DNA from: Candidatus Kerfeldbacteria bacterium
GTDB taxonomy: Bacteria > Patescibacteriota > Patescibacteriia > UBA10025 > JAHIVO01
NCBI GenBank assembly: GCA_016214565.1
Contig: JACROE010000002.1
Coordinates: 728,007-792,006 of the forward strand
Reading direction: 5' to 3'
DNA: 64,000 bases
Part shown: positions 1 to 64,000 of the stretch, piece by piece
How the letters are laid out: each line of letters begins with the position of its first letter
How positions within the stretch are numbered: position 1 is the first letter of the stretch
The notes under the pieces: generated by a model
The model's database searches: none
The model's input: only the letters and a program-made list of their open reading frames with translations
What the model was told of the DNA's origin: nothing
Made by a program: the position numbers and the translations under genes

Positions 1-1
1 G

Positions 2-1708
2 CAGAGCACTCTTTCGACGCCACTTTTCACCGACCACAACGAGCTGAAAACCTTTGACTGGGTTGTCGCCAATCCGCCCTTTTCATACAAAGCATGGCGC
101 AACGGATTCAATCCGGAGGCCGACGACTTTGGCCGTTTCGACGGATTTGGCGTTCCGCCAAAGAAGAATGGTGATTTTGCGTTCTTGCTTCATATACTCA
201 AGAGCCTCAAGAGCACGGGCACCGGTGCGGTGATTCTGCCGCATGGCGTACTCTTCCGAGGTAACACCGAAGCCGACATCCGAACCAACATCGTGAAGCG
301 GGGATACATCAAAGGCATAATCGGATTGCCACCTAACCTCTTTTACGGCACCGGTATTCCGGCCTGCATTATCGTCCTCGATAAGAAAGACGCGGCCAAT
401 CGTAAAGGTATTTTCATGATTGACGCGTCGAAAGGGTACGTCAAAGACGGGAACAAGAACCGACTCAGAGAGCAGGATATCAGGAAGATCGTCGACACCT
501 GGGACGGCAAACTGGAAATTCCGAAGTTCTCCCGGTTTGTTCCGAACGAAGAGATTGCCGAGAAGAACCAATACAATCTCAATCTACCGCGCTACATCGA
601 CACCCAGGAGCCGGAAGACATTCAAGATATAGAGGCCCACTTGAAAGGGGGCATTCCGGAAGCCGATATCGAAATGCTGAGCGCCTTTTGGGAAGTGTGC
701 CCTGGGCTTCGTAAGGCGCTGTTCAAATCGTCCGACCGAAAGGGCTATGATCAGTTGGCGATTGAACCGGGTGATGTTCGAAAAACGATTTTGGATAACC
801 AAGAGTATCACGCTTTTCGAGCACAGGTGGATAAGATCTTTGGTAGTTGGCGCGAACAGATTGTCCCCGGTCTCAAGGGCATTTCCACTAAGGATCACCC
901 CAAGGCGATAATCCAATCTGTCTCTGACAAGCTGCTCGCGCACTGCACGAAACTGCATTTGATAGACAAGTACGACATTTACCAGCATCTTATGAACTAT
1001 TGGGATGAAGTGATGCAAGACGACGCCTACATTCTCACGACCGAGGGCTGGAAAGCTGGCAACGTCGTCACTCGATTGCAGCGAGAAGGCAAGGGAAAGA
1101 AGAAGGACATAGAAGGTCTGCCCGGACTTGAGGGCCGTCTCATTCCCGTTTCGCTTATGATAGGGACCTATTTCAGCAATGAGCAGGCTGAGCTTGACGA
1201 GCTATCTGTACGATTGGAGCAGATAGCTGCGGAAATGGACGAACTCAAGGATGAGCATGGCGGCGAAGAGGGCTTACTTACTGAGGTCATTGACAACGAT
1301 AAGATATCCAAAGGGGCAGTTCAGAAAAGGATCAAGGAAATCAAAGACGACAGCGACTTCGCTGATGAACTGAAGGTTCTGGAAGCGTACTTCGCGAACT
1401 TCGAGAGTGAGGCGGAAACCAAGAAACTCATTAAGGATCGTGAAAAGGCACTTGAGGCCAAGATTCTGGCGAAGTACCCAAAGCTGACACTTGATGAAGT
1501 GAAGACGCTTGTCGTCGACCGCAAGTGGATGGATTCGTTGCAAGGCATGATTCTAGGGCAGGTAGAGCGCTTGGCGCAATCACTTGCGAGTCGAGTTCAG
1601 CAGTTGGCTGAGCGATATGCCGAGCCTCTGCCGGCATTAACGAAGTCAGTTGAAGCACTCACTTTGACGGTGAATGGTCATCTGACAAGAATGGGTTTCA
1701 ATAAATAA
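2..1708 (+). CDS. hsdM: Type I restriction-modification DNA methyltransferase subunit HsdM, 5'-truncated by window edge
   Basis: Frame 2 is open from nt 2. It encodes ...FDWVVANPPFSYKAWRNGFNPEADDFGRFDGF..., with the N6-adenine MTase motif IV NPPF at nt 74-85. The C-terminal coiled-coil region is typical of HsdM. The ORF-track ATG at 185 is internal. Confidence 0.85.
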   Translation, partial: QSTLSTPLFTDHNELKTFDWVVANPPFSYKAWRNGFNPEADDFGRFDGFGVPPKKNGDFAFLLHILKSLKSTGTGAVILPHGVLFRGNTEADIRTNIVKRGYIKGIIGLPPNLFYGTGIPACIIVLDKKDAANRKGIFMIDASKGYVKDGNKNRLREQDIRKIVDTWDGKLEIPKFSRFVPNEEIAEKNQYNLNLPRYIDTQEPEDIQDIEAHLKGGIPEADIEMLSAFWEVCPGLRKALFKSSDRKGYDQLAIEPGDVRKTILDNQEYHAFRAQVDKIFGSWREQIVPGLKGISTKDHPKAIIQSVSDKLLAHCTKLHLIDKYDIYQHLMNYWDEVMQDDAYILTTEGWKAGNVVTRLQREGKGKKKDIEGLPGLEGRLIPVSLMIGTYFSNEQAELDELSVRLEQIAAEMDELKDEHGGEEGLLTEVIDNDKISKGAVQKRIKEIKDDSDFADELKVLEAYFANFESEAETKKLIKDREKALEAKILAKYPKLTLDEVKTLVVDRKWMDSLQGMILGQVERLAQSLASRVQQLAERYAEPLPALTKSVEALTLTVNGHLTRMGFNK

Positions 1709-1709
1709 C

Positions 1710-3002
1710 GTGGACGTCATGTCGACAAGGGTAACCGTAGAGAACGAATCATCACTCAAGACTACTGAGGTAGGTGCCATACCCCGGGATTGGGATCTAG
1801 TCTCATTCGATGACGCCTTCGAGTTTCTTCGCACAGCCTCATACTCGCGAGAGCAGCTGGGCGCAAATGGTGATTACCAATACATTCACTACGGGGACAT
1901 CCATACGAAGTGGTCATTTTTTGTTGATATGTCAAAGGCTCGCACTCCAACTGTCGATCGCGGGCAAGCGGGGAATTATAGTCAGATAAAGGAAGGCGAT
2001 CTTATCCTTGCCGATGCCTCTGAAGATTATGCGGGTGTTGCTAAGAGCGTGGAAGTTATTAATCTCGGTGAAAAGAAGGCCATTGCGGGCCTCCACACCT
2101 TCCTCCTGCGAGACAAGGGCAACAACTTCGTTGACGGTTTCAAAGGATATATTACTTCGAGTCCGCTTGTCAAACCTAGCTTGGACCGCTACGCCACAGG
2201 CTTAAAAGTCTTTGGCATATCTAAGAACAACTTGAAACTGGTACCGATTCCAAAGCCACCATCGGAACAGCAGAAAGCCATTGTTAAGGCGCTCAGAGAT
2301 ACAGACGCCTTGATAGAAAGCCTCGAGAAGCTCATCGCCAAGAAGCGAGCAATCAAGCAGGGCGTGATGCAGGAGCTACTGACCGGCAAGCGGCGGCTGC
2401 CGGGGTTTACTAAGGCGTGGACCAGAGAAAGAATAGGAGATTGTACTCAAATCGTCAGCGGTGGCACCCCGCGCACAGATAGAAACCAGTATTGGAACGG
2501 TGGCATTAAGTGGTGTACACCTACCGACATTACTGGCACTTTTGGGAAATACCTTCATGATACTCAGCGATCAATTTCACAGGCGGGTCTCAAAAGCTGT
2601 GCCGCTCGCCTTTTACCTGCTGGCACTCTGCTGTTATGCAGTCGTGCGACCATAGGTGAAGTCAGGATAGCTACGGATCAAATCTGTACCAATCAGGGAT
2701 TCAAATCACTTGTCTGTAGCGATCGAATTGACAACGAGTTTCTTTATTACCTCCTATTGACGCTCAAGCAGAAGATGATTGAGAAGGCGATTGGTTCAAC
2801 ATTTCTTGAAATTGGGAAACGGGAACTGGCTGCGCTTGAAATACCTTATCCGCCCATAGAGGAGCAGAGAGCGATTGCAATGGTCCTTTGCGAATTAGAT
2901 ACCGAATTGGAGTTACAGCAGAGCAGACTGCAAAAGTTGACCCAGGTTAAGCAAGGCATGATGCAATCTCTCCTAACTGGTAAGATAAGACTAACAGTGT
3001 GA
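1710..3002 (+). CDS. hsdS: Type I restriction-modification specificity subunit HsdS
   Basis: 430 aa with two target-recognition halves. Each is followed by the conserved HsdS repeat: PPSEQQKAIVKAL...KRAIKQGVMQELLTGKRRL and PPIEEQRAIAMVL...QVKQGMMQSLLTGKIRL. GTG start 1 nt after the hsdM stop. Confidence 0.9.
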   Translation: MDVMSTRVTVENESSLKTTEVGAIPRDWDLVSFDDAFEFLRTASYSREQLGANGDYQYIHYGDIHTKWSFFVDMSKARTPTVDRGQAGNYSQIKEGDLILADASEDYAGVAKSVEVINLGEKKAIAGLHTFLLRDKGNNFVDGFKGYITSSPLVKPSLDRYATGLKVFGISKNNLKLVPIPKPPSEQQKAIVKALRDTDALIESLEKLIAKKRAIKQGVMQELLTGKRRLPGFTKAWTRERIGDCTQIVSGGTPRTDRNQYWNGGIKWCTPTDITGTFGKYLHDTQRSISQAGLKSCAARLLPAGTLLLCSRATIGEVRIATDQICTNQGFKSLVCSDRIDNEFLYYLLLTLKQKMIEKAIGSTFLEIGKRELAALEIPYPPIEEQRAIAMVLCELDTELELQQSRLQKLTQVKQGMMQSLLTGKIRLTV

Positions 3003-6000
3003 CTACTATGACAAAAGAAGCGACCCCCAAAGTTGGCCAAATCGAACGCAAGACCCAAGACCGTCTTGTGGCGTTGATTCGTGACCGTCTGAATTACGAC
3101 TACCTTGGCAACTGGGAAGACCGTGAAGATAATAGCAATGTCGAGGAGCTACTTCTTCACTCGTACCTGATTCGGTCCGGATATAGTGACACACTCGTAT
3201 TCAAAGCCGTTGAGGAGCTGAAGAAATGTACAGGTCGATCGAACATCAGCCTATACGACCTTAACCGTGAGACGTACGGTCTGTTGAGGTACGGGGTGAA
3301 AGTCAAGGAAGGTCACGGCGAACACTATAAGACTATTTGGCTCATCGACTGGGAACACCCCGAGAAAAATGACTTCGCTTTCGCAGAAGAGGTTACGGTC
3401 AAAGGGAATCGGACCAAACGCCCGGATATCGTGCTTTATGTAAACGGAATTGCCTTAGGCGTGATCGAGTTGAAACGGAGTATCGTATCGGTTGCCGAGG
3501 GAATCCGCCAGAACATCGGTAATCAAAAGGACGCTTTCATCAAGCCTTTCTTCGCAACCGTTCAACTGCTCATGGCCGGAAACGATACCGAAGGACTTCG
3601 ATTCGGCACTACCGAGACGAAAGAGGACTGCTACCTCACTTGGAGTACAAAGGAGCCGGGATATGAGAAAGACAATCGGCTTGATCGCCATGTTTTGCAA
3701 ATGTGCGAAAAGAAGAGGTTCCTCGAGATCGTTCACGACTTCATTGCCTTCGACAGCGGCATTAAGAAGACCTGTCGGCACAACCAGTACTTTGGAGTCA
3801 AAGTAGCGCAGGAATTCGTGCAACAGCACAAGGGCGGAATAATCTGGCATACCCAGGGCTCAGGTAAGAGCCTGACCATGATCTGGCTCGCTAAGTGGAT
3901 TAAAGAACACATGCACGATCCACGCGTACTTGTTCTGACCGACCGAAAAGAGCTTGACGAGCAGATCGAGCGGTTTTTCATGGGCGTAGATGAGAAGATC
4001 TATCGCGCGAAGAGCGCAAGGGATTTGATAGGGCAACTCAATATCAAGAATGAGTGGCTGCTCTGTTCGCTAGTGCACAAATTCGGCCGTACCGGAGCCA
4101 CCGGTGAGACCGACGTGGATGGATACATCGCCGACCTCAAGAAGAATCTGCCAAAAGACTTTTCGGCCAAAGGCGATCTTTTCGTGTTCGTCGATGAGTG
4201 TCACCGTACGCATACCGGCAAGCTTCACGAAGCGATGAGAGAGCTCCTCCCCAACGCTACATTCATCGGTTTCACTGGCACGCCGCTTCTCAAAATTGAC
4301 AAGTCGAACAGCATTGGCGTTTGGGGCCCATACATCCACACCTACAAATACGACGAGGCAGTGGCCGACAAGGTTGTGCTCGACTTACGATACGAAGCTC
4401 GACGCGTAGACCAAGACATCACGTCACAGGAGAAAATCGACCAGTGGTTCGAGGAACGAACCAAGGGGCTCACCGACGTAGCCAAGGCGGAACTGAAGAA
4501 GCGGTGGGGGACGATGCAATCCCTGTTGTCTTCCAAGTCACGCTTGGAAAAAGTAGTCTTCGATATTCTCGATGACTTCTACAAAAAAGAACGTCTCGCC
4601 AGCGGCCGCGGCAACGCCATGCTGGTAGCGAGCAGCATTTATGAAGCCTGCCAGTACTACGAGATATTCCAGGCTCAGGGATTTACCAAGTGCGCCATCG
4701 TCACGTCATACGAGCCTGGCGCGATTCAGTCCGAAGACCGCGAGTACGCCATCTACCAGAAGATGCTGGGTGGCAAGGCCACCGAAGAGTTCGAGAAGGA
4801 AGCCAAGAAGAAGTTCATCGAAACACCAGGACAGATGCAACTTCTCATTGTCGTGGACAAACTCCTGACTGGTTTTGACGCACCGCCTGCGTCCTATCTG
4901 TATGTCGATAAGAACATGCAGGATCACGGCCTATTCCAGGCGATTTGCCGAGTCAATCGGCTCGACGGTGAGGACAAAGAGTACGGCTACATCGTCGACT
5001 ACAGGGATCTTTTCAAAAAGCTTGAACAAGCGGTCACCGACTATACTGCCGGAGCATTCGAAGGCTTTGATCAAGAGGATGTTCTTGGGCTACTCAAGGA
5101 CAGGTTAGAAGAAGGTCGCAAAGATCTCGAGGAAGCTCTAGAGGTCGTAAGAGCTCTTTGTGAACCAGTTGCGCCGCCCAAAGATTCTGGAGCCTACATT
5201 CGCTACTTCTGTGGAGACGTTGAAAATCCATACGCCCTGAAGGAAAACGAAATCAAGCGGGTCAAGCTCTACCGTTCCGTCAGCCATCTACTTCGAATGT
5301 ATGCCGATCTCGCCAACGATATGGAGAAGGTCGGATTCTCCAGAGCGCAAGCCGAAGCGATCGGCAATGAGGTAAAGCACTACGAACAGGTCCGGATGGA
5401 AGTCAAGCTTGCAAGCGGAGACTACATCGACCTGAAGAAGTACGAGCCGGCCATGCGGACTCTTATCGACAGGTACATTTCGGCAAAAGAAAGCGAAAGG
5501 CTATCCGCGTTTGATGACATGACCCTCGTGGATTTGATCGTCAAAAAGGGCAAAGATGCCATCGACGACCTACCGGAGTCGGTGAAAAAGAACCAAGAAG
5601 CTACCGCTGAGACAATCGAAAACAACGTCCGCAAGCTGATCATCGACGAAACGCCTACGAATCCGAAGTACTTTCTCCGCATGTCGGAGCTCCTCGATAC
5701 CTTAGTGAAGCAGCGGAAACGGGCTGATATCGAGTACAAGGAGTACCTGGCCAAGATTGTCGAGCTTACTAAGCAGGTCAAGCACCCGGAACAGTCGCGT
5801 CATTATCCTTCGCGGGTTGATACACGAGCCAGACAGGCACTCTATGATAATCTCGGACAGGACGAGGGTAAAGCTGTTGCCCTGGACGAGGCAATTGTAG
5901 GCGCACTGGAAGACAACTGGCGTGGTCACATGCAGAAGGAACGTCGGGTGAGGAACGCAATTAAGGGCGCGATGCCGGGGATATCGGAGGACGAGCTCAA

Positions 6001-6040
6001 GTCCTTATTTGAGCTCGTAAAGAATCAACATGAGTACTAA
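2999..6040 (+). CDS. hsdR: Type I restriction enzyme R subunit HsdR (SF2 helicase/translocase + nuclease)
   Basis: 1013 aa. Walker A-like QGSGKSLTM, DEAH-box FVFVDECHRT and helicase motifs are present. The start overlaps the hsdS stop (GTGA), giving translational coupling. Confidence 0.9.
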   Translation: MTTMTKEATPKVGQIERKTQDRLVALIRDRLNYDYLGNWEDREDNSNVEELLLHSYLIRSGYSDTLVFKAVEELKKCTGRSNISLYDLNRETYGLLRYGVKVKEGHGEHYKTIWLIDWEHPEKNDFAFAEEVTVKGNRTKRPDIVLYVNGIALGVIELKRSIVSVAEGIRQNIGNQKDAFIKPFFATVQLLMAGNDTEGLRFGTTETKEDCYLTWSTKEPGYEKDNRLDRHVLQMCEKKRFLEIVHDFIAFDSGIKKTCRHNQYFGVKVAQEFVQQHKGGIIWHTQGSGKSLTMIWLAKWIKEHMHDPRVLVLTDRKELDEQIERFFMGVDEKIYRAKSARDLIGQLNIKNEWLLCSLVHKFGRTGATGETDVDGYIADLKKNLPKDFSAKGDLFVFVDECHRTHTGKLHEAMRELLPNATFIGFTGTPLLKIDKSNSIGVWGPYIHTYKYDEAVADKVVLDLRYEARRVDQDITSQEKIDQWFEERTKGLTDVAKAELKKRWGTMQSLLSSKSRLEKVVFDILDDFYKKERLASGRGNAMLVASSIYEACQYYEIFQAQGFTKCAIVTSYEPGAIQSEDREYAIYQKMLGGKATEEFEKEAKKKFIETPGQMQLLIVVDKLLTGFDAPPASYLYVDKNMQDHGLFQAICRVNRLDGEDKEYGYIVDYRDLFKKLEQAVTDYTAGAFEGFDQEDVLGLLKDRLEEGRKDLEEALEVVRALCEPVAPPKDSGAYIRYFCGDVENPYALKENEIKRVKLYRSVSHLLRMYADLANDMEKVGFSRAQAEAIGNEVKHYEQVRMEVKLASGDYIDLKKYEPAMRTLIDRYISAKESERLSAFDDMTLVDLIVKKGKDAIDDLPESVKKNQEATAETIENNVRKLIIDETPTNPKYFLRMSELLDTLVKQRKRADIEYKEYLAKIVELTKQVKHPEQSRHYPSRVDTRARQALYDNLGQDEGKAVALDEAIVGALEDNWRGHMQKERRVRNAIKGAMPGISEDELKSLFELVKNQHEY

Positions 6041-6758
6041 TTCTTACATGCTCAAGGTCGGATTGGTGGAGGCGCTGATTGTCAGGAAGGCGATCAAGAA
6101 CGTCCACCTGTCTGTTTTGCCGCCAGAGGGTAAGGTTCGAGTCACCGCACCAGTTGCGATGAACGATGACGCTATCCGCATATTGCTGGCTACCAGGCTG
6201 GGCTGGATAAATCGTCAACAAACGAAATTCCGCAATCAGCAACGACAGACTCCGCGAGAATACGTATCCGGTGAAAGTCACTACCTATTCGGCAGGCGGT
6301 ACCGCTTAGAAGTCCGATACGAGGAAGCTCCACCCCGCGTTGAAGCGAAGGCCAACGGAAAACTGTTCCTATATGTCAGACCGAACGCTTCTCAGGGGAA
6401 GCGCCACGAGGTGATAACCGAATGGTACCGTACCGAGCTTCACCAGCTACTTGAAGACTTGATACCGAGATGGCAAGACAAAATCGGTGTTCGACCATCT
6501 GTATGGGCTATCAAGCGCATGAGGACCCGGTGGGGCACCTGCAATAAGGACAAAAAGCGGATTCTTCTAAACCTTGAGCTAGTCAAGAAGCCGGTCTCCT
6601 GCATTGAGTATGTTGTGGTTCATGAACTGATCCACTTGATTGAGAAGAAGCACAATAATCGATTCGTCCAGTTGCTGACGAGGCATCTGCCGAAATGGAA
6701 GAGCCAAAAGCAGGAACTGAATCGCTTCATATTGTCGCATGAGGAGTGGAGATATTAG
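6030..6758 (+). CDS. YgjP/DUF45-family zinc metallohydrolase (M48/WLM-like), common accessory gene of Type I R-M loci
   Basis: 242 aa. HExxH motif VVHELIHLIEKKH plus WGTCN... are typical of the YgjP family. The ATG overlaps the hsdR 3' end by 11 nt. Confidence 0.7.
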   Translation: MSTNSYMLKVGLVEALIVRKAIKNVHLSVLPPEGKVRVTAPVAMNDDAIRILLATRLGWINRQQTKFRNQQRQTPREYVSGESHYLFGRRYRLEVRYEEAPPRVEAKANGKLFLYVRPNASQGKRHEVITEWYRTELHQLLEDLIPRWQDKIGVRPSVWAIKRMRTRWGTCNKDKKRILLNLELVKKPVSCIEYVVVHELIHLIEKKHNNRFVQLLTRHLPKWKSQKQELNRFILSHEEWRY

Positions 6759-6779
6759 CAAATAGGGAATATCATACTC

Positions 6780-9700
6780 ATGAAGTGGATAACTGCATCA
6801 GACATCACCAACTGGGCAAACACACAACAGCGGCAGTGTTCTCAGACCTTGCCGGAGTTAGTACGTCGCCTGATTTTTGCTATCACTTCCGATATTCGAA
6901 CGATTGAATTCCCGAGTGGAGACAGTGTATCCACCAGAGGTTGGGATGGCCGACTCGATGCACCCGTAGCTGTCCCGTTTTTTCCGCAAGGCGTGTCGGG
7001 GTGGGAAATTGGCTCTGATAAATCGGCCAAGAAAAAGGCCGATGGAGACTTTGCCAAACGGATTGCTGAGCCTGACGGGCTTATTCCCGCTGATACCACT
7101 TTTGTCTTCGTTACTCCGAGGTCGTTTCCGAGCCGCGCGAAATGGCAATCTGATAATCAAGCAAAGGGACACTGGAAGGCGGTGCGAGTTGTTGCGGCAG
7201 ACGGGATTGAACAGTGGTTGGATTCTGCGCCGGCGGTAGCGCTATGGTTGGCGAGAACAATTGGCAAAGCAACCGGAGATAGACTCCGAGACATCGAAGA
7301 GTGTTGGGATGAATGGTCCTATTCGACTTCACCTCCCATGAGTATCCCGTTGGTAATTGCAGGACGCACAAATGAACAGGATAGAATTCACAAGTGGCTA
7401 TCGGAAACACCCGATAGGCTTGAAGTTCAAGGTGATTCTCCAGCTGAAGCGCGTGCCTTTCTGTATGCTGCAATCTGCGGCTTGCCGGAGAGCGAACGTT
7501 CGCGAGTGCTCTCAAGATGCATAGTGATTGATAATTTAACGGATCTCCGTAATTGTATAAGAACGTTTCTCAATCCGTTGGTTATTGTCACTACTTCTGA
7601 TTGCAGTGAGGCGGTTGGCCTCGCTATCAACAAGGGACACCATGTCTTTGTCTGTGTGGATGCAAGTGTGATAGATATCGCTCGAATTTTACGTCTTTCC
7701 CGTCCGAAAAGGTCAGCAGTAGCTGCCACCCTGCAAGAATTGGGCTTGTCGCCAGCTAACGCCCAACAACTCGCGCGGGATTTCGGGCGAAGCATCCCGG
7801 TACTCCGCCGCCACTTAGCCGTATCGGGTGCTGCCCGGCGGCCACCGTGGTCAGAAGCCGACCAGGCACGGTCTCTCATGCCATTGATGCTACTTGGTTC
7901 AATTTCTGAAAGTACAGACGGGGACAAACAAATTGCTGAGATAGTCTCCGGGTTCTCATTCACTGTTTATGCCGAACGGCTTAATGAGCTTAGAGTATTC
8001 GAGGATAGCCCTGTAGTAAAAATTGGAGAAGTATGGACACTCAAATCGCCGCTCGACTCTTGGTTTTTGATCGCGGGACAATTGACCGCAGATATTCTCA
8101 CCGCATTTTCGAGTGCGAGCACGCAAGCGTTAGAAGAACTGCATCCGAAGTATGAGCTATCACCCGACGAACGGTGGATGGCAGCTTTTCATTCCAAGAT
8201 TAGGCAATATTCCCCGCATTTGCGAATGGGTCTTGCCGAAACTCTGGTCCGTATGTCGGTCTTCGGTGATAAAGCACCGATCGCGCTATCCGCTCCTCAA
8301 GTCGCACAGCAGGCGGTGCGAAATATCTTGTCAGCAACAACCAGTTGGCAGGGGTGGGCTTCAATACAGGACATTACTCCGCTGCTAGCCGAGGCCGCAC
8401 CCGTAACATTTCTCGAAGCTGTGGAACAAGTTATTGCCACCCATCCTGAAATCGTTACAGAATTGTTCAAAGATGAGGGTCAATCGCTCTTTGGGGAGTG
8501 TAAGCATGCTGGCCTGCTGTGGGCACTTGAGTCTATCGCCTGGGACCCACAGTACTTTGAGCGCGTCGTTGCTTTATTAGTCGACTTGGCGAAGTTAGAC
8601 CCAGGTGGACAGTGGGTAAATAGGCCCCTGAACAGCCTCAAGGATTTGTTCTTACCCCAATACCCACAGACTCACGCGGGCCCGACGGCGCGGTTATCGG
8701 CGTTCGAAACCCTCATACAAAGAGACGCTCAGCTAGCCTGGCAGATCGCATACAGTTACTTCGATCGCGGAATCATTAGTGCCTCGCATCAATATCAATG
8801 GCGTGATGCCGGAGGCGAGCGCCGAGGGTTGGAACCGGAGTCCAATGAGAACTATGCTGCCTACCTGACGGGATTATGGCCTAAAGCGAAGGCACTGGCG
8901 GCGATGCCAATAAATGTAATACAGGCACTAGACGACTTTACAAGACTTCCACCGGACTTTCGTGAACAGGTTGCGTCCGTTCTGTTGTCAATGAATGCCG
9001 AAGAACTGTCTTTGGATGATCGACTTCGGTTATTAGAAAAGGTGCGAGAAGCTTTGAACTGGATTAACAGCTATGGTAAGGAGGAGTATCAAGAGTCAAT
9101 ACCGAAACTAAAGGAGATACTACAGCGCTTTGAGCCAGATGACGTTATTGAACGTGTCGGCTGGCTATTGAAGTCGCCTTGGCCACGTCTTCCCGAAGGA
9201 ACAACTAAAGATTACGACGCTGACGAAGAGCACGTTGCAGCGTTGCAACAGCAGGCCGCGCGTGAGTTACTCGACAGTATTGATATTGAAGCTATTCTCA
9301 GCTTTGCCAAGACGACAGAATACACTGGCGTTGTGGGTACTGCTATAGGGAGAGCGATAAAAGATGACGAAGAAGACCAGCGAGTGCTAAGCCAGCTTAT
9401 CAAGGGAGCTTTGCCAACCCAGGCTCGCGAAGTAACAGGATATGCCGCGCAACGAATACGCATCGCCGGAATACATTGGATCGACCGGCAAATAGCGTAC
9501 CTGAAAACTGTTGGCGTAGCAACACCGGAGGTCATTGCATTAATGCTCTTGGGACTACCCGAGCAAGCTTCGACGTGGGAAAAGGTCGCAGCGTTTGGGA
9601 TTGAGGTAGAGAAAGCTTACTGGGGACTAGCGACAGGGCGTTCGCGTTCAGATCGACTCTCAGATGCTGCTTTGGCAGTAACGAAGCTGTTGAATGCTCA

Positions 9701-10568
9701 TCGACCGGATGCTGCGCTTGAGATTGCTGGGGATCCCAAGTTATCTTTGCCCAGTGCATTACTGAAGCGCCTATTGCTCGAGCTGTTGGAGCACAGCAAG
9801 TCTGCAACACAACCTCGTCACGATGCGATGCTGCCTTTTCACTTGGGATATGTATTCAGGCAGATTCACGAGCGCGATGAGTTGCCGCTGGGAGAGATTG
9901 TAGCCCTGGAATGGCCCTATGCCTCATTGTTCGATGATTTCAAACAGTATTTGTCTAAGCCCTTGGCCATCCACCGACTATTACAGCGCGACCCTGGTCA
10001 GTTTGCCGATTTCGTCGCGCTCATGTACAAACGCGATGACAGAATCCGAACAGATGAAGAGCCGCTTGACCAAAAAGCCATGCAAATCGCCAGAAACGCG
10101 CGTGAGGTCGTATCATCCTGGCGGCTTATGCCGGGTCTGAGTTCTGACGGCGGTATTGATGAAGGCGAGCTTCGTGCTTGGGTTCTCGCCGTGCGCGACA
10201 AGTGCAGATCTCTGAAGACAGTAACTGGCTGCGATATTGAACTAGGCACCATGTTAGCGCACGCCCCTCGCGATAGCGATGGAAATTGGCCTCATACGGC
10301 TGTCAGAAACATCATCGAACTACTGGCAAATCAGACTATTGATCGGCATATCGAAACAGAGCTGTTCAATAGTCGCGGCACAACGGTGCGTAGCCCAGGA
10401 GAAGGTGGCAGGCTGGAGAGAGAGCTCGCGCTAACCTATCGCCGGATGAGCGACGCGCTGAAAGAGAAGTGGCCAAGAACCGCTCAAATCTTGCGCTCCA
10501 TGGCTAGCACCTACGAGCATCAGGCGGGTCGGGAAGATATTGATGCGCAACTGAACGACTTCAGTTGA
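6780..10568 (+). CDS. Large uncharacterised protein (1262 aa), alpha-helical-repeat rich with a distinct ~180-aa N-terminal domain; function unknown
   Basis: Long uninterrupted ORF, co-directional and 21 nt downstream of the YgjP-like gene. No Walker A, no HEPN Rx4-6H motif and no obvious PD-(D/E)xK motif were recognised by eye. The N-terminus is ...SGDSVSTRGWDGRLDAPVAVPFFPQGVSGWEIGSDKS... Confidence 0.6.
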   Translation: MKWITASDITNWANTQQRQCSQTLPELVRRLIFAITSDIRTIEFPSGDSVSTRGWDGRLDAPVAVPFFPQGVSGWEIGSDKSAKKKADGDFAKRIAEPDGLIPADTTFVFVTPRSFPSRAKWQSDNQAKGHWKAVRVVAADGIEQWLDSAPAVALWLARTIGKATGDRLRDIEECWDEWSYSTSPPMSIPLVIAGRTNEQDRIHKWLSETPDRLEVQGDSPAEARAFLYAAICGLPESERSRVLSRCIVIDNLTDLRNCIRTFLNPLVIVTTSDCSEAVGLAINKGHHVFVCVDASVIDIARILRLSRPKRSAVAATLQELGLSPANAQQLARDFGRSIPVLRRHLAVSGAARRPPWSEADQARSLMPLMLLGSISESTDGDKQIAEIVSGFSFTVYAERLNELRVFEDSPVVKIGEVWTLKSPLDSWFLIAGQLTADILTAFSSASTQALEELHPKYELSPDERWMAAFHSKIRQYSPHLRMGLAETLVRMSVFGDKAPIALSAPQVAQQAVRNILSATTSWQGWASIQDITPLLAEAAPVTFLEAVEQVIATHPEIVTELFKDEGQSLFGECKHAGLLWALESIAWDPQYFERVVALLVDLAKLDPGGQWVNRPLNSLKDLFLPQYPQTHAGPTARLSAFETLIQRDAQLAWQIAYSYFDRGIISASHQYQWRDAGGERRGLEPESNENYAAYLTGLWPKAKALAAMPINVIQALDDFTRLPPDFREQVASVLLSMNAEELSLDDRLRLLEKVREALNWINSYGKEEYQESIPKLKEILQRFEPDDVIERVGWLLKSPWPRLPEGTTKDYDADEEHVAALQQQAARELLDSIDIEAILSFAKTTEYTGVVGTAIGRAIKDDEEDQRVLSQLIKGALPTQAREVTGYAAQRIRIAGIHWIDRQIAYLKTVGVATPEVIALMLLGLPEQASTWEKVAAFGIEVEKAYWGLATGRSRSDRLSDAALAVTKLLNAHRPDAALEIAGDPKLSLPSALLKRLLLELLEHSKSATQPRHDAMLPFHLGYVFRQIHERDELPLGEIVALEWPYASLFDDFKQYLSKPLAIHRLLQRDPGQFADFVALMYKRDDRIRTDEEPLDQKAMQIARNAREVVSSWRLMPGLSSDGGIDEGELRAWVLAVRDKCRSLKTVTGCDIELGTMLAHAPRDSDGNWPHTAVRNIIELLANQTIDRHIETELFNSRGTTVRSPGEGGRLERELALTYRRMSDALKEKWPRTAQILRSMASTYEHQAGREDIDAQLNDFS

Positions 10569-10617
10569 CAATTTGTACAGGATGACATTCGTCTTTTGCT
10601 TGTGCCGGTGCTATAAT
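10565..10617 (+). promoter_or_regulatory. Sigma70-like promoter with extended -10 (TGcTATAAT) only 8 nt upstream of the ATG, so the mRNA is probably leaderless
   Basis: TTGACA at 10565-10570 and TGnTATAAT at 10609-10617. The CDS ATG is at 10626 and no SD is present. Confidence 0.45.
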
Positions 10618-10625
10618 CAACGCGT

Positions 10626-11417
10626 ATGCCCAACGGCGGCGGACAAATCGACCTGAAACACTGGCTCCAAGAACATCGGGAAATCTCCGATGAGGATTTT
10701 CGGTTCCTGATTGGGCATTCTCTCAGCCATCTTCGCATTCCTTTGACCGGAGTCCTGGGCTATCTGACGATGCTCGTCGAAGGGGACTTCAAGGCGCGAG
10801 AATTCTCCACAATTCACAAGTCGCTCAAAGAAACAGTACAGGAAGCCCTCGATACGCTAAGTGATGTTATGAAATTGAGGATTGCCTACGCGCGACAATT
10901 TGCACCGAAGACCAAGCAAAACAGCGCAAAGAAAGGACTAAAAAGAGTACTGCATTTCGAAGACGATAAGATGCTCACAAAGATATACCGAGTACGATTC
11001 GAACTGGATGGACTGCAGTACGAACCGCGAGAAACTCCCGCGCCCGATCCAGTAGCTTTAGTGAAAAGCGTTAAACCCGACCTCATCCTCATGAGTGTCA
11101 TTATGCCAGAAATGGATGGGTTTAGCGCGACCAGATTACTGAAGGGCGATCCGGAGACGCGAAACATTCCTTTATTATTCCTGACAAATCTCGGACAAAA
11201 GGAAGATATCATTAAGGGAATGAGCCTTGACGCGGTCGATTACTTGGTCTCTGCGCATTACACTCCCTGGCAGGTCGTCGACCGAGTGCGAGAGGTGTTG
11301 AAACTACCCAGACTCAAAAGAGATGAAAAGCTCTATCCGCCATTACCGACTCAGGGTAGTCGGGTGCCAAGGTACCAGGACATTCCGAAGGATGAAACGA
11401 TTAACCGTGCGGCATAG
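10626..11417 (+). CDS. HisKA-like (DHp H-box) domain fused to a degenerate receiver (REC) domain; no HATPase domain
   Basis: The H-box is HSLSHLRIPLTGVLGYL. The REC-like C-terminus is DLILMSVIMPEMDGFSATRLLK...LLFLTNLG...DAVDYLV, where the phospho-acceptor Asp position reads Ser and the conserved Lys before Pro is missing. Confidence 0.55.
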   Translation: MPNGGGQIDLKHWLQEHREISDEDFRFLIGHSLSHLRIPLTGVLGYLTMLVEGDFKAREFSTIHKSLKETVQEALDTLSDVMKLRIAYARQFAPKTKQNSAKKGLKRVLHFEDDKMLTKIYRVRFELDGLQYEPRETPAPDPVALVKSVKPDLILMSVIMPEMDGFSATRLLKGDPETRNIPLLFLTNLGQKEDIIKGMSLDAVDYLVSAHYTPWQVVDRVREVLKLPRLKRDEKLYPPLPTQGSRVPRYQDIPKDETINRAA

Positions 11418-11606
11418 TGGCTCATTGTCGGAAGTTAACCACAGAGTCTGACCACTCTGATTCAATGCGAGTGTTTTGGTCAACATGCTAGAATATTCTC
11501 ATCGACGTTGAGACTTTGCAATTACTTGGGTTTTTCTGGATAAGCGGGTTATCGGAGGCCATTCGACTCAGAGTACAATTTCATTGACTATTATCACTTT
11601 CAGACT

Positions 11607-11900
11607 ATGGCACTCATTAAGTGCAGTGAATGCGGAAAAGATATTTCGGACCAGGCAGAGGCTTGTCCGCACTGTGGCAATCCTCTACGGCCCATTGTCG
11701 TACAGGCTACCAGCAAGCGTTGGAAACTTGCAAAACTAATTGCATGGATCAGCATATTGGTGGGGATATATCTCTTCTTGCGAGGCTATGGCCTCGACGA
11801 GTGGAGTAGTCCAATGACCGGCTTTGGTTTCACGTTAGCATTTGTTGGTTTTGTAGCGCTCATGGTGGCCAAATTTGGAAGCTGGTGGAACCACAAATAG
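11607..11900 (+). CDS. Small zinc-ribbon (CxxC...CxxC) membrane protein
   Basis: MALIKCSECGKDISDQAEACPHCGNPL is followed by two predicted TM helices. Confidence 0.45.
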   Translation: MALIKCSECGKDISDQAEACPHCGNPLRPIVVQATSKRWKLAKLIAWISILVGIYLFLRGYGLDEWSSPMTGFGFTLAFVGFVALMVAKFGSWWNHK

Positions 11901-12125
11901 CGGTATCATTTCGACAGGTGATCACGCTAGAACGGGATTGTCTTCTATTGCAGTTCTAACATCATTCACCAGACGGACGGGGACAGGAAACGTGCACATC
12001 GGGAACTGCCTTTACAGAGACCCTGATTTGTGGTATTCTGTTGACTAATTGCCCTCATTTTAGCCAAAAACTGTCAGGGTGTTCGATGAAAAAGGTGCGA
12101 ACGTCTGACACCAGGCCCCACCATT

Positions 12126-12355
12126 GGGTGCGTAGCTCAGTCCCGACGCGAAGCGGTCGGGATTCCGACTGAAACGTCGGAACTGGTTAGCCTTCAAAAT
12201 CCCATAGGATATGTGAGAATAGAAGCCCATTTATTTGTAGGGGTGCGTAGCTCAGTCCCGACGCGAAGCGGTCGGGATTCCGACTGAAACGTCGGAACTG
12301 GTTAGCCTTCAAAATCCCATAGGATATGTGAGAATAGAAGCCCATTTATTTGTAG
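12126..12355 (+). repeat. Two identical 115-bp tandem direct repeats; each begins with GGGTGCGTAGCTCAG (the 5' end of the downstream tRNA-like element) and contains two perfect 7-bp hairpins
   Basis: Copy 1 (12126-12240) and copy 2 (12241-12355) are identical by eye. The hairpins are TCCCGAC-gcgaagcg-GTCGGGA and TTCCGAC-tgaaac-GTCGGAA. Confidence 0.85.
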
Positions 12356-12409
12356 GGGTGCGTAGCTCAGCTCGTGAGGTCAGAGGTTCGATCCCTCTCG
12401 CGCCCACCA
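12356..12409 (+). other. 54-nt tRNA-like element (7-bp acceptor stem with one G-U, short D-like hairpin, T-arm AGAGG-TTCGATC-CCTCT, encoded CCA) lacking an anticodon arm; tRNA remnant/pseudogene or minihelix-like RNA
   Basis: GGGTGCGTAGCTCAGCTCGTGAGGTCAGAGGTTCGATCCCTCTCGCGCCCACCA. The acceptor strands GGGTGCG and CGCGCCC pair, the T-loop is canonical, and the length is too short for a functional tRNA. Confidence 0.4.
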
Positions 12410-12552
12410 CGCGTTCACAATTGCTTCGTCCTTCGTGTGACGAATCAAGTTCGTCCCACTCCGCACGTCAGCAATGTGCCCGCTTTTCCCCATCAAGCAG
12501 AGCTTGATGGGGGATCCCGAAGAAAGATTACTAAAAAATCCGTTACGGTATT

Positions 12553-13185
12553 ATGAAAATTACCCCAGACAAAGAGACAATTGCCCGCGAACCGAAAGCA
12601 GAACAGGGCGTGCCAGACTACGCGAAATCACCGCGCGGTTTTTTGGTTGAGCTGATAAAAATCGTTTTGATCGCCGTGGTGATTATTATTCCGATCCGGT
12701 ATTTTTTGTTTCAGCCGTTTTACGTCCGTGGCGCCTCCATGGAGCCGAATTTCCACGACAATGAATATCTCATCATTGATGAAATTACCTATCGTTTTAC
12801 TGAGCCGCAGCGTGGAGAGATTGTGGTAGTTCGGGATCCAAAGAATCATGCTGAATTTTTGATTAAACGTATTATCGGTTTGCCGGGTGAGACCATTCAG
12901 GTGATCGAGGGCAATGTATACATTTACAATCAGGAAAATCCGGAGGGAAAAATATTATCTGAGCCATACTTATTTAGTCACATAGTTACGACGCATGATC
13001 AGCGGGTGGAGGTAGGCTCGGATGAATATTTCGTGATGGGGGACAACCGACCGGTTAGCCTGGATTCGCGGAGCTTTGGCCCTATTTTGAAAAAAAATAT
13101 TGTGGGACGTGCCTGGCTTCGGGTGTGGCCGTTTGAAACTTTTACTCACTTTTCTGTGCCAAGTTATAGTACGCAATCACAATAA
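12553..13185 (+). CDS. lepB: Signal peptidase I
   Basis: N-terminal TM helix. Catalytic Ser box GASMEPNF, Lys box KRIIGLPGE and GDNRPVSLDSR are present. Confidence 0.9.
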   Translation: MKITPDKETIAREPKAEQGVPDYAKSPRGFLVELIKIVLIAVVIIIPIRYFLFQPFYVRGASMEPNFHDNEYLIIDEITYRFTEPQRGEIVVVRDPKNHAEFLIKRIIGLPGETIQVIEGNVYIYNQENPEGKILSEPYLFSHIVTTHDQRVEVGSDEYFVMGDNRPVSLDSRSFGPILKKNIVGRAWLRVWPFETFTHFSVPSYSTQSQ

Positions 13186-13192
13186 TAAATTT

Positions 13193-14674
13193 ATGAAACC
13201 TATGCCGCAAAAGAAATCAGAGAAAAGCAAAAAACCGTTGCAACTCCTGCGAGGGTTTAAGGATATATTGCCCGAGGAACAGCAATATTGGGATTATGTA
13301 CGGACGACCGTTGAACGTTTGGCCCGTACGTTTAGCTTTGCTCGGATTGAATTACCATTGCTTGAGGATGCAAATTTATTTATCCGATCAGTTGGAAAAG
13401 AGACTGATATCGTGGAAAAAGAAATGTATGTCTTTGAGGACAAGTCCGGCGATACCGTAGCATTGCGACCGGAGGGGACGGCCGGCGTCGTTCGTGCGTA
13501 TATCGAGCATGGCATGATTACTCGGCCCCAGCCAGTAAAAATGTATTATGTTGGCCCATTTTTCCGTCATGATCGGCCGCAAGCAGGACGTTATCGTCAG
13601 TTTAATCAGTTTGGATTTGAGGTGATTGGGGATGCGCATCCCGTGATTGACGCCCTCCTTATGATGATGGCGTATACTATATTTAATGATGTGGGCGTGC
13701 CGGTAACCCTGCAGGTAAATAGTCTCGGCTCTCCGGAGTGCCGCCGCAATTACGTGAAAGCGCTCCAGGAATACTTCAAAACCCGCAAGAATTCATTGCC
13801 TGAAGAAGATTTGAAACGGCTGCAAACAAACCCACTACGCTTATTGGATAGCAAAGAGCCGGACACACAAGTGCTCGTCGAGGGTGCGCCACAGATTGTT
13901 GATTTCCTTGACGACGAATCAAACAAGCATTTTATCAAAGTGCTGGAGCATTTGGATGAATTAGATATTCCCTATGTGTTGAATCCACGACTGGTGCGCG
14001 GTTTGGATTATTATTCTCGCACTGCGTTTGAGATTTGGCCGGTACCCTATGAAGAACCACCGCAACCAGAAGCGCCAGCGCCCGAGCCAGTCAAAGGTCA
14101 TCATAAGCCAGAAGAAGAAAAACCAGTGGAAGAAAAATTAGAAAAGCTGGATAAACCGTCAGCGCAGAGCGCATTGGGCGGCGGCGGCCGGTATGATTAT
14201 CTCGTGGAGCAGTTGGGCGGACAGCCGACGCCAGCCATGGGGTTTGCGTGCGGCATTGAGCGATTGATTTTGGAAATGAAGTTGCGCCATATCTCTCCGG
14301 GCAGCGTGGTGAGTCCGGATATTTTTCTGGCTCAGCTTGGCGATGAAGCGCGAAAGAAGGCGCTGAAAGTTTTCAATCAGTTGCGTGCAGCTGGCTTCCA
14401 AGTCGCTGAAAGTTTTTCTAAGAATGGTTTGAAATCCCAGATGGAGCAGGCAAATCGTTTGGGCGTCAAATATACGGTTATCATCGGTCAGAAGGAATTG
14501 ATGGATGACACGATTTTGATTCGAGATATGGAGAGTGGCATTCAGGAAACATTTGATTTCGAGAAAATGATTCCCGAATTGACGAAGCGTCTGCGAAAGA
14601 ATGGGACGAATGGTGCAGCGCCCATCATGCCCCCCGTTCCGCAGACCGACCTCAATCAGCCGAAACTTTTATGA
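13193..14674 (+). CDS. hisS: Histidyl-tRNA synthetase, with a Pro/Glu/Lys-rich low-complexity insertion
   Basis: LRGFKDILP, LRPEGTA and YYVGPFFRHDRPQAGRYRQFNQFGFEVIG (class II motifs) are present. The start was chosen at ATG 13193, just after the lepB stop. The ORF-track start at 13100 overlaps lepB. Confidence 0.9.
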   Translation: MKPMPQKKSEKSKKPLQLLRGFKDILPEEQQYWDYVRTTVERLARTFSFARIELPLLEDANLFIRSVGKETDIVEKEMYVFEDKSGDTVALRPEGTAGVVRAYIEHGMITRPQPVKMYYVGPFFRHDRPQAGRYRQFNQFGFEVIGDAHPVIDALLMMMAYTIFNDVGVPVTLQVNSLGSPECRRNYVKALQEYFKTRKNSLPEEDLKRLQTNPLRLLDSKEPDTQVLVEGAPQIVDFLDDESNKHFIKVLEHLDELDIPYVLNPRLVRGLDYYSRTAFEIWPVPYEEPPQPEAPAPEPVKGHHKPEEEKPVEEKLEKLDKPSAQSALGGGGRYDYLVEQLGGQPTPAMGFACGIERLILEMKLRHISPGSVVSPDIFLAQLGDEARKKALKVFNQLRAAGFQVAESFSKNGLKSQMEQANRLGVKYTVIIGQKELMDDTILIRDMESGIQETFDFEKMIPELTKRLRKNGTNGAAPIMPPVPQTDLNQPKLL

Positions 14675-15015
14675 CCGAGCAGTGCATTTTTTGCAGTATC
14701 GTCCAGGACGCAAAGCCTGAGGTACTTATTTTCCGCGGGAAACACATCGTGGCATTCCACGATATTTCTCCAAAAGCGCGCGTGCATGTCTTGGTCGTGC
14801 CCAAGGTGCATCGTGAATCACTCAATGCAATTACGCCAGCTGACTCCGAAATGATCGCTGAATTATTTGGTTCCATTCCTACGATTGCCGAACAGCTCGG
14901 CATTCGTCACAGCGGCTACAAAGTCGCGATTAATACCGGGGCTGATGGCGGGCAGGTAGTACCGCATCTGCATATTCATGTGCTGGGCGGAGAGCCACTT
15001 TCAAGCTTGGTCTAA
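14671..15015 (+). CDS. HIT-family (histidine triad) nucleotide hydrolase
   Basis: HLHIHVLGG histidine-triad motif. 114 aa, overlapping the hisS stop. Confidence 0.85.
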   Translation: MTEQCIFCSIVQDAKPEVLIFRGKHIVAFHDISPKARVHVLVVPKVHRESLNAITPADSEMIAELFGSIPTIAEQLGIRHSGYKVAINTGADGGQVVPHLHIHVLGGEPLSSLV

Positions 15016-15063
15016 TGATCAGAAAAGTACCAATTTGGGCTTTTTTCCGCTATTCAGAATAAA

Positions 15064-15093
15064 TTGACAATACTCCATCTGGCGTGTTATAGT
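15064..15093 (+). promoter_or_regulatory. Sigma70-like promoter for rpsU (TTGACA, 18-nt spacer, TATAGT)
   Basis: TTGACA at 15064-15069 and TATAGT at 15088-15093. The SD AAGGAAGGTG lies before the GTG start at 15155. Confidence 0.5.
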
Positions 15094-15154
15094 AACAACG
15101 ATTTTTGAGAGTAAATTATTTGAACTAACTTTTAGAAAGGAAGGTGACATTTCA

Positions 15155-15445
15155 GTGGTTGAAGTAAAAAAACGAGAAGGCGAGTCTCCCGAAAGTCTGC
15201 TCCGGCGCTTTACTAAGCGCGTTCAATCATCCGGCGTTTTACTCCGGGCGAAGCAGGGGCGGTATTATGCTCCGAAGCGCAGCAAACTTGAGCTTAAAGA
15301 TGCAGCCGCGCGCCGTCAATTGATTACCGAAAAGAAAGAATTTCTCCGCAAAGTTGGCAAGCTTGAAGAATTTATTGATCCGCGCCGACCGAATAAGCGC
15401 GGCACTATCAAAAAATTGCTCCAGGCAAAAATTCGCAGCAAATAA
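15155..15445 (+). CDS. rpsU: 30S ribosomal protein S21 (GTG start, C-terminally extended)
   Basis: VEVKKREGESPESLLRRFTKRVQSSGVLLRAKQGRYYAPKRSK matches the S21 signature (ALRRFKR...G...E.RRR.YEKPS). Confidence 0.8.
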   Translation: MVEVKKREGESPESLLRRFTKRVQSSGVLLRAKQGRYYAPKRSKLELKDAAARRQLITEKKEFLRKVGKLEEFIDPRRPNKRGTIKKLLQAKIRSK

Positions 15446-15457
15446 TTTGTCATTCTC

Positions 15458-15901
15458 ATGACCATTACTGAACGAATCGATGCTGACCTGAAGCAGGCCA
15501 TGCTGAAGAAAGAGGCGAAGCGCCTCTCGGTATTGCGTATGCTTAAGAGCGCCATCCACAATCGCGCCATTGCCGATCGCGTCAAAGAATTATCAGACGA
15601 TCAGGTGGCAAAAGTATTAAAAACAGAATCCAAGAAACGCAAAGATTCGATTGAGGCGTACACCACAGGCGGCCGGCGAGATTTAGCGCAACAGGAATCT
15701 GATGAAGTAGATATCATAAAAGAATATTTGCCCGCCGAACTTGACGAGTCTGCTGTTCAGGCAATCGTTGATACCGTGGTTGGGGAATTGGGGACTGGAG
15801 CGGCTTTTGGCGCCGTGATGAAAGAAGTGATGGCGCGCAGTGCTGGCCAGGCAGATGGCAAACTTGTTTCCTCGCTCGTCAAGAAAAAGATTGGTTCGTA
15901 G
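15458..15901 (+). CDS. yqeY: GatB/YqeY-domain protein
   Basis: DLKQAMLKKEAKRLSVLRMLKSAIHNRAI...DGKLVSSLVKKKI follows the typical YqeY pattern, directly downstream of rpsU as in many bacteria. Confidence 0.8.
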   Translation: MTITERIDADLKQAMLKKEAKRLSVLRMLKSAIHNRAIADRVKELSDDQVAKVLKTESKKRKDSIEAYTTGGRRDLAQQESDEVDIIKEYLPAELDESAVQAIVDTVVGELGTGAAFGAVMKEVMARSAGQADGKLVSSLVKKKIGS

Positions 15902-15967
15902 AGAACATTGTCCGCGTCCCGCGTACCATTAGTCTTCATGCTTAATTAATGGTTCTCGTCAGCGCAC

Positions 15968-18900
15968 GTGAAAGATACACTGAAAAAAAATAAAAATTCA
16001 CTTTTGGGCGTCTTTGGGTTTTTGCTTATCGTGGCAATTGTTGGCGCGGCGGGCTGGCTTGCCGTACCGGAAACGAGCGCGCAAGTGAATCTGGATCCAA
16101 ATCTCGGTACTACGTTTGGTTTGGGAACGGCGGATCTATTGTCCACGGTGATTAACATTGTTCAGTGGGCGCTTGGATTCCTTGGTTTGATTGCGGTCAT
16201 ATTTATCATGTATGGCGGTTTTGTCTGGATGACGGCGGCCGGCAATCAGGAAAAGGTGGAAAAAGCCAAGAAGATTATTACGCGGGCGGTGATTGGTCTG
16301 GTGATTGTCCTGTTGGCTTGGGCCATCGTTACCTTTATCGTTGACCGAGCGCTTGATCTGACGGGTGGCAATGGCAGTAGTTGTACGGATGGTGATGTGA
16401 ATGGATGCTATCTGTGCTCAAGTGGCTCATGGGTGTATCAAAATGCGTGGCCGGGCTGTAATGCGGGCGGGGCTAATTTCTTTGATGTCGTGGATACGTA
16501 CCCAGCGGACGGGCAGACTGGCGTGTATCTCTGTAGTATCGTTCAGGCGGAATTTAATGGGAATATTGATGCGGCTACGGTTCCGGGCGCGGCGTTTGTC
16601 TATGTGAACGGCGGCGGTCAAAATGGCGATGCCTGTACTGCTAACACCGATTGTGCGTCTGGCGTTTGTGCGGCTACTTGCCAGGGGAATTCAGTGCCAG
16701 GCAATTGGAACGCCAGCGGCGATACGTTAGAATTTTTGCCTAGCCAAGAGCATTTGCCGAACACCATTTATCAGGTTTATTTATGCGGCAGTGGGGCGGG
16801 CAATCCTGACTGCACCAGCCAGATAGAGGAAGACGCAGCGACACCGAGACAATTTATCGGTGAAATCTGGTTCTTCACGACCGGCAATTCGACGCTGAAT
16901 GAACCGCCTGAGGTGACGGCCATCTATCCGGCTGACGCGGCTGCCAATATTTGTCTGAATACGACTATTGCGGCGAATTTCAGCCAGCCGATTCGCAAGG
17001 CATCGCTCAATGCCAATACGGTGCAATTCACCACCGGCGGCGGACCGGTTGGTTTACGCACACCTTTTAGCATCCCTAGCACGTGGGATTCTTTCTCGAC
17101 CCGGCCGAGCAATGCCATGACCGCTGGCGCGGAATATAATGTCAAACTTATTGCTGGCACACCTGGCAACACGGATCCGAATAACGGCATCATGGACGTC
17201 TGCCTGAATCATTTGGATGGTGATTATAATAATAATGAAGACGGCAGCCCGGGTGATGATTTCATGACTATCAATAATGAGCCGAGCGGCGGTGAAGTGG
17301 CGCCGTGGAATTTCTTCGCGGATACCGACACCACCAATATCGAGTGCACCCCGGAGATCAGCAGTATCGTTCCGGCCAGTCAGCGGTATGATGCTGATCC
17401 CGGCATCACCATCAATGGCAGCAATCTCTCCATCAACGGCGATATCCGATTTGAATTGAACGTGATGCACGACAACCGCTGCATGGATGTGAATGGCACG
17501 CCCAATCAAGCTTGTGTCGCGAGTTGGACCGGCGATCAAATCAGTACGCGCATTCCTGCTGGACCAGTTGCCTTTGCCGGTGAATCACCCTCGGCTGGTG
17601 CGGCTGACGGTAATGTGCGCGTGGAGATCGGCGCGGGCGATGATGAGAAGAGTAATACTTACGCATTCGACGTTTCCAGTCCGCAGATACGCCGGGCCTT
17701 AGGCATCAATAATCAGGCGCATGGCGGCATCAGCCAGGCGGTCAAGCTCGAACGGCGCACGGGGAACGCCAATGACGGTTTTGGAGCACCTGGTACCGTT
17801 GAGTTTTTCAATATTTCTACCCAGGCACGAATGCCGGCGGATACGCTGAATTGCAGCACCACCTGGACTAATAATTACGCGTTGATTAAAGTACCCGATT
17901 TATCTAGTATCGGCGTGACCGCGTGCGACACTTCAATTTACAGCTGGTATGACTGCCCCACCGCAGTGCCAAATTCGGTGGTTGGCATTCAGTTATTTGG
18001 CGCAGGCGGCGCTCAGCCGAGCAACATTATTAAATTTATTTATACGACAGAAACGCCCGGACCAGTGCTCTGTGAAGTGGTGCCTGAGTGTGGCAATGCC
18101 GGAGCGGCAATAACCTTAACCGGTGAGGCGTTTGGCGCATCTCAGGGGAGCGGGCGGGTGTGGATTTCATCGCCGCCAGTTTCCGCCCCGGTAACCGGTT
18201 GGAACGAGGGTACCATCACCGCCACCGTGCCAAATCTGCGGAATGGCGTGCATGAGGTGAACGTTGAAGATGATAATGGCAAATCATCATACTCCATGGA
18301 TTTTCAGATTCCGTGCGGCGACATTCCTCAGGTCGTAGAAAATGCCAGTTGCGCCGCAACCTGCAATGGAGGACCGAACGATGGAAATTTGTGCAGCGAC
18401 GATAGTCAGTGTCCGGGTGGCGCTTGTCAGATCTCCATGGCGTCCCCGAATCCCTATAAAGGTACTGATGACGTGTGCGTGAACGCCATGTTTGGCGCGC
18501 GATTTACCGTGCCGATGAATACCGGTACATTCAATGCGAATATCATTTTGGAGAGTTGCGGCAATGATAGTTCCTGCGCTGCACCGGTGGCCGTCACGCA
18601 TAATATGGGAACTTTTGGTGCCCCGCTGAATGAACGATTTATCATGCAGCGCACCGTCGCAGGGGTGCCGACTGATCTGGATCCAAATACCTACTATCGT
18701 GTGACCATTCGCCGTCAAGTTGAGAGTACAACTGGCGCGCGAATGAACGCAGATTATGTGTGGCTGATTAAGACCAAGGCTGACACCGGCCCCTGTCCGG
18801 TGGAGAATGTTATGGTCACGCCGGGAAATGCGGTGCTCTATAATATCGGGGATACAGAACCATATCTCGCTACTGCGATTGGTCCGAATTGTGCCTTGCT

Positions 18901-21900
18901 TGATTCCAGTGATTACACGTGGTCATGGACATCTGATAGCGCCATCATCGCGTCAGTTACGGGCAGCACCACAGAAAATGAGACTGCCACTGGCAATGCG
19001 CTGGGCACCACGTATATTCGTGCCTCAACCGAAGGAAAATCAGGTAGGGGAAAACTGAAAGTTGACCCTGCGTCATGTGCGTTTAATCCGACACGGTGTG
19101 CTGATCCGGATCAGGACGGGGTGAATGAGTGCGCGGGAAGCCGGTGTGATTTATTGTCGGATCGTTGTGTGCCGGTGATTGCTGATTATAATGAAGACGG
19201 CCAGATGATCTCGCCTCAGACCGGCATTGCCGGGTCGTTTGTCACCATCGAGGGATGCTATTTTGGCACGGCGCGGGGGACGGTAAATTTCGGTGGTACG
19301 CCGGGTGTATACGAATGTACCAATGCCTGGTCAGACCATTCCATCACTGTTTCTGAGCCGGGCAATCCAGTTGGTACATATCTGATTGACGTACGTCGTC
19401 CCGATGGCCGATGTTTAGGTGGCACCAATGATGGTTTGAGTTGCGTGAATAATAGCGTCTGTACCGGCGGGGGTGTTTGTACCACCTATGCCACCACGGA
19501 CAATAGTCCCTATGGCGCAAATCAGAATAATATTGGCGTCTACTACTTTAGCGTGGGTAACGTCTGCTCCGGCATCTGCGTGGGCGGCGCCAATGCCAAC
19601 CAAGCTTGTCAGAATAATGCCAACTGTGCCAGTAATAATTGCGCGCCTGGCGTTCCGGCTCCAAGCGGCGTGGCGCCCGGCATTTGTCCGCCACTCAATC
19701 CTGATTCAGGACGAGAGGGGGCAAATGTATATATCGAAGGAAAGAATTTCAATCCGCCGACGCTTAATCCAGCCACCACGCGCGTGTATTACCATAGTGG
19801 TTTAGCAGATACCCATACGGCTATTACGACCCGTGGCCAAGCCTGGGCGGATACTGAGATTAATCGATCACGCGTTCCGGCGGGCACCGTTACTGGCGGC
19901 GTGAGCGTTCAGGTAAATAATTGCCCATCAAATAGTGTTACCTTTAGGGTGAGTTGTGATAGAAATAGCCAATGCTCCACTGGTTGTTGCCAAGCCAACC
20001 AATGCGTGGCTTCAGCAAATTGCAGTTCGGGTACACCAGGGCAATTGTGCCAGTTGACTGCGAATAATCCTTTCTGTCAGGTTGGACCGGTGATTCCCGC
20101 TGGCGACTACCGTTGTATTGATCCGGCAGGCCACCGCCAGCCCAATGCACCGGCTGGGGCTACCTATCCACCGGCGGCGGTTGATGATTGCCGAACCTGT
20201 TGCTATCCTGGCCAAATTTCATCAACTGGCTTAACCTGCTCGGTCAATTTGCCGGCTTCGCAAACAGCCTGCACGGGTGCGAACCGTGGATTGTACTGTG
20301 GCTGTACCGGTGACGCGCAATGTGGTGGCAGTACCGCTTGCGGTTCTGACACCTGCTGCCACGGACGGCCAACGGTCGTCAATACTGAACCGCCATCACC
20401 GTCGAATTGTCGCAATATTCGTTTCCAAGTTGATTTCAGCGAAAAGATGGATGCGAGCTCGTTTGTGATTGGGGCTGATTATAACGCTCCGCAAGCAGAT
20501 GAGAGTGTCTTCCTCTATGACGCGACGAATAACACCACGGTAGCTGGGACGATTAAAGCATATCCGCTTGGATTTTATTTGTATCCGAGTGTGGCACTGA
20601 CTGCGGGGCATACGTATCGAATATTCATTCGGACTGAATTAGTCAAAAGCGATTTGGGCATTGCCATGTCGAGCGTGCCGGGCTGGCATTCTGAGACCTG
20701 GGTGATTAATGGTGGGGCGCAAATTTGTAGGATTGCCGGATTGAGAACTATCGTTATGGATGAGAATGGGTTTGGACAATATCCGCCCCAGATTCCAAAT
20801 TTTTCTTGTGGATTCAGCGGGTGTGATCCGGGGGATATTTTTGCCACTCTAGAAGGTGCCAATTTACTATTATTAGTTGACGCACTTGATCAAAATGGGA
20901 CCCCCATCAGCGGTGGCGCTGATCCGATCGATTATACGTGGAGTGAGACGGATCCCAGAAATGTATTTACGCCAAATTATGATCCGGGCCCACCCTTCAC
21001 GCCTGGCTGTCCGGCCAATCAACCGAGTAATTTTTATTGTATTATTACTTCAGATAATCATACTGGGCTAGGGCATCTCAATGTGACTGCGGACGGTTCG
21101 GTGACGTCATTTGGTGATCTGGGTACTTATAGCGGCAGTGTACCGATTCGCGCTTCTTTGTGCTCGCGGTCATGGCCAAATCCGCGTGTACCGGATAATG
21201 ACGTGTTCCCATTTGAGGACACGAGCTATCATTTTGCGCTGTGGTATTGTGCTGAGGATGGTTTAGCCTTACTCCGCCCAACGACGGAAGCTGTGATCAA
21301 ATCCAATGTTCCTTCTGTTCCTCAGGAAGATGAGTTGGTACGAGAATTCTTCTTCTTGCGTGATGGGAGCACCGATGCTATTGGCGTCCGGGTCATGGAG
21401 AATGAGCAGAAATTATCTCCGACGCAGTGGTATCGCGCGCAATTTGGACCAGCCGCTCCTGAGCCGCAGCCATTGACCGTGGATGGGTATCCGGCAGTTC
21501 GCGCTGGTCGGACGGTGTATGTCGCTGCTACTAATTTATCAGGCGGTACCGTGTACGCAAATATTTATTTGATGTCCTATAATGACGGCGCTTCGAGTGA
21601 GACCATTGAAATATTTAATCGATTACTTGCAAACTGGGAATTTAATACTAATTTAACCGGTGCACAAAAAGGTCAGCTGCAGCGCGATCTTCAGCGTTTG
21701 TCTGATTTGAGTGATATCGCGGAGAAGCTCATAAATTACAAAGGCGCCAATCAGAAATTCCCAGAGTTATCCGGTGGGACGTATGTTAAAACTGTCAGTA
21801 ATTCATTATGGCCATCGTGGCAAGATACGCTGGGCGTGGCCTTGGGCGGAAATTTACCGACTGACCCGGTCAATGATTTTGAGGCTTGTACGCCTAATGA

Positions 21901-24109
21901 TGAGACGACCTGCTGGAATGATGCGACTAAAAAGTACCAATGTAATGTAGGTTCAAAATTATATCAGTATCACACCAATGAAGCCGGTGGCATTGCCAAC
22001 CTCTTCACCTTCCTCGAATATGATGGTCCAGGAAACTGGCGGACTGGATTGACCAATCCATGCGCGGGTATGACTGAAGCGGCATGTAATTGTTTCAATT
22101 ATCAATACGCAGTAACCGGAACTAATTTGGATCGGAATGGTCCAATTATCACCGCGGTGAATGGAAATCCTCCGGGAACAACTTTGGTTGTCGCTGGTAC
22201 CACTAATTTAGTGGTCACCGCCACTGATGCCGACAGTGGCGTGAATAGCGTTGAATTTTATATTGACGGAATTCGCCAGGCGACTGATACCGATGGCACC
22301 AATGGATGGAGCTGGAGCATGAATACCGGCGCCTTTCCAGATGGCAATCATAGCTTGGGAATCAAGGCATACGATGTGGCTGGCAATTATTCTGATGCTA
22401 ATTTTACCCTTGATATCGATAATGCTGGTGGTGGTGACGCGAGCGCTCCGTTTGCCCGCATTATCAGTCCCACTGCAGGACAGACCGTCAGCGGCATGGT
22501 CTCCATACAGACTGAGGCAAGCGATAATTATGATATCGTGTCCATGACGATTGAAGTGCGACCGAACACATGTAGCTCGGGACAGATATTCGCAGATACA
22601 GTGCCGTTCGGCGGCATCCAAACCAATGCATCTTTCAATTGGTCATGGGATAGTAGTGCCAGCGCTTCAGGCACGTATTGCATTTGGTTGGATGTGATTG
22701 ACGGGGTTCGACACGGGTATGCCACGGCACTCGTGACTTTGAGCAATCTTGATGCCATCAATCCGACGGTGAATATCACCGCGCCAGTTGCCAGCCCGCC
22801 CTCAATTTCGGGAGAGGTAAATATTACCATGACCGCCAGCGATAATATCGGCGTGGCGCGGGTGGATGTGTATATTGACGGCCAATACCGTGGCCCTGCA
22901 TCGTTAAGTGGGGGGAATTATATCTGGCCCTGGAATACGCGGGCGTATCCGAATGGTGATCATGAGTTGCGGGCGTATGTGTATGATCTTTCCGGAAACA
23001 CTGGTTCAGCGATACCAATCGTGGTGAATGTGGATAATATTGAGAATGATATTATAGCGCCTACGGTATCCTTTATAGCGCCGACCCCCGCTTCTGGTAC
23101 GGCCATCGAAGGCGTGATAACGATTCGTGTTGACGCCCAAGATGATAAGCAAGTAGATCGGGTAAATTTCTACGTGGACTATCTCCAGCGATCGATTGAT
23201 ACGGATGGTTCGAATAATTGGGAATGGACATTTGACACCACCGGCATGACTGATGGTTGGCATCGGATACAGGTAGATGCACTAGATGTGGCGGGGAATC
23301 GCAGCGAGTACATCGAGGTCAGGCTGGGCATCAATGTCCCTGGCGGACCATTGATCACGAATGCCGGGATAGATCCCGCATCAGGTCCGGCCGGAACTCC
23401 ATTCTGCATCCAGGCTGATGTGACCAGTCCTACGGGGGTGGCCAGTGTTGTGGCGAGTATTCAGCAGCCTGACGAAATTGAACTTGACCGGGTTACCTTA
23501 ACGTTAACCGGTGGAGATACATATCAAGGTTCGTGGACGTCGCCGATTGGATCGCCGGATCAGAGTTATTATGTGGATATTATTGCTGAAAGCACTGACG
23601 GACGCGTCAGTGAGTATGAGAATATCCACGGCGCTACGGGTTCATGCGGTGGCGGCGGTGGCAGTGCCCCAGTTATCACGAGTGTGTTGAGTCGGTCGCT
23701 GCAGGAGGATACCGCGTTTACCTACACTATCACCGCGACGAATACTCCCACGTCATATAATGCGGTTGGTATGCCGGCCTGGATGACTCGATCGGGGAAT
23801 GTGTTATCAGGAACACCGCCAACTCCGGGTACATTTACGGTAGCCATTTCCGCAACCAATGCTTTTGGCACTGATACGAGAAATTTGACCGTTACTGTTA
23901 CGGCCGCATCCAGTGCTTGCGATTTCTGTGAGTTTGTCGGACCAAATAATTGTACAACTTATACGACCTCACTCAGTTGTAATACCGCCGGGTGTTATTG
24001 GAGAAATTTCCCTGCACCGGCGCGATGTGTTGATTATCCTTGCTCAGCCTACAATGGTGCCCAATCCGCTTGTGAAGCGCGATCAAGCTGTTCCTGCACT
24101 GCGACGTAA
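15968..24109 (+). CDS. Giant secreted/surface protein (2713 aa) with N-terminal TrbC/VirB2-type (T4SS-pilin-like) double-TM domain, many Cys-rich modules and Ig-like/Big-type repeats
   Basis: GTG start. The N-terminus ...TVINIVQWALGFLGLIAVIFIMYGGFVWMTAAGNQEKVEKAKKIITRAVIGLVIVLLAWAIV matches the pilin-like signature found at the N-terminus of CPR giant proteins. The C-terminal half has repeated ~100-aa modules (VDxYIDG..., NIT..., DN... patterns) consistent with Ig-like folds. The 8.1-kb ORF is uninterrupted. Confidence 0.8.
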   Translation: MKDTLKKNKNSLLGVFGFLLIVAIVGAAGWLAVPETSAQVNLDPNLGTTFGLGTADLLSTVINIVQWALGFLGLIAVIFIMYGGFVWMTAAGNQEKVEKAKKIITRAVIGLVIVLLAWAIVTFIVDRALDLTGGNGSSCTDGDVNGCYLCSSGSWVYQNAWPGCNAGGANFFDVVDTYPADGQTGVYLCSIVQAEFNGNIDAATVPGAAFVYVNGGGQNGDACTANTDCASGVCAATCQGNSVPGNWNASGDTLEFLPSQEHLPNTIYQVYLCGSGAGNPDCTSQIEEDAATPRQFIGEIWFFTTGNSTLNEPPEVTAIYPADAAANICLNTTIAANFSQPIRKASLNANTVQFTTGGGPVGLRTPFSIPSTWDSFSTRPSNAMTAGAEYNVKLIAGTPGNTDPNNGIMDVCLNHLDGDYNNNEDGSPGDDFMTINNEPSGGEVAPWNFFADTDTTNIECTPEISSIVPASQRYDADPGITINGSNLSINGDIRFELNVMHDNRCMDVNGTPNQACVASWTGDQISTRIPAGPVAFAGESPSAGAADGNVRVEIGAGDDEKSNTYAFDVSSPQIRRALGINNQAHGGISQAVKLERRTGNANDGFGAPGTVEFFNISTQARMPADTLNCSTTWTNNYALIKVPDLSSIGVTACDTSIYSWYDCPTAVPNSVVGIQLFGAGGAQPSNIIKFIYTTETPGPVLCEVVPECGNAGAAITLTGEAFGASQGSGRVWISSPPVSAPVTGWNEGTITATVPNLRNGVHEVNVEDDNGKSSYSMDFQIPCGDIPQVVENASCAATCNGGPNDGNLCSDDSQCPGGACQISMASPNPYKGTDDVCVNAMFGARFTVPMNTGTFNANIILESCGNDSSCAAPVAVTHNMGTFGAPLNERFIMQRTVAGVPTDLDPNTYYRVTIRRQVESTTGARMNADYVWLIKTKADTGPCPVENVMVTPGNAVLYNIGDTEPYLATAIGPNCALLDSSDYTWSWTSDSAIIASVTGSTTENETATGNALGTTYIRASTEGKSGRGKLKVDPASCAFNPTRCADPDQDGVNECAGSRCDLLSDRCVPVIADYNEDGQMISPQTGIAGSFVTIEGCYFGTARGTVNFGGTPGVYECTNAWSDHSITVSEPGNPVGTYLIDVRRPDGRCLGGTNDGLSCVNNSVCTGGGVCTTYATTDNSPYGANQNNIGVYYFSVGNVCSGICVGGANANQACQNNANCASNNCAPGVPAPSGVAPGICPPLNPDSGREGANVYIEGKNFNPPTLNPATTRVYYHSGLADTHTAITTRGQAWADTEINRSRVPAGTVTGGVSVQVNNCPSNSVTFRVSCDRNSQCSTGCCQANQCVASANCSSGTPGQLCQLTANNPFCQVGPVIPAGDYRCIDPAGHRQPNAPAGATYPPAAVDDCRTCCYPGQISSTGLTCSVNLPASQTACTGANRGLYCGCTGDAQCGGSTACGSDTCCHGRPTVVNTEPPSPSNCRNIRFQVDFSEKMDASSFVIGADYNAPQADESVFLYDATNNTTVAGTIKAYPLGFYLYPSVALTAGHTYRIFIRTELVKSDLGIAMSSVPGWHSETWVINGGAQICRIAGLRTIVMDENGFGQYPPQIPNFSCGFSGCDPGDIFATLEGANLLLLVDALDQNGTPISGGADPIDYTWSETDPRNVFTPNYDPGPPFTPGCPANQPSNFYCIITSDNHTGLGHLNVTADGSVTSFGDLGTYSGSVPIRASLCSRSWPNPRVPDNDVFPFEDTSYHFALWYCAEDGLALLRPTTEAVIKSNVPSVPQEDELVREFFFLRDGSTDAIGVRVMENEQKLSPTQWYRAQFGPAAPEPQPLTVDGYPAVRAGRTVYVAATNLSGGTVYANIYLMSYNDGASSETIEIFNRLLANWEFNTNLTGAQKGQLQRDLQRLSDLSDIAEKLINYKGANQKFPELSGGTYVKTVSNSLWPSWQDTLGVALGGNLPTDPVNDFEACTPNDETTCWNDATKKYQCNVGSKLYQYHTNEAGGIANLFTFLEYDGPGNWRTGLTNPCAGMTEAACNCFNYQYAVTGTNLDRNGPIITAVNGNPPGTTLVVAGTTNLVVTATDADSGVNSVEFYIDGIRQATDTDGTNGWSWSMNTGAFPDGNHSLGIKAYDVAGNYSDANFTLDIDNAGGGDASAPFARIISPTAGQTVSGMVSIQTEASDNYDIVSMTIEVRPNTCSSGQIFADTVPFGGIQTNASFNWSWDSSASASGTYCIWLDVIDGVRHGYATALVTLSNLDAINPTVNITAPVASPPSISGEVNITMTASDNIGVARVDVYIDGQYRGPASLSGGNYIWPWNTRAYPNGDHELRAYVYDLSGNTGSAIPIVVNVDNIENDIIAPTVSFIAPTPASGTAIEGVITIRVDAQDDKQVDRVNFYVDYLQRSIDTDGSNNWEWTFDTTGMTDGWHRIQVDALDVAGNRSEYIEVRLGINVPGGPLITNAGIDPASGPAGTPFCIQADVTSPTGVASVVASIQQPDEIELDRVTLTLTGGDTYQGSWTSPIGSPDQSYYVDIIAESTDGRVSEYENIHGATGSCGGGGGSAPVITSVLSRSLQEDTAFTYTITATNTPTSYNAVGMPAWMTRSGNVLSGTPPTPGTFTVAISATNAFGTDTRNLTVTVTAASSACDFCEFVGPNNCTTYTTSLSCNTAGCYWRNFPAPARCVDYPCSAYNGAQSACEARSSCSCTAT

Positions 24110-24163
24110 ATAATCATAATTTTTTAAGTTAATATGCTAATAATATTAGAAAGGATTAAACGT

Positions 24164-25675
24164 ATGAAACATTTAAAAATTAATTCGCTCGTTCTTTTGG
24201 TGATTGTGCTGAGCCTCTTCATGGTTGGAGCGGCAATGCTTGGTGGGCTTGATCTCGTTCAGGCGCAGTCAACTGATACCTCGCCAAGTTTTGAAGTTGC
24301 TACAACATCGCTTCCGGTTCTCACTGGTCAGGGGGTAAGCCTGAATCCGTCTCAAGTCGATCAAAATGAGACCGTACGCATTTCTGTCGAGGCATATGAT
24401 GTTTCTGGTTTAGCCAGTGCCGTTGCCTACGTGCGGAATTCGACGCCTGGATCGCGACCAGTTGCGGATGTGCCATTATTTGACGACGGACAGCACGGCG
24501 ATGGAACCGCCGGAGATGGAAAATTTTCGGGTACCTGGAATGTTGGGTCAAATGCTGATGGCATTTATCCGGTTGAAGTACAGATTGCCGATCGGTTGAA
24601 CAATACAGCCACAATCAGCAATGTGGTGACAATCGCCATTGGGGTTGGTGCATGCGCCAGTGATAGTCAGTGCACGACCGGTAGTCGGTGTTGCGGTGGT
24701 GTCTGTGGTACTGATCAGTGCGCCTCAAACAGCCAGTGCAATGATAATAATGCCGGAACCAGCGATACCTGTATTTTAACCAGTTGCCCTTCGTACTGCA
24801 GTAGCATTCCGATTACGTCATGTAGCAATAATGACGGATTCTGTCCTGCGTCCTGTACCTCGGCAAATGATAATGATTGTGCTGACACCAGCGCGCCAAT
24901 CATCGCTATTGGAACCCCGGCAACGGATGGGACAACGCTTTCAACCAGCCCCACACAAATTATTGCTCAGGCATCCGATGGCCAGTCGGGGATTGATCGA
25001 GTCGAATTTTATCTCGATAGTGAAACAGCTCCTCGGGACACGCAATATTTCGACCAACCAAGCGGGTCGGGGACGTATATTTGGGTGTTAAATCTCGCGA
25101 GCGTTACTAATGGCGCCCATACGATTACGGCAAAGGCAATTAACGGCGTGGCGCTGACTAGCACGGCCACGCGCGCAGTGCAGGTATCTACTGATTCTTC
25201 AGCACCATTTAATGTGACCATCACCAGCCCTGCCCAAGGAAGCATCTACGCGAATACCAGCACCATCAATGTCAATATTGCGGCATCAGATAATCAATCA
25301 GTGACTGAAGTCAGGGTATACAGCCTTAATGGCGGTGGACCTCTCGGGCAGGCGACCACGTCTGGAACAAGTGTTAATCAGCAGGTATCTATATCAGCTG
25401 GCGCCATAGCCGCGGCATATGATCCGTTGTGGTCGATTGCCGCTGCAGAACCGGCCAAGCGACCGCTTCCCTTTATTTCGGTAGCACATGCGGCTACTGG
25501 GGGTGGACAAACATGCACCACCAGCACGGTCTATACGTCTAAATGGATTTATGCGGTTGCCTATGACGCAGCTGGCAACAATACCCCCAGCCCTATTGTC
25601 GCGCTGTCAATTTCTAGTTCGGTAACCACGTGCACGAATTCAACGACTGACACAGCGCCACCACCAACGATTTAA
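24164..25675 (+). CDS. Secreted Cys-rich / Ig-like repeat protein (signal-anchored)
   Basis: The ATG at 24164 has an AAAGGA SD. N-terminal hydrophobic segment, a Cys-rich stretch (CASDSQCTTGSRCCGGVCGTDQCASNSQCND...) and Big-like repeats (VEFYLD...GAHTITAKA). Confidence 0.6.
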   Translation: MKHLKINSLVLLVIVLSLFMVGAAMLGGLDLVQAQSTDTSPSFEVATTSLPVLTGQGVSLNPSQVDQNETVRISVEAYDVSGLASAVAYVRNSTPGSRPVADVPLFDDGQHGDGTAGDGKFSGTWNVGSNADGIYPVEVQIADRLNNTATISNVVTIAIGVGACASDSQCTTGSRCCGGVCGTDQCASNSQCNDNNAGTSDTCILTSCPSYCSSIPITSCSNNDGFCPASCTSANDNDCADTSAPIIAIGTPATDGTTLSTSPTQIIAQASDGQSGIDRVEFYLDSETAPRDTQYFDQPSGSGTYIWVLNLASVTNGAHTITAKAINGVALTSTATRAVQVSTDSSAPFNVTITSPAQGSIYANTSTINVNIAASDNQSVTEVRVYSLNGGGPLGQATTSGTSVNQQVSISAGAIAAAYDPLWSIAAAEPAKRPLPFISVAHAATGGGQTCTTSTVYTSKWIYAVAYDAAGNNTPSPIVALSISSSVTTCTNSTTDTAPPPTI

Positions 25676-25707
25676 TGCGGTCAACGTATTCATAATACCT
25701 AATTTCT

Positions 25708-26328
25708 ATGCCCGGGAACCCAAAATCGGAAAAACCTATTGAAGATATTTTTGCGGAAACTGACGTTTCTCGTCCGGTTAAGCGCGTACCGACCCGTGCG
25801 ACGGCGGCCCAGCCAAGTCCTCGGTCGACTACTATTGTTCGGCGTCCGGCCGTACCGCTTGAGGTGCAGCCGCGTCCGTGGTATTTGCGTCGCGCTTTTC
25901 TTCTGATCGCTCTGCCCTTAGTTATTGTGTCGTTGGTTGCCGTGGTGATTGCCTTGGGACCATTTGGCATCGGGGCTGATACGGTCAATCAACCCGCTCT
26001 TAATACCGTGCAAAGCGTAAATAATTCGGGGAGTGTTGTGGCGCAAGAAATTCCGGTCGTGAGTAGTGAACGGATTGACGCCGACGGAGATGGTTTGACG
26101 GATGCCGAAGAAGAGGCGGCAGATACTGACCCCGCTCAAACGGATACCGACCACGATGGACTTTTTGATCGAGATGAGGTAAAAGTGTATCTGACAAATC
26201 CACGCAACCCGGATACTGACGGTGATGGCAATAATGATGGCACCGAGGTAAAGAATGGATATGATCCTAAGGGCAGCGGATTGCTCCGCGATCTCAATGT
26301 TGCAATCCAAGAATTAAATAATAGTTAA
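25708..26328 (+). CDS. Membrane-anchored protein with thrombospondin-type-3-like Asp-rich Ca-binding repeats
   Basis: TM helix LLIALPLVIVSLVAVVIAL. Repeats are DADGDGLTDAEE, DTDHDGLFDRDE and DTDGDGNNDGTE. Confidence 0.55.
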   Translation: MPGNPKSEKPIEDIFAETDVSRPVKRVPTRATAAQPSPRSTTIVRRPAVPLEVQPRPWYLRRAFLLIALPLVIVSLVAVVIALGPFGIGADTVNQPALNTVQSVNNSGSVVAQEIPVVSSERIDADGDGLTDAEEEAADTDPAQTDTDHDGLFDRDEVKVYLTNPRNPDTDGDGNNDGTEVKNGYDPKGSGLLRDLNVAIQELNNS

Positions 26329-26342
26329 CGTTTTCTTCACCC

Positions 26343-27419
26343 ATGACTCCTGCACCACAATCGTCATCTTCGAATACTCGTACCCCTGCTCCACAAACTC
26401 GCACGGCTCGGATTTATACCATGCCGGAAAAATTTTACGTCGAGGAAGGGAAGCGGAATGCACAACGTAGTCCGTTGAGGATGATTTTAGTTTTTGTTTT
26501 AGTGTTGATTGTGTTAGGTGGCGGTGGTTTTTTGGTGTATCAACAGATGCAAAAACCTGACGGAACCGAACAAACCAATAATTCTTTAATTGGGGTGATT
26601 AATACCAATACCGCGGTTAATAACACCAATACTTCAACTAATGCTACCTTAAATAGCAACACGATCCTGAATACGAATCGGCTAACCAATGGGTTTGTCA
26701 ACGTTAATTCCGTACAAACGAACAGCGTATTTACTAATACGAATAGCGCAGTAAATACAAATACATCGACCGTCCTTGATAGCGAGGATTCAGATAGCGA
26801 TTCACTCACCAATGTGGAAGAGGCTCTGTATGGTACTAGTTTATCGGTGGCTGATACGGACGGGGATAGTTTCGCTGATGGCCAGGAAGTATTGAATGGG
26901 TATGATCCAAATGCTGCTACTGCGCGTCTCAGCAGTAATAGTGGCGTACAGGTGCATTCAAATTCGACTGACGGTTACTCGCTCTGGTATCCGCGGAGCT
27001 GGGCGGTGGCCAATGATCCGCAAAATACCCGTGGAAAATTATTTTCAACCAGCGGTGAATTTATTTCCGTGAGTGTTCAGGATAACCCTGCGCAATTATC
27101 AGCGCGCGATTGGTATCTGACAAAAGCGCCTGGTGTGAATCCGTCCTCAATCAGTTCTGTTACCAATTGGGATCGGACACTCACTGGCGTCAAATCAGTG
27201 GATGGTATGACGGTATACTTCACGCGAGGAACGTTTGCCTATGTGGTGAGCTATAATACGAATATATTGAGCCAAGCAAATTTCCGCACTACTTTTGCCA
27301 TGATGTATCAAAGTCTGACCATTCTCAGCACGCCCACCAATACCAACAAGGCAACCACTAATAGCAATACGAACGCGAACAGCAATACCAATAGCCAGTC
27401 TAACAGTAATCAGCTCTAA
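26343..27419 (+). CDS. Paralogous membrane-anchored protein: TM helix, Asn/Thr-rich low-complexity region, TSP3-like Asp-rich repeats, C-terminal globular domain
   Basis: MILVFVLVLIVLGGGGFLVY TM. Then ...NTNTAVNNTNTSTNATLNSNT... and DSEDSDSDSLTNVEE...DTDGDSFADGQE. Same architecture as the upstream gene. Confidence 0.55.
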   Translation: MTPAPQSSSSNTRTPAPQTRTARIYTMPEKFYVEEGKRNAQRSPLRMILVFVLVLIVLGGGGFLVYQQMQKPDGTEQTNNSLIGVINTNTAVNNTNTSTNATLNSNTILNTNRLTNGFVNVNSVQTNSVFTNTNSAVNTNTSTVLDSEDSDSDSLTNVEEALYGTSLSVADTDGDSFADGQEVLNGYDPNAATARLSSNSGVQVHSNSTDGYSLWYPRSWAVANDPQNTRGKLFSTSGEFISVSVQDNPAQLSARDWYLTKAPGVNPSSISSVTNWDRTLTGVKSVDGMTVYFTRGTFAYVVSYNTNILSQANFRTTFAMMYQSLTILSTPTNTNKATTNSNTNANSNTNSQSNSNQL

Positions 27420-27853
27420 TGCAGGTTACTATCACGCGGGCGCCAGGGATAGTGGTGCAGACATCGTTTATTCATAAATTAAGCCAGGTCATTGGCCGAG
27501 TCCTACCGCGCTATCGTGGTTCTGCGTTTTCGATTGCGTTTGTTTCGAATTCCGTCATCCGACGTCTCAATAAAACCTATCGACGGAAGGATGCTCCGAC
27601 CGACGTCTTGTCTTTTGCGGAGCGAGAAAGTGCATCTGGCTGGCTGGATCAAAACTATCTCGGTGACATCGTGATTGCGTATCCTTATGCGCGTCGGCAG
27701 GCCCGTCTGCAGGGGATAAGCATTCGTCAGGAGTTAGTGTGGCTAGTCACTCACGGATTTCTACACCTGATTGGACATGATCATATGCGCCCTCAGGAAC
27801 AACGGCGCATGCTCGCGCTGGAGAAAAAAATTATCAATCGTTTTACTCGGTAG
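27419..27853 (+). CDS. ybeY: Endoribonuclease YbeY (rRNA maturation factor)
   Basis: HGFLHLIGHDH is the zinc-binding H3xH5xH motif. 144 aa. Confidence 0.85.
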   Translation: MQVTITRAPGIVVQTSFIHKLSQVIGRVLPRYRGSAFSIAFVSNSVIRRLNKTYRRKDAPTDVLSFAERESASGWLDQNYLGDIVIAYPYARRQARLQGISIRQELVWLVTHGFLHLIGHDHMRPQEQRRMLALEKKIINRFTR

Positions 27854-27858
27854 TACCT

Positions 27859-28230
27859 ATGGCCGTTCTCGACATCTATAAGTTAGCAAAAAGTTTTCGA
27901 TTCGCCTTTCGAGGTTTCTGGTATGTGGTGCGCAATGAACAAAACATACGCCTACACTTATTGGCGAGCCTCTTTGTCATTATTTTGATTATTTATTTCA
28001 ACGTTGCACTGTGGCAGGCGATCATTTTGATCTTAGTCATGATGTTTGTCTTGGTTTTAGAATTGATTAATACTGTGTTTGAAAAAATGGTTGATATCCT
28101 CCGCCCGCGGATACATTATTATGCTGAAGTAATTAAGGACGTCATGGCTGCCGCGGTATTGATCACTTCAATCGGCGCAGTTATTGTGGGAATATTGATT
28201 TTTGCCCCGTATTTTATTGCGCGTTGGTAA
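27859..28230 (+). CDS. dgkA: Diacylglycerol kinase / undecaprenol kinase family (DgkA)
   Basis: Three TM helices. ELINTVFEKMVD matches the DgkA E-x-N-T-A-I-E motif. ybeY-dgkA adjacency is common. Confidence 0.75.
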   Translation: MAVLDIYKLAKSFRFAFRGFWYVVRNEQNIRLHLLASLFVIILIIYFNVALWQAIILILVMMFVLVLELINTVFEKMVDILRPRIHYYAEVIKDVMAAAVLITSIGAVIVGILIFAPYFIARW

Positions 28231-28334
28231 GGTTTTTTACTTTTTATAACCAAACACATTTTTTGTTCAAGCTGGGGATTTTGCATATTAACGACTTTTT
28301 CGGTATACTATAGACTATATCAACCATCCACACT

Positions 28335-29588
28335 ATGGCACGAGAAGACATCATTACTGGATTAGACATTGGTTCAACCGCGATTCGCATTGTGGTCGGA
28401 CAGCGCAATCCACACGATAATCAGATACATATTTTAGGCGCGGCCGAACAGCCTGCCGAAGGGGTAAATAAGGGATCAATCACCAGCATTGAGGATGCGG
28501 TGTCATCCATCTCGAGCGCCTTTGAGCAGGTTGAACGCATGACCGGCGTACCCGTCGAGCATGTCTTTGTCGGCATCAATGGCAGTCACATTACTTCGCA
28601 GGACAGCCATGGCGTGATTGCGGTATCTAAATCAGATGGGGAGATCAAAGAAGAAGATGTCGAACGGGTGATTGAAGCAGCTCAGGCAGTGGCCACTCCG
28701 CCAAATTATGAAATTTTGCATGTCATACCGCGTAGCTTTGCAGTGGACAATCAGGCGGGGATTAAGGATCCCATTGGCATGACGGGCATTCGTTTAGAAG
28801 TTGACGCACAGATTATTCAGGGATTGTCTGCTCAGATAAAAAATATCACCAAATGCATTTACCGTACCGGTGTCGATATCGATGATCTTGTACTGGGCGT
28901 TTTGGCTAGTGCTGAGGCAGTCCTGACGCGTAAACAGAAAGATCTGGGTGTCGCTCTCTTGAACATCGGCGGTACGACAACCAGCTTATTGGTATTTGAA
29001 GAGGGTGAGGTGCTGCACAGCGCAATTTTACCAGTCGGCTCGAGCCACATCACCAATGACATTGCCATCGGACTTCGCACTTCGATTGAATTAGCGGAGA
29101 AGATAAAAGTTGAGTATGGATCTGCATTACCAGACGAATTGAATAAACGTGATGAAATCAATTTGCACGAACTTGATTCGCGGGAAGAGGGAGCCGTTTC
29201 ACAGAAGCATATCGCTGAAATTATTGAAGCGCGATGTGAAGAAATTTTTTCGTTAGCTGATAAAGAATTGCAGAAAATTGATCGTTCGGGGTTGCTTCCT
29301 GCGGGAGTTGTTTTGACTGGCGGTGGCGCTAAACTGAACGGACTCATCGAAGTTGCTAAGCGAGAATTCAAATTGCCGGCAGCGCTCGGCTATCCGCTGA
29401 ATATAGCTTCGACAGCCGTTGATAAAGTTAACGATGTTAATTACTCAACGGCGATTGGTTTGTTGTTCTGGGGAGCCGGACTATCGGATGATTCAGGAAG
29501 CGGTAAAAAATTATCAATGCCAAAATTTTCTTCTGTAGCAGACGCGACCGGGAAAATGAAAAAATGGTTTAAAACACTTATCCCGTAG
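28335..29588 (+). CDS. ftsA: Cell division protein FtsA
   Basis: Actin-fold ATPase: GLDIGSTAIRIVVG, ...LNIGGTTTSLLVF.... 417 aa, directly upstream of ftsZ. Confidence 0.9.
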   Translation: MAREDIITGLDIGSTAIRIVVGQRNPHDNQIHILGAAEQPAEGVNKGSITSIEDAVSSISSAFEQVERMTGVPVEHVFVGINGSHITSQDSHGVIAVSKSDGEIKEEDVERVIEAAQAVATPPNYEILHVIPRSFAVDNQAGIKDPIGMTGIRLEVDAQIIQGLSAQIKNITKCIYRTGVDIDDLVLGVLASAEAVLTRKQKDLGVALLNIGGTTTSLLVFEEGEVLHSAILPVGSSHITNDIAIGLRTSIELAEKIKVEYGSALPDELNKRDEINLHELDSREEGAVSQKHIAEIIEARCEEIFSLADKELQKIDRSGLLPAGVVLTGGGAKLNGLIEVAKREFKLPAALGYPLNIASTAVDKVNDVNYSTAIGLLFWGAGLSDDSGSGKKLSMPKFSSVADATGKMKKWFKTLIP

Positions 29589-29612
29589 TCGCTCTATTTA
29601 TTCTTAATTCGT

Positions 29613-30842
29613 ATGCCCAAGAATAGTAGATCACACACTCATATGGAAATTAAACCTGACATCGAAACGTTCGCAAAAATAAAAGTTGTCGGCGTCGGTG
29701 GTTCAGGCGGTTCGGCTATTGATCGTATGATCAATGCCAAGATTCAAGGTGTTGAGTTTATCGCTATAAATACAGACGCCCAAGCTCTGCATCATTCAAA
29801 GGCGCAAGCTAAGATACATATTGGCAAGACGGTCACTCGTGGATTAGGAGCTGGTATGGATCCCGAAATAGGCCGAAAAGCAGCGGAGGAAAATCAGGAT
29901 GAAATCCATGACGTCCTCAAAGGAGCCGATATGGTGTTTATTACCTGTGGTTTAGGCGGTGGCACTGGTACTGGCGCGGCACCCTTGATTGCCGATATTG
30001 CTCGCGATCTCGGCGCACTCACCGTATCAGTGGTAACGAAACCATTCGCTTTTGAAGGAGCGCAGCGACGGCAAATCGCCGACACTGGCCTGCAGGAATT
30101 GACCGATAAAGTTGATACGATTATTACGATTCCCAACGATCGCATTTTGCAGATTATTGATAAAAAAACGTCCCTCTTGGAAGCATTCAGCACCGTGGAT
30201 GAAATATTGCGCCAGGGCGTCCAGGGTATTTCTGATTTGATTACTGTTCCCGGATTGATCAACGTTGACTTTGCTGACGTACGCTCAGTCATGGAGAATG
30301 CCGGTTCTGCTTTGATGGGTATCGGACAGGGGACGGGCGAAAATCGCGCGGTTGATGCTGCCAAGGCGGCCATTGATAGTCCGTTACTTGAACTCTCGAT
30401 TGAAGGCGCCAAGGGAATTCTCTTCACCGTGACCGGCGGTCCTGACCTCGGGATGTACGAGGTGAATGAAGCAGCTCGGATTATTACTGCTTCAGCTGAT
30501 GCCAATGCGCGCGTCATTTTTGGTTCAGTTATTGATGAGTCAATGAAAGATCAGATCAAGATAACGGTCATCGCGACTGGTTTCGGCGGCAAACAGCGGA
30601 CCATCAAAAAAATCGAGCCAATCGGGTATGGCGATCGTGATGAAGCGCCGGTTCGCCCTGCTTTCTCTTCTTCACCCATGAAACCGCGTACGGTGGACAA
30701 GCCAATGCGCCCGATGCCTCCGGTGACCCCACCGGCCCGTCCGATGCCAACGCCGCCTCCAGTATCTTCAAATACGCCGTCCAGCACCAGCGGAGATGAG
30801 GATTTAGAAATTCCGGCTTTTATCCGGAAGAAGATGATGTAA
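29613..30842 (+). CDS. ftsZ: Cell division GTPase FtsZ
   Basis: Tubulin signature [10 protein letters not shown] and [15 protein letters not shown]. Pro-rich C-terminal linker and conserved C-terminal peptide ([11 protein letters not shown]). The true start may be ATG 29643 (MEIKPD...). Confidence 0.9.
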
Positions 30843-30965
30843 ACAGGCAGGAAGCCCCTTTTGGAAAAGTGGTTTCCTATGTCTTCCGCAAAGGATTGCA
30901 TCGCTCGCCCGACGTACACTCGAGGCCATGCGGTATTATCATGTCGAGGAACTATTGTAAAAAAA

Positions 30966-30993
30966 GACTGCCTCAAGGTAACTTGAAGCAGTC
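30966..30993. terminator. Bidirectional hairpin terminator between convergent ftsZ and Hsp70-like genes
   Basis: GACTGCCTCAAG-gtaa-CTTGAAGCAGTC, flanked by an A-run (5') and GGCTTT (3'). Confidence 0.4.
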
Positions 30994-31011
30994 GGCTTTG
31001 TGTACTATGTA

Positions 31012-32268
31012 TTATTTCGCACTGAGTGCGAGGCCCCGAACAACGCTGGTGAAAACGTGTTCGTTTCGTATGATATCCCGTCCGAATATCTGTGTGATTT
31101 CCTGACGGAGTAACGGGACGTAGGAAGTCCCTCCCGTCATAAAGACGGTGTGGATATCAGTGGGCTTAAGCCCAGCATCAGACAGCACGGTTTTCGCGCA
31201 ATTGACGACCTGATGAGCCTCGTCCCGTATGTCATCAGAAAATGCTGAACGCAATATCGTCTCCTTAATCTTGATTCTTGAATGAAAGAATTTGATTTGG
31301 GCTTTTTCTGCTTCTGAGAGATGGCACTTTGCCCGCTCAATAGCACGAAAAAGGGAATAGCCCAGATTTTCTTCAATCAGAGCCTGAAGACGAAGGGATG
31401 ACTCGGGGTCATCTGAACAAGTCGCCAGCCGGCGAATAAATTCCATATCCTCAGGGTTTTTGAGGAACGTAATTCGGTGCCATTCGCAGAGCTGTTTCAC
31501 AATATGCGATGGAAGATCTAACCATTTTTCCCATGATTGCCATTTCAGGTTTGCCCCGAAATATTTGATGAGATGGTTACGCATGATGATGGAATCGAAA
31601 CGGTCACCACCGATGTAGACCCCGCCGGTTGATAGAATGTCGGACTTTCTGTCCTCACCCTTATTCCGGTGCGGCCCAAGCTGCATAATAGTGAAGTCGG
31701 AGGTGCCACCGCCGAGATCAGCGACCATAACAATTTCCGCTTTGGAAAGTGTATGTTCGTAACTTAGAGCGGCAGCAATCGGCTCGAGCTGAGTCTGAAT
31801 GTCGGTAAAACCAGCACGTCTGGCCGCCTCAATTAATCGGCGTTCGGCTACCATTTCCTCGTGGGGATTGGTTGAGAAACGAGCAGGGCGCCCGATGATT
31901 ACCGATTTCACGTTTTGGCCGACAGCGGCATCCGCAGCTTTTTTCAAGGTGATCATAATTCGAGATACGAGATCTTCGATTTCGTAATAATTTCCCTTTA
32001 TGATCGTCCCTTCAAAAGCTTCGTCAGGCAAAATTGCTTTGATTGATTGGAGCAATCTGCCCTGCATTCCACTCGATATGTAAGTCTGTACCCCCTCATC
32101 ACCGATTATGGGGAATATTTTCTCCTCGGGGAAAAAAAGGACCGACTTCATAGTTTCAGCGCCACCCAACCCTACTGGTACTATCTCAACTTCACCATTA
32201 TTGAGATAAGCGATTGCCGAATTGGTTGTGCCAAAATCAAGGCCATACGTTATGTGATCCATGATCAC
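31012..32268 (-). CDS. Hsp70/actin-superfamily ATPase, nucleotide-binding domain only (YegD-like short Hsp70 homolog)
   Basis: ITYGLDFGTTNSAIAYL (DnaK phosphate-1 motif) and DLGGGTSDFTI (phosphate-2). 418 aa with no substrate-binding domain. Confidence 0.7.
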   Translation of the reverse strand: MIMDHITYGLDFGTTNSAIAYLNNGEVEIVPVGLGGAETMKSVLFFPEEKIFPIIGDEGVQTYISSGMQGRLLQSIKAILPDEAFEGTIIKGNYYEIEDLVSRIMITLKKAADAAVGQNVKSVIIGRPARFSTNPHEEMVAERRLIEAARRAGFTDIQTQLEPIAAALSYEHTLSKAEIVMVADLGGGTSDFTIMQLGPHRNKGEDRKSDILSTGGVYIGGDRFDSIIMRNHLIKYFGANLKWQSWEKWLDLPSHIVKQLCEWHRITFLKNPEDMEFIRRLATCSDDPESSLRLQALIEENLGYSLFRAIERAKCHLSEAEKAQIKFFHSRIKIKETILRSAFSDDIRDEAHQVVNCAKTVLSDAGLKPTDIHTVFMTGGTSYVPLLRQEITQIFGRDIIRNEHVFTSVVRGLALSAK

Positions 32269-32628
32269 ATCTCCTTCTATTTATAGGTCTATGTTAATGT
32301 TCAAATTTAATGGGAATCGTTTGTCAATTTTGTCTTTTGGTTAAGTATGTATAGTAATTAAATCAATCTTTGTCAAGGCATGAGCCCTGCTATCTTGCCC
32401 CGCTATTATGATATTTAAAAAATAAAAAATTGAGCAGGCTTCTGTATGTTATTAAGTTAGCTTATTTAGGTAGTGGGACTTGACAAATATGCCTGACTGT
32501 ATAATAATCACAAGATACATGTTTTTGCATGTATAACATCATGTAGGTTTTGCTAATATTTATTCAATATTAGTGAAAAAAGTTCATTACGAATTATGTA
32601 GGCTACTCCCGATGGAGTAAGGAAAAGC

Positions 32629-33087
32629 ATGGAGGTTTTTGTGGATTATGTAGTAATCATGTGCACACCGTATAGTGTGCGTGCTGGTCTGGTTGAGAAG
32701 ATAGTGGATGATTTAAGTACCGTGACGGCGGGTCGAGAAATCATGCGAAAGACCGTCAGGCTGAGTCGAGATGATATTGCCTTCATCTACCCACGAATGG
32801 TTAATACCATATATTTTGACTTGATCAGCGAGTGCTTCACTGCTGGCGATTCAGAGTGTATTGTTCTGTCCGGCGACGGTATTCATGATCGAGTGAATAC
32901 AGTCAAAGGAAAAATTCGATTTGTGGATGGGATGATTTCTGCCAATGGGCTACGCGGGCAGTATCTAGCGGGAGAACAGCGATACGAATTCTTTTTTCAT
33001 TCGACTGATTCTAATAATGAGTCGGATGAATTAGGTGCTAGATTTTTTGGCAAAGAGTTCGCTTTCGCTGACAGACCGAATGAATAA
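32629..33087 (+). CDS. Divergent nucleoside-diphosphate-kinase-like protein
   Basis: The C-terminal half, GLRGQYLAGEQRYEFFFHSTDSNNESDELGARFF, matches the NDK segment (G.IRGD....N.IHGSDS...A.RE...FF), including the catalytic His. The N-terminal Lys/Tyr motifs are diverged. Confidence 0.5.
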   Translation: MEVFVDYVVIMCTPYSVRAGLVEKIVDDLSTVTAGREIMRKTVRLSRDDIAFIYPRMVNTIYFDLISECFTAGDSECIVLSGDGIHDRVNTVKGKIRFVDGMISANGLRGQYLAGEQRYEFFFHSTDSNNESDELGARFFGKEFAFADRPNE

Positions 33088-34738
33088 GATGGCCAACGAT
33101 ATTTCAACGTTGGCCTTCGTTTTACCTATGATACCGCAGTATCTATACAATTTATTAAAACCAATCGTTGGTCGTCAGGCATCAAAACGCAATGCATTAT
33201 TTCAGTTTCTTCGCAACGCATTTGGGAAAATATTTATCCCGGCGTCAAATCAGGTCAACGGTTTTTTGATGAACCTGCAAAAGTCCGGTCATTCATTTGA
33301 ATTGGCATTTGAAGGTATGTATGAGCCTCAGGAAACCAATTTTTTGAATACCCTAGATCTTGAGGGTAAGATAGTATTTGATGTTGGCGCATGTATGGGA
33401 TATTATTCTCTGTTGTTATCAAAAAAAGTTGGACACGCCGGAATGGTATACTCATTTGAACCCGAGCAAGAAAATTTTCAGCTTTTAGAAAAAAACATCA
33501 GAGACAATAACTTGTCAAATGTAACCGCTTATCGAGCAGCCGTCGGTAACACGGAGCAGCCGGTTTTTGTTAAACGAGGCAAAACGCCGGGTCAGCATAC
33601 TGTATATTCAATTTCTCAAAACTTTAAAAGCAATGAGGAAGTGCCCATGGTGCGATTGGACGATTTTATTAAGAGAGAAAAGATTGATCCGCAAAAAATC
33701 GGTTATGTGAAAATAGATGTTGAGGGACTTGAATTGGATGTGCTTCTGGGCATGAAGGAGACAGTAACGAAGGGGGCTCGTGTAATAGTACAATGTGAGT
33801 ATGCCCCACAACATCTGAGGGAGCATAATTGTAATTTTCAGTCGCTGGTTGATTTTATTAAGCAATACAAATTGAATGTGTACTATTGGGATTTCAGCGT
33901 TGACTCATTATTATATATTAATGATCCAAGCTGGTTATTGATCGATGAAGTGGTTACTGAATTTACAAATGGAGCACATTATTGTCGGAACTTAATATTG
34001 ACGAGCACTCCACTTTCTTCAGAAATGGCAGCGAAAGAATTGCTATGTGAAGTATCTGACGCACAGGTAGCACCGTCGAACAGAATACTCATCGAAGATA
34101 AGACTGACTTAGGGTTGAAACTCCCGAGTAGTGGTAAATATTTTGTAGAATTGATGCGGGATTTGCCAATTGCCGGGAAAATCGTTTTAGATATTGGTAC
34201 AGGGTATTTTGGGTATTTAGCGAACCATGCCAAGTTATTTGGAGCGGCGCGTGTTGTGGCCGTTGACGTCAATGAAGAAGCCATTGTAGTTGTTAAAAAA
34301 TATTATCAATCGCCCGGCGTTGAATATCGACATGGCGATGTTTATTCTGCTCTATATCCTGATGAAAAATTTGATGTTTTATTCAGTAACCCGCCTCAAT
34401 TGCCCAGAGGAGCGTGTACCAAAGTCCACGACGTCGCAGGTCCTGATGGCATGGCGGTTATTGATAAGATATTGAGCGGATTTTCTCAGCACGCACAGCG
34501 TAATGGTACGCTGTATTTGTTGGTGTTTGACTTTATTTTTTCTGCAGTGGCCGCCGCTTGCCATGACCGAGGGTTGAATTATAAGGTGCAGGCATACTAT
34601 AATAAAAAAATCCGTACGGGCGGGGAGACGGAGAAAGCGATGTCTCTGATTAAACAGTTATATGACGGGTATTCTTTTAAAAAAGAGCATGGTTCATATG
34701 TCCATAAAGTATTATTTTTAGCCATCACAAACACATGA
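33080..34738 (+). CDS. Two-domain methyltransferase: N-terminal FkbM-family MTase fused to C-terminal class I SAM-dependent MTase with NPPQ motif
   Basis: The FkbM-like region is IVFDVGACMGYYSLLLSKKVG...VYSFEPEQENFQLLEKN...VKIDVEGLELDVL. The C-terminal Rossmann region is VLDIGTGYFGYLA...VVAVDVNEEA...DVLFSNPPQLP. The start was taken at ATG 33080. Confidence 0.7.
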   Translation: MNKMANDISTLAFVLPMIPQYLYNLLKPIVGRQASKRNALFQFLRNAFGKIFIPASNQVNGFLMNLQKSGHSFELAFEGMYEPQETNFLNTLDLEGKIVFDVGACMGYYSLLLSKKVGHAGMVYSFEPEQENFQLLEKNIRDNNLSNVTAYRAAVGNTEQPVFVKRGKTPGQHTVYSISQNFKSNEEVPMVRLDDFIKREKIDPQKIGYVKIDVEGLELDVLLGMKETVTKGARVIVQCEYAPQHLREHNCNFQSLVDFIKQYKLNVYYWDFSVDSLLYINDPSWLLIDEVVTEFTNGAHYCRNLILTSTPLSSEMAAKELLCEVSDAQVAPSNRILIEDKTDLGLKLPSSGKYFVELMRDLPIAGKIVLDIGTGYFGYLANHAKLFGAARVVAVDVNEEAIVVVKKYYQSPGVEYRHGDVYSALYPDEKFDVLFSNPPQLPRGACTKVHDVAGPDGMAVIDKILSGFSQHAQRNGTLYLLVFDFIFSAVAAACHDRGLNYKVQAYYNKKIRTGGETEKAMSLIKQLYDGYSFKKEHGSYVHKVLFLAITNT

Positions 34739-35187
34739 ACATCATCGTAAAAGTCGCTGGGGTTGTTTTCGATTCAGAAAATAAAATTCTCTTGATCAAA
34801 GAGAAGTATCGAGAAGCCGACGGGTATAAATGGAATCTGATCAAGGGAACTTTCGATCACGCGGATGAGACGCTTGATGATTGTCTGCGTCGAGAAATCA
34901 AAGAGGAAGTGGGCCTGGTTGCTGGTCAAATCTCCTTGAGAAAGATTTTTCAGTATGGTACCCCTGACCAGATTAAGTTATTGTTTGTTTTTTATGTACA
35001 TAATTGTACGGGCGAGGTGAGTATTCCTGATTCACGGAGCGCAGTCGCAGGGGAGGATATCCAAGAGAGCGCTTGGTTTACTCAGAAAGATATCATGGCC
35101 ATGGCACCTGATTCGTTTATTGCTTCATATGTAAGTAAATCATTATCTGCTCGTGAGGATGGCCAGGTTGATATCGAACGGCTGTAG
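34735..35187 (+). CDS. NUDIX hydrolase
   Basis: The Nudix box is GTFDHADETLDDCLRREIKEEVGL (GX5EX7REUXEEXGU). Confidence 0.8.
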   Translation: MNIIVKVAGVVFDSENKILLIKEKYREADGYKWNLIKGTFDHADETLDDCLRREIKEEVGLVAGQISLRKIFQYGTPDQIKLLFVFYVHNCTGEVSIPDSRSAVAGEDIQESAWFTQKDIMAMAPDSFIASYVSKSLSAREDGQVDIERL

Positions 35188-35321
35188 CCGGGTGAGGGGT
35201 AGTTTTTCTCTCGGGAATGTATAGTACTCTGATTTCAGAGGCTGACCTTGCCAAAAGGGTTGATTTTATTATATACTTTCGATATTGAAGTAATATTTTA
35301 GTAATGTTTTCCGATTGAATT

Positions 35322-35831
35322 ATGCGATGTCCTGCGTGCCATTTTGATGATACCCGCGTCAATGATTCCCGCTTGGTCAATGAAGGGATGGCGATTCGTC
35401 GTCGTCGCGAATGCGCGAAATGCGGCTTTCGTTTTTCAACCTATGAGGAAGTTGAGATATTGAATCTGACGGTGATTAAACGCGACGGACGCCATGAGCC
35501 ATATTCTAAAGAGAAGCTTGAGCGCGGATTGCATAAAGCATTTGAGAAGCGCCCGATCACCCATGATGATTTTAAGCGTTTGGTTAATAAGATAGAACGC
35601 GATATCCAACTGGCTGGTAAAGAGGAGATCAAAAGCAGCGAGATCGGTGAAATCATTATGCGAAATCTGAAGCGGAAGGATCAGGTGGCGTATATCCGTT
35701 TTGCCTCGGTCTATCGGTCTTTTAAGGACGTACAGTCTTTTCAGCAGGAATTGAAAAAGCTGCTGAGTAATAAAATTGTTCCTGAACGAAAAAAGAAACA
35801 GCGCACTCATTCGTCTACCGGAGGGCATTAA
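35322..35831 (+). CDS. nrdR: Transcriptional repressor NrdR (zinc ribbon + ATP-cone)
   Basis: MRCPACHFDDTRVNDSRLV...RRRRECAKCGFRFSTYE...YIRFASVYRSF aligns closely with NrdR. Confidence 0.9.
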   Translation: MRCPACHFDDTRVNDSRLVNEGMAIRRRRECAKCGFRFSTYEEVEILNLTVIKRDGRHEPYSKEKLERGLHKAFEKRPITHDDFKRLVNKIERDIQLAGKEEIKSSEIGEIIMRNLKRKDQVAYIRFASVYRSFKDVQSFQQELKKLLSNKIVPERKKKQRTHSSTGGH

Positions 35832-35850
35832 TCATTCAGTGAATTATCGT

Positions 35851-36345
35851 ATGAAAAATGTTTCACATTTTACGTTCAGTGTCAGCATGATGGGGGTGAT
35901 GGCTTTTGCCTTGATGGTCATCGGGTCATTTGGTTATGTTGTGGAAAAAGACATCGTTCAGCTCAATGCTGATCAGCCACGCTTGGCTTTGTCGCAAGTG
36001 CGCGGGCGGGTGGCCGGTATCGCCATTGAGTCGATCGGACAAGCCACGTTTGTTGTCGACAATGGCACCGATGAGCCACTCCAGGTTTCCTTCCCCGTTC
36101 TGCCCGACATGACGGTCAGAGAAATTTTGAACCAAGTAGGCTTAGCGTTTGATTTGAAAATAGAAACGGTCGCGAGCCCTGCCGGCGTGATTGTGCGTGG
36201 CATTGGTGACAAAATCAATGGCATGGATTCACGATATTGGCGGTATGCGGTGAATGACAAGACTCCTATTTTCAGCATAGATGAAATAATCGTGCGCGAT
36301 ACTGATACCATTCGATTCTATTTTAATCGGGAAGTTCAAAATTAA
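35851..36345 (+). CDS. Small signal-anchored hypothetical protein
   Basis: N-terminal TM helix (MMGVMAFALMVIGSFGYVV). The ATG at 35851 is preferred over the ORF-track start at 35776, which overlaps nrdR. Confidence 0.45.
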   Translation: MKNVSHFTFSVSMMGVMAFALMVIGSFGYVVEKDIVQLNADQPRLALSQVRGRVAGIAIESIGQATFVVDNGTDEPLQVSFPVLPDMTVREILNQVGLAFDLKIETVASPAGVIVRGIGDKINGMDSRYWRYAVNDKTPIFSIDEIIVRDTDTIRFYFNREVQN

Positions 36346-36366
36346 CCGAGGGGCTTAACGACTATC

Positions 36367-37293
36367 ATGCGACCGTACCGACCGTATCACCAGGCACATG
36401 CATCCACGCGCGATGGTGGCATATTTCGGGCGGGAAAAATATTCCTCATGTTGATCGCCCTCGTTCTTTTGTTTTTTATCATCAAAGGGGTATTCGGTTC
36501 TTCGGCTGAGCCGAATTTGGTAGATGGGACTGGTCAGGCGATCCCACCGACAAATGAAGTGGCAAATACTGCGTCAACTAATGTCGCTGTTGTGACGAAT
36601 ACTAACGCTAATACGAACGCATCGGCGAATACCAACACTTCCAGCAATACTAATGCTGATGCGCCATCAACCGCTTTTGACACCACGGCGTGCGACCAGG
36701 TATACAGCCGAGGTTCATCCGAGACAAAAGCAGCTGTGCTGACTTTTAATGTTGGCACGACAAAAGAGGGCGCGCTACCCCAGTTGCTTACGGCACTCAA
36801 GCAGGCGAACGCACCAGCCGCTTTCTTTGCGCGCGGCGATGTTGCCACTGAAAACCCGTCCCTGATTCAGAAAATTTCCGAGGCTGGATTTCCTGTGTAT
36901 AATTTAACCAATACGCATGTTCGCGCAACAGATGTTTCGGCCGAAGAATTGGTCGCGGAATTGGAGGAAGCCGATACCGCGATTGACGAGCTGGTGACTA
37001 CTGGTTCTCAGCCGTATTTCCGTCCACCGTATGGTGCAGCTGACGACGACGTCGTTGCCACCGCCGCTGAGGCTGGCTATTGTACCGTGACTTGGACTAT
37101 TGACGCGATGGACTGGTCGACTGAGTATACCGCCGCTTCTTCGCAGGCACGGGTACTGGACAATATATCTAGCGGAGCAATTGTTTTAATGCAAGCAAGC
37201 AACGCGACTACGGCGGAAATCGTCCCTCCCATTATCACTGCTTTGAGAAATCAAGGGTATACCCTGGTTGATTTAACTACTATCCTGGATTAA
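36367..37293 (+). CDS. Membrane-anchored polysaccharide deacetylase (NodB/CE4)-like protein
   Basis: TM helix followed by an Asn/Thr/Ala low-complexity linker. The domain shows NodB-like segments (VLTFNVGT..., FFARGDV..., QPYFRPPYGAAD..., IVLMQASN). The metal-binding motifs are partly diverged. Confidence 0.5.
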   Translation: MRPYRPYHQAHASTRDGGIFRAGKIFLMLIALVLLFFIIKGVFGSSAEPNLVDGTGQAIPPTNEVANTASTNVAVVTNTNANTNASANTNTSSNTNADAPSTAFDTTACDQVYSRGSSETKAAVLTFNVGTTKEGALPQLLTALKQANAPAAFFARGDVATENPSLIQKISEAGFPVYNLTNTHVRATDVSAEELVAELEEADTAIDELVTTGSQPYFRPPYGAADDDVVATAAEAGYCTVTWTIDAMDWSTEYTAASSQARVLDNISSGAIVLMQASNATTAEIVPPIITALRNQGYTLVDLTTILD

Positions 37294-37297
37294 CTAT

Positions 37298-37783
37298 ATG
37301 CGGCAAAATCATTTGATTATAGCGGCGCTGGCACTCATTTTGTGTTTAGTAGTTGCGCTACTCGTATTGTATCTTCAGTCTCGCGAACCCCGTTCGGAAA
37401 GCGTTGTGCCGATCACTAATTCCGGAGAAATTGTCGAGTGCTACACCGACACCGATTGCATCGTGGGCGGTTGTTCTGGGACGGTGTGTGCCGCTCGCTC
37501 TGAAGCGGACAATCTGGTCACCACGTGTGAATATCGCAACGAGTATGCGTGTTTTGCCAAGGATAACTGCCTGTGCATCCAGAATCGGTGCAACTGGCAG
37601 GGGAGCCAACAATTTCGCAATTGCGTCCTAGCTCCTGAAACGCAGGATCCGTGTGCGGGGTATGAGGGCCAGCAACTACTTGATTGTCAGGCCGATGAGG
37701 CCACACAGAGTCGCTGCCGTGGGTTGGCCGGGATGGAGCTCCTCGACTGTCTGGTAGGAAATCCAGTGAACCCCGACGACTAA
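37298..37783 (+). CDS. Secreted Cys-rich small protein
   Basis: Signal/TM segment, then about 16 Cys in 120 aa (CYTDTDCIVGGCSGTVCA...CEYRNEYACFAKDNCLCIQNRCNW...). Confidence 0.45.
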   Translation: MRQNHLIIAALALILCLVVALLVLYLQSREPRSESVVPITNSGEIVECYTDTDCIVGGCSGTVCAARSEADNLVTTCEYRNEYACFAKDNCLCIQNRCNWQGSQQFRNCVLAPETQDPCAGYEGQQLLDCQADEATQSRCRGLAGMELLDCLVGNPVNPDD

Positions 37784-37891
37784 TGGGTGAAAGGGCAGTT
37801 ATGCCGCTTGCGTATCTATACATTAGAAGGCGCCCCTTTACGGTGGTTTATTAAAAAAAATAAAGGAGTATGGTACAGTAATATATAGTCT

Positions 37892-39193
37892 ATGGATATA
37901 CAATCTATACCTCAAACCTCAGCGCCGAAAGGACCATCACGTGGATTGTCACAAAACATTACCATGACGATTGGCATGTTTCGCACTTTGCTCGTGGTTG
38001 TAATTATTTTTTGTATTATTATTGGTGGAGCATCAGCTATGTTTTTTTCCGGATGGATGCGGGCTGATTCGAATGTGGCAGGGTGGATTGATCAGCACAT
38101 TTTCAACAACAAGACAGGTGACACCAACCTTTCTTTACAAAAGACATTGCAGGTGACGACGGAAGAGTCAGCGACGATAGACGTGGTCAAGGCAGCGTCG
38201 CCGGCGGTGGTCAGTATTATTATTTCCCAGGATTTAAGTAAACTCTACAGTCAATCAGAACTATTTCCATTTGAAGACTTTTTTGGGTTTGGCACGAATA
38301 TCCAGCCACCCCCGCCGGAAGGAAAACAAACGATCGGTGCAGGGACTGGGTTTATCATAGAAGCTGACGGCTTAATCGTTACTAATAAGCATGTGGTATC
38401 TGATGAAAGTGCCGAATATACGGTAGTGCTTCAAGATGGCACCCAGCATACTGCCACGGTGCTTGATACTGATCCATTGAATGATTTAGCCGTACTCGAC
38501 ATTGAGGCGACTGATTTACCGACACTTCAATTGGGCGACTCAGACAGTCTACAGATTGGCCAATTTGTCATTGCCATTGGCAATACCTTAGGTGAATACA
38601 GCAATACGGTTACTCGTGGCGTGGTTTCGGGCTTATCTCGTACCGTTACCGCGGGTGATGGCAATGGATCATCAGAAACGCTTGAAGATATTATTCAGAC
38701 GGATGCCGCCATCAACCAAGGGAATTCTGGTGGGCCGCTCCTGAACCTGAACGGGGAAGTGATTGGCGTTAATACGGCAGTTAGCCGAGAGGGGCAATTA
38801 GTTGGATTTGCCATACCCATCAATCAAGCGAAATTGGTGATTGACAGCGTCCGTGAATTTGGGAGGATCGTACGTCCGTACCTCGGCGTGCGTTATATCC
38901 CGATTACCAAAGAAATCGCCGAACGTAATTCATTAGCCGTTGATTATGGCGCATTGATCGTCAGGGGTGAACGAGCCGCTGATCTAGCGATCGTTCCCGG
39001 CAGCCCAGCGGATAAAGCGGGGCTGCTCGAAAATGATATAATTTTAGAATTAGAGGGACAGCGCATTGATGAGGACCACAGCTTGGTGCAGGCATTGCAA
39101 TCACATGCGTCAGGTGATACGGTTACCCTGAAAGTATATAGTAAAGGCGCTGAGAAAACAGTTACGGCGACACTTGAAGAATTACCTGATTAA
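37892..39193 (+). CDS. htrA: HtrA/DegP-family serine protease with PDZ domain
   Basis: Trypsin-like catalytic triad region: TNKHVV, DLAVL and GNSGGPLLN. C-terminal PDZ. N-terminal TM helix. Confidence 0.85.
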   Translation: MDIQSIPQTSAPKGPSRGLSQNITMTIGMFRTLLVVVIIFCIIIGGASAMFFSGWMRADSNVAGWIDQHIFNNKTGDTNLSLQKTLQVTTEESATIDVVKAASPAVVSIIISQDLSKLYSQSELFPFEDFFGFGTNIQPPPPEGKQTIGAGTGFIIEADGLIVTNKHVVSDESAEYTVVLQDGTQHTATVLDTDPLNDLAVLDIEATDLPTLQLGDSDSLQIGQFVIAIGNTLGEYSNTVTRGVVSGLSRTVTAGDGNGSSETLEDIIQTDAAINQGNSGGPLLNLNGEVIGVNTAVSREGQLVGFAIPINQAKLVIDSVREFGRIVRPYLGVRYIPITKEIAERNSLAVDYGALIVRGERAADLAIVPGSPADKAGLLENDIILELEGQRIDEDHSLVQALQSHASGDTVTLKVYSKGAEKTVTATLEELPD

Positions 39194-39221
39194 TCATATT
39201 TATATGCCAAAAGGAGAGCAC

Positions 39222-39623
39222 ATGAGTGAACCTGTAGACGAAGCGCTAGCCCTGGAAGCCGAGTCGCATCCTGAGCTGCAAGAAGCTCGTGCCATGCTTG
39301 AGGAACTGTATGAATTAGCGCACGAGTTAGATCCGGAAGGGACGCGATCGTATGCTCAGCTCCGTGACAGCAGCAAGATGTTTCGTAAGTTGACCACCTC
39401 GCTTCAGCATACGATTGAAATGGGGGGCGCGCCGGCAACCGCCGCGCATTTACTTGAAGCTATTGTTGAGAACATCATCGATTATCACTCTGCGCACGAA
39501 TTTGCGCGAGCGATGACTGATCCGCGGCATTTGGTGAGCGGAAGTACCGAATTCGAATTGTATACTCACTTGATGGCTGGTTTGCGGGAAAATATGAAAC
39601 AGGACATGCCCGAAGCTGCCTAA
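39222..39623 (+). CDS. Hypothetical acidic protein
   Basis: The ATG at 39222 has an AAAGGAGAG SD. The ORF-track start at 39174 overlaps htrA. Confidence 0.45.
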   Translation: MSEPVDEALALEAESHPELQEARAMLEELYELAHELDPEGTRSYAQLRDSSKMFRKLTTSLQHTIEMGGAPATAAHLLEAIVENIIDYHSAHEFARAMTDPRHLVSGSTEFELYTHLMAGLRENMKQDMPEAA

Positions 39624-39667
39624 GGCAGACCTGGCGAGATTTCCTATTTTCCGGTAGGATATGGGGT

Positions 39668-40768
39668 ATGAAAGAATTACTCGCGTCACTGGAGGAATTA
39701 CAATCAAAAATTGAACGGACCTGGAAGCTGCTTGATCTCGACCACCAGCGAGATGAAATGAAATCGCTTGAATTTGAGATGGCCGAGCCTGATTTTTGGT
39801 CGGATCCCGATCGGGCAAAAGCGAAAAGCAAGCGGCACGACGAGATTCAACGGGAACTGGATCAATGGGAGCGCATCCGTCGAGATGTGGAAGAAACCAA
39901 GCATTTGGCTGGCGATAGTATCGCGAGCGGAGATCATAGTTTGGCGGATGATATCACCAAGCGTCTAGCTGAACTGGAGCAGTCATTTACTTCGCTTGAG
40001 TTTTATCTGATGCTCTCTGATCGCCATGATACGCGCAATGCGATTGTGGCGATTCATGCGGGTACGGGCGGTGTTGACGCGCAAGACTGGGCGGCCATGC
40101 TGCTTCGGATGTATTTACGCTATATTGAAAAAAAAGGGTGGACCGCACGCGTCGTGGATGAATCAGCTGGTCAGGAAGCAGGCATCAAAAGCGTGACTTT
40201 CGAAGTGCAGGGACGCTATGCCTACGGTTATCTCAAGGCGGAAGCGGGCGTGCATCGTTTGGTGCGCATTTCACCCTTTGACGCAGAAAAAATGCGCCAT
40301 ACCTCGTTTGCCCTGGTTGAAGTATTGCCTGAGTTTGATGATACAGATGAGATACAAATAGCCGATAAAGATCTGCGGATTGACACGTACATGTCTTCAG
40401 GTAAAGGCGGCCAGTCAGTGAATACGACGTATTCCGCGGTGCGTATCGTGCATATCCCGACTGGCATCACCGTGACTTGCCAGAACGAACGCTCCCAACA
40501 GCAAAATAAAGCTACCGCATTGAAAATATTGAAGGGAAAGCTGCACGCCATTGCCCAGGCAGAACAGCAGGCTGAGAAACAAGCGCTGCGTGGTGAGTAT
40601 CAAGAAGCCGCCTGGGGTAATCAAGTGCGTTCGTATGTATTGCAGCCGTACCAGCTCGTCAAAGATCATCGGACGAAATATGAAGAACAAGATGTCAATC
40701 GAGTGCTGGATGGTGGCCTGGACAGTTTCATCGAGCAGCACTTACGTGAAACGATAAAGAGAGTATAA
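39668..40768 (+). CDS. prfB: Peptide chain release factor 2, encoded in a single frame (no programmed +1 frameshift)
   Basis: SPF tripeptide (VRISPFDAEK) and GGQ (SSGKGGQSVNTT). 366 aa, contiguous from the ATG. Confidence 0.9.
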   Translation: MKELLASLEELQSKIERTWKLLDLDHQRDEMKSLEFEMAEPDFWSDPDRAKAKSKRHDEIQRELDQWERIRRDVEETKHLAGDSIASGDHSLADDITKRLAELEQSFTSLEFYLMLSDRHDTRNAIVAIHAGTGGVDAQDWAAMLLRMYLRYIEKKGWTARVVDESAGQEAGIKSVTFEVQGRYAYGYLKAEAGVHRLVRISPFDAEKMRHTSFALVEVLPEFDDTDEIQIADKDLRIDTYMSSGKGGQSVNTTYSAVRIVHIPTGITVTCQNERSQQQNKATALKILKGKLHAIAQAEQQAEKQALRGEYQEAAWGNQVRSYVLQPYQLVKDHRTKYEEQDVNRVLDGGLDSFIEQHLRETIKRV

Positions 40769-40778
40769 TACCTGATAT

Positions 40779-42674
40779 ATGTGTGGAATTGTCGGTTATA
40801 TTGGCACCCGTGAAGCCAGACCTATCCTTTTGGATGGTCTGAAGCGTTTAGAATATCGGGGCTATGATTCCTCCGGTATTGCCACAGTGGGTGACGGCTT
40901 ATTGATTCGGAAGGCGGTCGGTCGCATCGCAGAATTGGAACGGCAGTTAGGTGGCATGCAATTTCCGGGATCAATCGGCATTGCCCATACCCGTTGGGCG
41001 ACCCATGGTGTCCCGTCAGATGCAAATGCCCATCCGCACACAGGGCAAGATGGGATTGTAGCATTGGTACATAATGGCATTATCGAAAATTACCGTTCGT
41101 TGCGCGAATTGTTGCAGCGGCAGGGACATACGTTTCGTTCGGAAACGGATACGGAGGTAGTGGCACATTTGATTGAGCGGTATCATAATAATCATTCGCT
41201 TGAGGAAGCGGTGCAAATGGCGCTGGTGCAACTGAAAGGCGCCTACGGTCTGGTAGTGATGAGCAGCAACGAGCCCGATACGTTGATTGCGGCTCGTAAT
41301 GGCAGCCCGCTCGTTTTAGGCATTAGTGAAGGTGAGTATTTTATCGCTTCAGACGCTGCGGCGTTACTGCCCTATACGCGTCAGGTGATTTATCTCAGTG
41401 ATGGGGAAGTGGCAATTTTGAAACGGCACACCTATTCAGTTCGCACGCTTGATAATCAAATTGTTAATAAGGAAGTTGAGCAGATTACCTGGGATCTGGA
41501 GCAGATTGAAAAGGGTGGCTTCCCGCACTTCATGCTAAAAGAAATTTATGAACAGCCGACCGCAATTCGCCAGACGCTGAGCGGCCGGGTGCACGCTGAT
41601 CGAGCGGCGGTTCGATTACGCTGTCTCAAGAATGGTTTTGTCGATGGAGTAGGCACGATTAATTCCATTAAGATACTTGCGTGCGGCACATCATGGCATG
41701 CCGGATTGGTTGGCCAGTTTCTCATGGAGAAGACACTCCGTATTCCGGTCACCTGCGAACAAGCCTCAGAATTCCGATATCGCCATCCGGTGATCGTTCC
41801 GCATTCCATTGCCATCGCTATTTCTCAGTCTGGCGAAACCGCGGATACCAAAGGTGCGGTGACACTGGCTAAGGAATTAGGCGCCTACACGCTGGGGGTG
41901 GTCAACGTGGTTGGTTCAGCGATTGCTCGCATGGTTGATGGCGGCGTGTATTTGCACGCGGGACCAGAAATCGGCGTGGCCTCAACGAAGGCATTTTCCT
42001 GCCAAGTAGTGGCATTGTCCATCCTCAATGTTGGCTTAGCTGAGATCCTTGATCGGGTCAAACCATTGCCTAATGGTAAGAAACGAATTGCCCCGGAAGA
42101 CGCAATCAAGATTGTAAATGAACTTGATCGATTACCGGACAAAGTACAGCGCGTGCTGGATAGCGTGTACGACCGCAACGGCACCGGCGGCATTGTCAAA
42201 AAAATTGCCCAGGCATTTGGCTCCAGCGATCATTTCCTATATTTAGGTCGCGGATATAATTATCCGATTGCCCTTGAGGGTGCGCTTAAATTGAAAGAAA
42301 TTTCTTATATTCACGCCGAAGGCTATTCCGCGGCGGAAATGAAGCATGGTCCGATTGCGTTGATTGATGAAAATATGCCGGTGGTAATTGTCGCCCCCCA
42401 GGACAGCGAGGAACCGCAGAGTTATGACAAAATCGTCTCCAATGCGGAGGAAGTGCGCGCCCGCGGTGGCCGTATCATTGCCATAGTGAACGAAGGGGAT
42501 GCCCAGATTTCAAAATTAGCTGAATGGGTGATTGAGATCCCTAATACTCTGGCACATCTTGTACCGGTTCTTGCCACAATTCCACTGCAGCTGCTTGCCT
42601 ATGAAATTGCTGTGCAGAAGGGGTTTGATCCGGATAAACCGCGCAATCTCGCCAAGTCGGTAACGGTGGAATAA
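40779..42674 (+). CDS. glmS: Glutamine--fructose-6-phosphate aminotransferase
   Basis: MCGIVGYIG N-terminal nucleophile Cys and two SIS domains. 631 aa. Confidence 0.95.
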   Translation: MCGIVGYIGTREARPILLDGLKRLEYRGYDSSGIATVGDGLLIRKAVGRIAELERQLGGMQFPGSIGIAHTRWATHGVPSDANAHPHTGQDGIVALVHNGIIENYRSLRELLQRQGHTFRSETDTEVVAHLIERYHNNHSLEEAVQMALVQLKGAYGLVVMSSNEPDTLIAARNGSPLVLGISEGEYFIASDAAALLPYTRQVIYLSDGEVAILKRHTYSVRTLDNQIVNKEVEQITWDLEQIEKGGFPHFMLKEIYEQPTAIRQTLSGRVHADRAAVRLRCLKNGFVDGVGTINSIKILACGTSWHAGLVGQFLMEKTLRIPVTCEQASEFRYRHPVIVPHSIAIAISQSGETADTKGAVTLAKELGAYTLGVVNVVGSAIARMVDGGVYLHAGPEIGVASTKAFSCQVVALSILNVGLAEILDRVKPLPNGKKRIAPEDAIKIVNELDRLPDKVQRVLDSVYDRNGTGGIVKKIAQAFGSSDHFLYLGRGYNYPIALEGALKLKEISYIHAEGYSAAEMKHGPIALIDENMPVVIVAPQDSEEPQSYDKIVSNAEEVRARGGRIIAIVNEGDAQISKLAEWVIEIPNTLAHLVPVLATIPLQLLAYEIAVQKGFDPDKPRNLAKSVTVE

Positions 42675-42695
42675 TTTGTCATTGGTGAGGATGTT

Positions 42696-42720
42696 CCCTT
42701 GACAAAAGGGCTTATTTTTT
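42696..42720 (+). terminator. Rho-independent terminator after glmS
   Basis: CCCTT-gacaa-AAGGG followed by CTTATTTTTT. Confidence 0.55.
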
Positions 42721-42992
42721 GGTAGGCTGAGCCATAATGCAATTTGACATATCCAAGGTATGGTGGGGAAATGAGCAGAAAAGAAGCTGTAGGCGGTGAT
42801 CTTTTTTCGCCGTTCCCCCCGCCTTGGTAAACCGAGGTGAAAAAATAACGCAGTGATTTTTCATTGCATTCAAAAGACATTCAAAACCAACAACCACAAA
42901 CCTGCATCAGTATGAAAGGAGCAAGCTGATGCACATCATTTCGGAAAAAAGCAACTTGAAACCTGAAACTCAATTCAGAAAGAAACACCGCC

Positions 42993-43313
42993 ATGGAACA
43001 AGACAATGGAACTGTCATAACTGCTCAAGAGGCAGTTGCCTCTGAGGCGCAATTGTTTGATTGTCCGCACGATGAGTGTGGAGCCTCTCAGAGTGTACAG
43101 ATTGTCGGAGAAGCTCATGTCACTTCAAAAGAACCGCTTGGGTACTGCGATAAGTGTAAGGGATGGACTATTGATAATCCTCCTGATATTCTTGTCGGAG
43201 GACCGGCCGGACTTAAGCAAAGACGGGGTGACTTGTGCTGCAAGTTTACCTTAAATGCAGCCGGACGGGCCCGAGGGCTTACTAAGGTAATCAATCCGCT
43301 CAATAAGACCTGA
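42993..43313 (+). CDS. Small Cys-containing hypothetical protein (106 aa)
   Basis: ORF flanked upstream by an AAAGGAG SD (12 nt before the ATG) and downstream by a strong terminator. Contains a CPHDEC...CDKCKGW possible zinc-ribbon. Confidence 0.4.
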   Translation: MEQDNGTVITAQEAVASEAQLFDCPHDECGASQSVQIVGEAHVTSKEPLGYCDKCKGWTIDNPPDILVGGPAGLKQRRGDLCCKFTLNAAGRARGLTKVINPLNKT

Positions 43314-43347
43314 GCACTTCGTTCCATTTTTCATTTTTCTCTCATGA

Positions 43348-43385
43348 GGCAGGATATCCAGCTGGATCCTGCCTTTTATTTTTTA
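43348..43385 (+). terminator. Rho-independent terminator
   Basis: GGCAGGATATCCAGCTGGATCCTGCC followed by TTTTATTTTTT. Confidence 0.7.
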
Positions 43386-43482
43386 TCTCGTGAGAGATAA
43401 ATCTCTAACGGGATTTGACAGCGAGCTGTTGCTAGGTTAGTATTAGATTTATCAACCTTCCCATATTTTTGGGGAGGTTATT

Positions 43483-44991
43483 ATGTATCCACAAAAAGCA
43501 ACGATTTTTTTAGCAGGAGGAATTACACTGTTAGTTGGCGCTGCCCTAGGTCTCCTGTTTGAACTCCCGGTTGAAGCCATGATTGCTATTGGCGCTTCGG
43601 GGCTGGTTATTGCTGTTGTTCAACGTCGTTGGCGTGCCGGTTTACTGGTGGGTATTTGCTTGATTACGTTCGCGCTGGGGATGTGGCGATCATACGCGAG
43701 TATGACTGCGGCAGAGCAAGATGGACTGGTGCCATATCACGGTCAAACTATTTCGTTCATTGGTGTCGTTGACGCCGAGCCTGACGTGCGCAGCGATCAA
43801 GTAAAGTTGACCATTGCGGTGCAATCCGATGATGATGGTAATTTATTATCTGGTCTAATATTAGTCTCAGCGTTGCTGTACCCCGAATATCAGTATGGCG
43901 ACCGGCTCTGGATACGGTGCCGCATCGAGCAGCCGGGGATTATCCAGTCGGATGACGGGCGCGATTTTAATTACGGTCGGTATGTATCACTGTCACATAT
44001 CTATAGCGTTTGTTTCCGGCCGCAGATCAAACTGATCGACCGCGGGCAGGGCAGTCCACTGATATCAGGATTGATTCAGGTTAAGCAACAGTTTATTGAG
44101 CGTTTGACGCGGGTGATGGGTGAACCAGAGGCGTCGTTTGCCGCTGGATTGCTCGTTGGTGCCAAACAATCATTACCCGAGTCGGTGCGGGCTGCCTTTC
44201 GTATCACTGGCACGTCCCACATCATTGCGTTGTCTGGGTATAATATTTCAATTATTGCAATCTGCATTCAGAAATTATGCAGCACGTTTTGGTTGTCTCG
44301 CCGAACTGCTTTTTGGGTTGCCGTGGGAGTGATTATTTTTTTCGTGGTGATGACTGGTGCGGCTGCCTCAGTCACTCGAGCGGGGATCATGGGCGGCCTG
44401 GTGTTGCTGGCTCGGCAGTTGGGGAGGATGAGCCGCATTGCCCAAGCCCTTGTTTTGGCTGCGTGTATCATGATATGGATGAATCCGCCGGTACTTCTCT
44501 ATGACATCGGCTTCCAGCTGTCATTTCTCGCCACATTCGGCCTGGTATATCTTTCGCCATTGATTGAGCGATGGCTGAGATGGGTACCCGACCTGTTTGC
44601 CTTGCGCAGCAGTTTGTCTGCTACACTGTCTGCCATCGTCATGACCTTGCCGATCATTGTATATTATTTTGGCACTGTATCTCTGATTGCCCCGCTAGTT
44701 AATGTTTTAATATTGCCATTTATTCCGATTGCGATGGGCTTTGGGTTTGTCACGGGGCTGCTTGGGTTTGTGGTACCCATGCTGGCAGCATGGTTTGGTT
44801 GGCTGACCTGGGCATTGTTGCACGGCATACTTGTTCTCATCCGGTGGTGGGCTGGGTTGCCGTTTGCAGCAGTGCATCTTCCGGTCATTTCCATTGCAGT
44901 TTTAATTATCGCGTATCTCGTATTGGTGGTATGGCTGTGGTGGCTGCATAAAAAACCGCCGGCTGATGCACAACCGGCGGCGGCTCTTTGA
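43483..44991 (+). CDS. comEC: ComEC/Rec2-family DNA internalisation channel (DUF4131 + competence domain), without the metallo-beta-lactamase domain
   Basis: Polytopic membrane protein. The conserved competence-domain region is ...AAGLLVGAKQSLPESVRAAFRITGTSHIIALSGYNISII... Confidence 0.75.
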   Translation: MYPQKATIFLAGGITLLVGAALGLLFELPVEAMIAIGASGLVIAVVQRRWRAGLLVGICLITFALGMWRSYASMTAAEQDGLVPYHGQTISFIGVVDAEPDVRSDQVKLTIAVQSDDDGNLLSGLILVSALLYPEYQYGDRLWIRCRIEQPGIIQSDDGRDFNYGRYVSLSHIYSVCFRPQIKLIDRGQGSPLISGLIQVKQQFIERLTRVMGEPEASFAAGLLVGAKQSLPESVRAAFRITGTSHIIALSGYNISIIAICIQKLCSTFWLSRRTAFWVAVGVIIFFVVMTGAAASVTRAGIMGGLVLLARQLGRMSRIAQALVLAACIMIWMNPPVLLYDIGFQLSFLATFGLVYLSPLIERWLRWVPDLFALRSSLSATLSAIVMTLPIIVYYFGTVSLIAPLVNVLILPFIPIAMGFGFVTGLLGFVVPMLAAWFGWLTWALLHGILVLIRWWAGLPFAAVHLPVISIAVLIIAYLVLVVWLWWLHKKPPADAQPAAAL

Positions 44992-44999
44992 AATTATTG

Positions 45000-46001
45000 T
45001 TAGGCAACGAATTCGCCTTTGACTGCGGCGTGGCTGGCCTGGAGCCGCTTAAGGAATACCGCTTGGGCTGCTGCAACATTTTCTGATTTGCCCAACCAAA
45101 CCTTCAGCGGCGGTTCCTGCAGCGCTCGGGCGTAGGAGAAGCTGATTTTCCATGGGCCATCATTGGCTTTTGCCACCGCGTTCAGATTACTGGTGGCTTG
45201 TTCAGGCGTTTGGCCGCCGGACAGGAAGACAATGCCCGGTACCTGTTGTGGGACTGATTTTTTGAAACAACGGATAGTAGCGGTTGCAATTTCCTCGGGT
45301 GAGGCTTGAGTTGAGCACTCTTTTCCACTAATGACCATGCTGGATTTCAGAATGACGGCGGTAAGGTCAACTCGATAATTTTCTAATTCTCGGAACATGA
45401 TTTCGAGGGTTTGCGTGGTCACCGCTTCACTGCGCGCCAGGTCGTGCGGTCCGTCGATCAATACTTCAGGTTCAACGATGGGCACGATACCGGCCTCTTG
45501 GGCGAGGGCGGCGTAGCGGGCGAGGGCATGGGCGTTGGCTTGCATGCAGGCGACGGTCGGGAGCCAATCACCGTCAATGGTTATGACCGCGCGCCATTTG
45601 GCAGCACGGCAGCCCTGCTGATAAAAAGCAGCAAATCGATCGCGGAGTTTATCCAGTCCATCCGTTACTTTTTCTCCCGGGTAGAGGGCAAGGTTATGAG
45701 CTCCCTTATCCACTTTGATGATCGGAATGACACCATGCTTCTTGAGTAGTTCAAGAAAGGGGGTGCCATCATCGGCAGACTGAGTCAGCGTTTCCTCGAA
45801 GAGGATAATGCCTGATAGATAGTTGCCGATATCCGGCGTGGTGAAAAAAAGGTTCCGGTATTGACGACGCGTTTCCTCGGTCGATTCGAGGCCGATAGAT
45901 TCGAGGCGCTTGGTGGCGGTCGAGACCGATTCGTCTGCTGCCAGAAATCCCTTATGGTCGGCGACTAAGGCTTGGGCAATGTCATGGAGTGATTGGTTCA
46001 T
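45000..46001 (-). CDS. fba: Fructose-bisphosphate aldolase, class I
   Basis: HKGFLAADES (substrate-binding motif), IVEPEVL and the Schiff-base Lys region. The start was chosen at the internal Met (MNQSLHDIAQAL...), 4 nt after the glpX stop. The ORF-track start at 46070 would overlap glpX. Confidence 0.85.
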   Translation of the reverse strand: MNQSLHDIAQALVADHKGFLAADESVSTATKRLESIGLESTEETRRQYRNLFFTTPDIGNYLSGIILFEETLTQSADDGTPFLELLKKHGVIPIIKVDKGAHNLALYPGEKVTDGLDKLRDRFAAFYQQGCRAAKWRAVITIDGDWLPTVACMQANAHALARYAALAQEAGIVPIVEPEVLIDGPHDLARSEAVTTQTLEIMFRELENYRVDLTAVILKSSMVISGKECSTQASPEEIATATIRCFKKSVPQQVPGIVFLSGGQTPEQATSNLNAVAKANDGPWKISFSYARALQEPPLKVWLGKSENVAAAQAVFLKRLQASHAAVKGEFVA

Positions 46002-46005
46002 AATT

Positions 46006-46956
46006 TTATGATGATGCTTTATATGCGTCGTGATGGGTCGAAATATATCGAGCAGTGCCGGAAGATCCACGTAAGACTAACGAGTGCGTTTCGATGAATC
46101 GTTGGCGGGTGATGACTCCACGGAGGAGGGGTCCATCAATAATGCCGGTGGCAGTAAACGTCAATTGTCGGCCGTGGGCTAAATCCTCGGCGGTATAAAT
46201 TTTTTTGGTGTCATATCCCGCGTTAGCGATCACTGCAGCATGCTTGTCATTGGGCGGGGTAAATCGGGCGAGCAATTGGCCCCCCATAATTTTGACCGGC
46301 GCAGCGGCGAGGACTGCCTCGGTGCTTCCGCCGATGCCCATGACCATATCTATGTCATGTTCCGGCATGCAGGTAGCTACGGCTGTGGCCACGTCGCCGT
46401 CTGATACCATTCGGACCCGGGCACCAGCGGCACGGAGTTCCTCGACCAGGGACGTATGGCGGGGGCGGTCAAGTACCATGACGGTTATCTCTCGCGTGTC
46501 TTTGCCCAGCTTTTGAGCGACCTTTAATACGTTTTCGGTGGGAGTGGCATCGAGATCAATCACGCCCGCTGCTTCTGGACCAACTGCGATTTTGTTCATG
46601 TAGGTATCGGGCGCGCGAAAAAGCGAGCCGACTGGACCAGCCACGATCACGGCCATCGCATTGTACCGGCCGTGGGCTACGCTGTCGGTGCATTCCAGAG
46701 GATCGACGGCGATTTCCATAGCGGGACCGGCGCCGGTTCCAATAGTCTCGCCGACGTAGAGTTCGGGCGCTTCATCCTTTTGCCCCTCACCAATCACCAC
46801 GGTGCCAGCAAAATCAATCTGGTTAAATCGAGAGCGCATGGCATCGACTGCCGCTCCGTCGGCTTTCTTTGCTTCACCATAGCCAATCCACTCGGCCGCG
46901 GCGATTGCCGCAGCCTCAGTAACCCGAACAAATTCCAGTGCGAGATTTCTGTCCAT
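46006..46956 (-). CDS. glpX: Fructose-1,6-bisphosphatase class II (GlpX)
   Basis: 316 aa with typical GlpX blocks: EAAAIAAAEWIGYG..., VVIGEGQKDEAP and DPLECT. Confidence 0.9.
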   Translation of the reverse strand: MDRNLALEFVRVTEAAAIAAAEWIGYGEAKKADGAAVDAMRSRFNQIDFAGTVVIGEGQKDEAPELYVGETIGTGAGPAMEIAVDPLECTDSVAHGRYNAMAVIVAGPVGSLFRAPDTYMNKIAVGPEAAGVIDLDATPTENVLKVAQKLGKDTREITVMVLDRPRHTSLVEELRAAGARVRMVSDGDVATAVATCMPEHDIDMVMGIGGSTEAVLAAAPVKIMGGQLLARFTPPNDKHAAVIANAGYDTKKIYTAEDLAHGRQLTFTATGIIDGPLLRGVITRQRFIETHSLVLRGSSGTARYISTHHDAYKASS

Positions 46957-46990
46957 AGAGTAATGGTACCCGTAAATATCCTCAGCGTCA

Positions 46991-47842
46991 ATGTATATGA
47001 ATCAGAAAAAAATAAAGCAAATAATAGTTAGTGGCAGTTTTCTAATAGTATTGATTGCCTTTCTTTTTGTTACTCAATTGCAGCAGCGACCGGCTGGGGT
47101 TCGGGTAACATTTTTTGATATTGGCCAGGGAGACAGTGCGTTAATTCAAACTTCGGCAGGTTCTACTATTTTGATTGATGGGGGGCCTGATCGAACAATT
47201 TTAGAAAAGCTTGGTGCAGCGCTACCATTCTATGAACATTCGATTGACCTGATGATTCTGACGCATCCTCATGCCGACCATTTGAACGGACTACTGGCGG
47301 TGCTCGAGCGGTATGAGGTCAAGAATATTCTGTACACGGATGTCGCGTATGATGCACCACAATATGATGAGTGGCTACAGAGGCTCGAAAGTGTTTCAAG
47401 TAAAAAATTAATCGCTCATGCTGGTCAAACATTTACCTTTGATGAAGTGCAGCTTGAGGTACTCTATCCATTGTCCGATATGTCAGGGCAATCAATCGAT
47501 GATATCAACGAGTCATCTATCGTCGCGCGTCTAAGCTATCAAAATAATTCAATACTCTTCACGGGAGATGCCGGTGTGCCGACTGAGCAAGTACTCCTGA
47601 ATGCGGGAGTTGAACTTGAAAGCGATATTTTGAAAGTTGGACATCATGGGAGTGATACGTCGTCCTCAATTGTTTTTATTAATGCAGTCAGCCCTGCTAT
47701 TGCCGTTATTTCTTTGGGTAACAACACGTTTGGGCATCCGAAAGCCAGTGTTTTGAAGCGTCTGGAATACGTAGGTGCAGCGGTGAAACGCACCGATCAA
47801 CTGAGTGATATCGTGATTGAATTACCCCTTGACAAAAAATGA
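46991..47842 (+). CDS. Membrane-anchored metallo-beta-lactamase-fold hydrolase, equivalent to the C-terminal domain of full-length ComEC
   Basis: HPHADH metal-binding motif in ILTHPHADHLNGL. DIGQGDSALIQ is typical of the ComEC MBL domain. N-terminal TM helix. Confidence 0.75.
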   Translation: MYMNQKKIKQIIVSGSFLIVLIAFLFVTQLQQRPAGVRVTFFDIGQGDSALIQTSAGSTILIDGGPDRTILEKLGAALPFYEHSIDLMILTHPHADHLNGLLAVLERYEVKNILYTDVAYDAPQYDEWLQRLESVSSKKLIAHAGQTFTFDEVQLEVLYPLSDMSGQSIDDINESSIVARLSYQNNSILFTGDAGVPTEQVLLNAGVELESDILKVGHHGSDTSSSIVFINAVSPAIAVISLGNNTFGHPKASVLKRLEYVGAAVKRTDQLSDIVIELPLDKK

Positions 47843-47859
47843 TTAATATAGTACTATGC

Positions 47860-48121
47860 CAAGCTGTTTTGCTTATGGAAACATAAGTGAAATAGACGGA
47901 AAGATCAGTAATGATCTTTGACAATATATCTACGGAAGTTACATCAACTATACCAATAACAATCAATCGCTCACCCCGAAATTTTCGGGCGTGGAAAGGA
48001 GTATTCCTATGAACGTTTTGACGTTCGATATACCTTCGGGTATATGGCGTGCCAGGGCGCCTGTAAATCAATCCTGGAGAGTTTATAAAACTCGTCCACC
48101 TCGGAAAGGAGGTGAGCGATA
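47860..48121 (+). promoter_or_regulatory. Highly structured 5' leader (candidate riboswitch-like / translational-control RNA) with SD sequestration
   Basis: At least six local hairpins are visible, including GAACGT-tttg-ACGTTC, ATACC-ttcg-GGTAT (UUCG tetraloop) and GAGTTT-ata-AAACTC. An 8-bp long-range helix pairs CGCTCACC (47968-75) with GGTGAGCG (48111-18). A competing local hairpin pairs CACCTC (48097-102) with GAGGTG (48109-14) and covers the SD AGGAGG (48107-12). Confidence 0.4.
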
Positions 48122-49165
48122 ATGGTAAATACGGCAAAAATCGCAGCGTCTACTACAAAAGCAGTCGCTCGCGGTGTGCTGATTCGGAAACTTGCTTCGA
48201 CTGTCTTCTCTATGGTTCGAAAAACCCCAGTAATGGAGAATCTGATTTATCAGTTTGCTCTATTTGTGAGGTCGTTACCAGCAGGTGACGATATCGGAGC
48301 TGAGGTCATCAATACCATGCCAGAGGATCTGCGATCAATTGCAGAGCCGATCTGGCGCGAGATTAATCATCTTTCGGAGGAAGATATGAAGAACAGGTTT
48401 GGTCGGGGAAATCCCAATCAGCAAAACAAAGGCCAGGGAGAGCAATCTTCAGGCCAACAGCAAGTGAATCGTAGTCGACAGGATATTGAGCGAGCGCTAA
48501 CAACAATGGCAGCGCTTGATCAGAAATTCTCGGTGTTCTTGGGGGGGCTGCTTTCGGCAGAGCCGCCAGGGACACGGGAGATTATCCTGGAAGCGATTGG
48601 GCGGATTTATAAAACCGTCCCGTTGCTCACCGCATTTCTTACGCCCCTCTTGATCCGCAAGGAGCGAGAGGAAAAGGTAAGTCTCCTCGATGAATTGGTA
48701 CTCAATCCTCCGACTTCGGCAAAACCGAAAACGGAGCATCATGGTACTGATGCAACGAAAGCATTTACGGTACTGTCCTGGCTCCGCCTGGCAGACGAGA
48801 ATGCTTTCAAGAAAATCATGGAGATCATGACCTCAGAAGCAAACGATTCTGACAAGGATCGTCCGGCTTTCTATGCGTATTTGGCCGCGCTGCATCATCT
48901 CCAAAAAGATGAAGCCGTGGCGAATTTGCAAGCCGTTGCCGCGATTGATGATCTTGAAGCGCGTGCGAAGATGGTGGGTGTTAATCCTAACTGGAAGACC
49001 CAGCTGAAGCGCACTTTTGGGATCCATCGGGGCAAGGTCACACAGGAAATGGTCGATCGTGCGCGTATGCGTGCCGATGCCGCCGTTAAAGAACTTATGG
49101 ATTACCGTGAACGCACTCGGCGTCAGCGGGAAATCAGAAAGATGAATCGGAGTCAATATGTCTGA
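48122..49165 (+). CDS. Hypothetical protein (347 aa)
   Basis: ORF preceded by an AGGAGG SD. No recognisable domain. Confidence 0.5.
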   Translation: MVNTAKIAASTTKAVARGVLIRKLASTVFSMVRKTPVMENLIYQFALFVRSLPAGDDIGAEVINTMPEDLRSIAEPIWREINHLSEEDMKNRFGRGNPNQQNKGQGEQSSGQQQVNRSRQDIERALTTMAALDQKFSVFLGGLLSAEPPGTREIILEAIGRIYKTVPLLTAFLTPLLIRKEREEKVSLLDELVLNPPTSAKPKTEHHGTDATKAFTVLSWLRLADENAFKKIMEIMTSEANDSDKDRPAFYAYLAALHHLQKDEAVANLQAVAAIDDLEARAKMVGVNPNWKTQLKRTFGIHRGKVTQEMVDRARMRADAAVKELMDYRERTRRQREIRKMNRSQYV

Positions 49166-49664
49166 AACACACGACAAATCGTCACAGCCGTCCGCAGTCG
49201 TCGGTAGTGCACTCGACACAGTAAATGGCCTCTTCGAAGGTATTGGCCAGTTCGTCAGAGAACGGCCGATCAAGGACATCGTCATTGCATGGATTATGGG
49301 AGCAGTTACTACTAAAGTAGCTGCCTCAAGCCTACGGAATTTCTTGGACAATGATCCGTTGGCTGACGAACTCCATGCGGAGAATCGCCGTCGTCTTCGT
49401 GCCGAGCTTGAGCTTGACGCGGAGAAATTCCTGAACAAGTGTCGGGACGTCCTTGAGTCTATTGGTGAGAAATTCGAAGAATGGGCTGCTGCTGATAAGA
49501 AGCGGGGTGCCGAATTGCTAGAGCAAGCGGCCAGTCGTTTTGCAGGAACCAAGAATTTTTCTTGGCTTGCTGACTTCTGTCGTCCCACAGCTTCTCAAAC
49601 CACGCCGGCACCGGTGGTGAGTTCACTCATCATTACGGCCGGGAAGTATTCAACCGTTCGATAG
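49158..49664 (+). CDS. Hypothetical protein (168 aa), start overlapping the upstream stop
   Basis: ATGTCTGA overlap with the preceding gene suggests translational coupling. Confidence 0.45.
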   Translation: MSETHDKSSQPSAVVGSALDTVNGLFEGIGQFVRERPIKDIVIAWIMGAVTTKVAASSLRNFLDNDPLADELHAENRRRLRAELELDAEKFLNKCRDVLESIGEKFEEWAAADKKRGAELLEQAASRFAGTKNFSWLADFCRPTASQTTPAPVVSSLIITAGKYSTVR

Positions 49665-49673
49665 GAAGGTATC

Positions 49674-51842
49674 ATGTTTAATAGAAAGAAAAAAGAACAG
49701 GCAGCTGAGCTGAAGGCTCCGGCTGCAGCATCCGCACCGGTTGAGGTTCAGTCGGCAAGTCCGACGTCTCAGCAAGCGGCTGTTCCTGAAAAGGAAGAGA
49801 AGGTAGAAGAGGGGTTCTTTAGCTCCATCGGTAGTTTTTTCGGGAAGCTCGGTGATCTCTTCAATGAAACCAAAGGGCTTCGTACCGTTGAACACCTGTT
49901 CGCGGTATATGGTGCCTTCGAAGCATTCAAGAAGAAACACACGATCTGGGGGCACTTCATTAATCTCCTCAGCATGATTGCTGTAGGCGTTGATAAGTTC
50001 CTCGATCCGACGAAGTCATTTTTGACTGCCGTCTTTGTGCGTTATATGCGCGCGGTTCGATTGGCCCTGCCAGTCATGGTTCTGTGTTTCCTCTCTGCGC
50101 TCATCATTCCTCTGGCAGGCTTCACCGGCCAATCAGTGTGGATGATGGGGCTCTATTCGGCGCTGATTATGCTGTTTCTGTCGATATTCGTCGATTATAC
50201 ATTTATAGCGAGTATTGATAGGCCGTCCGCTCCGAATTCGAGCCAGAATACCATTCCAGAAAGCGCCCTCATTCTGAGTGCTGCTGAGCGAGAAGCGCGT
50301 GACCGTGCTTGTCGAGAGGCGATGGTTAGTGCCGAACGTCGAGAGTCTCGACGCCGTCGGCGCAGCGCCATCATGCGTCGGATTCTGGGCCATTCCGGGA
50401 TCTTTATTGGGTCGTGGCTTTTCATTCCCACGCTGTCCTATATGGTTGGCGGGGTTGAGCCGACGACTCTGGTGCTGTCTGCGCCGTTTTTGCTCATTCT
50501 GAGCTTTCTGGCGCTGATCGTATTCCTGCCTTTGCTTGGCATTGCATATATTCTTATGCGCTTTGCCAACAAGGGTAAGACGCCTCCGTTCCTGGAGTCA
50601 GTCTACAATCCGCTGTTTGTGTTGTTCTTCTTTGTGGGCGGTGCGACGATTACTTTCGAAATGCTCCAGGTCTGGCATCTGCCTGGCTGGATGTTTATTG
50701 GAAGTATCATCGCACTTCTCGTGCTGGGTGTAGCTGCTATTCGCAAAACGTGGATTCGTACATTCTTGCAGAATACCACGGTTGTCAATGCATTTCTCAA
50801 GTTGGGGATCGTGGCGACACTGTGTGTAATTTGCATTGCGATTCCTGACAGCGGTAATCAGCAGTTACTATTCCGCACAGCCCAGGACTGGTTGGGCAAT
50901 GGTGCACGTGAGGTTGCGCAGAGCAATGTTACGCGTCCAGGTGGCGACGTTATCTTTGACCACAAGGTTGACTCATGTGACCTTGAGGTAGTTAAGAAAA
51001 TCGTCAATAAATCCACAAAGGTTTCTTCAATTGACTCAGCGTATGCTGATGTTAATCAGGACGGTGTCGTCAATGACATCGATGTGGTTTTCTTTGAGAA
51101 AGCGCTGAAGGAAGGAACTACGCTCATGCTGCGCCGCCCAACCAGTGTGCAGTTTGTAGCGAAGAATGAAGTGGATGATGAACAATCTGAATCTTCTATC
51201 CCTCCTTCGCCGGTAAACCCTGCTGATACCACTCCGGCGGCTCCGTCCACCGCCCCAGTTCCAAATGCAACTCCCACACCGCAGCTACAGCGGACTCAAC
51301 CGAGTCAACCGCCGCGGTCAAGGCTCGTTGTCGCCCAGCAGGGGATGTATTCGGAAGAAATTCCGATTAGCACTCTCGCTTCAGTGACCTGGCCAGTTGC
51401 GGTCACGGAAAATTCGATGTATACACTGCCTATTAGTGTACGCATCGATAGCCTTTCGCGCGGCACTGGATCTACCACGGCGTACGTAACGTTTCTCTAC
51501 CCGCAACCGGGTCCAGAAGCAGATCGCACGCCTCAGCGATTGTACATTGGACGTGGTACTCGCATTGAGTACGCCGCTCACCTAGTGCGGCATGCGTACT
51601 TACCAGAATTAAAGGTTTCCGAGGTTCAATTTCAAAACCCACTCTGGGGCGGAGAATACGAACAAAAGAATCTTGAGAATGGAGTACGCACGCTGAACAC
51701 CGGCCAGAAAATTGGCGCTAAGCTGATTTTCTCTGGTGAACTTCCGTATGATTTCTATAAACTCAACTTAGTCCTGATATTGTCTGGACGGCAGTATGAA
51801 GCGAAGTTGATCGTACCCCCGCCGGTGGGTTCATCGGTATAA
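49674..51842 (+). CDS. Polytopic membrane protein (722 aa) with C-terminal extracytoplasmic region containing a dockerin-like Asp-rich motif
   Basis: Multiple hydrophobic helices between aa ~120-400. Motif VNQDGVVNDIDVVFFEKAL resembles a dockerin/EF-hand-like Ca loop. Confidence 0.55.
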   Translation: MFNRKKKEQAAELKAPAAASAPVEVQSASPTSQQAAVPEKEEKVEEGFFSSIGSFFGKLGDLFNETKGLRTVEHLFAVYGAFEAFKKKHTIWGHFINLLSMIAVGVDKFLDPTKSFLTAVFVRYMRAVRLALPVMVLCFLSALIIPLAGFTGQSVWMMGLYSALIMLFLSIFVDYTFIASIDRPSAPNSSQNTIPESALILSAAEREARDRACREAMVSAERRESRRRRRSAIMRRILGHSGIFIGSWLFIPTLSYMVGGVEPTTLVLSAPFLLILSFLALIVFLPLLGIAYILMRFANKGKTPPFLESVYNPLFVLFFFVGGATITFEMLQVWHLPGWMFIGSIIALLVLGVAAIRKTWIRTFLQNTTVVNAFLKLGIVATLCVICIAIPDSGNQQLLFRTAQDWLGNGAREVAQSNVTRPGGDVIFDHKVDSCDLEVVKKIVNKSTKVSSIDSAYADVNQDGVVNDIDVVFFEKALKEGTTLMLRRPTSVQFVAKNEVDDEQSESSIPPSPVNPADTTPAAPSTAPVPNATPTPQLQRTQPSQPPRSRLVVAQQGMYSEEIPISTLASVTWPVAVTENSMYTLPISVRIDSLSRGTGSTTAYVTFLYPQPGPEADRTPQRLYIGRGTRIEYAAHLVRHAYLPELKVSEVQFQNPLWGGEYEQKNLENGVRTLNTGQKIGAKLIFSGELPYDFYKLNLVLILSGRQYEAKLIVPPPVGSSV

Positions 51843-51876
51843 TGTTTCCCTTCGGGAGCATTATGTAACAATCTAC

Positions 51877-51914
51877 CAGGCGTTGTGATTCAATCACAGC
51901 GCCTGTTTTTTATT
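51877..51914 (+). terminator. Rho-independent terminator
   Basis: CAGGCGTTGTGATT-c-AATCACAGCGCCTG followed by TTTTTTATT. Confidence 0.65.
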
Positions 51915-51924
51915 GCAGAATGAC

Positions 51925-51953
51925 TTGCAAAAGTAGTTTATTTATGCTATACT
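51925..51953 (+). promoter_or_regulatory. Sigma70-like promoter (TTGCAA, 17-nt spacer, TATACT)
   Basis: TTGCAA at 51925-30 and TATACT at 51948-53. Upstream of the 51995 gene. Confidence 0.5.
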
Positions 51954-51994
51954 AGCAATGAAAATAAAAATCAAATAATCATTTTTACTACGTT

Positions 51995-53803
51995 ATGAGG
52001 AAAGTAATCCCGACTCTCCTTCGTATGTCAGTAGTGCCGCGCACTATTTTTTTTAGTTTAGTTGTGTTGGCTGGCATTCTCATTATTGGTGTACACCCGG
52101 CTCTTGCCGTTGATAGTGGCTATGAAAGCTTAGCAGTTGATACTGGCGCTGGCATTATATCGGTACGATTGATACGAATTAATCTGAAGAGCGAGGGTCT
52201 CGGCGTGAAATCGTTAACTACGTACGATGGCGATTGCAAGGACAATTGCCCGGTCCAATCGTTGGGGACTTTTGTTCAGGAGGTAGGCGGATTTGCCGGT
52301 ATCAACGGAAGTTATTTTTGTCCCGCTGATTATGCATCCTGTGCAAGCCAAGATGGATCGTATTTTTGGCTGTGGTATGATTCGGTTTCCGGCGCATTTA
52401 GTAATTCATACCAAAATCAATTTAATCGAGGTCCGGTCATTGCCTTTGGCAAAGATAATTCAACTCACTTTTTCCGCTATGCAAAAGATTGGCCGGGAAA
52501 AACGGAGTTTGAGTCTAGGACGGGGGTTGAGTTAGCTGCCGTCATTTCGAATGGTCCGGGGTTGATTTTCGAAGGTAATCTAATAGTTACGGATTCGGAT
52601 TTGGATACGAAACAGCGCACGGTAAAATCAAACAGATCTGCCATTGCCTTTAAAGGGGATAACGTATATTTGGCGGTTGCCTCATCTGCTACGGTCATGG
52701 ACCTGGGTCGGGCGTTGAAGGTGATGGGTATGTATAATGCGATGAATCTTGATGGTGGCGGCTCCTCAGCCTTGCATTATAATGGGAGCTATATTTTGGG
52801 GCCCGGTCGGAATATTCCGAATGCACTTGTTTTTACATCCACTGGTTCGACCGTGTCAGCTGCTCCACAACCGCGAGTGGCATCGGGTACTTCCTTCTTT
52901 GCCTATGACTCAACTCTGCGCTCTGGTTTCACCGTTTCAAGCGGTAATGTGCTGGGTGATAGCAAGGACGAAATTGTAACCGGGACAGCTTCCGGATTAG
53001 CGCCGCATGTGCGGGTATATGACGGCAAGGGAAATTTGCTCAAGCAGTTTTTTGCTTATGACTCTGGTTTGCGCAATGGCGTAAATGTGACTGCGTGTAA
53101 TATTGACGGCGTTGGCTCGGATGAGATCGTGACTGCTCAAGGGCGCGGTGGATGGCCGTTGGTGAGGATATTTGATGGGTCGGGAAATCTCATTCGTAGT
53201 GGATTCTATGTACTCGATGGGAAATTTACTGGAGGGGTTAATTTAACCTGTGGTGACACTAATGGCGATGGTACTAGTGAAATTGTAGTAGGTGCGATGC
53301 GCGGCGGGGGACCGCAAGTGATGATTTATAATGAAGTAGGCCGGGCGCTGACAAATTTTATGGCTTATGATCCTGGCTTCCGTGGCGGAATCATGGTATC
53401 TACCGCCGATGCCGATGGCGACGGGAAAGATGAGATAATCACCGGTCCGCAAACCGGCGCACCACATATTCAAATATTTCAGGTGCGCAACGCTATCAAA
53501 CGATTATCCCCCGGATTTTATGCATTCAGCACTTCCTATCGCGGCGGTGTGGCAGTAGCTGGGGTCGATACCAATGGCGATGGTAAAAAGGAAATTGTAG
53601 TGGGAGTTGGAGATAATGCTACCCCTTTTGTGAAGGTATATAATATTCGAGAGCAGTGGCAGGATGAATTTTTTGCCTATGCCACGACGTTTTTGGGTGG
53701 ATTGCAGTTAGCTGGTGGGGACGTGGATGGGGACGGGAAGGATGAACTGCTCACCGTGCCACGCGGGGGCGGCGCACCGCAGGTGCGGATGATTAATTTA
53801 TAA
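51995..53803 (+). CDS. Secreted protein: N-terminal phosphodiester-glycosidase (NAGPA/DUF2233)-like domain + C-terminal FG-GAP repeat beta-propeller
   Basis: Signal peptide. AINGSYF...NLDGGGSSAL is characteristic of the phosphodiester glycosidase family. The C-terminal repeats DGVGSDEIVTAQ, GDTNGDGTSEIVVG, ADADGDGKDEIITG, VDTNGDGKKEIVVG and GDVDGDGKDELLTV are FG-GAP-like. Confidence 0.65.
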   Translation: MRKVIPTLLRMSVVPRTIFFSLVVLAGILIIGVHPALAVDSGYESLAVDTGAGIISVRLIRINLKSEGLGVKSLTTYDGDCKDNCPVQSLGTFVQEVGGFAGINGSYFCPADYASCASQDGSYFWLWYDSVSGAFSNSYQNQFNRGPVIAFGKDNSTHFFRYAKDWPGKTEFESRTGVELAAVISNGPGLIFEGNLIVTDSDLDTKQRTVKSNRSAIAFKGDNVYLAVASSATVMDLGRALKVMGMYNAMNLDGGGSSALHYNGSYILGPGRNIPNALVFTSTGSTVSAAPQPRVASGTSFFAYDSTLRSGFTVSSGNVLGDSKDEIVTGTASGLAPHVRVYDGKGNLLKQFFAYDSGLRNGVNVTACNIDGVGSDEIVTAQGRGGWPLVRIFDGSGNLIRSGFYVLDGKFTGGVNLTCGDTNGDGTSEIVVGAMRGGGPQVMIYNEVGRALTNFMAYDPGFRGGIMVSTADADGDGKDEIITGPQTGAPHIQIFQVRNAIKRLSPGFYAFSTSYRGGVAVAGVDTNGDGKKEIVVGVGDNATPFVKVYNIREQWQDEFFAYATTFLGGLQLAGGDVDGDGKDELLTVPRGGGAPQVRMINL

Positions 53804-53815
53804 TAGTAATAAGTT

Positions 53816-56560
53816 ATGTCTATGTTTATACAATCACGTTTGTCCTCTAGCATTACTTTAGTAGTGGGTTTTTTGTTGGTAGGAGCGGTGGTAATTTTAT
53901 TAGCTCCGGCTGCTGATGCTGCAACAAATATATCTGCCTGTGGAGTGCTCTCGACCGCCAATGAGACATATCTCTTAACTCAAGATGTGACTGCAACAGG
54001 AACGTGTTTCACAATTGCTGCGCATGGTATCACACTTGATTTACAAGAACACACCATTTATTATGGCACTGGATCGGCTACTCGAATGTACGGTGTGGCA
54101 ATACCATCCTCGAGTGTTACTCGCCGCCCGTGGTTTCCTGACCCGAGTATTCCGAATAGTGCATTTGTAGGTGCTGATAATGTGACTATTCAGAATGGCA
54201 TGATAGTTCAATTTGGTGATGGCACCGAATCTTACCCAATATATATTTGGGGCTCAGATAATACAACCATTACCGGTACCTTAACGCAATCCAACGGCGA
54301 TGATACGGGTAATATTTATTTTAATTACAGCAGCGGAGCTACTGTTTCTGATAATTACCTCATCAATTTTTCTTCGGTTGTAACAAATCGACATCAAGGG
54401 CGCGATGTGATTGGATTTGAAGGAGGTAATGGAAATTTACGCATTCATAATAATTATATCTGGGGTGGACCGCAATATGGAATTCGGGTGCGTCAGGGAT
54501 CCGCTACTCAGCCGGTATATATTTATGACAACTATATTAGCAATGATGGAATAGTAGCGAATCCTTATGCGATCGGGGTTTCAGTAAATAATGCTCGTGT
54601 TTATGGCAACACTATCACACCGAATAATGGTCGTGGTATTCATTTAGCAGGTGTCACGGGCGCTCAAGTATATAATAATACAATTTCAGTTAGCGAAGGG
54701 GCAAATCTAGAGTACAGCCCGGGCTGGACTCAAGGAATTAAGGTTGAAAATAGTTATTATGCTTCAATTCATGATAATGAGATTTGGGCTACTGCTGGCA
54801 ATGGTTTTGGCCATGCCTATGCCCTTGATATAACGCATGATCCTAGCTCTGGCGCTCCGTCTAATAGTGAAATATTTGATAACACATTTGTTGCGATTAC
54901 GTGGGATAATGATCGTACGGCTGCCGCGATACACTTGACAGGAGTGAATCCAAGTAGTGGCTTTGATATCCATCACAATGATATACAGGGGAACAACTAT
55001 TTAGTTTTCGCTGATTACGATTCAGCCAGTGATGTACATTTTCGGTCAAATTCATTTTCCCAAATGGGCGAAGCTACCAATTTAAAATTCTTGTATTTTT
55101 ATACTGGCAGCAAACCCTCTCAAGACTTATATTTCCTTGACTCTACTTATGATGTATGGATCAACCCAACTAATGCTGGATATCGGGCGGCCGGTGCAGA
55201 TGTGAGTTATCATATACAGCAGTACATTTCACTTGCGGTGACCAACGAATCAGCAGTGCCGCTTGCGGGTGCTTCAGTGAGCATTCGTGATAACGCTGGT
55301 ACCGTAGTTGGCAGCGGGACGACCGATAGTGAGGGTCAGGCACTATTTGCCGTGAAAACTAATTCATACGTAGGCAAACCGTTCGTCAGCACAGCGTTTA
55401 CGCCCCATACTGTTTATGTGAGTAAAACTGGATTTAAAAGTATTGCCTATCCTGTCACGCTCTCTAGCTCACAGGCGGTGATAGTTGCTCTAGCAAGCAT
55501 AACAGGTGGTGGCCAGTCATCTGCTGATCAAGAACTTTTTGATGATACGGCAGATCCGGTACCTTCGCCGTTACCTGCTCCCGGAACGAGCGTCAATCCT
55601 ACACCCATGGCCTGGTCGCCTCGTTTGACGGAGTCAACCGCATCATTCTTTGCGTACCGGTCCGACGAGCGGAAGGGATATCAGGTTGCTGCCGGCAATG
55701 TGCTGCGCGATTATCGGGAGGAAATTATTGTTGGTACCACTTCGGGTATGGCGCCACATGTGCGCGTATTTGATAATGCTGGCAATGTACGCAGCCAGTT
55801 TTTCCCCTATGATCCTGGATTGCGTAATGGTGTGACCGTCACCGCCTGCAACGTCATGGGGAATTCGCTTGAAGAAATTGTTACGGCGCAAGATCGCGGT
55901 GGCTGGCCGTTAATTCGAATTTTTAACGGATTTGGTGAACGACTTCATGAAGGGTTCTTTGTTTTTGATGGAAAGTTTACTGGTGGTATCAACCTTGCCT
56001 GTGGCGATATCAATGGAGATGGCTTGCATGAAATTATTGTAGCGGCTCGGCGCGGTGGTGGGCCGCAAGTGATGGTGTATAGTGGCACTGGACGCATAAT
56101 TGCAAATTTTATGGCGTATGATAAGGGATTTCGTGGCGGTATCAGTGTAGCCGCGGCTGATACTGATGATGATGGTATAGATGAAATAATTACCGGCCCG
56201 CAGTGGGGCGCTCCACATATTCAGATTTTTAACGTTTCCAGTGGTACCGGAAGACGGGATTCGCCTGGATTTTTCGCTTTCAATCGAGATTATCGTGGTG
56301 GCGTATCGGTTGCCGGTCTTGATACCAATGGCGACGGGACGAAAGAGATTGTTGTTGGAGTCGGGGATAACGCAACTCCCTTTGTCAAAGTATACTCAGG
56401 TCGTCAAGAGTGGCGCGATGAATTTTTTGCCTATGGCACCAGTTTTCTAGGCGGTGTACAATTAGCGGGTGGGGATGTTGATGGAGATGGAGCCGATGAA
56501 TTGATAACGATTCCTCGAGGACGTGGGGCACCGCAAGTTCGAGTCATAGATTTAGATTAA
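53816..56560 (+). CDS. Secreted protein: right-handed parallel beta-helix region + carboxypeptidase-regulatory-like domain + C-terminal FG-GAP propeller paralogous to the upstream gene
   Basis: Signal peptide. Beta-helix repeats (NNTISVSEGANLEY, IHDNEIWATAGNG...). CarboxypepD_reg-like LAVTNESAVPLAGASVSIRDNAGTVVGSGTTDSEGQALFAV. The C-terminal ~300 aa is near-identical in pattern to the upstream gene (VTACN..EEIVTAQDRGGWPLIRIF..GKFTGGINLACGDINGDG...). Confidence 0.65.
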   Translation: MSMFIQSRLSSSITLVVGFLLVGAVVILLAPAADAATNISACGVLSTANETYLLTQDVTATGTCFTIAAHGITLDLQEHTIYYGTGSATRMYGVAIPSSSVTRRPWFPDPSIPNSAFVGADNVTIQNGMIVQFGDGTESYPIYIWGSDNTTITGTLTQSNGDDTGNIYFNYSSGATVSDNYLINFSSVVTNRHQGRDVIGFEGGNGNLRIHNNYIWGGPQYGIRVRQGSATQPVYIYDNYISNDGIVANPYAIGVSVNNARVYGNTITPNNGRGIHLAGVTGAQVYNNTISVSEGANLEYSPGWTQGIKVENSYYASIHDNEIWATAGNGFGHAYALDITHDPSSGAPSNSEIFDNTFVAITWDNDRTAAAIHLTGVNPSSGFDIHHNDIQGNNYLVFADYDSASDVHFRSNSFSQMGEATNLKFLYFYTGSKPSQDLYFLDSTYDVWINPTNAGYRAAGADVSYHIQQYISLAVTNESAVPLAGASVSIRDNAGTVVGSGTTDSEGQALFAVKTNSYVGKPFVSTAFTPHTVYVSKTGFKSIAYPVTLSSSQAVIVALASITGGGQSSADQELFDDTADPVPSPLPAPGTSVNPTPMAWSPRLTESTASFFAYRSDERKGYQVAAGNVLRDYREEIIVGTTSGMAPHVRVFDNAGNVRSQFFPYDPGLRNGVTVTACNVMGNSLEEIVTAQDRGGWPLIRIFNGFGERLHEGFFVFDGKFTGGINLACGDINGDGLHEIIVAARRGGGPQVMVYSGTGRIIANFMAYDKGFRGGISVAAADTDDDGIDEIITGPQWGAPHIQIFNVSSGTGRRDSPGFFAFNRDYRGGVSVAGLDTNGDGTKEIVVGVGDNATPFVKVYSGRQEWRDEFFAYGTSFLGGVQLAGGDVDGDGADELITIPRGRGAPQVRVIDLD

Positions 56561-56582
56561 AAATTAATTAATTTGTAAAGTT

Positions 56583-58775
56583 ATGCAACGCAATTATTTC
56601 GTCATTTCAATTGTCTTGCTGATTGTTATCGGCGTTATACTTGGGGGTGTCTATTGGTATACACAAAATAACGGATTTATTGATCCAGCATTACTGTCAT
56701 TTGGTGAGTCCAATAAACCAGTTGCCGCTACGCTCGCATATCAGCAGGGGACCGTCTTGGTGCGTGTAGACGGCGCAGATTGGGCGACCGTTGAGACGGA
56801 CACCATTTTGCATGCTGGAGATCAGGTATCAACTGGCATCGACAGCAAGGCGATCATAGAATTTGAGAATGGCGACGTCATGCGTTTAGGATATACCACG
56901 GAAGTGGTGCTGACGGAATTGGGTACCAATCGGATGATTATTACCCAGCAGAACGGCGCAACCTATCATCGGGTGGCCAAGAATCCTAATCGTACGTATT
57001 CGGTGAGCAGCGATGATATGCTGGTGAGCGCATTAGGCACCGCTTTTGATGTGATTGATAGTGGTGATACAAAAACAGTCGGCGTCATTGAAAGTTCCGT
57101 GGTCGTCGATACTGATTTAGATAACGAGCAGGTACCCGAAGGGTCAAAAGCGTTAATAACCGAGACGAGCGACGATATTAGTGTGGCGGAAATTGATGCG
57201 GATTCATTACAAAGCGATTGGTATACGTGGAATAAGGAAGAGGATTCAAAGAAGACGGATGACCTCGGTGCATTTGAGCCGTATGCCGGGCCTACTCTGA
57301 CCATTACCGAGCCGACGACCCCATTGGTGACCAGCACCACCTCGGTTCAGGTAGTTGGCACTGTCTCAAGCGACGCCACCGGTGTCACCATTAATGGTAC
57401 GGCAGTTGCACTGGCTGAATTATCATTTGCTCATACAGTGTCGCTGATGGCCGGCAAAAATGTTATCGAGGTCATTGCTACTGATGCGGCGGGTGATCGT
57501 ACCGTCAAGGAGCTACTCGTAACCGTTCCCAGCGAGACGCAGGCCACTCCATTGATCTTAACTGGTGAAACAACTACCACGGGCGTATCTTTGAAATGGA
57601 ACCGATCCACCAGCAGTAGTTTCAGCCAGTACAAAGTGGTTCGGTCTACAACCGAGGCTGAGCCGGTCTATCCGGGCGCGGACGTTATCGCTGCGCTTCG
57701 TTCGGGAGAGGAACGTTTTACTGATACCTCCGGTTCAGCAGAAACAAGTTACTATTACCGAGTTTGTGAGCTCATGTCAGACGATGCAATTTTTTGCTCA
57801 AATGTGATATTTATGCGCGGGAAAGCTGCGGCGGCTGAGGAGGAAGAGGCTGACGAAGAGCGGGTTGGTATATTTTTATCAGGTACGGCTGGAAGTACGG
57901 GTATTACATTGAAATGGATTGTAGAAAATATCACCGTGACGAATGGATTTAAAGTTATTCGCAGTGATAAAGAAAATCCAAGTTATCCAGGAGACACCGC
58001 TGAGCGGGTGAGTGACTCGGCCGTCCGAAGTTATACCTGGACTCTCACTGACGGCAAGACCTATCATTTCCGGGTGTGCCAATATACTGAAAATGGCTGC
58101 ACGGTCTACAGCAACGACGTTGCGGTGACTGCCACTGCACCAACTACCAGTGACTCTGTCAGCATAACCATGTCTGCTAAAGCTCAGGAAAATGGCGTGG
58201 GCCTTTGGTGGACCGACGCGTCAGACATTACCGGATTTAAATACTACAAGGTAGTCCGTTCAGAAACCGACGCAGATCTTCGCTATCCTGATGACGGGTA
58301 TATTGCTGCAAAATCTGATGATGAGCTGAGCCACCTCGACTACAGCGCGAAAAAGGGTAAGGCGTATTACTATCGCATCTGCGCGGTGGGTAATGAGATA
58401 TACTGTAGTAATGTGGTGCGCGTTACCGCTATCCATATCAATGCCGCTCCCGTGGCTGTCTCATTGACTGCAGTTGTCGATGGCGGTGCGGTCGTTCTCT
58501 CATGGACGCAGTCAAATGAAGCAGACTTTTCGGCGTATAAAATTGTTTGGTCCCAGACCGACAGCACTCCAACTTACCCTGATTCAAGCTATTTGAAGGC
58601 AATTTCTGATAAAAGTGAACGAAGTTATTCTGACACGGGCGCCGTGGTCGGACAGCGGTCGGCGGCGGTGACTATAACCAGCGGTACACATTACTACAGT
58701 GTTTGTGTGCTGGATTCACAAGGGCAAGTAGCGTGCAGTAATACGGTGACGGTCATTGCGGGAGTGGTGCAGTAA
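56583..58775 (+). CDS. Signal-anchored protein with FecR-like N-terminal region and five fibronectin-III-like repeats
   Basis: TM helix IVLLIVIGVILGGVYW. Repeated ~100-aa modules each end in YYYRVC / YHFRVC / YYYRICAV / HYYSVCV. Confidence 0.6.
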   Translation: MQRNYFVISIVLLIVIGVILGGVYWYTQNNGFIDPALLSFGESNKPVAATLAYQQGTVLVRVDGADWATVETDTILHAGDQVSTGIDSKAIIEFENGDVMRLGYTTEVVLTELGTNRMIITQQNGATYHRVAKNPNRTYSVSSDDMLVSALGTAFDVIDSGDTKTVGVIESSVVVDTDLDNEQVPEGSKALITETSDDISVAEIDADSLQSDWYTWNKEEDSKKTDDLGAFEPYAGPTLTITEPTTPLVTSTTSVQVVGTVSSDATGVTINGTAVALAELSFAHTVSLMAGKNVIEVIATDAAGDRTVKELLVTVPSETQATPLILTGETTTTGVSLKWNRSTSSSFSQYKVVRSTTEAEPVYPGADVIAALRSGEERFTDTSGSAETSYYYRVCELMSDDAIFCSNVIFMRGKAAAAEEEEADEERVGIFLSGTAGSTGITLKWIVENITVTNGFKVIRSDKENPSYPGDTAERVSDSAVRSYTWTLTDGKTYHFRVCQYTENGCTVYSNDVAVTATAPTTSDSVSITMSAKAQENGVGLWWTDASDITGFKYYKVVRSETDADLRYPDDGYIAAKSDDELSHLDYSAKKGKAYYYRICAVGNEIYCSNVVRVTAIHINAAPVAVSLTAVVDGGAVVLSWTQSNEADFSAYKIVWSQTDSTPTYPDSSYLKAISDKSERSYSDTGAVVGQRSAAVTITSGTHYYSVCVLDSQGQVACSNTVTVIAGVVQ

Positions 58776-58790
58776 AATTGCAAAAACGAA

Positions 58791-58821
58791 ACAGGCCGTC
58801 TTTTAGACGGTCTGTTTTTGT
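58791..58821. terminator. Bidirectional hairpin terminator (serves the + strand gene and the - strand tRNA/rplT operon)
   Basis: ACAGGCCGTC-ttttag-ACGGTCTGT with TTTTT on the + side and TTCGTTTTTG on the - side. Confidence 0.6.
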
Positions 58822-58844
58822 TCATGCATAATCAATCCCCAAAG

Positions 58845-58919
58845 CGGGCCCAAGGGGATTTGAACCCCTGGTCTCCTCCGTGACAGGGAGGCGTGTTAAC
58901 CGGGCTACACCATGGGCCC
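58845..58919 (-). tRNA. tRNA-Asp (anticodon GTC), no encoded CCA
   Basis: The reverse complement folds as a canonical cloverleaf: GGGCCCA TG GTGT AGCCCGGTTA ACAC G CCTCC CTGTCAC GGAGG AGACC AGGGG TTCAAAT CCCCT TGGGCCC G. The anticodon loop CTGTCAC carries GTC. Confidence 0.85.
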
Positions 58920-58941
58920 ACTTTGGGGACAGTCGGCAGGA

Positions 58942-59286
58942 TTATTTGGAGATTTCTTTAACCAGCGCAGCAAATGAATCTGGATGGTGTTCAGCAAGAT
59001 ACGATAATGATTTTCGGTCTAGCTGGACATTAGCTTTCTTCAGCAGATTGATCAGACGGCTGTAGGAAACATTGTGTTCTCGTGAGCCAGCATTAATTTT
59101 TGTCGTCCATAGATTTCGGGCGGTTCGTTTCTTGACGCGGCGATCGCGATAGGCGTGGGCGCCAGCTTTTTTGACAGCGGTTTTCGCACGGCGAATAAGA
59201 CTTTTGCGACCCCAACGAAAACCCTTCGTGCGTGCAAGTAATCGTTTTCGGCGATGAACATGACTAGTACCTCGTTTGACGCGCAT
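58942..59286 (-). CDS. rplT: 50S ribosomal protein L20
   Basis: MRVKRGTSHVHRRKRLLARTKGFRWGRK... matches the L20 signature. Confidence 0.9.
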   Translation of the reverse strand: MRVKRGTSHVHRRKRLLARTKGFRWGRKSLIRRAKTAVKKAGAHAYRDRRVKKRTARNLWTTKINAGSREHNVSYSRLINLLKKANVQLDRKSLSYLAEHHPDSFAALVKEISK

Positions 59287-59289
59287 AGG

Positions 59290-59490
59290 TTATCGATACG
59301 GAGTTAATTGCTTAATCGATTTTATCGCTTCAGTGGCGGCCACTGATTGGTCGCGACGTTTGCGGCGGGTGACCACTCCTGATTCGCGGGAATTGAAGTG
59401 ATCCTGGCCTGCCGTACGTCGAATCAGGCGGCCTGAGCCGGTCTGTTTGATGCGTTTGGCAGTTGCTTTGTGGGTCTTGAGTTTTGGCAT
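59290..59490 (-). CDS. rpmI: 50S ribosomal protein L35
   Basis: MPKLKTHKATAKRIKQTGSGRL... . 66 aa. Confidence 0.9.
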   Translation of the reverse strand: MPKLKTHKATAKRIKQTGSGRLIRRTAGQDHFNSRESGVVTRRKRRDQSVAATEAIKSIKQLTPYR

Positions 59491-59581
59491 GGTAGTAGCT
59501 GAATTAGGTAGGTTATAGCTTAATAAGGATACTCAAAAAAGTCAACGGTTGGTAGGAAGGGGGAGTAGCCGTGATTATCGG

Positions 59582-60139
59582 CTATTTTTTCAATCCAATA
59601 ATCATGAATAAGCGATTGCCCTGGCGGGAGACATTTTTTTCTACCGCTGCGCCGGGCAGTCCCTGGGCGAGATCGTCCACAAACTTTTTCATGATTTCCT
59701 GAGCGCGATCCGCATAGGCGCGTTCACGGCCGCGCAGAATCATTTCTACTTTTGCCTTGTCGCCTTTTTCGAGGAATTTGGCGGTCTGGCGGCGACGATT
59801 CTCTAAGTCGTGCGGTCCGATTTTTAGAGTGAGGCGAATGCCCTTGATTTCAACTTTTTTCTGCTTGGCTTTCTGTTTGCGTTCTTTCTTGTCGAGATTA
59901 AATAAGAACGCGCCATAGTTTGCGATGCGGCAGACGGGGGGCTGAGCCATGGGTGAGACTTCGATGAGATCGAGACCCCGTTCGATAGCAGTCGCGAGCG
60001 CTTGACTCGTTGACATGACGCCGAGCTGCTGGCCCTGTTCGTCAATGATTCTCACTTCAGGAACTTGGATCTGATGGTTGACCCGGTTGCGGCGGACAAA
60101 CTTTGGTTTATGTACGTGGCGGATAGGAGTGGCAGTCAA
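59582..60139 (-). CDS. infC: Translation initiation factor IF-3
   Basis: EVRIIDEQGQQLGVMSTSQALATAIERGLDLIEVSPMAQPPVCRIANYG... . This is the canonical infC-rpmI-rplT operon order. Confidence 0.9.
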   Translation of the reverse strand: MTATPIRHVHKPKFVRRNRVNHQIQVPEVRIIDEQGQQLGVMSTSQALATAIERGLDLIEVSPMAQPPVCRIANYGAFLFNLDKKERKQKAKQKKVEIKGIRLTLKIGPHDLENRRRQTAKFLEKGDKAKVEMILRGRERAYADRAQEIMKKFVDDLAQGLPGAAVEKNVSRQGNRLFMIIGLKK

Positions 60140-60151
60140 TGATTAAATAGA

Positions 60152-60552
60152 TGGTGGAAGCGAGGGGTATTGCACCCCTGTCCATGATGTTCGCGGTATT
60201 CATTTCTACAAGTGTAGTTCGTTTGGATTTGGCAACCGCCTGGTAAAAGCGAACAAAAGTCCGGGCGGCTGTTCGTCACACCAATTGTCGAGAATACGCG
60301 GTGACGGCGCGCATTCCGTATCCCGAAAATGTCACTACGCTATACTATCGGGCGTTGTATAGGTAATGGCGGTTGGATGTATTATGCAACCGCGAGTGCC
60401 GGCATACGGAACGCCGAAGCGATCGTAGCCTTCACTTTTGAAACAAATGAATTGGCATTTGTATAGTGTTATCAGTTTGATTTACATCTCACGATAACAA
60501 GAGATGACTTGCCATGAATATCAACGTGCACCTGTCGATTTTTTCTGCTCCC
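60152..60552 (-). ncRNA. ssrA: tmRNA (ssrA), about 401 nt, adjacent to smpB
   Basis: The minus-strand RNA starts GGGAGCAGAAAAAATCGACAGG (compare E. coli GGGGCUGAUUCUGGAUUCGACGGG). It ends GGACAGGGGTGCAATACCCCTCGCTTCCACCA (compare GGACGCGGGUUCAACUCCCGCCAGCUCCACCA). The acceptor has a G3-U70 pair, the Ala identity element. A candidate tag ORF reads ...GCT ACG ATC GCT TCG GCG TTC CGT ATG CCG GCA CTC GCG GTT GCA TAA (ends ALAVA*). Confidence 0.6.
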
Positions 60553-60656
60553 AGGAGATAATGAGGGGACAACTACAGTTTTCCCCTCATGACTCTTGTT
60601 GAAAACCCTCCGCCTCAGGCGGATGGTTTTCGATACTTTTCACAAGCAGAGTGCGG

Positions 60657-61103
60657 TTATGCTTTCTGGCGCAGTGCCCGCTGGATGTCCCGATCGGTTT
60701 CACGCTTTTTGATAGCAGCGCGCTTGTCGAATTGCTTCTTACCTCGACACAATCCTAGTTTGACCTTGATGAAGCCGCCCTTAGTATAAACAGAAAGTGG
60801 CACTATTGTCAACCCTTGGGAGTGCTCTTTACCGATCAAAGAATCAATTTCTTTCCGGCGCATGATGAGGCTGCGCTCCCGAATTGGATCGAGCACATGG
60901 TTCTGACTGCGGGGGTATTTACTAATATGGGTATTCAATAATCGAAGCTGGCCGTTATGCGTAGAAACATATCCACCCTGCAGGCTCATATGCCCCAGTT
61001 TGGCAGACTTAACTTCCGGACCGGCTAATACAATACCCGCCTCGTATTCCTCAAGTACGTGGTAATCATGATAGGCCCGTTTGTTGGTGGCTAGGGTAGG
61101 CAT
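60657..61103 (-). CDS. smpB: SsrA-binding protein SmpB
   Basis: NKRAYHDYHVLEEYEAGIVLAGPEVKS... is the canonical SmpB N-terminus. 148 aa. Confidence 0.9.
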   Translation of the reverse strand: MPTLATNKRAYHDYHVLEEYEAGIVLAGPEVKSAKLGHMSLQGGYVSTHNGQLRLLNTHISKYPRSQNHVLDPIRERSLIMRRKEIDSLIGKEHSQGLTIVPLSVYTKGGFIKVKLGLCRGKKQFDKRAAIKKRETDRDIQRALRQKA

Positions 61104-61198
61104 AGGTCTGTAGTATAGTCGATATTGGCTGGTAAATAAATCTCGCCCGGCGTTATATCACGTCGGACGAGGTGCGAAAGCTCCGCTACGCCAGGAGG

Positions 61199-61768
61199 CT
61201 ATTTTCGCGGAACGAAAGTTAGTCGCGCCACAGACTCAGTGTACTGATAGAGATTTTGGATATCTCGATAGAGTGCGCCATTGAGAATTGAGTATTCCAC
61301 AAAGAGTGGAAATCCTTCAGAAAACATATGATCCAGTATAAGCGCGGTACAGAGCGCTGCATCGATCTGAGGGAGCGCTACGTATTCAGTCGGCGATCCA
61401 TTATTCTTGAATCCAAGTTCGGCGATGAGGCAGCCGTTGCTATTACTCAGATAGATGCCATCGAGCGTAGGCCGTTGGGCGGGAATTAACATCATCATCT
61501 CATCCAGTAATGTGTCGGCGTGAATATGCCCAAGCTGGATCTGCGATAATTTTTTGATCGTCTTGGGAGGGAGCTGGATAAGGGCGCAGGCTTGCGTGTC
61601 GGCGTGAATGAGGGCGATCAGATGCTCCTGATCAATTGTTGACGCCTGGCTCGGCAAAGGATCAATGCATTGTTCGTGACTGATGACACACAAATCAACG
61701 CTTAGATACTGAAGAGTGCTATCAGACATACTGTCCTCCTGTTGGTGGGTATCGATAAGAAGGTGCAA
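61199..61768 (-). CDS. Hypothetical protein; weak resemblance to TsaB/YeaZ (inactive Kae1-like) fold
   Basis: 189 aa. YLSVDLCVISHEQ... and ...LDGIYLSNSNGCLIAELGF loosely match the YeaZ N-terminal pattern (LAIDTATE.VSVAL / DAIAVG.GPGSFTG.RIG). Not conclusive. Confidence 0.35.
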   Translation of the reverse strand: MHLLIDTHQQEDSMSDSTLQYLSVDLCVISHEQCIDPLPSQASTIDQEHLIALIHADTQACALIQLPPKTIKKLSQIQLGHIHADTLLDEMMMLIPAQRPTLDGIYLSNSNGCLIAELGFKNNGSPTEYVALPQIDAALCTALILDHMFSEGFPLFVEYSILNGALYRDIQNLYQYTESVARLTFVPRK

Positions 61769-61812
61769 AGTCCTTAATCCTAATCCTAGCTCCGCCGTTC
61801 GTCAAGCGCTGA

Positions 61813-63474
61813 TTGTGCTATACTGTACCTATGCATTTCAAGAATTATATTGCGCAAAAAATTGAGCGGGTGGTGCGACAGCGGTGGCCCGAATTAGATG
61901 ATTTGCCACGCATTGATTTGGCATATCCGCCGGAAGAGCGGTTTGGTGATTATACGACGACACTCGCGTTGCAATTAGCGCCTCGGCTAAAGATGAATCC
62001 GCTTGAAATTGCCAAGATAATTATCGCTGATTTGGGAAAAATTTCCGCAGTACGCCAAATGAGTGTGGTGGCGCCAGGGTTTATTAATTTTTTTCTTGAT
62101 TCGCGCTGGTTAGCACGTCAGGTCGGCGAGATCACGTTGCGCAAGACCGCCGCGGTAAAAATCGACGTGGGCCATGGTCAGCGCGTCGTGGTCGAATATG
62201 TCTCGGCAAATCCAACCGGTCCCGTCACCATGGCTAACGGGCGCGGCGCTTTTTCCGGTGACACGTTGTCACGTGTTTTACGCTTTACCGGGTATCGAGT
62301 GAAGCGGGAATACTATCTCAATGACGTCGGGAACCAGGTTAATATTTTAGCTGAATCAGTGCTGCGCCGGTATTGGATCAATCAGGGCATTAAAATGGAA
62401 TATCCGGATTATTGTTATCAGGGAGATTATGTGAGTGATTTGGCCCGGCGGATCAATGTGCCAAATTATACGCTCCAAAACGCGGAAAAAATTCAAGAAA
62501 TCAAGGACAAAATTAAAGGTCGTATTCTGACGAAAATGGTTGTAGACATTGAGCGGCTATTAGAAAAGAAATTAAACGTTCATTATGATACCTGGTTTTC
62601 TGAAAAATCACTCTACACCTCAGGGCTCGTTGATCGCACTCTACAACAATTGAAAGAATTGCGCCTGCTCTTTAAGTTTGAAGGAGCAATTTGGTTGAAA
62701 ATGAAAGATGCGGGGGAAAAGCAAGACCATGTCTTGATTAAGGCTGACGAACAGCCCACATATTTTTTATCAGAAATTGCGTACCTGTATGATAAGTTTA
62801 TTCGCCGAAAAATCGATCGGTATATTTGGTTAATTGGTGCTGATCATCATGGTCATGCACAACGAATAAAAACCGCGCATCGCATGCTCGGGTTGCCTGG
62901 AATTGTAGATGTAATTTTGATGCAATTTGTTCGTCTCATCCGCAACGGCGAAGAGGTGAAGATGTCTAAGCGTGCCGGCACTTTCGTCACGCTGGAGGAG
63001 CTCGTGGATGAGGTCGGCGTGGATGCGGCGCGGTATTTTTTCCTTATGCACGATTTTAATTCGCATATGGATTTTGATTTAAATTTGGCAAAAAAACAGT
63101 CGAAAGACAACCCGGTGTATTATGTTCAGTATGCCCACACGCGTATCTGTAGTATACTGAAGAAAGCGAAGTCTTTGAAAACAGATGGTACGCAGCTCCT
63201 GCCAAAAGAAACCCATCCGTCAGAAGTACGGCTGATCAAGCAGTTAATCCGGTGGCCTGAATTACTCACCGATGTTGCCGTCTCTTATCAGGTGCACCGA
63301 CTTCCGACCTATGCGACCGAACTTGCTACCGCGTTTCATGATTTTTATACTCAATGTCGGGTGATTGATGGCGCGACCGTTATCGGTCATCGACAGAAAT
63401 TAGTTCGCGCGACGCAGATCATACTCCAACACGTTTTGGCAACCATGGGCATCACCGCCCCCGAAAACATGTAA
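61813..63474 (+). CDS. argS: Arginyl-tRNA synthetase
   Basis: HIGH-class motif in ...ANPTGPVTMANGRG... and the KMSKS variant KMSKRAGTF. C-terminal DALR anticodon-binding region. The start may be ATG 61831 (MHFKNYIAQK). Confidence 0.9.
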   Translation: MCYTVPMHFKNYIAQKIERVVRQRWPELDDLPRIDLAYPPEERFGDYTTTLALQLAPRLKMNPLEIAKIIIADLGKISAVRQMSVVAPGFINFFLDSRWLARQVGEITLRKTAAVKIDVGHGQRVVVEYVSANPTGPVTMANGRGAFSGDTLSRVLRFTGYRVKREYYLNDVGNQVNILAESVLRRYWINQGIKMEYPDYCYQGDYVSDLARRINVPNYTLQNAEKIQEIKDKIKGRILTKMVVDIERLLEKKLNVHYDTWFSEKSLYTSGLVDRTLQQLKELRLLFKFEGAIWLKMKDAGEKQDHVLIKADEQPTYFLSEIAYLYDKFIRRKIDRYIWLIGADHHGHAQRIKTAHRMLGLPGIVDVILMQFVRLIRNGEEVKMSKRAGTFVTLEELVDEVGVDAARYFFLMHDFNSHMDFDLNLAKKQSKDNPVYYVQYAHTRICSILKKAKSLKTDGTQLLPKETHPSEVRLIKQLIRWPELLTDVAVSYQVHRLPTYATELATAFHDFYTQCRVIDGATVIGHRQKLVRATQIILQHVLATMGITAPENM

Positions 63475-63485
63475 TCGCATTCACT

Positions 63486-64000
63486 ATGAAGATAGGTATC
63501 GATTGCCGAACCATTCTCAATCCAAAGCTCGGCGAGCGCGCCGGGGTGGGGCACTATACGTACAATCTAGTGAAGCATCTTTTGCGTATCGACAAAACGA
63601 ATACGTACTATTTGTATTTCGATCACCGCATCATGGACACGGGTGAATTTTCTCAAGCGAACGTTCACATCAAACAATTGCCATTTTCCCAATACAATAA
63701 GTTCTTGCCGTTTGCTTACTCTCATATGCTGATCTCGGCGTATTTATTGAAGCATAATCTGGACGTGTTTCATTCTCCGATAACCTCCGTACCACTAACC
63801 TATCCGAAGAAGACGGTGGTGACCGTTCATGACCTCGCCATTTATAAAAATCCGGCGTGGTTTCCCTCCCAAATTTTTAGCACTCGCTTATTAGTCCCGC
63901 GTGCCGTGAGTACGGCTGACCATATCATCGCCGTTTCCGAGAGCACCAAGCAAGATTTGAAGGAGCTATTCAATGTCCCGAGTCGCAAAGTAACGGTAAC
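63486..64000 (+). CDS. Glycosyltransferase family 4 (group 1) protein, 3'-truncated by window edge
   Basis: MKIGIDCRTILNPKLGERAGVGHYTYNLVKHLL... is the typical GT4 N-terminal domain. The frame is open to the end of the window and is not in the ORF track because no stop lies within the window. Confidence 0.7.
   Translation, partial: MKIGIDCRTILNPKLGERAGVGHYTYNLVKHLLRIDKTNTYYLYFDHRIMDTGEFSQANVHIKQLPFSQYNKFLPFAYSHMLISAYLLKHNLDVFHSPITSVPLTYPKKTVVTVHDLAIYKNPAWFPSQIFSTRLLVPRAVSTADHIIAVSESTKQDLKELFNVPSRKVTV

What the first reader, a model, noticed from the sequence alone, without database searches (positions are those of the whole stretch)
1..11417. Compact, translationally coupled Type I R-M island with accessory genes, bounded by an anomalous tRNA-like repeat locus
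hsdM/hsdS are separated by 1 nt. The hsdS/hsdR junction overlaps as GTGA. hsdR and the YgjP-like gene overlap by 11 nt. The orphan giant gene and the HisKA/pseudo-receiver gene follow. The block ends about 700 bp before the tandem tRNA-like repeats (12126-12409). This arrangement is what an integrated or horizontally acquired island next to a tRNA-type att site would look like, although no integrase is visible within the window because the left edge is cut.
Basis: inference. Interest (0 to 1): 0.55.

Follow-up and report, generated by a model that had tools for sequence, protein, structure and literature searches.

The report
Imported restriction cassette beside decayed tRNA element
The left end of this window, from a Kerfeldbacteria (candidate phyla radiation) genome, holds an ordinary imported four-gene Type I restriction-modification cassette next to a probable antiviral sensor gene, and the odd tRNA-like repeats nearby are not its insertion site but the decayed remains of a small, apparently undescribed element that sits at the front end of tRNA genes.

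Summary
The sequence features are mostly real. hsdM (cut by the window edge), hsdS, hsdR and a YgjP/SprT-like metallopeptidase gene are tightly packed. The 11-nt hsdR/ygjP overlap recurs in an unrelated metagenomic contig and on a Pseudomonas plasmid.

This four-gene cassette (1-6758) looks horizontally acquired. Its codon usage is deviant (hsdR z=16). HsdR homologs are 75-91% identical across phyla, whereas HisS reaches only 39%. DNA homology to the other host stops at the ygjP stop codon.

The "orphan" 1262-aa gene is not an orphan. It has more than 350 same-length homologs and an Avs4/Apaf-1-like STAND fold with a degenerate Walker A motif, so it is a probable antiviral sensor.

The tRNA att-site reading is not supported. 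The window has no integrase and no flanking core copy, and the cassette edge lies 5.4 kb from the repeats.

The repeats (12126-12409) are two perfect 115-bp units plus a tRNA pseudogene without an anticodon arm. Each unit is a tRNA 5' fragment followed by twin CCGAC/GTCGG hairpins. The same module occurs in other uncultivated bacteria with a GIY-YIG nuclease gene whose stop codon is U8-A9-G10 of an intact tRNA. I found no description of this element.

Main finding: ordinary. By-product: moderately interesting.

The parts
2..1708 (+). hsdM, Type I methyltransferase subunit. The 5' part is cut off by the window edge.
   Evidence: PF02384 E=6e-44, profile positions 166-309. PADLOC MTase_I E=1e-191, matching profile positions 301-809. 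Codon-usage z=8.2, GC3 0.61. 78% DNA identity to L148 over 1-1632.
1710..3002 (+). hsdS, specificity subunit with two target-recognition domains. The start is GTG 1710 or ATG 1719.
   Evidence: PF01420, two stretches, E=7e-38. PADLOC Specificity_I E=5e-84. Only the central (2269-2424) and terminal conserved regions match L148 at DNA level, i.e. the TRDs differ.
2999..6040 (+). hsdR, restriction/translocase subunit. The likely true start is ATG 3008 (1010 aa).
   Evidence: HSDR_N, SWI2_SNF2, T1R_D3-like, ResIII. TIGR00348 E=5e-162. Homologs 75-91% identical across phyla. Start inferred from homolog N-termini. Codon-usage z=16.
6030..6758 (+). YgjP-like/SprT-like zinc metallopeptidase, fourth gene of the cassette. 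It overlaps hsdR by 11 nt.
   Evidence: PF01863 E=3e-61. The same gene with the same 11-nt overlap follows hsdR in L148/L149 and in Pseudomonas plasmid NZ_CP146692. Homologs on 554 plasmids. DNA homology to L148 ends at 6751.
6780..10568 (+). 1262-aa STAND/Avs-like protein. It has an N-terminal alpha/beta domain with invariant D56/E76/K86, an AAA+/NB-ARC-like core with a degenerate Walker A, and a C-terminal alpha-solenoid. Probable antiviral sensor.
   Evidence: No Pfam or NCBIfam hit. More than 350 homologs of 1255-1279 aa at 43-55% identity in several phyla. AF2 pLDDT 85.8 and 85.5. Foldseek: Avs4 8dgf E=1e-6, Apaf-1, Dark, NRC. C-terminal half matches importin/CRM1-type solenoids. PADLOC PD-Lambda-4_A E=2e-5. 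Walker A position reads LEVQGDSPAEARAF.
10626..11417 (+). 263-aa protein with a HisKA-like H-box and a pseudo-receiver domain (phospho-acceptor Asp replaced by Ser).
   Evidence: Response_reg E=1e-11, residues 108-208. HisKA E=0.003, below threshold. Sequence read directly.
11607..11900 (+). 97-aa zinc-ribbon protein with a hydrophobic C-terminal half.
   Evidence: Zn_ribbon_3 E=3e-8. Translation.
12011..12039 (+). Sigma-70-like promoter match (TTTACA-17-TATTCT with TG), 87 nt upstream of the repeats.
   Evidence: One site was found and 1.2 are expected by chance, so this is weak.
12126..12240 (+). Repeat unit 1. It comprises tRNA 5' 15-mer (12126-12140), twin hairpins TCCCGAC-8-GTCGGGA and TTCCGAC-6-GTCGGAA (12141-12182), a D-arm-like remainder CTGGTTAGCC, and a 48-nt tail.
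   Evidence: The twin-hairpin pattern is shared with L020/L021. Aligned with L142 and L144.
12241..12355 (+). Repeat unit 2, 100% identical to unit 1.
   Evidence: Two independent Logan assemblies end exactly 30 nt into the repeat, at 12155.
12356..12409 (+). tRNA pseudogene ('mini-tRNA'). It has a 7-bp acceptor stem, a 4-bp stub hairpin, a T-arm and encoded ACCA. It has no D-loop and no anticodon arm.
   Evidence: ARAGORN finds nothing. Rfam tRNA 29.9 bits, seen only in a small-region search, with the D-loop and anticodon arm deleted in the alignment. Fold.
12553..14674 (+). lepB (12553-13185) and hisS (13193-14674). These are the first housekeeping genes to the right of the locus.
   Evidence: Pfam. 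Gene calls in L001. Native codon usage, z about 1.

Best explanation
The region is a composite, not one integrated island.

(a) Positions 1-6758 are a horizontally acquired Type I R-M cassette, hsdM-hsdS-hsdR-ygjP. It travels as a four-gene unit with its tight gene junctions built in. It presumably works as a standard Type I system: the M2S1 methylase protects the host, and HsdR translocates and cuts unmodified DNA. The role of the YgjP-like metallopeptidase is unknown.

(b) The adjacent 1262-aa gene encodes a STAND/Avs-like protein. It has an effector-like N-terminus, an AAA+/NB-ARC-like core with a degenerate P-loop, and an alpha-solenoid sensor. It most likely acts as a single-gene antiviral pattern-recognition protein. 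Cassette and sensor together form a small defence cluster.

(c) The HisKA-like/pseudo-receiver gene and the zinc-ribbon gene are neighbours with no demonstrated link to either system.

(d) The tRNA-like repeats are not an att site for (a)-(c). They are the decayed, ORF-less, tandemly duplicated remnant of a small element family. In other uncultivated bacteria that family consists of three parts in order:
- a copy of the first 13 nt of the local tRNA;
- CCGAC/GTCGG hairpins;
- an 88-90-aa GIY-YIG nuclease gene that runs into an intact tRNA and stops at its U8-A9-G10.

In this window the nuclease gene is gone. The unit has duplicated, most simply by unequal recombination between the flanking 15-nt copies. 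The resident tRNA has lost about 27 nt starting in the D-loop, at or within 2 nt of the element's junction, leaving a pseudogene.

Shown: gene identities, cassette conservation and its boundary, codon deviation, fold similarity, and shared element anatomy. Inferred: antiviral function, mode of element mobility, and the order of decay events.
For: Cassette:
- Domain hits for all four genes.
- Codon and GC3 deviation.
- HsdR 75-91% identical in other phyla, against HisS at 39% or less.
- The same four genes and the same 11-nt overlap in L148/L149 and on a conjugative plasmid.
- DNA homology stops at 6751.

STAND-like gene:
- More than 350 homologs of equal length, standing alone in three different contexts.
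- Confident AF2 models.
- Foldseek top hits are Avs4 (E=1e-6), Apaf-1, Dark and NRC, and the C-terminal half is a solenoid.
- A weak PADLOC hit to PD-Lambda-4_A. That family is Avs8, and some of its members are reported to have degenerate Walker motifs (bioRxiv 10.64898/2026.01.04.697583).

Repeats:
- A 41-nt twin-hairpin pattern with 27 fixed bases matched only 2 of 241 million metagenome records. Both matches sit directly after a tRNA 5' fragment.
- Homologs of the adjacent GIY-YIG ORF show the same layout at tRNA-Ala and tRNA-Pro. The 5' fragment matches the local tRNA at 11/13 and 13/13 positions.
- The four loci align.
- 20 of 38 family proteins end in Gly-X-stop, as expected if codons 2-4 and 5-7 and the stop at 8-10 come from a tRNA.
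- Outer stem positions change in a compensatory way (CT:AG, TC:GA, TT:AA), while the CCGAC core is invariant (read).
Against: - The left edge of the cassette is outside the window, so an integrase or a distant att copy cannot be excluded.
- No close relative of this genome was available, so no empty-site comparison was possible.
- The STAND-like assignment rests on fold similarity with low global TM-scores (about 0.22) and one weak sequence hit. The Walker A motif is not canonical and no defence phenotype is known.
- The element family is documented at DNA level in only three complete loci plus this remnant. Its mobility is inferred, since no empty and filled allele pair was seen.
- In L021 and in the window, tRNA sequence resumes after the hairpins (AGTGGTAG; CTGGTTAGCC). 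A simple 13-bp target duplication does not explain this.
- The perfect identity of the two 115-bp units could also reflect selection or gene conversion.
- True copy number is uncertain from short-read assemblies.
Confidence: 0.7

Rival explanations
1. First reader's model. Positions 1-11417 form one integrase-mediated genomic island, inserted at a tRNA-type att site whose core is the 15-mer. The integrase lies beyond the left edge of the window.
For: The R-M genes are compositionally foreign. A tRNA-derived sequence with a repeated core lies 709 bp from the block. The left edge is unseen.
Against: - The homology and codon boundary is at 6758, not 11417.
- The 1262-aa gene occurs alone elsewhere.
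- The parts of the window examined hold no integrase and no further exact 15-mer copy.
- The block lies 5' of the tRNA-like sequence, whereas tRNA-targeting islands usually lie 3' of the tRNA (established knowledge, recalled).
- The 115-bp spacing of the 15-mers and the hairpins that follow them are accounted for by the hairpin/GIY-YIG element family.
Confidence: 0.07
2. The repeat locus is a functional non-coding RNA gene. It would be a transcript with two structured 115-nt modules, ending in a tRNA-like element that serves as an RNase P/CCA processing handle or 3'-end mimic, comparable in principle to mascRNA-type processing.
For: - The 287-nt region folds better than shuffles (z=-5.1), as does the single unit (z=-3.0).
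- A promoter-like site lies 87 nt upstream.
- The acceptor stem, T-arm and encoded ACCA are intact, although the window's tRNA-Asp does not encode CCA.
- The two units are 100% identical.
Against: - No Rfam family matches beyond the marginal tRNA hit.
- The mini-tRNA alone does not fold better than shuffles (z=-1.5).
- The promoter match is at chance level.
- Homologous hairpin modules elsewhere accompany a nuclease gene and an intact tRNA, so they look like parts of a mobile element, not of an RNA gene.
- No expression data are available.
Confidence: 0.12
3. The tandem repeat is an assembly artefact: a collapsed or mis-resolved loop in a de Bruijn graph.
For: The genome is metagenome-assembled. 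The repeat is perfect. Short-read contigs break there.
Against: Two independent Logan assemblies (SRR12113395, SRR12113407) end exactly 30 nt into the first unit. That is what a true repeat of at least 31 nt does to a k=31 graph (the k value is my inference). A 15-nt shared core alone could not create a loop. At least two unit starts must exist. Only the copy number is uncertain, and it could be higher.
Confidence: 0.05
4. The repeats are a degenerate CRISPR-like or other repeat-spacer array.
For: Weak matches of the first hairpin to CRISPR-DR20 and DR56 (16.8 and 15.7 bits).
Against: The scores are far below the gathering thresholds (42 and 35), with E-values of 2.8-9.3. The 'spacers' are identical. 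Pfam found no cas genes among the 29 proteins scanned, which cover the long ORFs at 1-14.7 kb and 24-48 kb.
Confidence: 0.01

Closest known systems
Type I restriction-modification systems with a linked YgjP/SprT-like (COG1451-type) metallopeptidase
   Same: The subunit set, domain content and gene order hsdM-hsdS-hsdR-ygjP are the same. The conserved 11-nt hsdR/ygjP overlap is also seen in L148/L149 and plasmid NZ_CP146692. The TRDs are variable while the hsdS core is conserved.
   Different: Nothing material differs. The host is a CPR bacterium and hsdM is truncated by the window edge. The association of this peptidase with Type I systems in defence-island surveys is recalled from the literature, and I could not retrieve a source.
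Avs (antiviral STAND) proteins, e.g. Avs4 (PDB 8dgf) and Avs8/PD-lambda-4
   Same: It has the same tripartite build of N-terminal domain, AAA+/NB-ARC-like core and C-terminal helical repeat sensor. It is a single gene of about 1260 aa with a patchy cross-phylum distribution. Foldseek gives E=1e-6 to Avs4, and there is a weak PADLOC hit to PD-Lambda-4_A.
   Different: No significant Pfam, NCBIfam or PDB sequence match. Walker A is non-canonical (GDSPAEA, no GK[ST]) and conserved as such across the family. The effector domain is unidentified. No phenotype is known.
Free-standing GIY-YIG homing endonucleases next to tRNA genes, e.g. phage T4 SegB (PMC2330249)
   Same: It is a small GIY-YIG nuclease gene embedded among or next to tRNA genes. 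The neighbouring tRNA region is the presumed target and the beneficiary of preferential inheritance.
   Different: In these elements the ORF overlaps the tRNA and uses U8-A9-G10 as its stop codon. A 13-nt copy of the tRNA 5' end and conserved CCGAC/GTCGG hairpins lie upstream. The elements are chromosomal, in uncultivated bacteria, and were not found in phage collections. The window copy has no ORF at all.
tRNA-gene-targeting integrative islands (tyrosine-integrase att sites)
   Same: Foreign DNA lies near a tRNA-derived sequence with short direct repeats of a tRNA segment.
   Different: No integrase was found. The repeats are 115 bp apart and do not flank the island. They copy the tRNA 5' end and not the 3' end. 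The tRNA is not functional.

Membership tests
Type I restriction-modification system | HsdM: N6-adenine methyltransferase subunit | tested here: met
   PF02384 E=6e-44. PADLOC MTase_I E=1e-191. The N-terminus is outside the window.
Type I restriction-modification system | HsdS with two target-recognition domains | tested here: met
   PF01420, two stretches. PADLOC Specificity_I E=5e-84.
Type I restriction-modification system | HsdR with an N-terminal nuclease domain and an SF2 translocase | tested here: met
   HSDR_N, SWI2_SNF2, T1R_D3-like. TIGR00348 at 540 bits, above the 284 cut-off.
Type I restriction-modification system | Restriction and methylation activity; recognition sequence | not testable with these tools
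   Needs methylome data or biochemistry.
Integrase-mediated genomic island at a tRNA att site | Integrase or recombinase gene at one end | tested here: inconclusive
   None among the 29 proteins scanned with Pfam, which cover the long ORFs at 1-14.7 kb and 24-48 kb. The left end of the block lies outside the window and could not be fetched.
Integrase-mediated genomic island at a tRNA att site | Direct repeats of the att core flanking the island | tested here: not met
   The 15-mer occurs only at 12126, 12241 and 12356. A 2-mismatch match at 10384 lies inside a gene. No other flanking repeat was found in 1-14 kb.
Integrase-mediated genomic island at a tRNA att site | A functional tRNA gene at the junction | tested here: not met
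   ARAGORN finds none. The Rfam hit is marginal (29.9 bits) and lacks the anticodon arm. The locus is 5.4 kb from the cassette edge.
Integrase-mediated genomic island at a tRNA att site | Compositional deviation of the whole block | tested here: not met
   Deviation is strong only for 1-6758. The 1262-aa gene and the 263-aa gene fall within the range of housekeeping genes. Window-scale GC is flat.
Integrase-mediated genomic island at a tRNA att site | Empty-site allele in related genomes | not testable with these tools
   No close relative exists among 185,579 species genomes. The Logan contigs come from the same strain.
STAND NTPase / Avs antiviral sensors | AAA+/NB-ARC-type nucleotide-binding fold followed by helical and winged-helix modules | tested here: met
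   Foldseek: Avs4 E=1e-6, Apaf-1 E=6e-4, Dark, NRC1/NRC2 and clamp loaders, on a model with pLDDT 85.8.
STAND NTPase / Avs antiviral sensors | Canonical Walker A (GxxxxGK[ST]) motif | tested here: not met
   The position reads LEVQGDSPAEARAF. G218, D219, E223 and A226 are conserved and no Lys is present. Degenerate motifs are reported for some Avs8 members.
STAND NTPase / Avs antiviral sensors | C-terminal repeat or solenoid sensor domain | tested here: met
   All-helical C-terminal half, pLDDT 85.5. It matches importin, CRM1 and HEAT solenoids at E of about 2e-3 to 4e-2.
STAND NTPase / Avs antiviral sensors | Phage protection triggered by a phage protein | not testable with these tools
   Needs an experiment.
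tRNA gene | Complete cloverleaf with an anticodon arm | tested here: not met
   The acceptor stem and T-arm are present. The D-loop and anticodon arm are absent.
tRNA-5'-end hairpin/GIY-YIG element (family defined here) | A copy of the tRNA 5' end followed directly by CCGAC/GTCGG hairpins | tested here: met
   Window 12126-12182 and 12241-12297. The same arrangement occurs in L021, L142 and L144.
tRNA-5'-end hairpin/GIY-YIG element (family defined here) | GIY-YIG ORF ending at U8-A9-G10 of the downstream tRNA | tested here: not met
   There is no ORF of this kind in 11900-12560. The window copy is an ORF-less derivative.
tRNA-5'-end hairpin/GIY-YIG element (family defined here) | An intact tRNA immediately downstream | tested here: not met
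   The downstream tRNA is a pseudogene.
Two-component signalling protein (263-aa gene) | Phospho-acceptor Asp in the receiver domain; HisKA plus HATPase in a kinase | tested here: not met
   The receiver fold is present (E=1e-11) but Asp is replaced by Ser. HisKA is below threshold and there is no HATPase domain.

The most novel reading that the evidence does not exclude
The hairpin module in the window is a relic of a previously undescribed class of bacterial mobile element that colonises the 5' end and D-loop of tRNA genes.

The element would consist of conserved CCGAC/GTCGG hairpins plus a roughly 89-aa GIY-YIG nuclease gene that has no stop codon of its own and borrows the tRNA's U8-A9-G10. 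It leaves a 13-15-nt copy of the tRNA 5' end upstream and keeps the tRNA intact downstream.

Because RNase P cleavage at tRNA position +1 would cut the nuclease mRNA away from its stop codon, expression could be coupled to tRNA processing. This coupling is speculation.

Separately, the 1262-aa protein could represent a large, unannotated, P-loop-degenerate Avs-type family that is common in CPR bacteria.
Probability: 0.4. Interest if true: 0.65.

Novelty: new member of a known kind. Interest (0 to 1): 0.38.

Why it matters
The R-M cassette itself adds little. It is another copy of a widely travelling hsdMSR-ygjP unit, notable only for sitting in a 1.1-Mb CPR genome beside a probable Avs-type sensor. 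That shows even very small episymbiont genomes keep clustered defence genes.

Two by-products matter more.
- A family of more than 350 conserved proteins of about 1260 aa, with no Pfam model, has a STAND/Avs-like fold and a degenerate P-loop. It is a concrete candidate for defence screening.
- A small nuclease-plus-hairpin element appears to live at the 5' end of tRNA genes and to borrow the tRNA's conserved U8-A9-G10 as its stop codon. If it is mobile, it would be a new way for a selfish element to use a tRNA gene as a safe harbour. It would also explain some anomalous 'partial tRNA' repeats and contig breaks in metagenome assemblies.

Tried and rejected
- Extending the contig leftwards failed. 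Exact-protein look-ups for HsdR, HsdS and the NCBI versions of the genes are not on record. Logan contigs cover only 5058-12155 and 12465 onwards.
- Empty-site comparison failed. The single genome-contig scan with HisS found nothing closer than 39% identity.
- ARAGORN and Rfam at gathering thresholds find no RNA gene at 12126-12409.
- The CRISPR-repeat hits are at noise level.
- A suspected tRNA 3' remnant upstream of the array ('...CCCCACCA') is not significant: alignment score 18 against a shuffle mean of 15 and a maximum of 31.
- CCGAC/GTCGG hairpins are not a dispersed REP-like repeat. In this window they occur only in the array, apart from one chance match at 11346 inside a gene.
- The 14-mer GTCGGGATTCCGAC is too unspecific: 120+ chance hits in viral contigs and none with the twin-hairpin structure.
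- The hairpin pattern and the GIY-YIG family are absent from viral contigs and the phage collection. Plasmids hold only distant (about 35%) relatives.
- PDB sequence searches with the 1262-aa protein and with its profile found nothing.
- Literature searches for the tRNA/GIY-YIG/hairpin element and for the YgjP-Type I link returned nothing specific.
- No conserved partner of the 1262-aa gene was seen. The 263-aa and 97-aa genes are not its neighbours in L012, L014 or L016.

Full report
**Origin and gene map**

The window comes from a Candidatus Kerfeldbacteria (candidate phyla radiation) genome. The 1262-aa and HsdR proteins are 100% identical to NCBI MAG proteins on a 1,116,013-bp contig.

All genes in 1-14.7 kb are on the + strand:

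| Coordinates | Gene |
|---|---|
| ..1708 | hsdM, cut by the left window edge |
| 1710-3002 | hsdS |
| 2999 or 3008-6040 | hsdR |
| 6030-6758 | YgjP/SprT-like metallopeptidase |
| 6780-10568 | 1262-aa gene without Pfam hits |
| 10626-11417 | 263-aa receiver-domain gene |
| 11607-11900 | 97-aa zinc-ribbon gene |
| 12126-12409 | repeat locus |
| 12553-13185, 13193-14674 | lepB, hisS |

HIT, S21 and YqeY genes and a 2713-aa surface protein follow. The long ORFs at 24-48 kb encode housekeeping or surface-type proteins (FtsA, FtsZ, NrdR, HtrA, a release factor, GlmS, ComEC and others). None is an integrase, transposase or cas gene.

**Check of the observation**

The junctions are as described at the level of raw ORFs.
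- hsdM/hsdS: a 1-nt gap if hsdS starts at GTG 1710. ATG 1719 is the alternative.
- hsdS/hsdR: GTGA at 2999-3002.
- hsdR/ygjP: an 11-nt overlap.

For hsdR the better-supported start is ATG 3008. The NCBI protein and most close homologs are 1010 aa, and their N-termini align from that Met (MTKEATPKVGQ against MSQSKITKVGQ). In L148 the equivalent ATG overlaps the hsdS stop as ATGA. The genes are tightly packed either way.

The 11-nt hsdR/ygjP overlap is inherited with the cassette. It appears in L148/L149 and in Pseudomonas juntendi plasmid NZ_CP146692.

The 15-mer occurs three times exactly, as part of a perfect 115-bp tandem repeat of 2.1 copies.

The 263-aa protein has an H-box-like motif that is below threshold for HisKA (E=0.003). 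Its receiver domain has Ser in place of the phospho-acceptor Asp.

Two points need correction. The giant gene is not an orphan. The '700-bp gap' contains a 97-aa gene.

**Is it an island?**

Window-scale GC is flat, 0.49-0.52 over 1-12 kb. Synonymous codon usage is not flat. Against a null built from 24 other genes of the window:

| Gene | z |
|---|---|
| hsdR | 16 |
| hsdM | 8.2 |
| ygjP | 6.9 |
| hsdS | 5.6 |
| 1262-aa gene | 5.5 |
| 263-aa gene | 5.0 |

The last two values fall inside the spread of the other window genes, whose maximum is 6.8. GC3 is 0.61-0.63 for hsdM, hsdR and ygjP, and 0.36-0.57 in the 24 reference genes.

HsdR has homologs at 75-91% identity that their sources name as Microgenomates, Margulisbacteria, Bacteroidales and Dysgonamonadaceae. 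HisS from the same window finds nothing above 39% among 185,579 species genomes.

A contig encoding an 85%-identical HsdR (L148, with L149) carries the same hsdM-hsdS-hsdR-ygjP order with different flanks. At DNA level it matches the window only over 1-1632, 2269-2424 and 2949-6751. That is everything except the hsdS target-recognition domains, and the match stops at the ygjP stop codon. YgjP homologs lie on 554 plasmids, mostly conjugative.

The horizontally acquired unit is therefore the four-gene cassette, 1-6758. Its left boundary is outside the window and I could not reach it.

**The 'orphan' 1262-aa gene**

It has more than 350 homologs. The 120 listed include 1255-1279-aa full-length proteins at 43-55% identity, from Moranbacteria, Parcubacteria, Margulisbacteria, Bryobacteraceae and many unnamed sources. 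A 25-sequence alignment has 67% mean column identity.

In three other genomes the gene stands alone in unrelated contexts:
- next to hslVU/xerC;
- between dus and mnmA;
- in a roughly 6.7-kb insert bounded by a comM gene and an 80-aa comM fragment.

It has no Pfam, NCBIfam or PDB sequence match. The only sequence lead is a weak PADLOC hit to PD-Lambda-4_A (E=2e-5, residues 537-651).

AlphaFold2 models of the two halves are confident, with pLDDT 85.8 and 85.5. The N-terminal half matches Avs4 bound to a phage portal (8dgf, E=1e-6), Apaf-1, Dark, plant NRC NB-ARC domains and clamp-loader AAA+ modules. The C-terminal half is an alpha-solenoid resembling importin, CRM1 and HEAT proteins.

PD-lambda-4 is now called Avs8, a capsid-sensing STAND family. 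Some of its members have degenerate Walker motifs (bioRxiv 10.64898/2026.01.04.697583). Here the Walker A position reads LEVQGDSPAEARAF, without the GK[ST] signature, and this form is conserved across the family.

I therefore call it STAND/Avs-like. It is a probable single-gene antiviral sensor, but not a demonstrated family member.

**The tRNA-like repeats**

ARAGORN finds no tRNA there. Rfam gives a marginal tRNA hit (29.9 bits) for 12356-12406 only when a small region is searched, and the D-loop and anticodon arm are missing. The 54-nt sequence folds into an acceptor stem, a 4-bp stub and a T-arm, followed by ACCA.

Each 115-nt unit consists of:
- the tRNA's first 15 nt;
- two adjacent hairpins, TCCCGAC-8-GTCGGGA and TTCCGAC-6-GTCGGAA;
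- a D-arm-like remainder, CTGGTTAGCC;
- a 48-nt tail.

A pattern for the twin hairpins (27 fixed bases) matched just two of 241 million metagenome records. In both, the hairpins directly follow a 13-nt copy of the 5' end of a tRNA-Lys. They are followed by an 89-aa GIY-YIG ORF and then by the intact tRNA-Lys.

Homologs of that ORF (38 proteins) show the same layout at a tRNA-Ala (L142, 5' copy 11/13 identical) and at a tRNA-Pro (L144-L147, 13/13 identical). The four loci align.

In all three complete elements the ORF ends at the TAG formed by tRNA positions 8-10. Twenty of the 38 proteins end in Gly-X-stop, as expected when codons are built from tRNA positions 2-4 and 5-7. One read-through C-terminus looks like a translated D-arm.

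Outer stem positions change in a compensatory way (CT:AG, TC:GA, TT:AA) around an invariant CCGAC/GTCGG core. This is read directly.

The family was not found in viral or phage collections, and I found no description of it in the paper library. T4 SegB, a free-standing GIY-YIG homing endonuclease in a tRNA cluster (PMC2330249), is the nearest precedent.

The window copy has no ORF, two tandem units, and a tRNA with a deletion that begins in the D-loop, at or within 2 nt of the element junction. I read it as a decayed remnant. The duplication most simply arose by unequal exchange between the flanking 15-nt repeats. The deletion may reflect faulty repair at the element's target site. Both steps are inference.

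Two independent Logan assemblies end 30 nt into the first unit. A repeat of at least 31 nt is therefore real, but its copy number is uncertain.

**Verdict on the interpretation**

'Horizontally acquired' is right for 1-6758. 'One island, 1-11417, next to a tRNA-type att site' is not supported, for five reasons:
- the cassette boundary is 5.4 kb from the repeats;
- no integrase or flanking core copy is visible;
- the block lies 5' of the tRNA-like sequence;
- the tRNA is a pseudogene;
- the 15-mer repeats have an independent explanation.

The model cannot be fully excluded, because the left edge is unseen and no related genome was available.

**Unresolved**

- The mode of mobility of the hairpin/GIY-YIG element is unknown. 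A 13-bp target duplication fits three loci. However, in L021 and in the window the tRNA sequence resumes after the hairpins, which suggests the hairpin module interrupts a longer partial tRNA copy.
- It is unknown whether the 115-nt units are transcribed.
- It is unclear why short-read contigs break again at about 12465.
- The function of the YgjP-like peptidase in Type I systems is unknown.

**Scores**

The given finding is ordinary: a known cassette in a new host, with an incorrect att-site inference. The by-products raise overall interest to about 0.38.

Noticed in passing
L021 523-985 (-); L142 2429-2835 (+); L144 2416-2833 (+); also L020, L143, L145-L147: This is a recurrent element at tRNA 5' ends in uncultivated bacteria. 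It consists of a 13-nt copy of the local tRNA's 5' end, GCTCCGAC...GTCGGAGC hairpins (2-4, sometimes nested), and an 88-90-aa GIY-YIG ORF whose stop codon is the tRNA's U8-A9-G10. An intact tRNA follows (Lys-UUU, Ala-GGC or Pro-CGG). 20 of 38 family proteins end in Gly-X-stop, consistent with this layout.
   Followed up: partly
L017 4890-4928 (-), L018 8119-8154 (+), L019 9431-9466 (-): The viral contigs L017 and L018 carry tRNA-like sequences with an acceptor stem, D-arm and T-arm but no anticodon arm, e.g. TGTGCAGTAGCTCAGCGGTAGAGCGGGTCCTAGGTTCGATCCCTAGCTGTACAGCCA in L018. L019 has a similar but less regular sequence. They were found with the pattern GTAGCTCAG-N(8-20)-GGTTCGATCC. L017's lies beside a 14-tRNA cluster.
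   Followed up: no
L014 7073-15567: In a 4.28-Mb genome, the homolog of the 1262-aa STAND-like gene lies in a roughly 6.7-kb segment together with two HTH genes. The segment is bounded by an 80-aa Mg_chelatase (comM-like) fragment and a full-length comM-like gene. This looks like an insertion at comM.
   Followed up: no
window 31000-36000: This is a low-GC stretch (0.39-0.43, against about 0.49 elsewhere). It contains an Hsp70/MreB-like gene (-), an NDK-like gene, a 567-aa double methyltransferase (FkbM + class I; codon-usage z=5.1) and a NUDIX gene. It may be another acquired segment.
   Followed up: no
window 45000-46956 (-): A class I fructose-bisphosphate aldolase and a GlpX FBPase lie on the minus strand. 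Their codon usage is deviant (z=6.7 and 3.3), GC3 is higher, and the local AT skew is strongly negative (-0.21).
   Followed up: no
window 58844-58919 (-) and 60152-60552 (-): tRNA-Asp(GUC) does not encode the 3' CCA, unlike the mini-tRNA at 12356-12409, which does. A standard one-piece tmRNA (Rfam 61.9 bits) lies 1.2 kb away.
   Followed up: no
window 12410-12552: Short-read contigs L001 and L002 from two samples both start at window 12465. That is about 95 nt beyond the end of the repeat, so there is a second assembly break that the 115-bp repeat does not explain. A GC-rich hairpin (CCCCATCAAGCAGAGCTTGATGGGG, 12489-12513) without a T-tract lies just downstream.
   Followed up: no
L148 1568-6071: In the other host, genes for an HTH protein, a 367-aa protein and a 1009-aa TrwB/DUF87-type ATPase precede the hsdMSR-ygjP cassette. 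They may belong to a conjugative element or to another defence system.
   Followed up: no
window 15968-24109: A 2713-aa protein with T4SS_pilin, Big_5 and other Ig-like domains is followed by Big_7- and TSP3-repeat proteins (24134-26328). This is a cluster of large surface proteins.
   Followed up: no

Follow-up and report, generated by a model that had tools for sequence, protein, structure and literature searches.

The window, i.e., the whole 64-kb stretch of DNA that was analysed, contains a complete gene for a protein of 1262 amino acids, which follows genes of a Type I restriction-modification (R-M) system and of a YgjP-like metallopeptidase. The genes and the predicted parts of the protein are as follows:

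185-1708, + strand: hsdM (partial), upstream gene
1710-3002, + strand: hsdS, upstream gene
2999-6040, + strand: hsdR, upstream gene
6030-6758, + strand: gene of a YgjP-like metallopeptidase, directly upstream of the 1262-aa open reading frame (ORF)
6780-10568, + strand: complete gene of the Avs-like receptor-nuclease candidate, an ATG-to-TGA ORF of 1262 aa plus stop
6780-7334, + strand: N-terminal PD-(D/E)xK (restriction-endonuclease-like) domain, aa 1-185, from AlphaFold model and fold search
6945-7037 (6945-6947, 7005-7007 and 7035-7037), + strand: putative catalytic residues D56, E76 and K86 in the motifs G-W-D-G and W-E-x-G...K-A
7335-7814, + strand: NBD-like alpha/beta domain, a P-loop NTPase fold without Walker A, aa 186-345
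7425-7451, + strand: degenerate P-loop site V-Q-G-D-S-P-A-E-A, aa 216-224; consensus h-Q-[AG]-[DE]-[ST]-x-[DE]-E-A
7815-8339, + strand: helical and winged-helix-like domains, aa 346-520, making a complete STAND-type NBD-HD-WHD module
8340-10565, + strand: all-alpha solenoid (HEAT/ARM-like), presumed ligand sensor, aa 521-1262
8388-8732, + strand: best-conserved sensor segment, aa 537-651, with E538, H576, G-L-L-W-A-L-E (578-584), W588 and N614

The original prediction placed the ORF last in a co-directional series (hsdM-hsdS-hsdR-YgjP-like gene-ORF) with a spacing of 21 nt. The coordinates bear this out, as all five genes lie on the + strand and the gap spans 6759-6779. No terminator-like site was detected in this interval, and promoter-like matches are at chance level (5 vs. 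5.3 expected). The downstream gene encodes a receiver-domain protein (response regulator), which recurs in just one other homolog locus. As had been stated, the protein lacks the common enzymatic motifs: regular expressions find no GxxxxGK[ST], GK[ST], HExxH or DEAD/DEAH. Searches against Pfam, NCBIfam and PDB sequences gave no match. The proposed architecture was right about an N-terminal domain of about 180 aa and wrong about an all-helical remainder of about 1000 aa, as residues 186-520 form the alpha/beta NBD-like domain and the helical/winged-helix module.

The protein is not the orphan it was taken for. At least 354 full-length homologs (1260-1266 aa) exist at 43-55% identity, and as many as 3,392 bacterial and archaeal protein clusters (50% identity) contain a match to the central module. 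The residues invariant in the family are all present in the window protein. Relatives occur in 133 GTDB species genomes according to an alignment-based scan; nothing was found when a single sequence served as query. The distribution is patchy and crosses phyla, comprising CPR, Omnitrophota, Proteobacteria, Bacteroidota, Planctomycetota, Actinomycetota and DPANN/Bathyarchaeota. The gene is carried by 24 plasmids, of which 11 are conjugative. Phage carriage is represented by a full-length PHROG match (phrog_18693, E 8e-169) and by one short uncultured-phage entry, the sole phage record matched by tblastn; a peptide-pattern scan of IMG/VR viral contigs returned zero relatives.

The N-terminal domain has, at fold level, the restriction-endonuclease-like alpha-beta-beta-beta-alpha-beta core. 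Over 75 members (26-100% identity), D56 and E76 are conserved in all and K86 in 73, and A87 and R94 are likewise kept in 75/75, down to 26% identity. The canonical ExK lysine site is occupied by Gly78, and the conserved K86-A87 pair sits on the following helix. We infer that K86 is the catalytic lysine, relocated from the ExK position; the predicted nuclease activity depends on it because the canonical position is a glycine. The domain was recognised from its fold: a Pfam tally of aa 1-360 of the 75 members (E <= 0.1) gave no consistent Mrr_cat, NB-ARC or NACHT. With a restriction-endonuclease fold and conserved D/E/K at the N-terminus and a STAND-type module in the middle, the protein does not fit the earlier description as a non-enzymatic scaffold.

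The AlphaFold model of aa 1-520 (pLDDT 90.8, pTM 0.86) was compared with the whole PDB by Foldseek. The top four matches are Avs4 (8dgf) and Avs3 (8dgc), with E-values of 2.4e-7 to 1.6e-6 and a probability of 1.00, followed by Apaf-1 and CED-4. The Foldseek TM-scores against Avs3/4 are low (0.20-0.25) because the domain orientations differ. According to the criteria reportedly laid down by Leipe, Koonin and Aravind in 2004, STAND NTPases have a P-loop core with a Walker A motif, GxxxxGK[ST]. The superfamily's layout, an NBD followed by helical and winged-helix domains, is found here at fold level. Sequence profiles of the superfamily (NB-ARC, NACHT, AAA_16) gave no Pfam match in the query and none consistent among the 75 members at E <= 0.1. 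Conversely, a profile of aa 186-520 retrieves the 3,392 clusters and not the huge pool of ordinary STAND NTPases, and the family profile finds noise alone among PDB sequences (E >= 0.5).

At the aligned P-loop site, [AG]-[DE]-[ST] replaces GK[ST], with no canonical site among the 75 members and 150 cluster representatives. An active ATPase was rejected on this basis. E223 is retained in 74/75 members and 146/150 representatives. In the Walker B (hhhhD[DE]) region, a hydrophobic strand (247-250) precedes E/T/D/R at 251 and N/D/S/T at 252, so that the acidic residue is variable. Since all examined members lack Walker A and have an acidic residue at the Walker lysine site, the switch is predicted to be free of ATP binding and hydrolysis.

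The solenoid was modelled as aa 481-1262 (pLDDT 87.7). Its fold search returned condensin-like and TOG-like matches and no specific solved counterpart. The best-conserved segment, aa 537-651, is matched by the PADLOC profile PDLC03991 (Avs8 / PD-Lambda-4_A; E 2e-5, 20.4 bits) at profile positions 562-668 of 1283. The same profile weakly matches 36 of the 75 diverse members, each time in this segment (best E 2.4e-8), and every other PADLOC family is matched by at most one member. A full-length high-scoring match to the Avs8 / PD-Lambda-4_A profiles (PDLC03991, PDLC03990) is absent, and a similarity of ~20 bits over some 110 residues falls far short of family membership.

Relatives of the protein exchange their effectors, which comprise nuclease, PNP, SIR2, HetE-N and a module of no recognised type. 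In P0204 and P0242, a PNP_UDP_1 domain occupies the effector position, and P0367 has SIR2_2 on the same chassis. P0204 (E 2e-139) and P0166 (E 6e-129) align to query aa ~170-1262, i.e., the nuclease domain alone is replaced. The N-terminal 'Phage_integrase' of P0260 was set aside as a probable gene-call fusion. One subfamily (1350-1370 aa) carries a fused N-terminal HTH of HigA/Xre type (~95 aa); in its E. coli HS member (WP_000128902.1), TIGR02607 HigA matches aa 7-79. Furthermore, sensor-only relatives of 930 aa adjoin a GapS6a/HetE-N gene in an E. coli P2-prophage hotspot, on a Buttiauxella plasmid and in a Vibrio prophage. The ~930-aa GapS6a-adjacent protein aligns to aa ~362-1250 of the family with an hhalign probability of 100% (E 3e-68). 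The alignment to the solenoid covers it almost entirely, and no PIN domain is recognisable in it.

Several described systems share this organisation. Avs4, Avs3 and the window protein each consist of a single long chain that begins with a nuclease effector domain, continues with an NBD-HD-WHD module and ends in a sensor of helical repeats; the Avs proteins and the window family are both mobile, patchily distributed and have relatives with exchanged effectors. The tripartite layout of Avs proteins, namely effector, STAND module and C-terminal repeat sensor, along with effectors that vary, is found here from models and fold searches. In contrast to Avs3/4, no member of the window family has Walker A, so ATP is probably not bound; sequence similarity is not detectable, and the sensor is HEAT/ARM-like.

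Avs8, also called PD-lambda-4 (EcAvs8A, WP_000963924.1), combines an Mrr nuclease, STAND and a repeat sensor and senses the HK97-fold major capsid protein. It has the same domain order and nearly the same size (PADLOC profile of 1283 positions vs. 1262 aa), and is the sole defence family with consistent profile similarity, in the segment behind the WHD (537-651 vs. 562-668). In EcAvs8A, unlike in the window family, the P-loop is intact, and the protein is accompanied by Avs8B, which is dispensable; no conserved downstream neighbour of Avs8B type was seen in 79 loci of the window family. Degenerate Walker A/B motifs are described for KpAvs8 (10.64898/2026.01.04.697583), a remark that is the only precedent found for a Walker-degenerate receptor.

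GAPS6, consisting of GapS6a and GapS6b and located in Gamma-Mobile-Trio islands, protects E. coli against phages (Mahata et al., 10.1101/2023.03.28.534373). GapS6b is described as 'TPR + PINc' in the same work. In the 930-aa protein next to GapS6a, the sensor chassis recurs by itself, and the effector comes from a gene of its own; this 930-aa protein is a candidate for GapS6b; WP_248387295.1 (GapS6b) was absent from the ten clusters inspected. The window protein, on the other hand, carries both a nuclease domain and an NBD-like module within the same chain. GapS6a (NF047935 / HetE-N) is absent beside the window gene and was found only next to the 930-aa sensor-only relatives.

In DSR1/DSR2 and similar proteins, an effector is likewise fused to a large helical sensor without an ATPase cycle, and a SIR2-bearing relative exists in the window family (P0367). 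The STAND-less Dsr1 reportedly shares its sensor with Avs7. The window family differs in keeping a complete P-loop-less NBD-HD-WHD between effector and sensor, and it matched DSR proteins neither in sequence nor in fold. As for eukaryotic proteins, CED-4, Apaf-1, DARK and plant NB-ARC resistosomes align with the NBD-HD-WHD over 245-290 residues, but they depend on nucleotide, carry CARD, TIR or CC effectors and have WD40 or LRR sensors.

Taken together, the gene is likely to encode a self-contained Avs/NLR-like intracellular immune receptor, carried as cargo by mobile elements and defence islands, and to act as a phage-sensing abortive-infection nuclease, probably independently of ATP. By analogy with Avs3/4/7/8, the alpha-solenoid (aa 521-1262) would bind a conserved protein that an incoming phage or another mobile element encodes. 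Ligand binding would lift autoinhibition, and the NBD-HD-WHD (aa 186-520) would drive oligomerisation. The oligomers might then bring the PD-(D/E)xK domains (aa 1-185; D56/E76/K86) together, leading to DNA cleavage and abortion of the infection. The anti-phage function, the protein trigger, oligomerisation, DNA as substrate and ATP independence are all predictions of this comparative kind. The view that the gene is a candidate defence component gains support from the fold, effector swapping and genomic context, in which recombinases, location on plasmids and other defence genes are frequent; from these we infer a defence role for the whole family. The predicted folds are of defence type, and no known fold unrelated to nucleic-acid defence emerged.

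The strongest alternative, albeit an unlikely one, is a selfish maintenance or exclusion module (addiction, entry exclusion, anti-plasmid, anti-ICE) which senses a competitor's protein or loss of the carrier, not phage. The plasmid carriage fits such a role, as do serine recombinases, integrases and ICE genes close by; large serine recombinases lie in the 10-kb flanks of 9/79 loci and near the gene in three of the four Pfam-annotated loci. The HigA/Xre-type HTH of one subfamily points the same way, and the E. coli HS copy has a HigA-like gene and a PIN gene as neighbours within the remnant of a conjugative element. Nevertheless, many copies are chromosomal, outside plasmids; relatives occur in prophage defence hotspots, paired with GapS6a of a validated anti-phage system; and the effector set (nuclease, PNP, SIR2, HetE-N) is typical of abortive-infection systems. 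This alternative and the anti-phage reading are compatible with each other.

The protein had also been proposed as an accessory of the adjacent Type I R-M system. Co-transcribed with hsdMSR-ygjP, it could serve as a back-up, e.g., a suicide nuclease firing upon restriction inhibition. The shared strand, the 21-nt gap without an intervening terminator, and Type I/II R-M genes within a few kb of homologs at loci L091 and L093 and on the P0066 contig are in line with this proposal. However, in 80 non-redundant homolog loci (<=10 kb per side), HsdM was found in 3, HsdS in 1, and HsdR and YgjP-like genes in none. Among these ~80 loci, no neighbour family is conserved, the most frequent one recurring in at most 9. 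A co-operonic R-M accessory was rejected on these counts, as was a conserved two-gene system, for lack of a recurrent partner gene in 79 loci. At locus L003, the family member stands alone between housekeeping operons, and the protein is built like a sensor-switch-effector that works autonomously. An R-M accessory role is therefore improbable, and the proximity to the restriction system is a chance of island packing. Elsewhere, the Thalassospira homolog is surrounded by defence and toxin-antitoxin genes (Abi, SIR2, RES, AbiEii), the Shewanella homolog by Abi and SieB, and several other loci have R-M systems or DndB nearby. One copy lies within an island splitting a Mg-chelatase-type (comM-like) gene. 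Many nearest neighbours of homologs are housekeeping genes.

It is very improbable that the protein is a housekeeping scaffold or a DNA-repair or chromosome-organisation nuclease with a HEAT-repeat body, as the condensin-like and TOG-like fold matches might suggest. A transcriptional regulator or antitoxin, the reading of the RefSeq labels 'helix-turn-helix transcriptional regulator' and 'HigA family addiction module antitoxin', is the least credible and was rejected: these PGAP names of the 1350-1370-aa members and the TIGR02607 match in the E. coli HS protein stem solely from the ~95-aa HTH confined to that subfamily, the other ~1260 aa are unrelated to antitoxins, and the window protein has no HTH (alignment begins at query aa 1-4).

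The immune-receptor reading leads to a broader and more tentative proposal. There may be a very large superfamily of receptors, ancient in origin and derived from STAND proteins, that has lost its nucleotide switch altogether, with an acidic residue in place of the Walker lysine and E223 fixed. The window gene would be its fused nuclease form, and the chassis would also be combined with PNP, SIR2, HetE-N/GapS6a and unassigned effectors, take in the large subunit of GAPS6 and reach CPR and DPANN. Perhaps this superfamily has, as such, not been described before. The universal loss of Walker A makes the family a natural test case of whether the assembly of STAND/NLR-type receptors requires a nucleotide switch. 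If the proposal is true, NLR/Avs-type signalling via ligand-induced oligomerisation can run without ATP, and a major branch of the pattern-recognition receptors of prokaryotes would have escaped STAND surveys that started from NTP-binding motifs. One sensor chassis would then tie together Avs8/PD-lambda-4, the partner protein of GapS6a and the SIR2- and PNP-bearing relatives. Present annotations call family members 'hypothetical protein', 'HTH transcriptional regulator' or 'HigA antitoxin', and defence-finding tools miss them; if the reading is right, thousands of clusters deserve annotation as Avs-like immune receptors. With the E. coli HS homolog, the immune-receptor hypothesis can be put directly to the test. 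In episymbiotic CPR bacteria, with genomes of about 1 Mb, 3.8 kb are devoted to such a candidate receptor.

The 1262-aa protein fits an autonomous receptor of the Avs/NLR type (Avs, antiviral STAND proteins) in which one chain joins a solenoid as sensor, an assembly module derived from STAND proteins and a nuclease as effector, and which is carried as mobilised defence cargo. Its gene starts with ATG, ends with TGA and is preceded in the window by Type I restriction-modification (R-M) genes.

185-1708, + strand: Type I methyltransferase, N-terminus truncated at the window edge
1710-3002, + strand: specificity subunit, upstream of the target
2999-6040, + strand: HsdR, upstream of the target
6030-6758, + strand: YgjP-like metallopeptidase, immediately 5' of the target
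6780-10568, + strand: target gene, 1262 aa
10626-11417: receiver-domain protein, immediately 3' of the target

Beyond the receiver-domain gene lie the housekeeping genes for a zinc-ribbon protein, signal peptidase I and hisS. Reading of the ORF and a motif scan confirmed the original prediction as to the gene itself, its spacing of 21 nt from the YgjP-like gene and the lack of P-loop, HExxH and DEAD motifs: the protein contains no GxxxxGK[ST], no GK[ST] anywhere, no HExxH and no DEAD/DEAH. Sequence searches of Pfam, NCBIfam and the PDB gave no match. In the 21-nt gap no terminator-like hairpin was found, and promoter-like matches around it are at chance level (5 vs 5.3 expected). A 100% identical Candidatus Kerfeldbacteria protein (P0001, HZC01_03555) is annotated with 1020 aa, starting near residue 243. 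This start drops aa 1-242 (window 6780-7508), that is, the entire nuclease domain and the degenerate P-loop. Since these 242 codons are homologous over their full length in hundreds of homologs, it is the 1262-aa ORF that represents the real gene.

The protein had been taken for an orphan, a view that the database searches overturned. Among 5.8 billion proteins, at least 354 matches were obtained, the best 120 of which are full-length with 43-55% identity, nearly all of 1255-1279 aa, and come from Kerfeldbacteria, Moranbacteria, Parcubacteria, Margulisbacteria, Bryobacteraceae and others. When GTDB was scanned at one genome per species with an alignment as seed, 133 family loci were confirmed; the 79 fetched loci span most bacterial phyla as well as Aenigmatarchaeota and Bathyarchaeota, with 26-50% identity across the full length. 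The aa 186-520 profile, searched exhaustively against 1.84 billion cluster representatives, matched 3,392 clusters at E <= 1e-3, of which 1,444 reach E <= 1e-30. PHROG phrog_18693, annotated without function, matches the target end to end (E 8e-169), and E. coli HS encodes a 1365-aa homolog (WP_000128902.1; 28% identity to aa 4-1258, E 2e-135). By tblastn the gene was located on 24 plasmids, including 11 conjugative ones. The family is thus large, rare per genome and patchy across phyla, as expected of horizontally mobile genes.

An N-terminal domain of ~180 aa followed by ~1000 aa of helical repeat had been proposed, and this two-part description proved wrong. An alignment of 54 sequences yielded confident AlphaFold models (aa 1-520, pLDDT 90.8 and pTM 0.86; aa 481-1262, pLDDT 87.7), and three parts are distinguished: a domain with a PD-(D/E)xK nuclease fold (aa 1-185), a STAND-derived NBD-HD-WHD module (186-520) and an alpha-solenoid as presumed sensor (521-1262). 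Conservation was read from an alignment of 75 members reaching down to 26% identity. It is highest in the nuclease domain and in the first sensor segment (aa 521-700), the latter with H576, G-L-L-W-A-L-E at 578-584, W588 and N614. The idea of a non-enzymatic scaffold finds no support, given a nuclease domain in which the putative active-site residues D56 and E76 (75/75) and K86 (73/75) are kept, as are A87 and R94 (75/75), in the contexts G-W-D-G and W-E-x-G...K-A. Because the canonical ExK lysine position is occupied by Gly78, we infer that K86, on the next helix, supplies the catalytic lysine.

As for the NBD-HD-WHD module, the family consensus at the P-loop position is h-Q-[AG]-[DE]-[ST]-x-[DE]-E-A, with E223 in 74/75 members, and the Walker B acidic residue varies among the 75 aligned members. 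In 150 representatives of 50% clusters, [AG]-[DE]-[ST] aligns with G-K-[ST], E223 occurs in 146 and a canonical Walker A in none. Without a canonical Walker A in either set, ATPase activity appears to have been lost family-wide and not in the target copy alone. The family has the fold of a STAND NTPase but departs from that class in Walker A and at the level of sequence profiles.

Variants among the matches of the aa 186-520 search show which parts are exchanged. In P0204 (1498 aa; 30% identity, E 2e-139) and P0166 (28% identity, E 6e-129), alignment to the target begins only at aa ~170 and then extends to the C-terminus; the nuclease is the sole part replaced. P0166 carries an unassigned N-terminus of ~380 aa in its place, and a PNP_UDP_1 domain is found in P0204 and in the 1754-aa P0242. 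The P-loops of P0204 and P0166 are degenerate too (NADTPGEA and KGDSTDEA, respectively). A more distant branch retains the equivalent of target aa ~360-1250 only; it includes a 1187-aa protein from a Shewanella plasmid, adjoining Abi and SieB genes, forms of ~1180 aa spread over many phyla, and P0367 (1260 aa) with a SIR2_2 domain. At locus L098 (497-5399), P0367 is directly followed by a 340-aa Mrr_cat protein, and the pair may be a two-gene variant with the nuclease encoded separately.

Other family forms, of ~1340-1360 aa, have a ~95-aa HTH of the Xre/HigA type ahead of the nuclease, at the following loci.

L085, 5713-9777: HTH-bearing family member
L086, 152-4264: HTH-bearing family member
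L087, 5728-9765: HTH-bearing family member
L095, 8596-12693: HTH-bearing family member

RefSeq/PGAP calls the family members of 1350-1370 aa 'helix-turn-helix transcriptional regulator' or 'HigA family addiction module antitoxin' because of the N-terminal HTH alone. This is a systematic misannotation, as nuclease, NBD-like module and sensor make up the remaining ~1260 aa. At several loci, same-family fragments (ORFs of 138-384 aa) adjoin the full-length gene or the match is stretched to 4.9 kb (L034, 10001-14890; L026, L032, L056 and L070), which suggests frameshifts, insertions or tandem remnants.

A role as accessory of the Type I R-M system had been suggested by the position of the gene, and linkage speaks against it. 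Among 80 non-redundant family loci, HsdM homologs occur in 3, HsdS in 1 and HsdR in none; a homolog of the downstream receiver-domain protein lies near the family gene in 1/80. When all proteins predicted in the window and in 84 fetched loci (85 sources in total) were clustered, no conserved partner gene emerged; large serine recombinases, at 9 loci, and small Xre HTH proteins, at 7, were the most frequent neighbour families. Lying next to R-M genes, as in the window, is not a trait of the family. Of the original candidate defence or accessory component, the defence function is retained as likely and the accessory role is dropped.

The surroundings point to mobile elements. Serine recombinases lie beside the family gene in 3 of 4 Pfam-annotated contexts, which also contain integrases, ICE genes, Type I and Type II R-M systems and DndB. 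On a Candidatus Aminicenantes chromosome (L001), the gene sits in a ~7-kb insert, which also contains HTH genes plus a HerA-like fragment and is bordered by an 80-aa Mg_chelatase fragment (7073-7315) and a 506-aa Mg-chelatase-type, comM-like gene (14047-15567); the insert has the look of an island that integrated into the comM-like gene. Some copies have Abi, SIR2, RES-Xre and AbiEii genes around them in plasmid islands, and the E. coli HS gene lies in a conjugative-element remnant. Other copies are isolated between housekeeping operons, and housekeeping genes account for many of the nearest neighbours.

Two known systems come close. PD-lambda-4A, or Avs8A, consists of an Mrr nuclease, STAND and a repeat sensor, and binds HK97-fold major capsid proteins, after which DNA is degraded (10.1101/2025.07.02.662641); degenerate Walker A/B motifs were reported for KpAvs8 (10.64898/2026.01.04.697583). 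The sole defence-library match of the target is to PADLOC PD-Lambda-4_A (aa 537-651 vs profile positions 562-668 of 1283, E 2e-5), and a Shewanella member matches in the same region. When aa 500-760 of 75 members were scanned, the PD-Lambda-4_A (Avs8) profiles PDLC03991 and PDLC03990 were matched by 36 (best E 2.4e-8) and 10 members, respectively, and no other PADLOC family more than once. At sequence level the similarity to Avs8 is real but falls far short of PADLOC membership.

The second is GAPS6, composed of GapS6a and GapS6b, which lowered plating by 2-4 orders of magnitude for several coliphages (10.1101/2023.03.28.534373). A ~930-aa form of the distant branch always has a 106-aa HetE-N gene directly 5', which is GapS6a per PGAP/NCBIfam (NF047935, 136.6 bits vs cut-off 90). 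For instance, the pair occurs in E. coli E110019 in a P2-prophage hotspot between ogr and tail genes (L094, 6001-9119) and in a Vibrio splendidus prophage adjoining lysis and terminase genes (L096, 4676-7787). The E. coli 930-aa protein, for whose form no Pfam, NCBIfam or PADLOC model was found, aligns with the target-family profile over 850 columns (hhalign, probability 100%, E 3e-68). GapS6b (WP_248387295.1), to which the 930-aa protein may correspond, is described as TPR + PINc (10.1101/2023.03.28.534373), no obvious fit to that protein. The target, with no adjacent GapS6a gene, is outside GAPS6.

Architecture, conservation, effector swapping and context are observed; all functional steps are proposed by analogy with Avs3/4/7/8. 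The sensor would bind a conserved phage protein, autoinhibition would be released, and the NBD-HD-WHD module would oligomerise; the clustered PD-(D/E)xK domains could then cut DNA and abort infection. An ATP-free mechanism is expected because Walker A is lost family-wide. The family would be Avs-like in its working, yet it appears to lie outside the defined Avs, PADLOC, Pfam and NCBIfam families. No description of it was found in the literature, and it could be among the Avs families, put at at least 90 (10.64898/2026.08.25.746987), under another name. Although it falls in a crowded, well-understood class, it is large and unannotated, raises the question of an NLR-type assembly without a nucleotide switch, and is open to experiments through the E. 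coli HS copy.

Several features of the neighbouring genes were also observed. The YgjP-like ORF overlaps the hsdR end by 11 nt (6030-6040), which suggests that its translation is coupled to the Type I R-M operon; this metallopeptidase, unlike the target, may be a genuine R-M companion in the window, and its homologs occur in 0/80 target-family loci. The receiver-domain protein has 263 aa, with the receiver domain confined to aa 108-208, ~100 N-terminal residues left without assignment and no output domain recognised. A 2713-aa ORF with a GTG start lies ~5 kb 3' of the target (15968-24109), and GC skew is strongly positive at its start. The signal peptidase I ORF (12553-13185) overlaps the longest hisS ORF (13100-14674, TTG start) by 86 nt; hisS homology begins only at residue 48 of the latter, which probably places the true hisS start further 3'.

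Follow-up and report, generated by a model that had tools for sequence, protein, structure and literature searches.

The 64-kb window, by which we mean the whole stretch of 64,000 nucleotides that was analysed, comes from a Kerfeldbacteria (Patescibacteria) genome. It contains an array in which the first 22 bases of a tRNA-Val gene occur twice, each time with a 42-base double hairpin, and which lies 5' of an armless tRNA-Val copy. We assign a probability of about 60% to the reading that this array consists of two ORF-less miniatures of a tRNA-invading GIY-YIG nuclease cassette, followed by the dead target tRNA-Val. The features of the locus are:

12011-12039, forward strand: promoter-like TTTACA-17-TATTCT with a TG extension, from a consensus scan; conserved in the closest relative, L009
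12073-12123, forward strand: tentative tRNA 3'-end-like remnant, GTCAGGGTGTTCGAT...ACACC AGGCCCC ACCA, its T-loop enlarged by about 21 nt, read from the sequence
12126-12140, forward strand: unit 1, tRNA-Val positions 1-15 (acceptor 5' strand, U8 A9, D-stem 5' strand, A14 G15); exact repeat, 14/15 against the intact tRNA-Val(CAC) of relative L010
12141-12182, forward strand: unit 1, 42-nt double hairpin of the NNCCGAC family between G15 and C16, TCCCGAC-GCGAAGCG-GTCGGGA then TTCCGAC-TGAAAC-GTCGGAA
12183-12190, forward strand: unit 1, D-loop remainder CTGGTTAG (tRNA positions 16-22), where tRNA homology stops
12191-12240, forward strand: unit 1, 50-nt non-tRNA spacer, by position only in the place of the full cassette's GIY-YIG ORF
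12241-12355, forward strand: unit 2, identical to unit 1 throughout (tRNA positions 1-15, 12241-12255; double hairpin, 12256-12297; CTGGTTAG, 12298-12305; spacer, 12306-12355)
12356-12370, forward strand: third copy of tRNA-Val positions 1-15, fused directly to position 38
12371-12409, forward strand: tRNA-Val(CAC)-type positions 38-76 (C38, anticodon-stem 3' strand TCGTG, variable loop AGGTC, T-arm, acceptor 3' strand CGCGCCC, A73, encoded CCA), from alignment with L010; Rfam tRNA 29.9 bits, no ARAGORN call
12410-12530, forward strand: hairpin-rich, terminator-like flank, homologous to the flank 3' of tRNA-Val(GAC) in L010
12553-13185: lepB, downstream of the array flank

Tandem Repeats Finder reports a perfect tandem repeat at 12126-12370 with a period of 115, 2.1 copies, 100% matches and no indels. 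The 15-nt GGGTGCGTAGCTCAG occurs exactly at 12126, 12241 and 12356, where 0.04 matches would be expected at up to two mismatches, and the array contains an exact 130-nt repeat at a spacing of 115; the preliminary description, which had noted a 15-nt core three times at 115-nt spacing, is thus borne out. The double hairpin is exact at 12141-12182 and 12256-12297 (0 expected) and folds into two stems of 7 bp each, capped by the loops GCGAAGCG and TGAAAC (DNA fold z = -3.6). The 100-nt insert of the preliminary description does have identical copies and two 7-bp hairpins; it is, however, a composite of the 42-nt hairpins, tRNA positions 16-22 and the 50-nt spacer rather than a single insert. The repeated unit is accordingly not a core plus an insert but a displaced tRNA 5' fragment (positions 1-22) with hairpins, plus a spacer. 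At the corresponding place, L010 reads GCTCAG|TTGGTTAGAGC. No similarity was detected between the spacer and GIY-YIG genes, and kinship with cassette ends or with the nuclease C-terminus was set aside because the similarity is too weak for use.

Directly 3' of the third 15-mer comes CTCGTGAGGTCAGAGGTTCGATCCCTCTCGCGCCCACCA, and the last copy as a whole (12356-12409) is a tRNA-Val(CAC)-type gene without positions 16-37, anticodon included. Its score against Rfam RF00005 is 29.9 bits, the gathering score being 29, with D and anticodon arms that are essentially absent: instead of the expected 9 and 15 nt, the alignment has 1 and 2. ARAGORN finds no tRNA at this position. The 7-bp acceptor stem is retained, GGGTGCG pairing with CGCGCCC (one U-G pair), as is the T-arm, AGAGG-TTCGATC-CCTCT, followed by A73 and CCA. 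Alignment with the tRNA-Val(CAC) and tRNA-Val(GAC) of L010 opens a 23-column gap. The relative GCA_049325535.1 has an intact tRNA-Val(CAC) upstream of lepB, and the last copy agrees with it at 14/15 of the 5' positions and shares its TCGTG-AGGTC and CGCGCCC. The left end of the 22-nt deletion (16-37) falls exactly at the hairpin insertion point between G15 and C16, and there is CT microhomology at both ends. The missing piece, which would resemble GAGCGCACGAYTCACA, has no copy elsewhere within the 64-kb window.

The earlier observations that no real tRNA can be built from the visible sequence, and that the last copy has a T-arm, a paired acceptor stem and CCA but no anticodon arm, hold. The armless state is a separate 22-nt deletion, the downstream copy being normally intact in the family described below. 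A tRNA hidden in the unit or spliced from its copies was rejected because the D-stem 3' strand and the anticodon arm are nowhere in the unit, and a tRNA-His linked with the adjacent HisRS gene because the sequence is Val-type. In the tRNAscan/Infernal-type check that had been suggested, run here with ARAGORN and Rfam, the only tRNA match was the marginal one at the armless copy; otherwise Rfam gave sub-threshold CRISPR-repeat matches, with no ribozyme and no intron. A CRISPR array was dismissed (CRISPR-DR20 at 16.8 bits against a gathering score of 42, with 'spacers' that are identical), as was a group I intron in the tRNA, since the inserts are 42 nt long, lie in the D-loop and have no Rfam intron match at E <= 10. 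A tmRNA-like domain was likewise discarded, the standard tmRNA sitting elsewhere, at 60152-60552.

It is unlikely that the 115-nt repeat is an assembly artefact, one of four readings offered in the preliminary description. The complete identity of the copies, the origin of the sequence in a metagenome-assembled genome and the fact that Logan assemblies do not cross the region would all suit such an artefact. However, the independent Logan contig L003 (run SRR12113395) ends at 12155, that is, at 12125 + 30, exactly where a true unit-unit junction would break it. With k=31, which we take to be the k-mer length of Logan unitigs, a stop is expected here if, in the reads, the 30-mer from 12126 is preceded by two different neighbours; two such neighbours imply a unit-unit junction and hence at least two units, so that the copy number from the L003 end is a lower bound of 2 or more. 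The same tandem layout is also found in unrelated metagenome contigs (L018, L036 and L044), and a clean 22-nt internal deletion is atypical of assemblers. A spurious duplication or mis-join that also made the 22-nt tRNA gap is therefore barely credible. Two further Logan contigs, L001 and L002, both begin at 12466, suggesting that the reads have another branch point there.

The hairpin module is found elsewhere. A search for other copies of the insert, as had been proposed, shows that its hairpin part recurs in the D-loops of other tRNA genes in the Patescibacteria MAG JAZDEZ01, with 98% and 93% identity over 57-60 nt, and this module, after G15, is the only nucleotide similarity between 16 kb of JAZDEZ01 and the window. 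A metagenome scan with the 22-mer hairpin junction gave 0 matches. A scan with the pattern AGCTCAGTCCCGAC-N(3-24)-GTCGGGA, which demanded a tRNA D-arm context and does not measure how frequent such hairpins are elsewhere, gave 30 metagenome loci. All stems share the core CCGAC/GTCGG, and covariation of the outer pairs yields seven stem types, each of them perfectly complementary. Insertion is precise and without target duplication, at positions 10/11, 12/13, 13/14, 15/16 and 27/28 and always after AG (as in CAG and TAG), a motif too short to diagnose kinship with REP/RAYT or IS200/IS605 elements. Removing the hairpins restores a tRNA at only one of 33 sites, which indicates that they mark discarded fragments and not interruptions of a working gene; the idea that they are introns of working tRNAs was rejected at the family level for the same reason. 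GC-rich matches (L016, L022, L023, L027, L031, L037 and L040) and single hairpins in Verrucomicrobia and Lentisphaerota (L006 and L007) were treated as unrelated or chance. A GIY-YIG-like ORF lies near the hairpin in L007.

The layout recurs among many uncultured bacteria, in 12 distinct loci: a tRNA 5' fragment that starts at +1, one or more NNCCGAC...GTCGGNN hairpins, a spacer, and then a tRNA with the same first ~15 nt. In 11 of these an ARAGORN-valid tRNA, of type Val, Met, Thr, Phe or Arg, follows the hairpin-tagged fragment by 67-281 nt and starts with the same 14-18 nt, except that the repeat in L025 is 42 nt long and the 15-nt repeat in L035 has a single mismatch. In the twelfth, L018, the contig of the tandem array ends before any downstream tRNA. 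Tandem arrays make up three of the 12 loci. Those like the window's have 132-nt units followed by an intact tRNA-Val(GAC) in L036/L044, and 131-nt units in L018. The repeat begins at tRNA +1 in 11/12 loci, and where the insertion point differs it still starts near +1, covering Tyr 1-34 in L043 and Met -10..+13 in L015. A fixed-length target duplication, such as a casposon/Cas1-like 15-bp stagger, was rejected on these grounds, the start near +1 being constant while the length varies (1-34, -10..+13, 42 nt). After the hairpins, a D-loop remainder gives way to non-tRNA DNA in L044 (remainder TTGGATA), L045 (remainder GTGGATAG) and L052 (remainder CAAATTGGCT).

The window shares with this family the +1 fragments with hairpins at 12126-12182 and 12241-12297 and the D-loop remainder that gives way to a spacer. 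It departs from the family in lacking an intact downstream tRNA, since the last copy has the same 15 nt but not positions 16-37; the form that joins 1-15 to 38-76 was found at no other locus. Sigma-70-like promoters lie 5' of the fragment in L045 and L047, as in the window. ORF-less forms are common in the family, and the ORF-less unit of L015 carries the same hairpin module as the ORF-bearing cassette of L050.

In the fuller versions of the family, the spacer carries a gene for a GIY-YIG nuclease of about 88 aa. All nine GIY-YIG genes examined adjoin a tRNA gene, and eight of them are immediately upstream of it and co-oriented. A hairpin-tagged 5' fragment lies upstream of the GIY-YIG gene in 8/9 (L015, L019, L043, L045, L047, L050, L051 and L052), L049 being a variant among the nine, and the distance from hairpin to fragment end in these GIY-YIG/tRNA modules is a near-constant 7-9 nt. 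The Pfam GIY-YIG domain (PF01541) is present in the nuclease of a related locus at E = 8e-16 and in 73/73 homologues. The proteins, at 79-136 aa, are bare catalytic domains with no DNA-binding domain; they score 26-28 bits against TIGR01453, below its cut-off of 56, and the best solved relative in the PDB is the UPF0213 protein BH0048 (E = 1e-5). Since the nuclease is a bare catalytic domain and falls below the TIGR01453 cut-off, sequence-specific homing is put forward as a proposal. No GIY-YIG similarity was found anywhere in the 64-kb window, so the window is linked with the nuclease through shared architecture only.

Alternatively, the hairpins could be independent palindromic elements. The double hairpin would then be an autonomous insertion element of the REP, MITE or mitochondrial double-hairpin type that lands after AG in neutral DNA, the tRNA 5' fragments would be ordinary partial tandem duplications, the GIY-YIG genes unrelated neighbours, and the array a product of slippage between 15-nt repeats. 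Precise insertion at several positions without target duplication would be expected of such an element; moreover, hairpins of the family are also seen away from tRNA sequence (L005, L021/L034, plus additional copies in L008 and L019), unrelated contigs have a conserved stem sequence in common, and the chimeras in L051 and L029 are compatible with recombination between scattered hairpin copies. Ordinary duplications, however, would not begin at tRNA +1 in 11/12 loci, the only hairpin copies in the window are the two in the array, and the presence of hairpins in eight of nine GIY-YIG/tRNA modules, at a near-constant distance from the fragment end, suggests one coupled event. We consider this alternative unlikely, though not far-fetched.

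We favour the cassette, which in its full form, as found in other genomes, has four parts: the resident tRNA's own 5' piece, from +1 to usually about position 21-23; one or two NNCCGAC...GTCGGNN hairpins some 7-9 nt before the end of that piece; a promoter-less gene of about 88 aa for the bare GIY-YIG nuclease domain; and, directly 3' of the gene, a complete tRNA whose initial ~15 nt are those of the 5' piece. The cassette is proposed to enter the 5' part of a tRNA gene and to bring a fresh 5' segment, so that a whole tRNA would be re-formed downstream while the old 5' piece would stay upstream, hairpin-tagged, behind the native tRNA promoter. Nuclease and tRNA may then be co-transcribed, with RNase P releasing the tRNA, and the cassette may spread by nuclease-triggered, homing-like recombination; no pair of occupied and empty alleles was found, so that this mobility is inferred. 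ORF-less units would be deletion derivatives of full cassettes, and tandem arrays could come from re-invasion of the restored tRNA or from unequal recombination between the 15-nt repeats, routes that are indistinguishable here. In the window, the target tRNA would have been killed by the 22-nt deletion, which starts at the invasion point. A break between G15 and C16 that was repaired by end joining fits this deletion, because its left end is at the hairpin insertion point and there is CT microhomology.

The idea of a structured element inserted into the D-loop thus comes closest of the four earlier readings, because the 42-nt element recurs precisely after G15, without target duplication, in other tRNA genes and fragments of Patescibacteria; the repeated unit, the state of the target and the role of the element are all revised. 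Further findings that count against the cassette model are the 50-nt spacer without detectable similarity to any cassette and the downstream copy that is not intact, unlike those of the 11 family loci. A further difficulty is that the restored tRNA would need to escape cleavage. The broader proposal is that GIY-YIG genes and CCGAC double hairpins together form an undescribed, widespread class of bacterial selfish cassettes that home into tRNA 5' parts, ride the tRNA promoter and supply a replacement 5' segment, the window being a non-autonomous array with a killed tRNA-Val(CAC). We hold it tentatively, at slightly less than even odds. The cassette has been seen so far in Patescibacteria and Omnitrophota.

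The promoter-like site at 12011-12039 is putative, and could drive transcription through the array towards lepB; in L009 only about 100 nt, free of any array, separate the corresponding stretch from lepB downstream. Such a site would also suit a functional RNA locus, whether it works as a leader or decoy controlling how a downstream tRNA matures or as a 54-nt minihelix that serves CCA-adding, aminoacylation, priming or processing. The 54-nt piece does retain a perfect acceptor stem of 7 bp, a T-arm of canonical form and CCA, the 15-mer is the same in all three copies, and the fold of the 284-nt region is better than those of shuffled sequences (z = -4.7), a score that is inflated by the perfect repeats. 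Against this, the 1-15 + 38-76 form was seen at no other locus, whereas the downstream tRNA is normal in all 11 family loci in view; Rfam gives a marginal tRNA match only; and the anticodon, on which ValRS identity depends, is absent. The entire array region is moreover absent from the closest relative, L009, and is therefore dispensable. The functional minihelix of the preliminary description is left without support, a functional RNA locus is very unlikely, and the armless copy is a decayed remnant rather than a working tRNA-like RNA.

Further upstream, the assignment of 12073-12123 as a tRNA 3'-end remnant is weak; Rfam and ARAGORN are both silent on it, and homology with L009 stops inside it, at TCAGGG. 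The locus coincides with a synteny breakpoint at which the upstream genes of the window (type I R-M, an unknown 1262-aa protein) differ from those of L010, an att-like junction occurs at the 3' end of tRNA-Val(CAC) in L011, and the Logan contigs of many relatives break just 5' of lepB. All three would suit att-site multimers left by integrase-mediated integration and excision of a genomic island at the tRNA gene, another of the earlier readings. Integrase att repeats, however, normally cover the 3' part of a tRNA, and the repeat here is the 5' end (positions 1-15); the intervening DNA is only 100 nt, there is no integrase among the 17 window ORFs scanned (185-32268), and the family is linked with GIY-YIG genes and not with integrases. 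Scans of viral contigs and phage BLAST, as tests of a phage origin or att site, were empty. The att reading is thus unsupported and most improbable.

If the cassette model is true, it would provide a function and a target for a large family of unannotated proteins of about 88 aa, the "GIY-YIG nuclease family" proteins, and would explain the frequent assembly breaks and hidden tRNA fragments at tRNA loci of candidate phyla. It would also mean that invaders can erode the tRNA set of minimal genomes, a tRNA-Val(CAC)-type gene having been lost here. Hairpin-tagged 15-mers offer a simple diagnostic signature for genome annotation. The significance of the window by itself is modest.

A literature search found no published description of hairpin-tagged tRNA fragments or GIY-YIG modules of this kind. 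In Patescibacteria, tRNA genes are known to carry group I introns, which are self-splicing ribozymes and interrupt the anticodon loop of genes that are complete in all other respects (PMC13011429). Both these and the hairpin-tagged copies are interrupted tRNA genes in the same phylum that standard tRNA finders miss; the hairpin inserts, however, are 17-85 nt long and lie in discarded fragments, and their removal does not restore a tRNA. The cassette, if the model is true, would be a DNA-level alternative to the self-splicing intron, in which the invader of an essential RNA gene remains harmless by 5'-end replacement and not by splicing. The mitochondrial double-hairpin elements of Allomyces are short, G+C-rich and dispersed, with two consecutive hairpins and no flanking duplications (Paquin et al. 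2000, cited in PMC2800124), and the bacterial hairpins resemble them in this. The Allomyces elements are mitochondrial and have no sequence relation to the CCGAC hairpins, which have a CCGAC/GTCGG core and a fixed place in tRNA 5' fragments beside the GIY-YIG cassette.

Two other systems may serve as analogies only. In Caldiarchaeum subterraneum, a recombinase-encoding element separates a tRNA-Thr 5' fragment from the tRNA downstream of it, at a locus where the population is heterogeneous (PMC3293823). Common to both is a displaced 5' fragment that a mobile element separates from the complete tRNA downstream. The Caldiarchaeum element, however, comes from an archaeon, measures 1.8 kb and encodes a DNA recombinase; the case is tied to BHB introns and split tRNAs, and there is neither a GIY-YIG gene nor CCGAC hairpins. 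The second is SegB of phage T4, which is like the cassette in that a GIY-YIG gene is embedded among tRNA genes. SegB is larger than a bare GIY-YIG catalytic domain. It is a free-standing homing endonuclease in a tRNA gene cluster that recognises DNA encoding a conserved tRNA motif, with a 27-bp site, and promotes the intron-free preferential inheritance of itself and neighbouring tRNA genes (PMC2330249). SegB is a phage gene with a T-psi-C motif target and no hairpin-tagged tRNA 5' fragment, whereas the cassette gene is chromosomal, in Patescibacteria and Omnitrophota, and encodes about 88 aa of catalytic domain only; its break would fall within the D-arm or the 5' half of the tRNA, whose 5' segment is present in duplicate. 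No sequence match was found in 50,697 phage records.

A further parallel is provided by free-standing homing endonuclease genes in fungal mitochondria, which, on entering a gene, bring with them a substitute for the end that they displace. In both cases the target would be restored by the invader's duplicate, and the old part left as a pseudo-fragment. In the fungal case it is the 3' end of a protein gene that is replaced, with the fragment downstream, whereas in the cassette it would be the 5' end of a tRNA, with the fragment upstream behind the native promoter.

The array upstream of lepB appears to be a decayed, ORF-less member of a homing-endonuclease cassette variant that targets tRNA genes and is apparently undescribed, and we give the explanation as a whole, a tRNA-Val locus carrying ORF-less derivatives of a GIY-YIG cassette, a probability of about 0.6. 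The relevant features are as follows.

Features of the window
185-6758, upstream of the array: type I restriction-modification operon (hsdM, hsdS, hsdR) and a YgjP-like metallopeptidase gene
Between this operon and the array: a 1262-aa ORF (6780-10568) and ORFs for a response regulator and a zinc-ribbon protein
12073-12123, just upstream of the array: tRNA-3'-end-like remnant, GTCAGGGTGTTCGAT, about 21 extra nt, then ACACC AGGCCCC ACCA; homology to the relative L009 ends inside it, at TCAGGG
12126-12370: tandem repeat
12126, 12241 and 12356: 15-mer GGGTGCGTAGCTCAG
12141-12182 and 12256-12297: 42-nt double hairpin
12356-12409: final 54 nt, armless tail
58844-58919, minus strand: ordinary tRNA-Asp(GTC)
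60152-60552, minus strand: standard tmRNA (61.9 bits), with the tRNA-Asp the only other Rfam/ARAGORN RNA gene in the window

The array has the make-up given in the preliminary description: a 115-nt repeat, three copies of the 15-mer (expected matches 0.04), two 7-bp hairpins and an armless tail. Tandem Repeats Finder returns a period of 115 nt, 2.1 copies, 100% identity and zero indels; the double hairpin (expected 0) folds into two 7-bp stems. Removal of the hairpin pair leaves GCTCAG|CTGGTTAG, an ordinary D-loop, and each unit is therefore tRNA-Val positions 1-22, with the hairpins inserted precisely and without duplication after G15, ending in 50 nt of non-tRNA DNA. The earlier proposal of a repeated structured element disrupting a tRNA D-loop is partly right: the hairpins do lie in the D-loop, but its 100-nt insert resolves into hairpins, the rest of the D-loop and a spacer. 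In the armless tail the D and anticodon arms are essentially absent; ARAGORN calls no tRNA there, and the Rfam tRNA score is marginal (29.9 bits against a gathering score of 29).

The genes downstream (lepB, hisS, a HIT gene, rpsU, yqeY and a giant pilin-like gene) are kept in relatives. One of these, L010 (GCA_049325535.1; LepB 73% identical), carries upstream of lepB, in order, a tRNA-Val(GAC), a tRNA 5' fragment with a GC hairpin and an intact tRNA-Val(CAC); the fragment (2753-2875) reads GGGTGATTAGCTCAGTTGGTTA, with a differing hairpin (CCCGCCCGA...TCGGGCGGG) at 21/22. Aligned to the Val tRNAs of L010, the window's tail agrees in 14/15 bases at the 5' end, shares the TCGTG of the anticodon-stem 3' strand, the AGGTC of the variable loop and the CGCGCCC of the acceptor strand, and shows a 23-column gap over positions 16-37/38; judged by this alignment, it is a Val(CAC)-type tRNA. 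The missing piece is absent elsewhere in the 64-kb window, and the flank 3' of the CCA is homologous to that of the L010 tRNA-Val(GAC). The deletion begins exactly at G15|C16, and its two ends would share CT, contributed by the units' D-loop (CTGG) and by C38-T39. In L009, the closest relative seen (LepB 87%), a promoter-like stretch is common with the window up to TCAGGG (12074-12079), after which lepB is reached within 45 nt; because neither tRNA nor array lies between, the array region is dispensable and quick to rearrange.

The window derives from a Candidatus Kerfeldbacteria MAG. An assembly artefact had been offered as one explanation, and two independent Logan assemblies were compared. 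Both hold the flanking genes and neither crosses the array region. One contig (L003) stops at 12155, which is 12125 + 30. The Logan assembly graph uses k=31, and a unitig is expected to stop here if the 30-mer from 12126 has two left neighbours; these require a junction from a unit end to a hairpin-bearing unit start, and therefore the reads hold at least two units, a lower bound on copy number. The breakpoint thus fits a true unit-to-unit junction, and an artefact is unlikely. Two further contigs (L001 and L002) start at 12466, an indication that the graph branches a second time, at a variant allele or a paralogous flank.

The same layout recurs in metagenomes. The pattern AGCTCAG-TCCCGAC-N(3-24)-GTCGGGA matched 30 loci, seven of which (four distinct sequences) are GC-rich coding-region matches, with a few in other contexts. 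Twelve distinct loci share the layout of the window: the first 14-18 nt of a tRNA, one or more hairpins, sometimes further decayed tRNA sequence, and a spacer. In 11 of the 12, an ARAGORN-valid tRNA with the same opening bases (Val-CAC, Val-GAC, Val-TAC, Met, Thr, Phe or Arg) follows 67-281 nt after the first copy; the twelfth contig (L018) ends within its array, leaving any downstream tRNA out of view. Tandem arrays like that of the window occur in L018 (131-nt units) and in L036/L044, where one variant unit and two identical 132-nt units precede an intact tRNA-Val(GAC). Exact repeats begin at tRNA +1 and cluster at a length of 15. With other insertion points, in a tRNA-Tyr (1-34; L043) and a tRNA-Met (-10 to +13; L015), the start stays near +1, so that the repeat runs from tRNA start to break; a target duplication of fixed length is ruled out. 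We regard the anatomy of the element, and its family membership by architecture, as very probable.

The spacers of L019/L020, L015 and L043 each consist of an ORF (about 90 aa) encoding a GIY-YIG domain (Pfam E = 8e-16). A database search with the L015 protein gave 73 homologues of about 88 aa, many from very short contigs. Nine nuclease contexts were compared, these three and six more. The gene adjoins a tRNA gene in all nine; in 8/9 it lies immediately upstream and co-oriented, its stop codon a few nt from, or overlapping, tRNA +1, and in 8/9 a hairpin-tagged 5' fragment precedes it.

Fragments upstream of GIY-YIG genes and the tRNAs downstream
L045, JGI metagenome: GCCCCGTAGCTCAG, two hairpins, GTGGATAG; Arg-TCT
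L047, JGI metagenome: fragment to anticodon, hairpins at 27/28; Met
L050, ENA metagenome: GGGCGCTTAACTCAG, two hairpins, CTG; Val-TAC
L051, Omnitrophica MAG: GGACGATTAGCTC, two hairpins, CAGCTGG; Val-TAC
L052, Patescibacteria MAG: TGCCTGTAGCT, two hairpins, CAAATTGGCT; Arg-GCG

In L045 and L047, Sigma-70-like promoters, as read from the sequence, lie upstream of the fragment and none between ORF and tRNA. The nuclease is a bare catalytic domain whose best solved relative is the UPF0213 protein BH0048 (E = 1e-5), and with the group I intron endonuclease model it reaches no more than 26-28 bits (cut-off 56). The ORF-less unit of L015 has the hairpin module of the ORF-bearing L050 cassette, which marks ORF-less units as deletion derivatives. 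No GIY-YIG similarity occurs in the 64-kb window. L043 holds two adjoining modules on the minus strand: at 880-520, a hairpin-bearing copy with its anticodon arm swapped for the perfect palindrome CCCCGCCATGGCGGGG, then an intact tRNA-Thr(GGT); at 470-20, a tRNA-Tyr 5' half (1-34), a GC hairpin, a GIY-YIG ORF and an intact tRNA-Tyr.

Deletion of the hairpins gives an ARAGORN tRNA at only 1/33 sites. They are therefore not introns of working tRNA genes but marks of discarded fragments, and on this point the reading as tRNA disruption needs amending. All stem types (TCCCGAC, TTCCGAC, CTCCGAC, CCCCGAC, AGCCGAC, CGCCGAC and TCCCGAT) have perfect complements; because the outer pairs also covary, pairing is under selection, and the fixed core CCGAC/GTCGG suggests recognition by a protein. 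Loops span 3 to 69 nt, AG is always directly 5', and the hairpins lie about 7-9 nt from the end of the displaced fragment, whether D-loop or anticodon. They may serve in nuclease recognition or mRNA 5' protection, or be an independent selfish element. Chimeric copies in L029 and L051, in which a 5' piece and a 3' part come from different tRNAs, fit recombination at hairpins. In L051 (Omnitrophica GCA_016212005.1, 1040-1310) one Val tRNA contributes a 5' piece, four hairpins follow, then the 3' part of another Val tRNA; after these comes the second tRNA's own 5' piece with a hairpin, an order resembling a Campbell-type exchange at the hairpin site.

A scan of a genome collection with hairpin 1 found the same 42-nt module, again after G15, in the Patescibacteria MAG JAZDEZ01, where one copy lies in a tRNA-Ala(CGC) gene and the other in a further tRNA-like 5' fragment (GCAAGAT...). 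The 57-60 nt of similarity (98% and 93% identity) are all that 16 kb of that MAG shares with the 64-kb window at the nucleotide level. Other structures were also seen. In L004 (JAZDEZ010000007.1, minus strand, ~3290-3090 and ~3015-2790) and L008 (~5060-4880), complete tRNA genes are nested at 21/22 of another tRNA whose anticodon is identical (Arg-CCT within Arg-CCT, Ala-CGC within Ala-CGC), flanked by the motifs CCTGCCCGCC and GGCAGGCGGG, which are nearly complementary; the arrangement resembles a second type of insertion that carries a tRNA. The same contigs (minus strand, ~2715-2660 and ~4975-4920) carry one ~55-nt insert (CCCCGCCACAATAAATAAAATTAATCAA...GGGCGAGGTC...) in the T-loops of two different tRNA genes. 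L005 (JAUYPY010000035.1, 3590-3665, minus strand) has the hairpin TCCCGACGCGAAGCGGTCGGGA and a second GC hairpin inside an apparent protein-coding region, which may be an in-frame insertion, and L041 (JACCDG011841054.1, ~2520-2640) has a 43-nt tandem repeat with TCCCGACAGCC...CTGTCGGGA hairpins and CAGCTCAG, without tRNA context.

Several relatives have contigs that end 100-180 nt upstream of lepB, suggestive of a recombination hot spot, and the tRNA locus is a synteny breakpoint, as L010 carries other genes upstream of its tRNA cluster. In L011 (1-480, compared with L010 2877-2960), which encodes the same LepB protein in another sample, the tRNA-Val(CAC) body is swapped for unrelated DNA extending to ...CCCA|TGTCGATCC, where the tRNA 3' end forms an att-like junction.

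We propose that tRNA genes are invaded in their 5' part by a GIY-YIG cassette without a promoter, which either carries in a new 5' segment or generates one, such that a complete tRNA would be re-formed directly downstream. The old 5' piece would remain behind the native promoter, and fragment, hairpins, nuclease and tRNA would be transcribed together. Release of tRNAs is an established function of RNase P, which could free the tRNA from the joint transcript. Spread may proceed by nuclease-induced recombination, by analogy with free-standing homing endonucleases such as T4 SegB; we hold such mobility to be about an even chance. Arrays could result when the restored tRNA is invaded again or when the 15-nt repeats recombine unequally, and the data fit both alike. 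In the window, a break at 15/16 mended through the CT microhomology would account for the deletion, which kills the tRNA-Val(CAC)-type gene; its loss is probably tolerable if a tRNA-Val(UAC) exists.

In the literature, of which our coverage was incomplete, neither hairpin-tagged 5' fragments of tRNAs nor bacterial GIY-YIG/tRNA cassettes turned up, and an earlier description may exist. Free-standing endonuclease genes in mitochondria, which carry a replacement gene end along with them, are among the closest known systems. So are the free-standing homing endonuclease SegB of T4, which recognises DNA coding for a conserved tRNA motif (PMC2330249), and the Caldiarchaeum tRNA-Thr 5' fragment beside a recombinase element (PMC3293823). 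The double-hairpin elements of Allomyces, which resemble the hairpins of the window family in lacking flanking duplications (PMC2800124), also belong to this group. The tRNA group I introns of Patescibacteria (PMC13011429) differ from the hairpin-tagged fragments.
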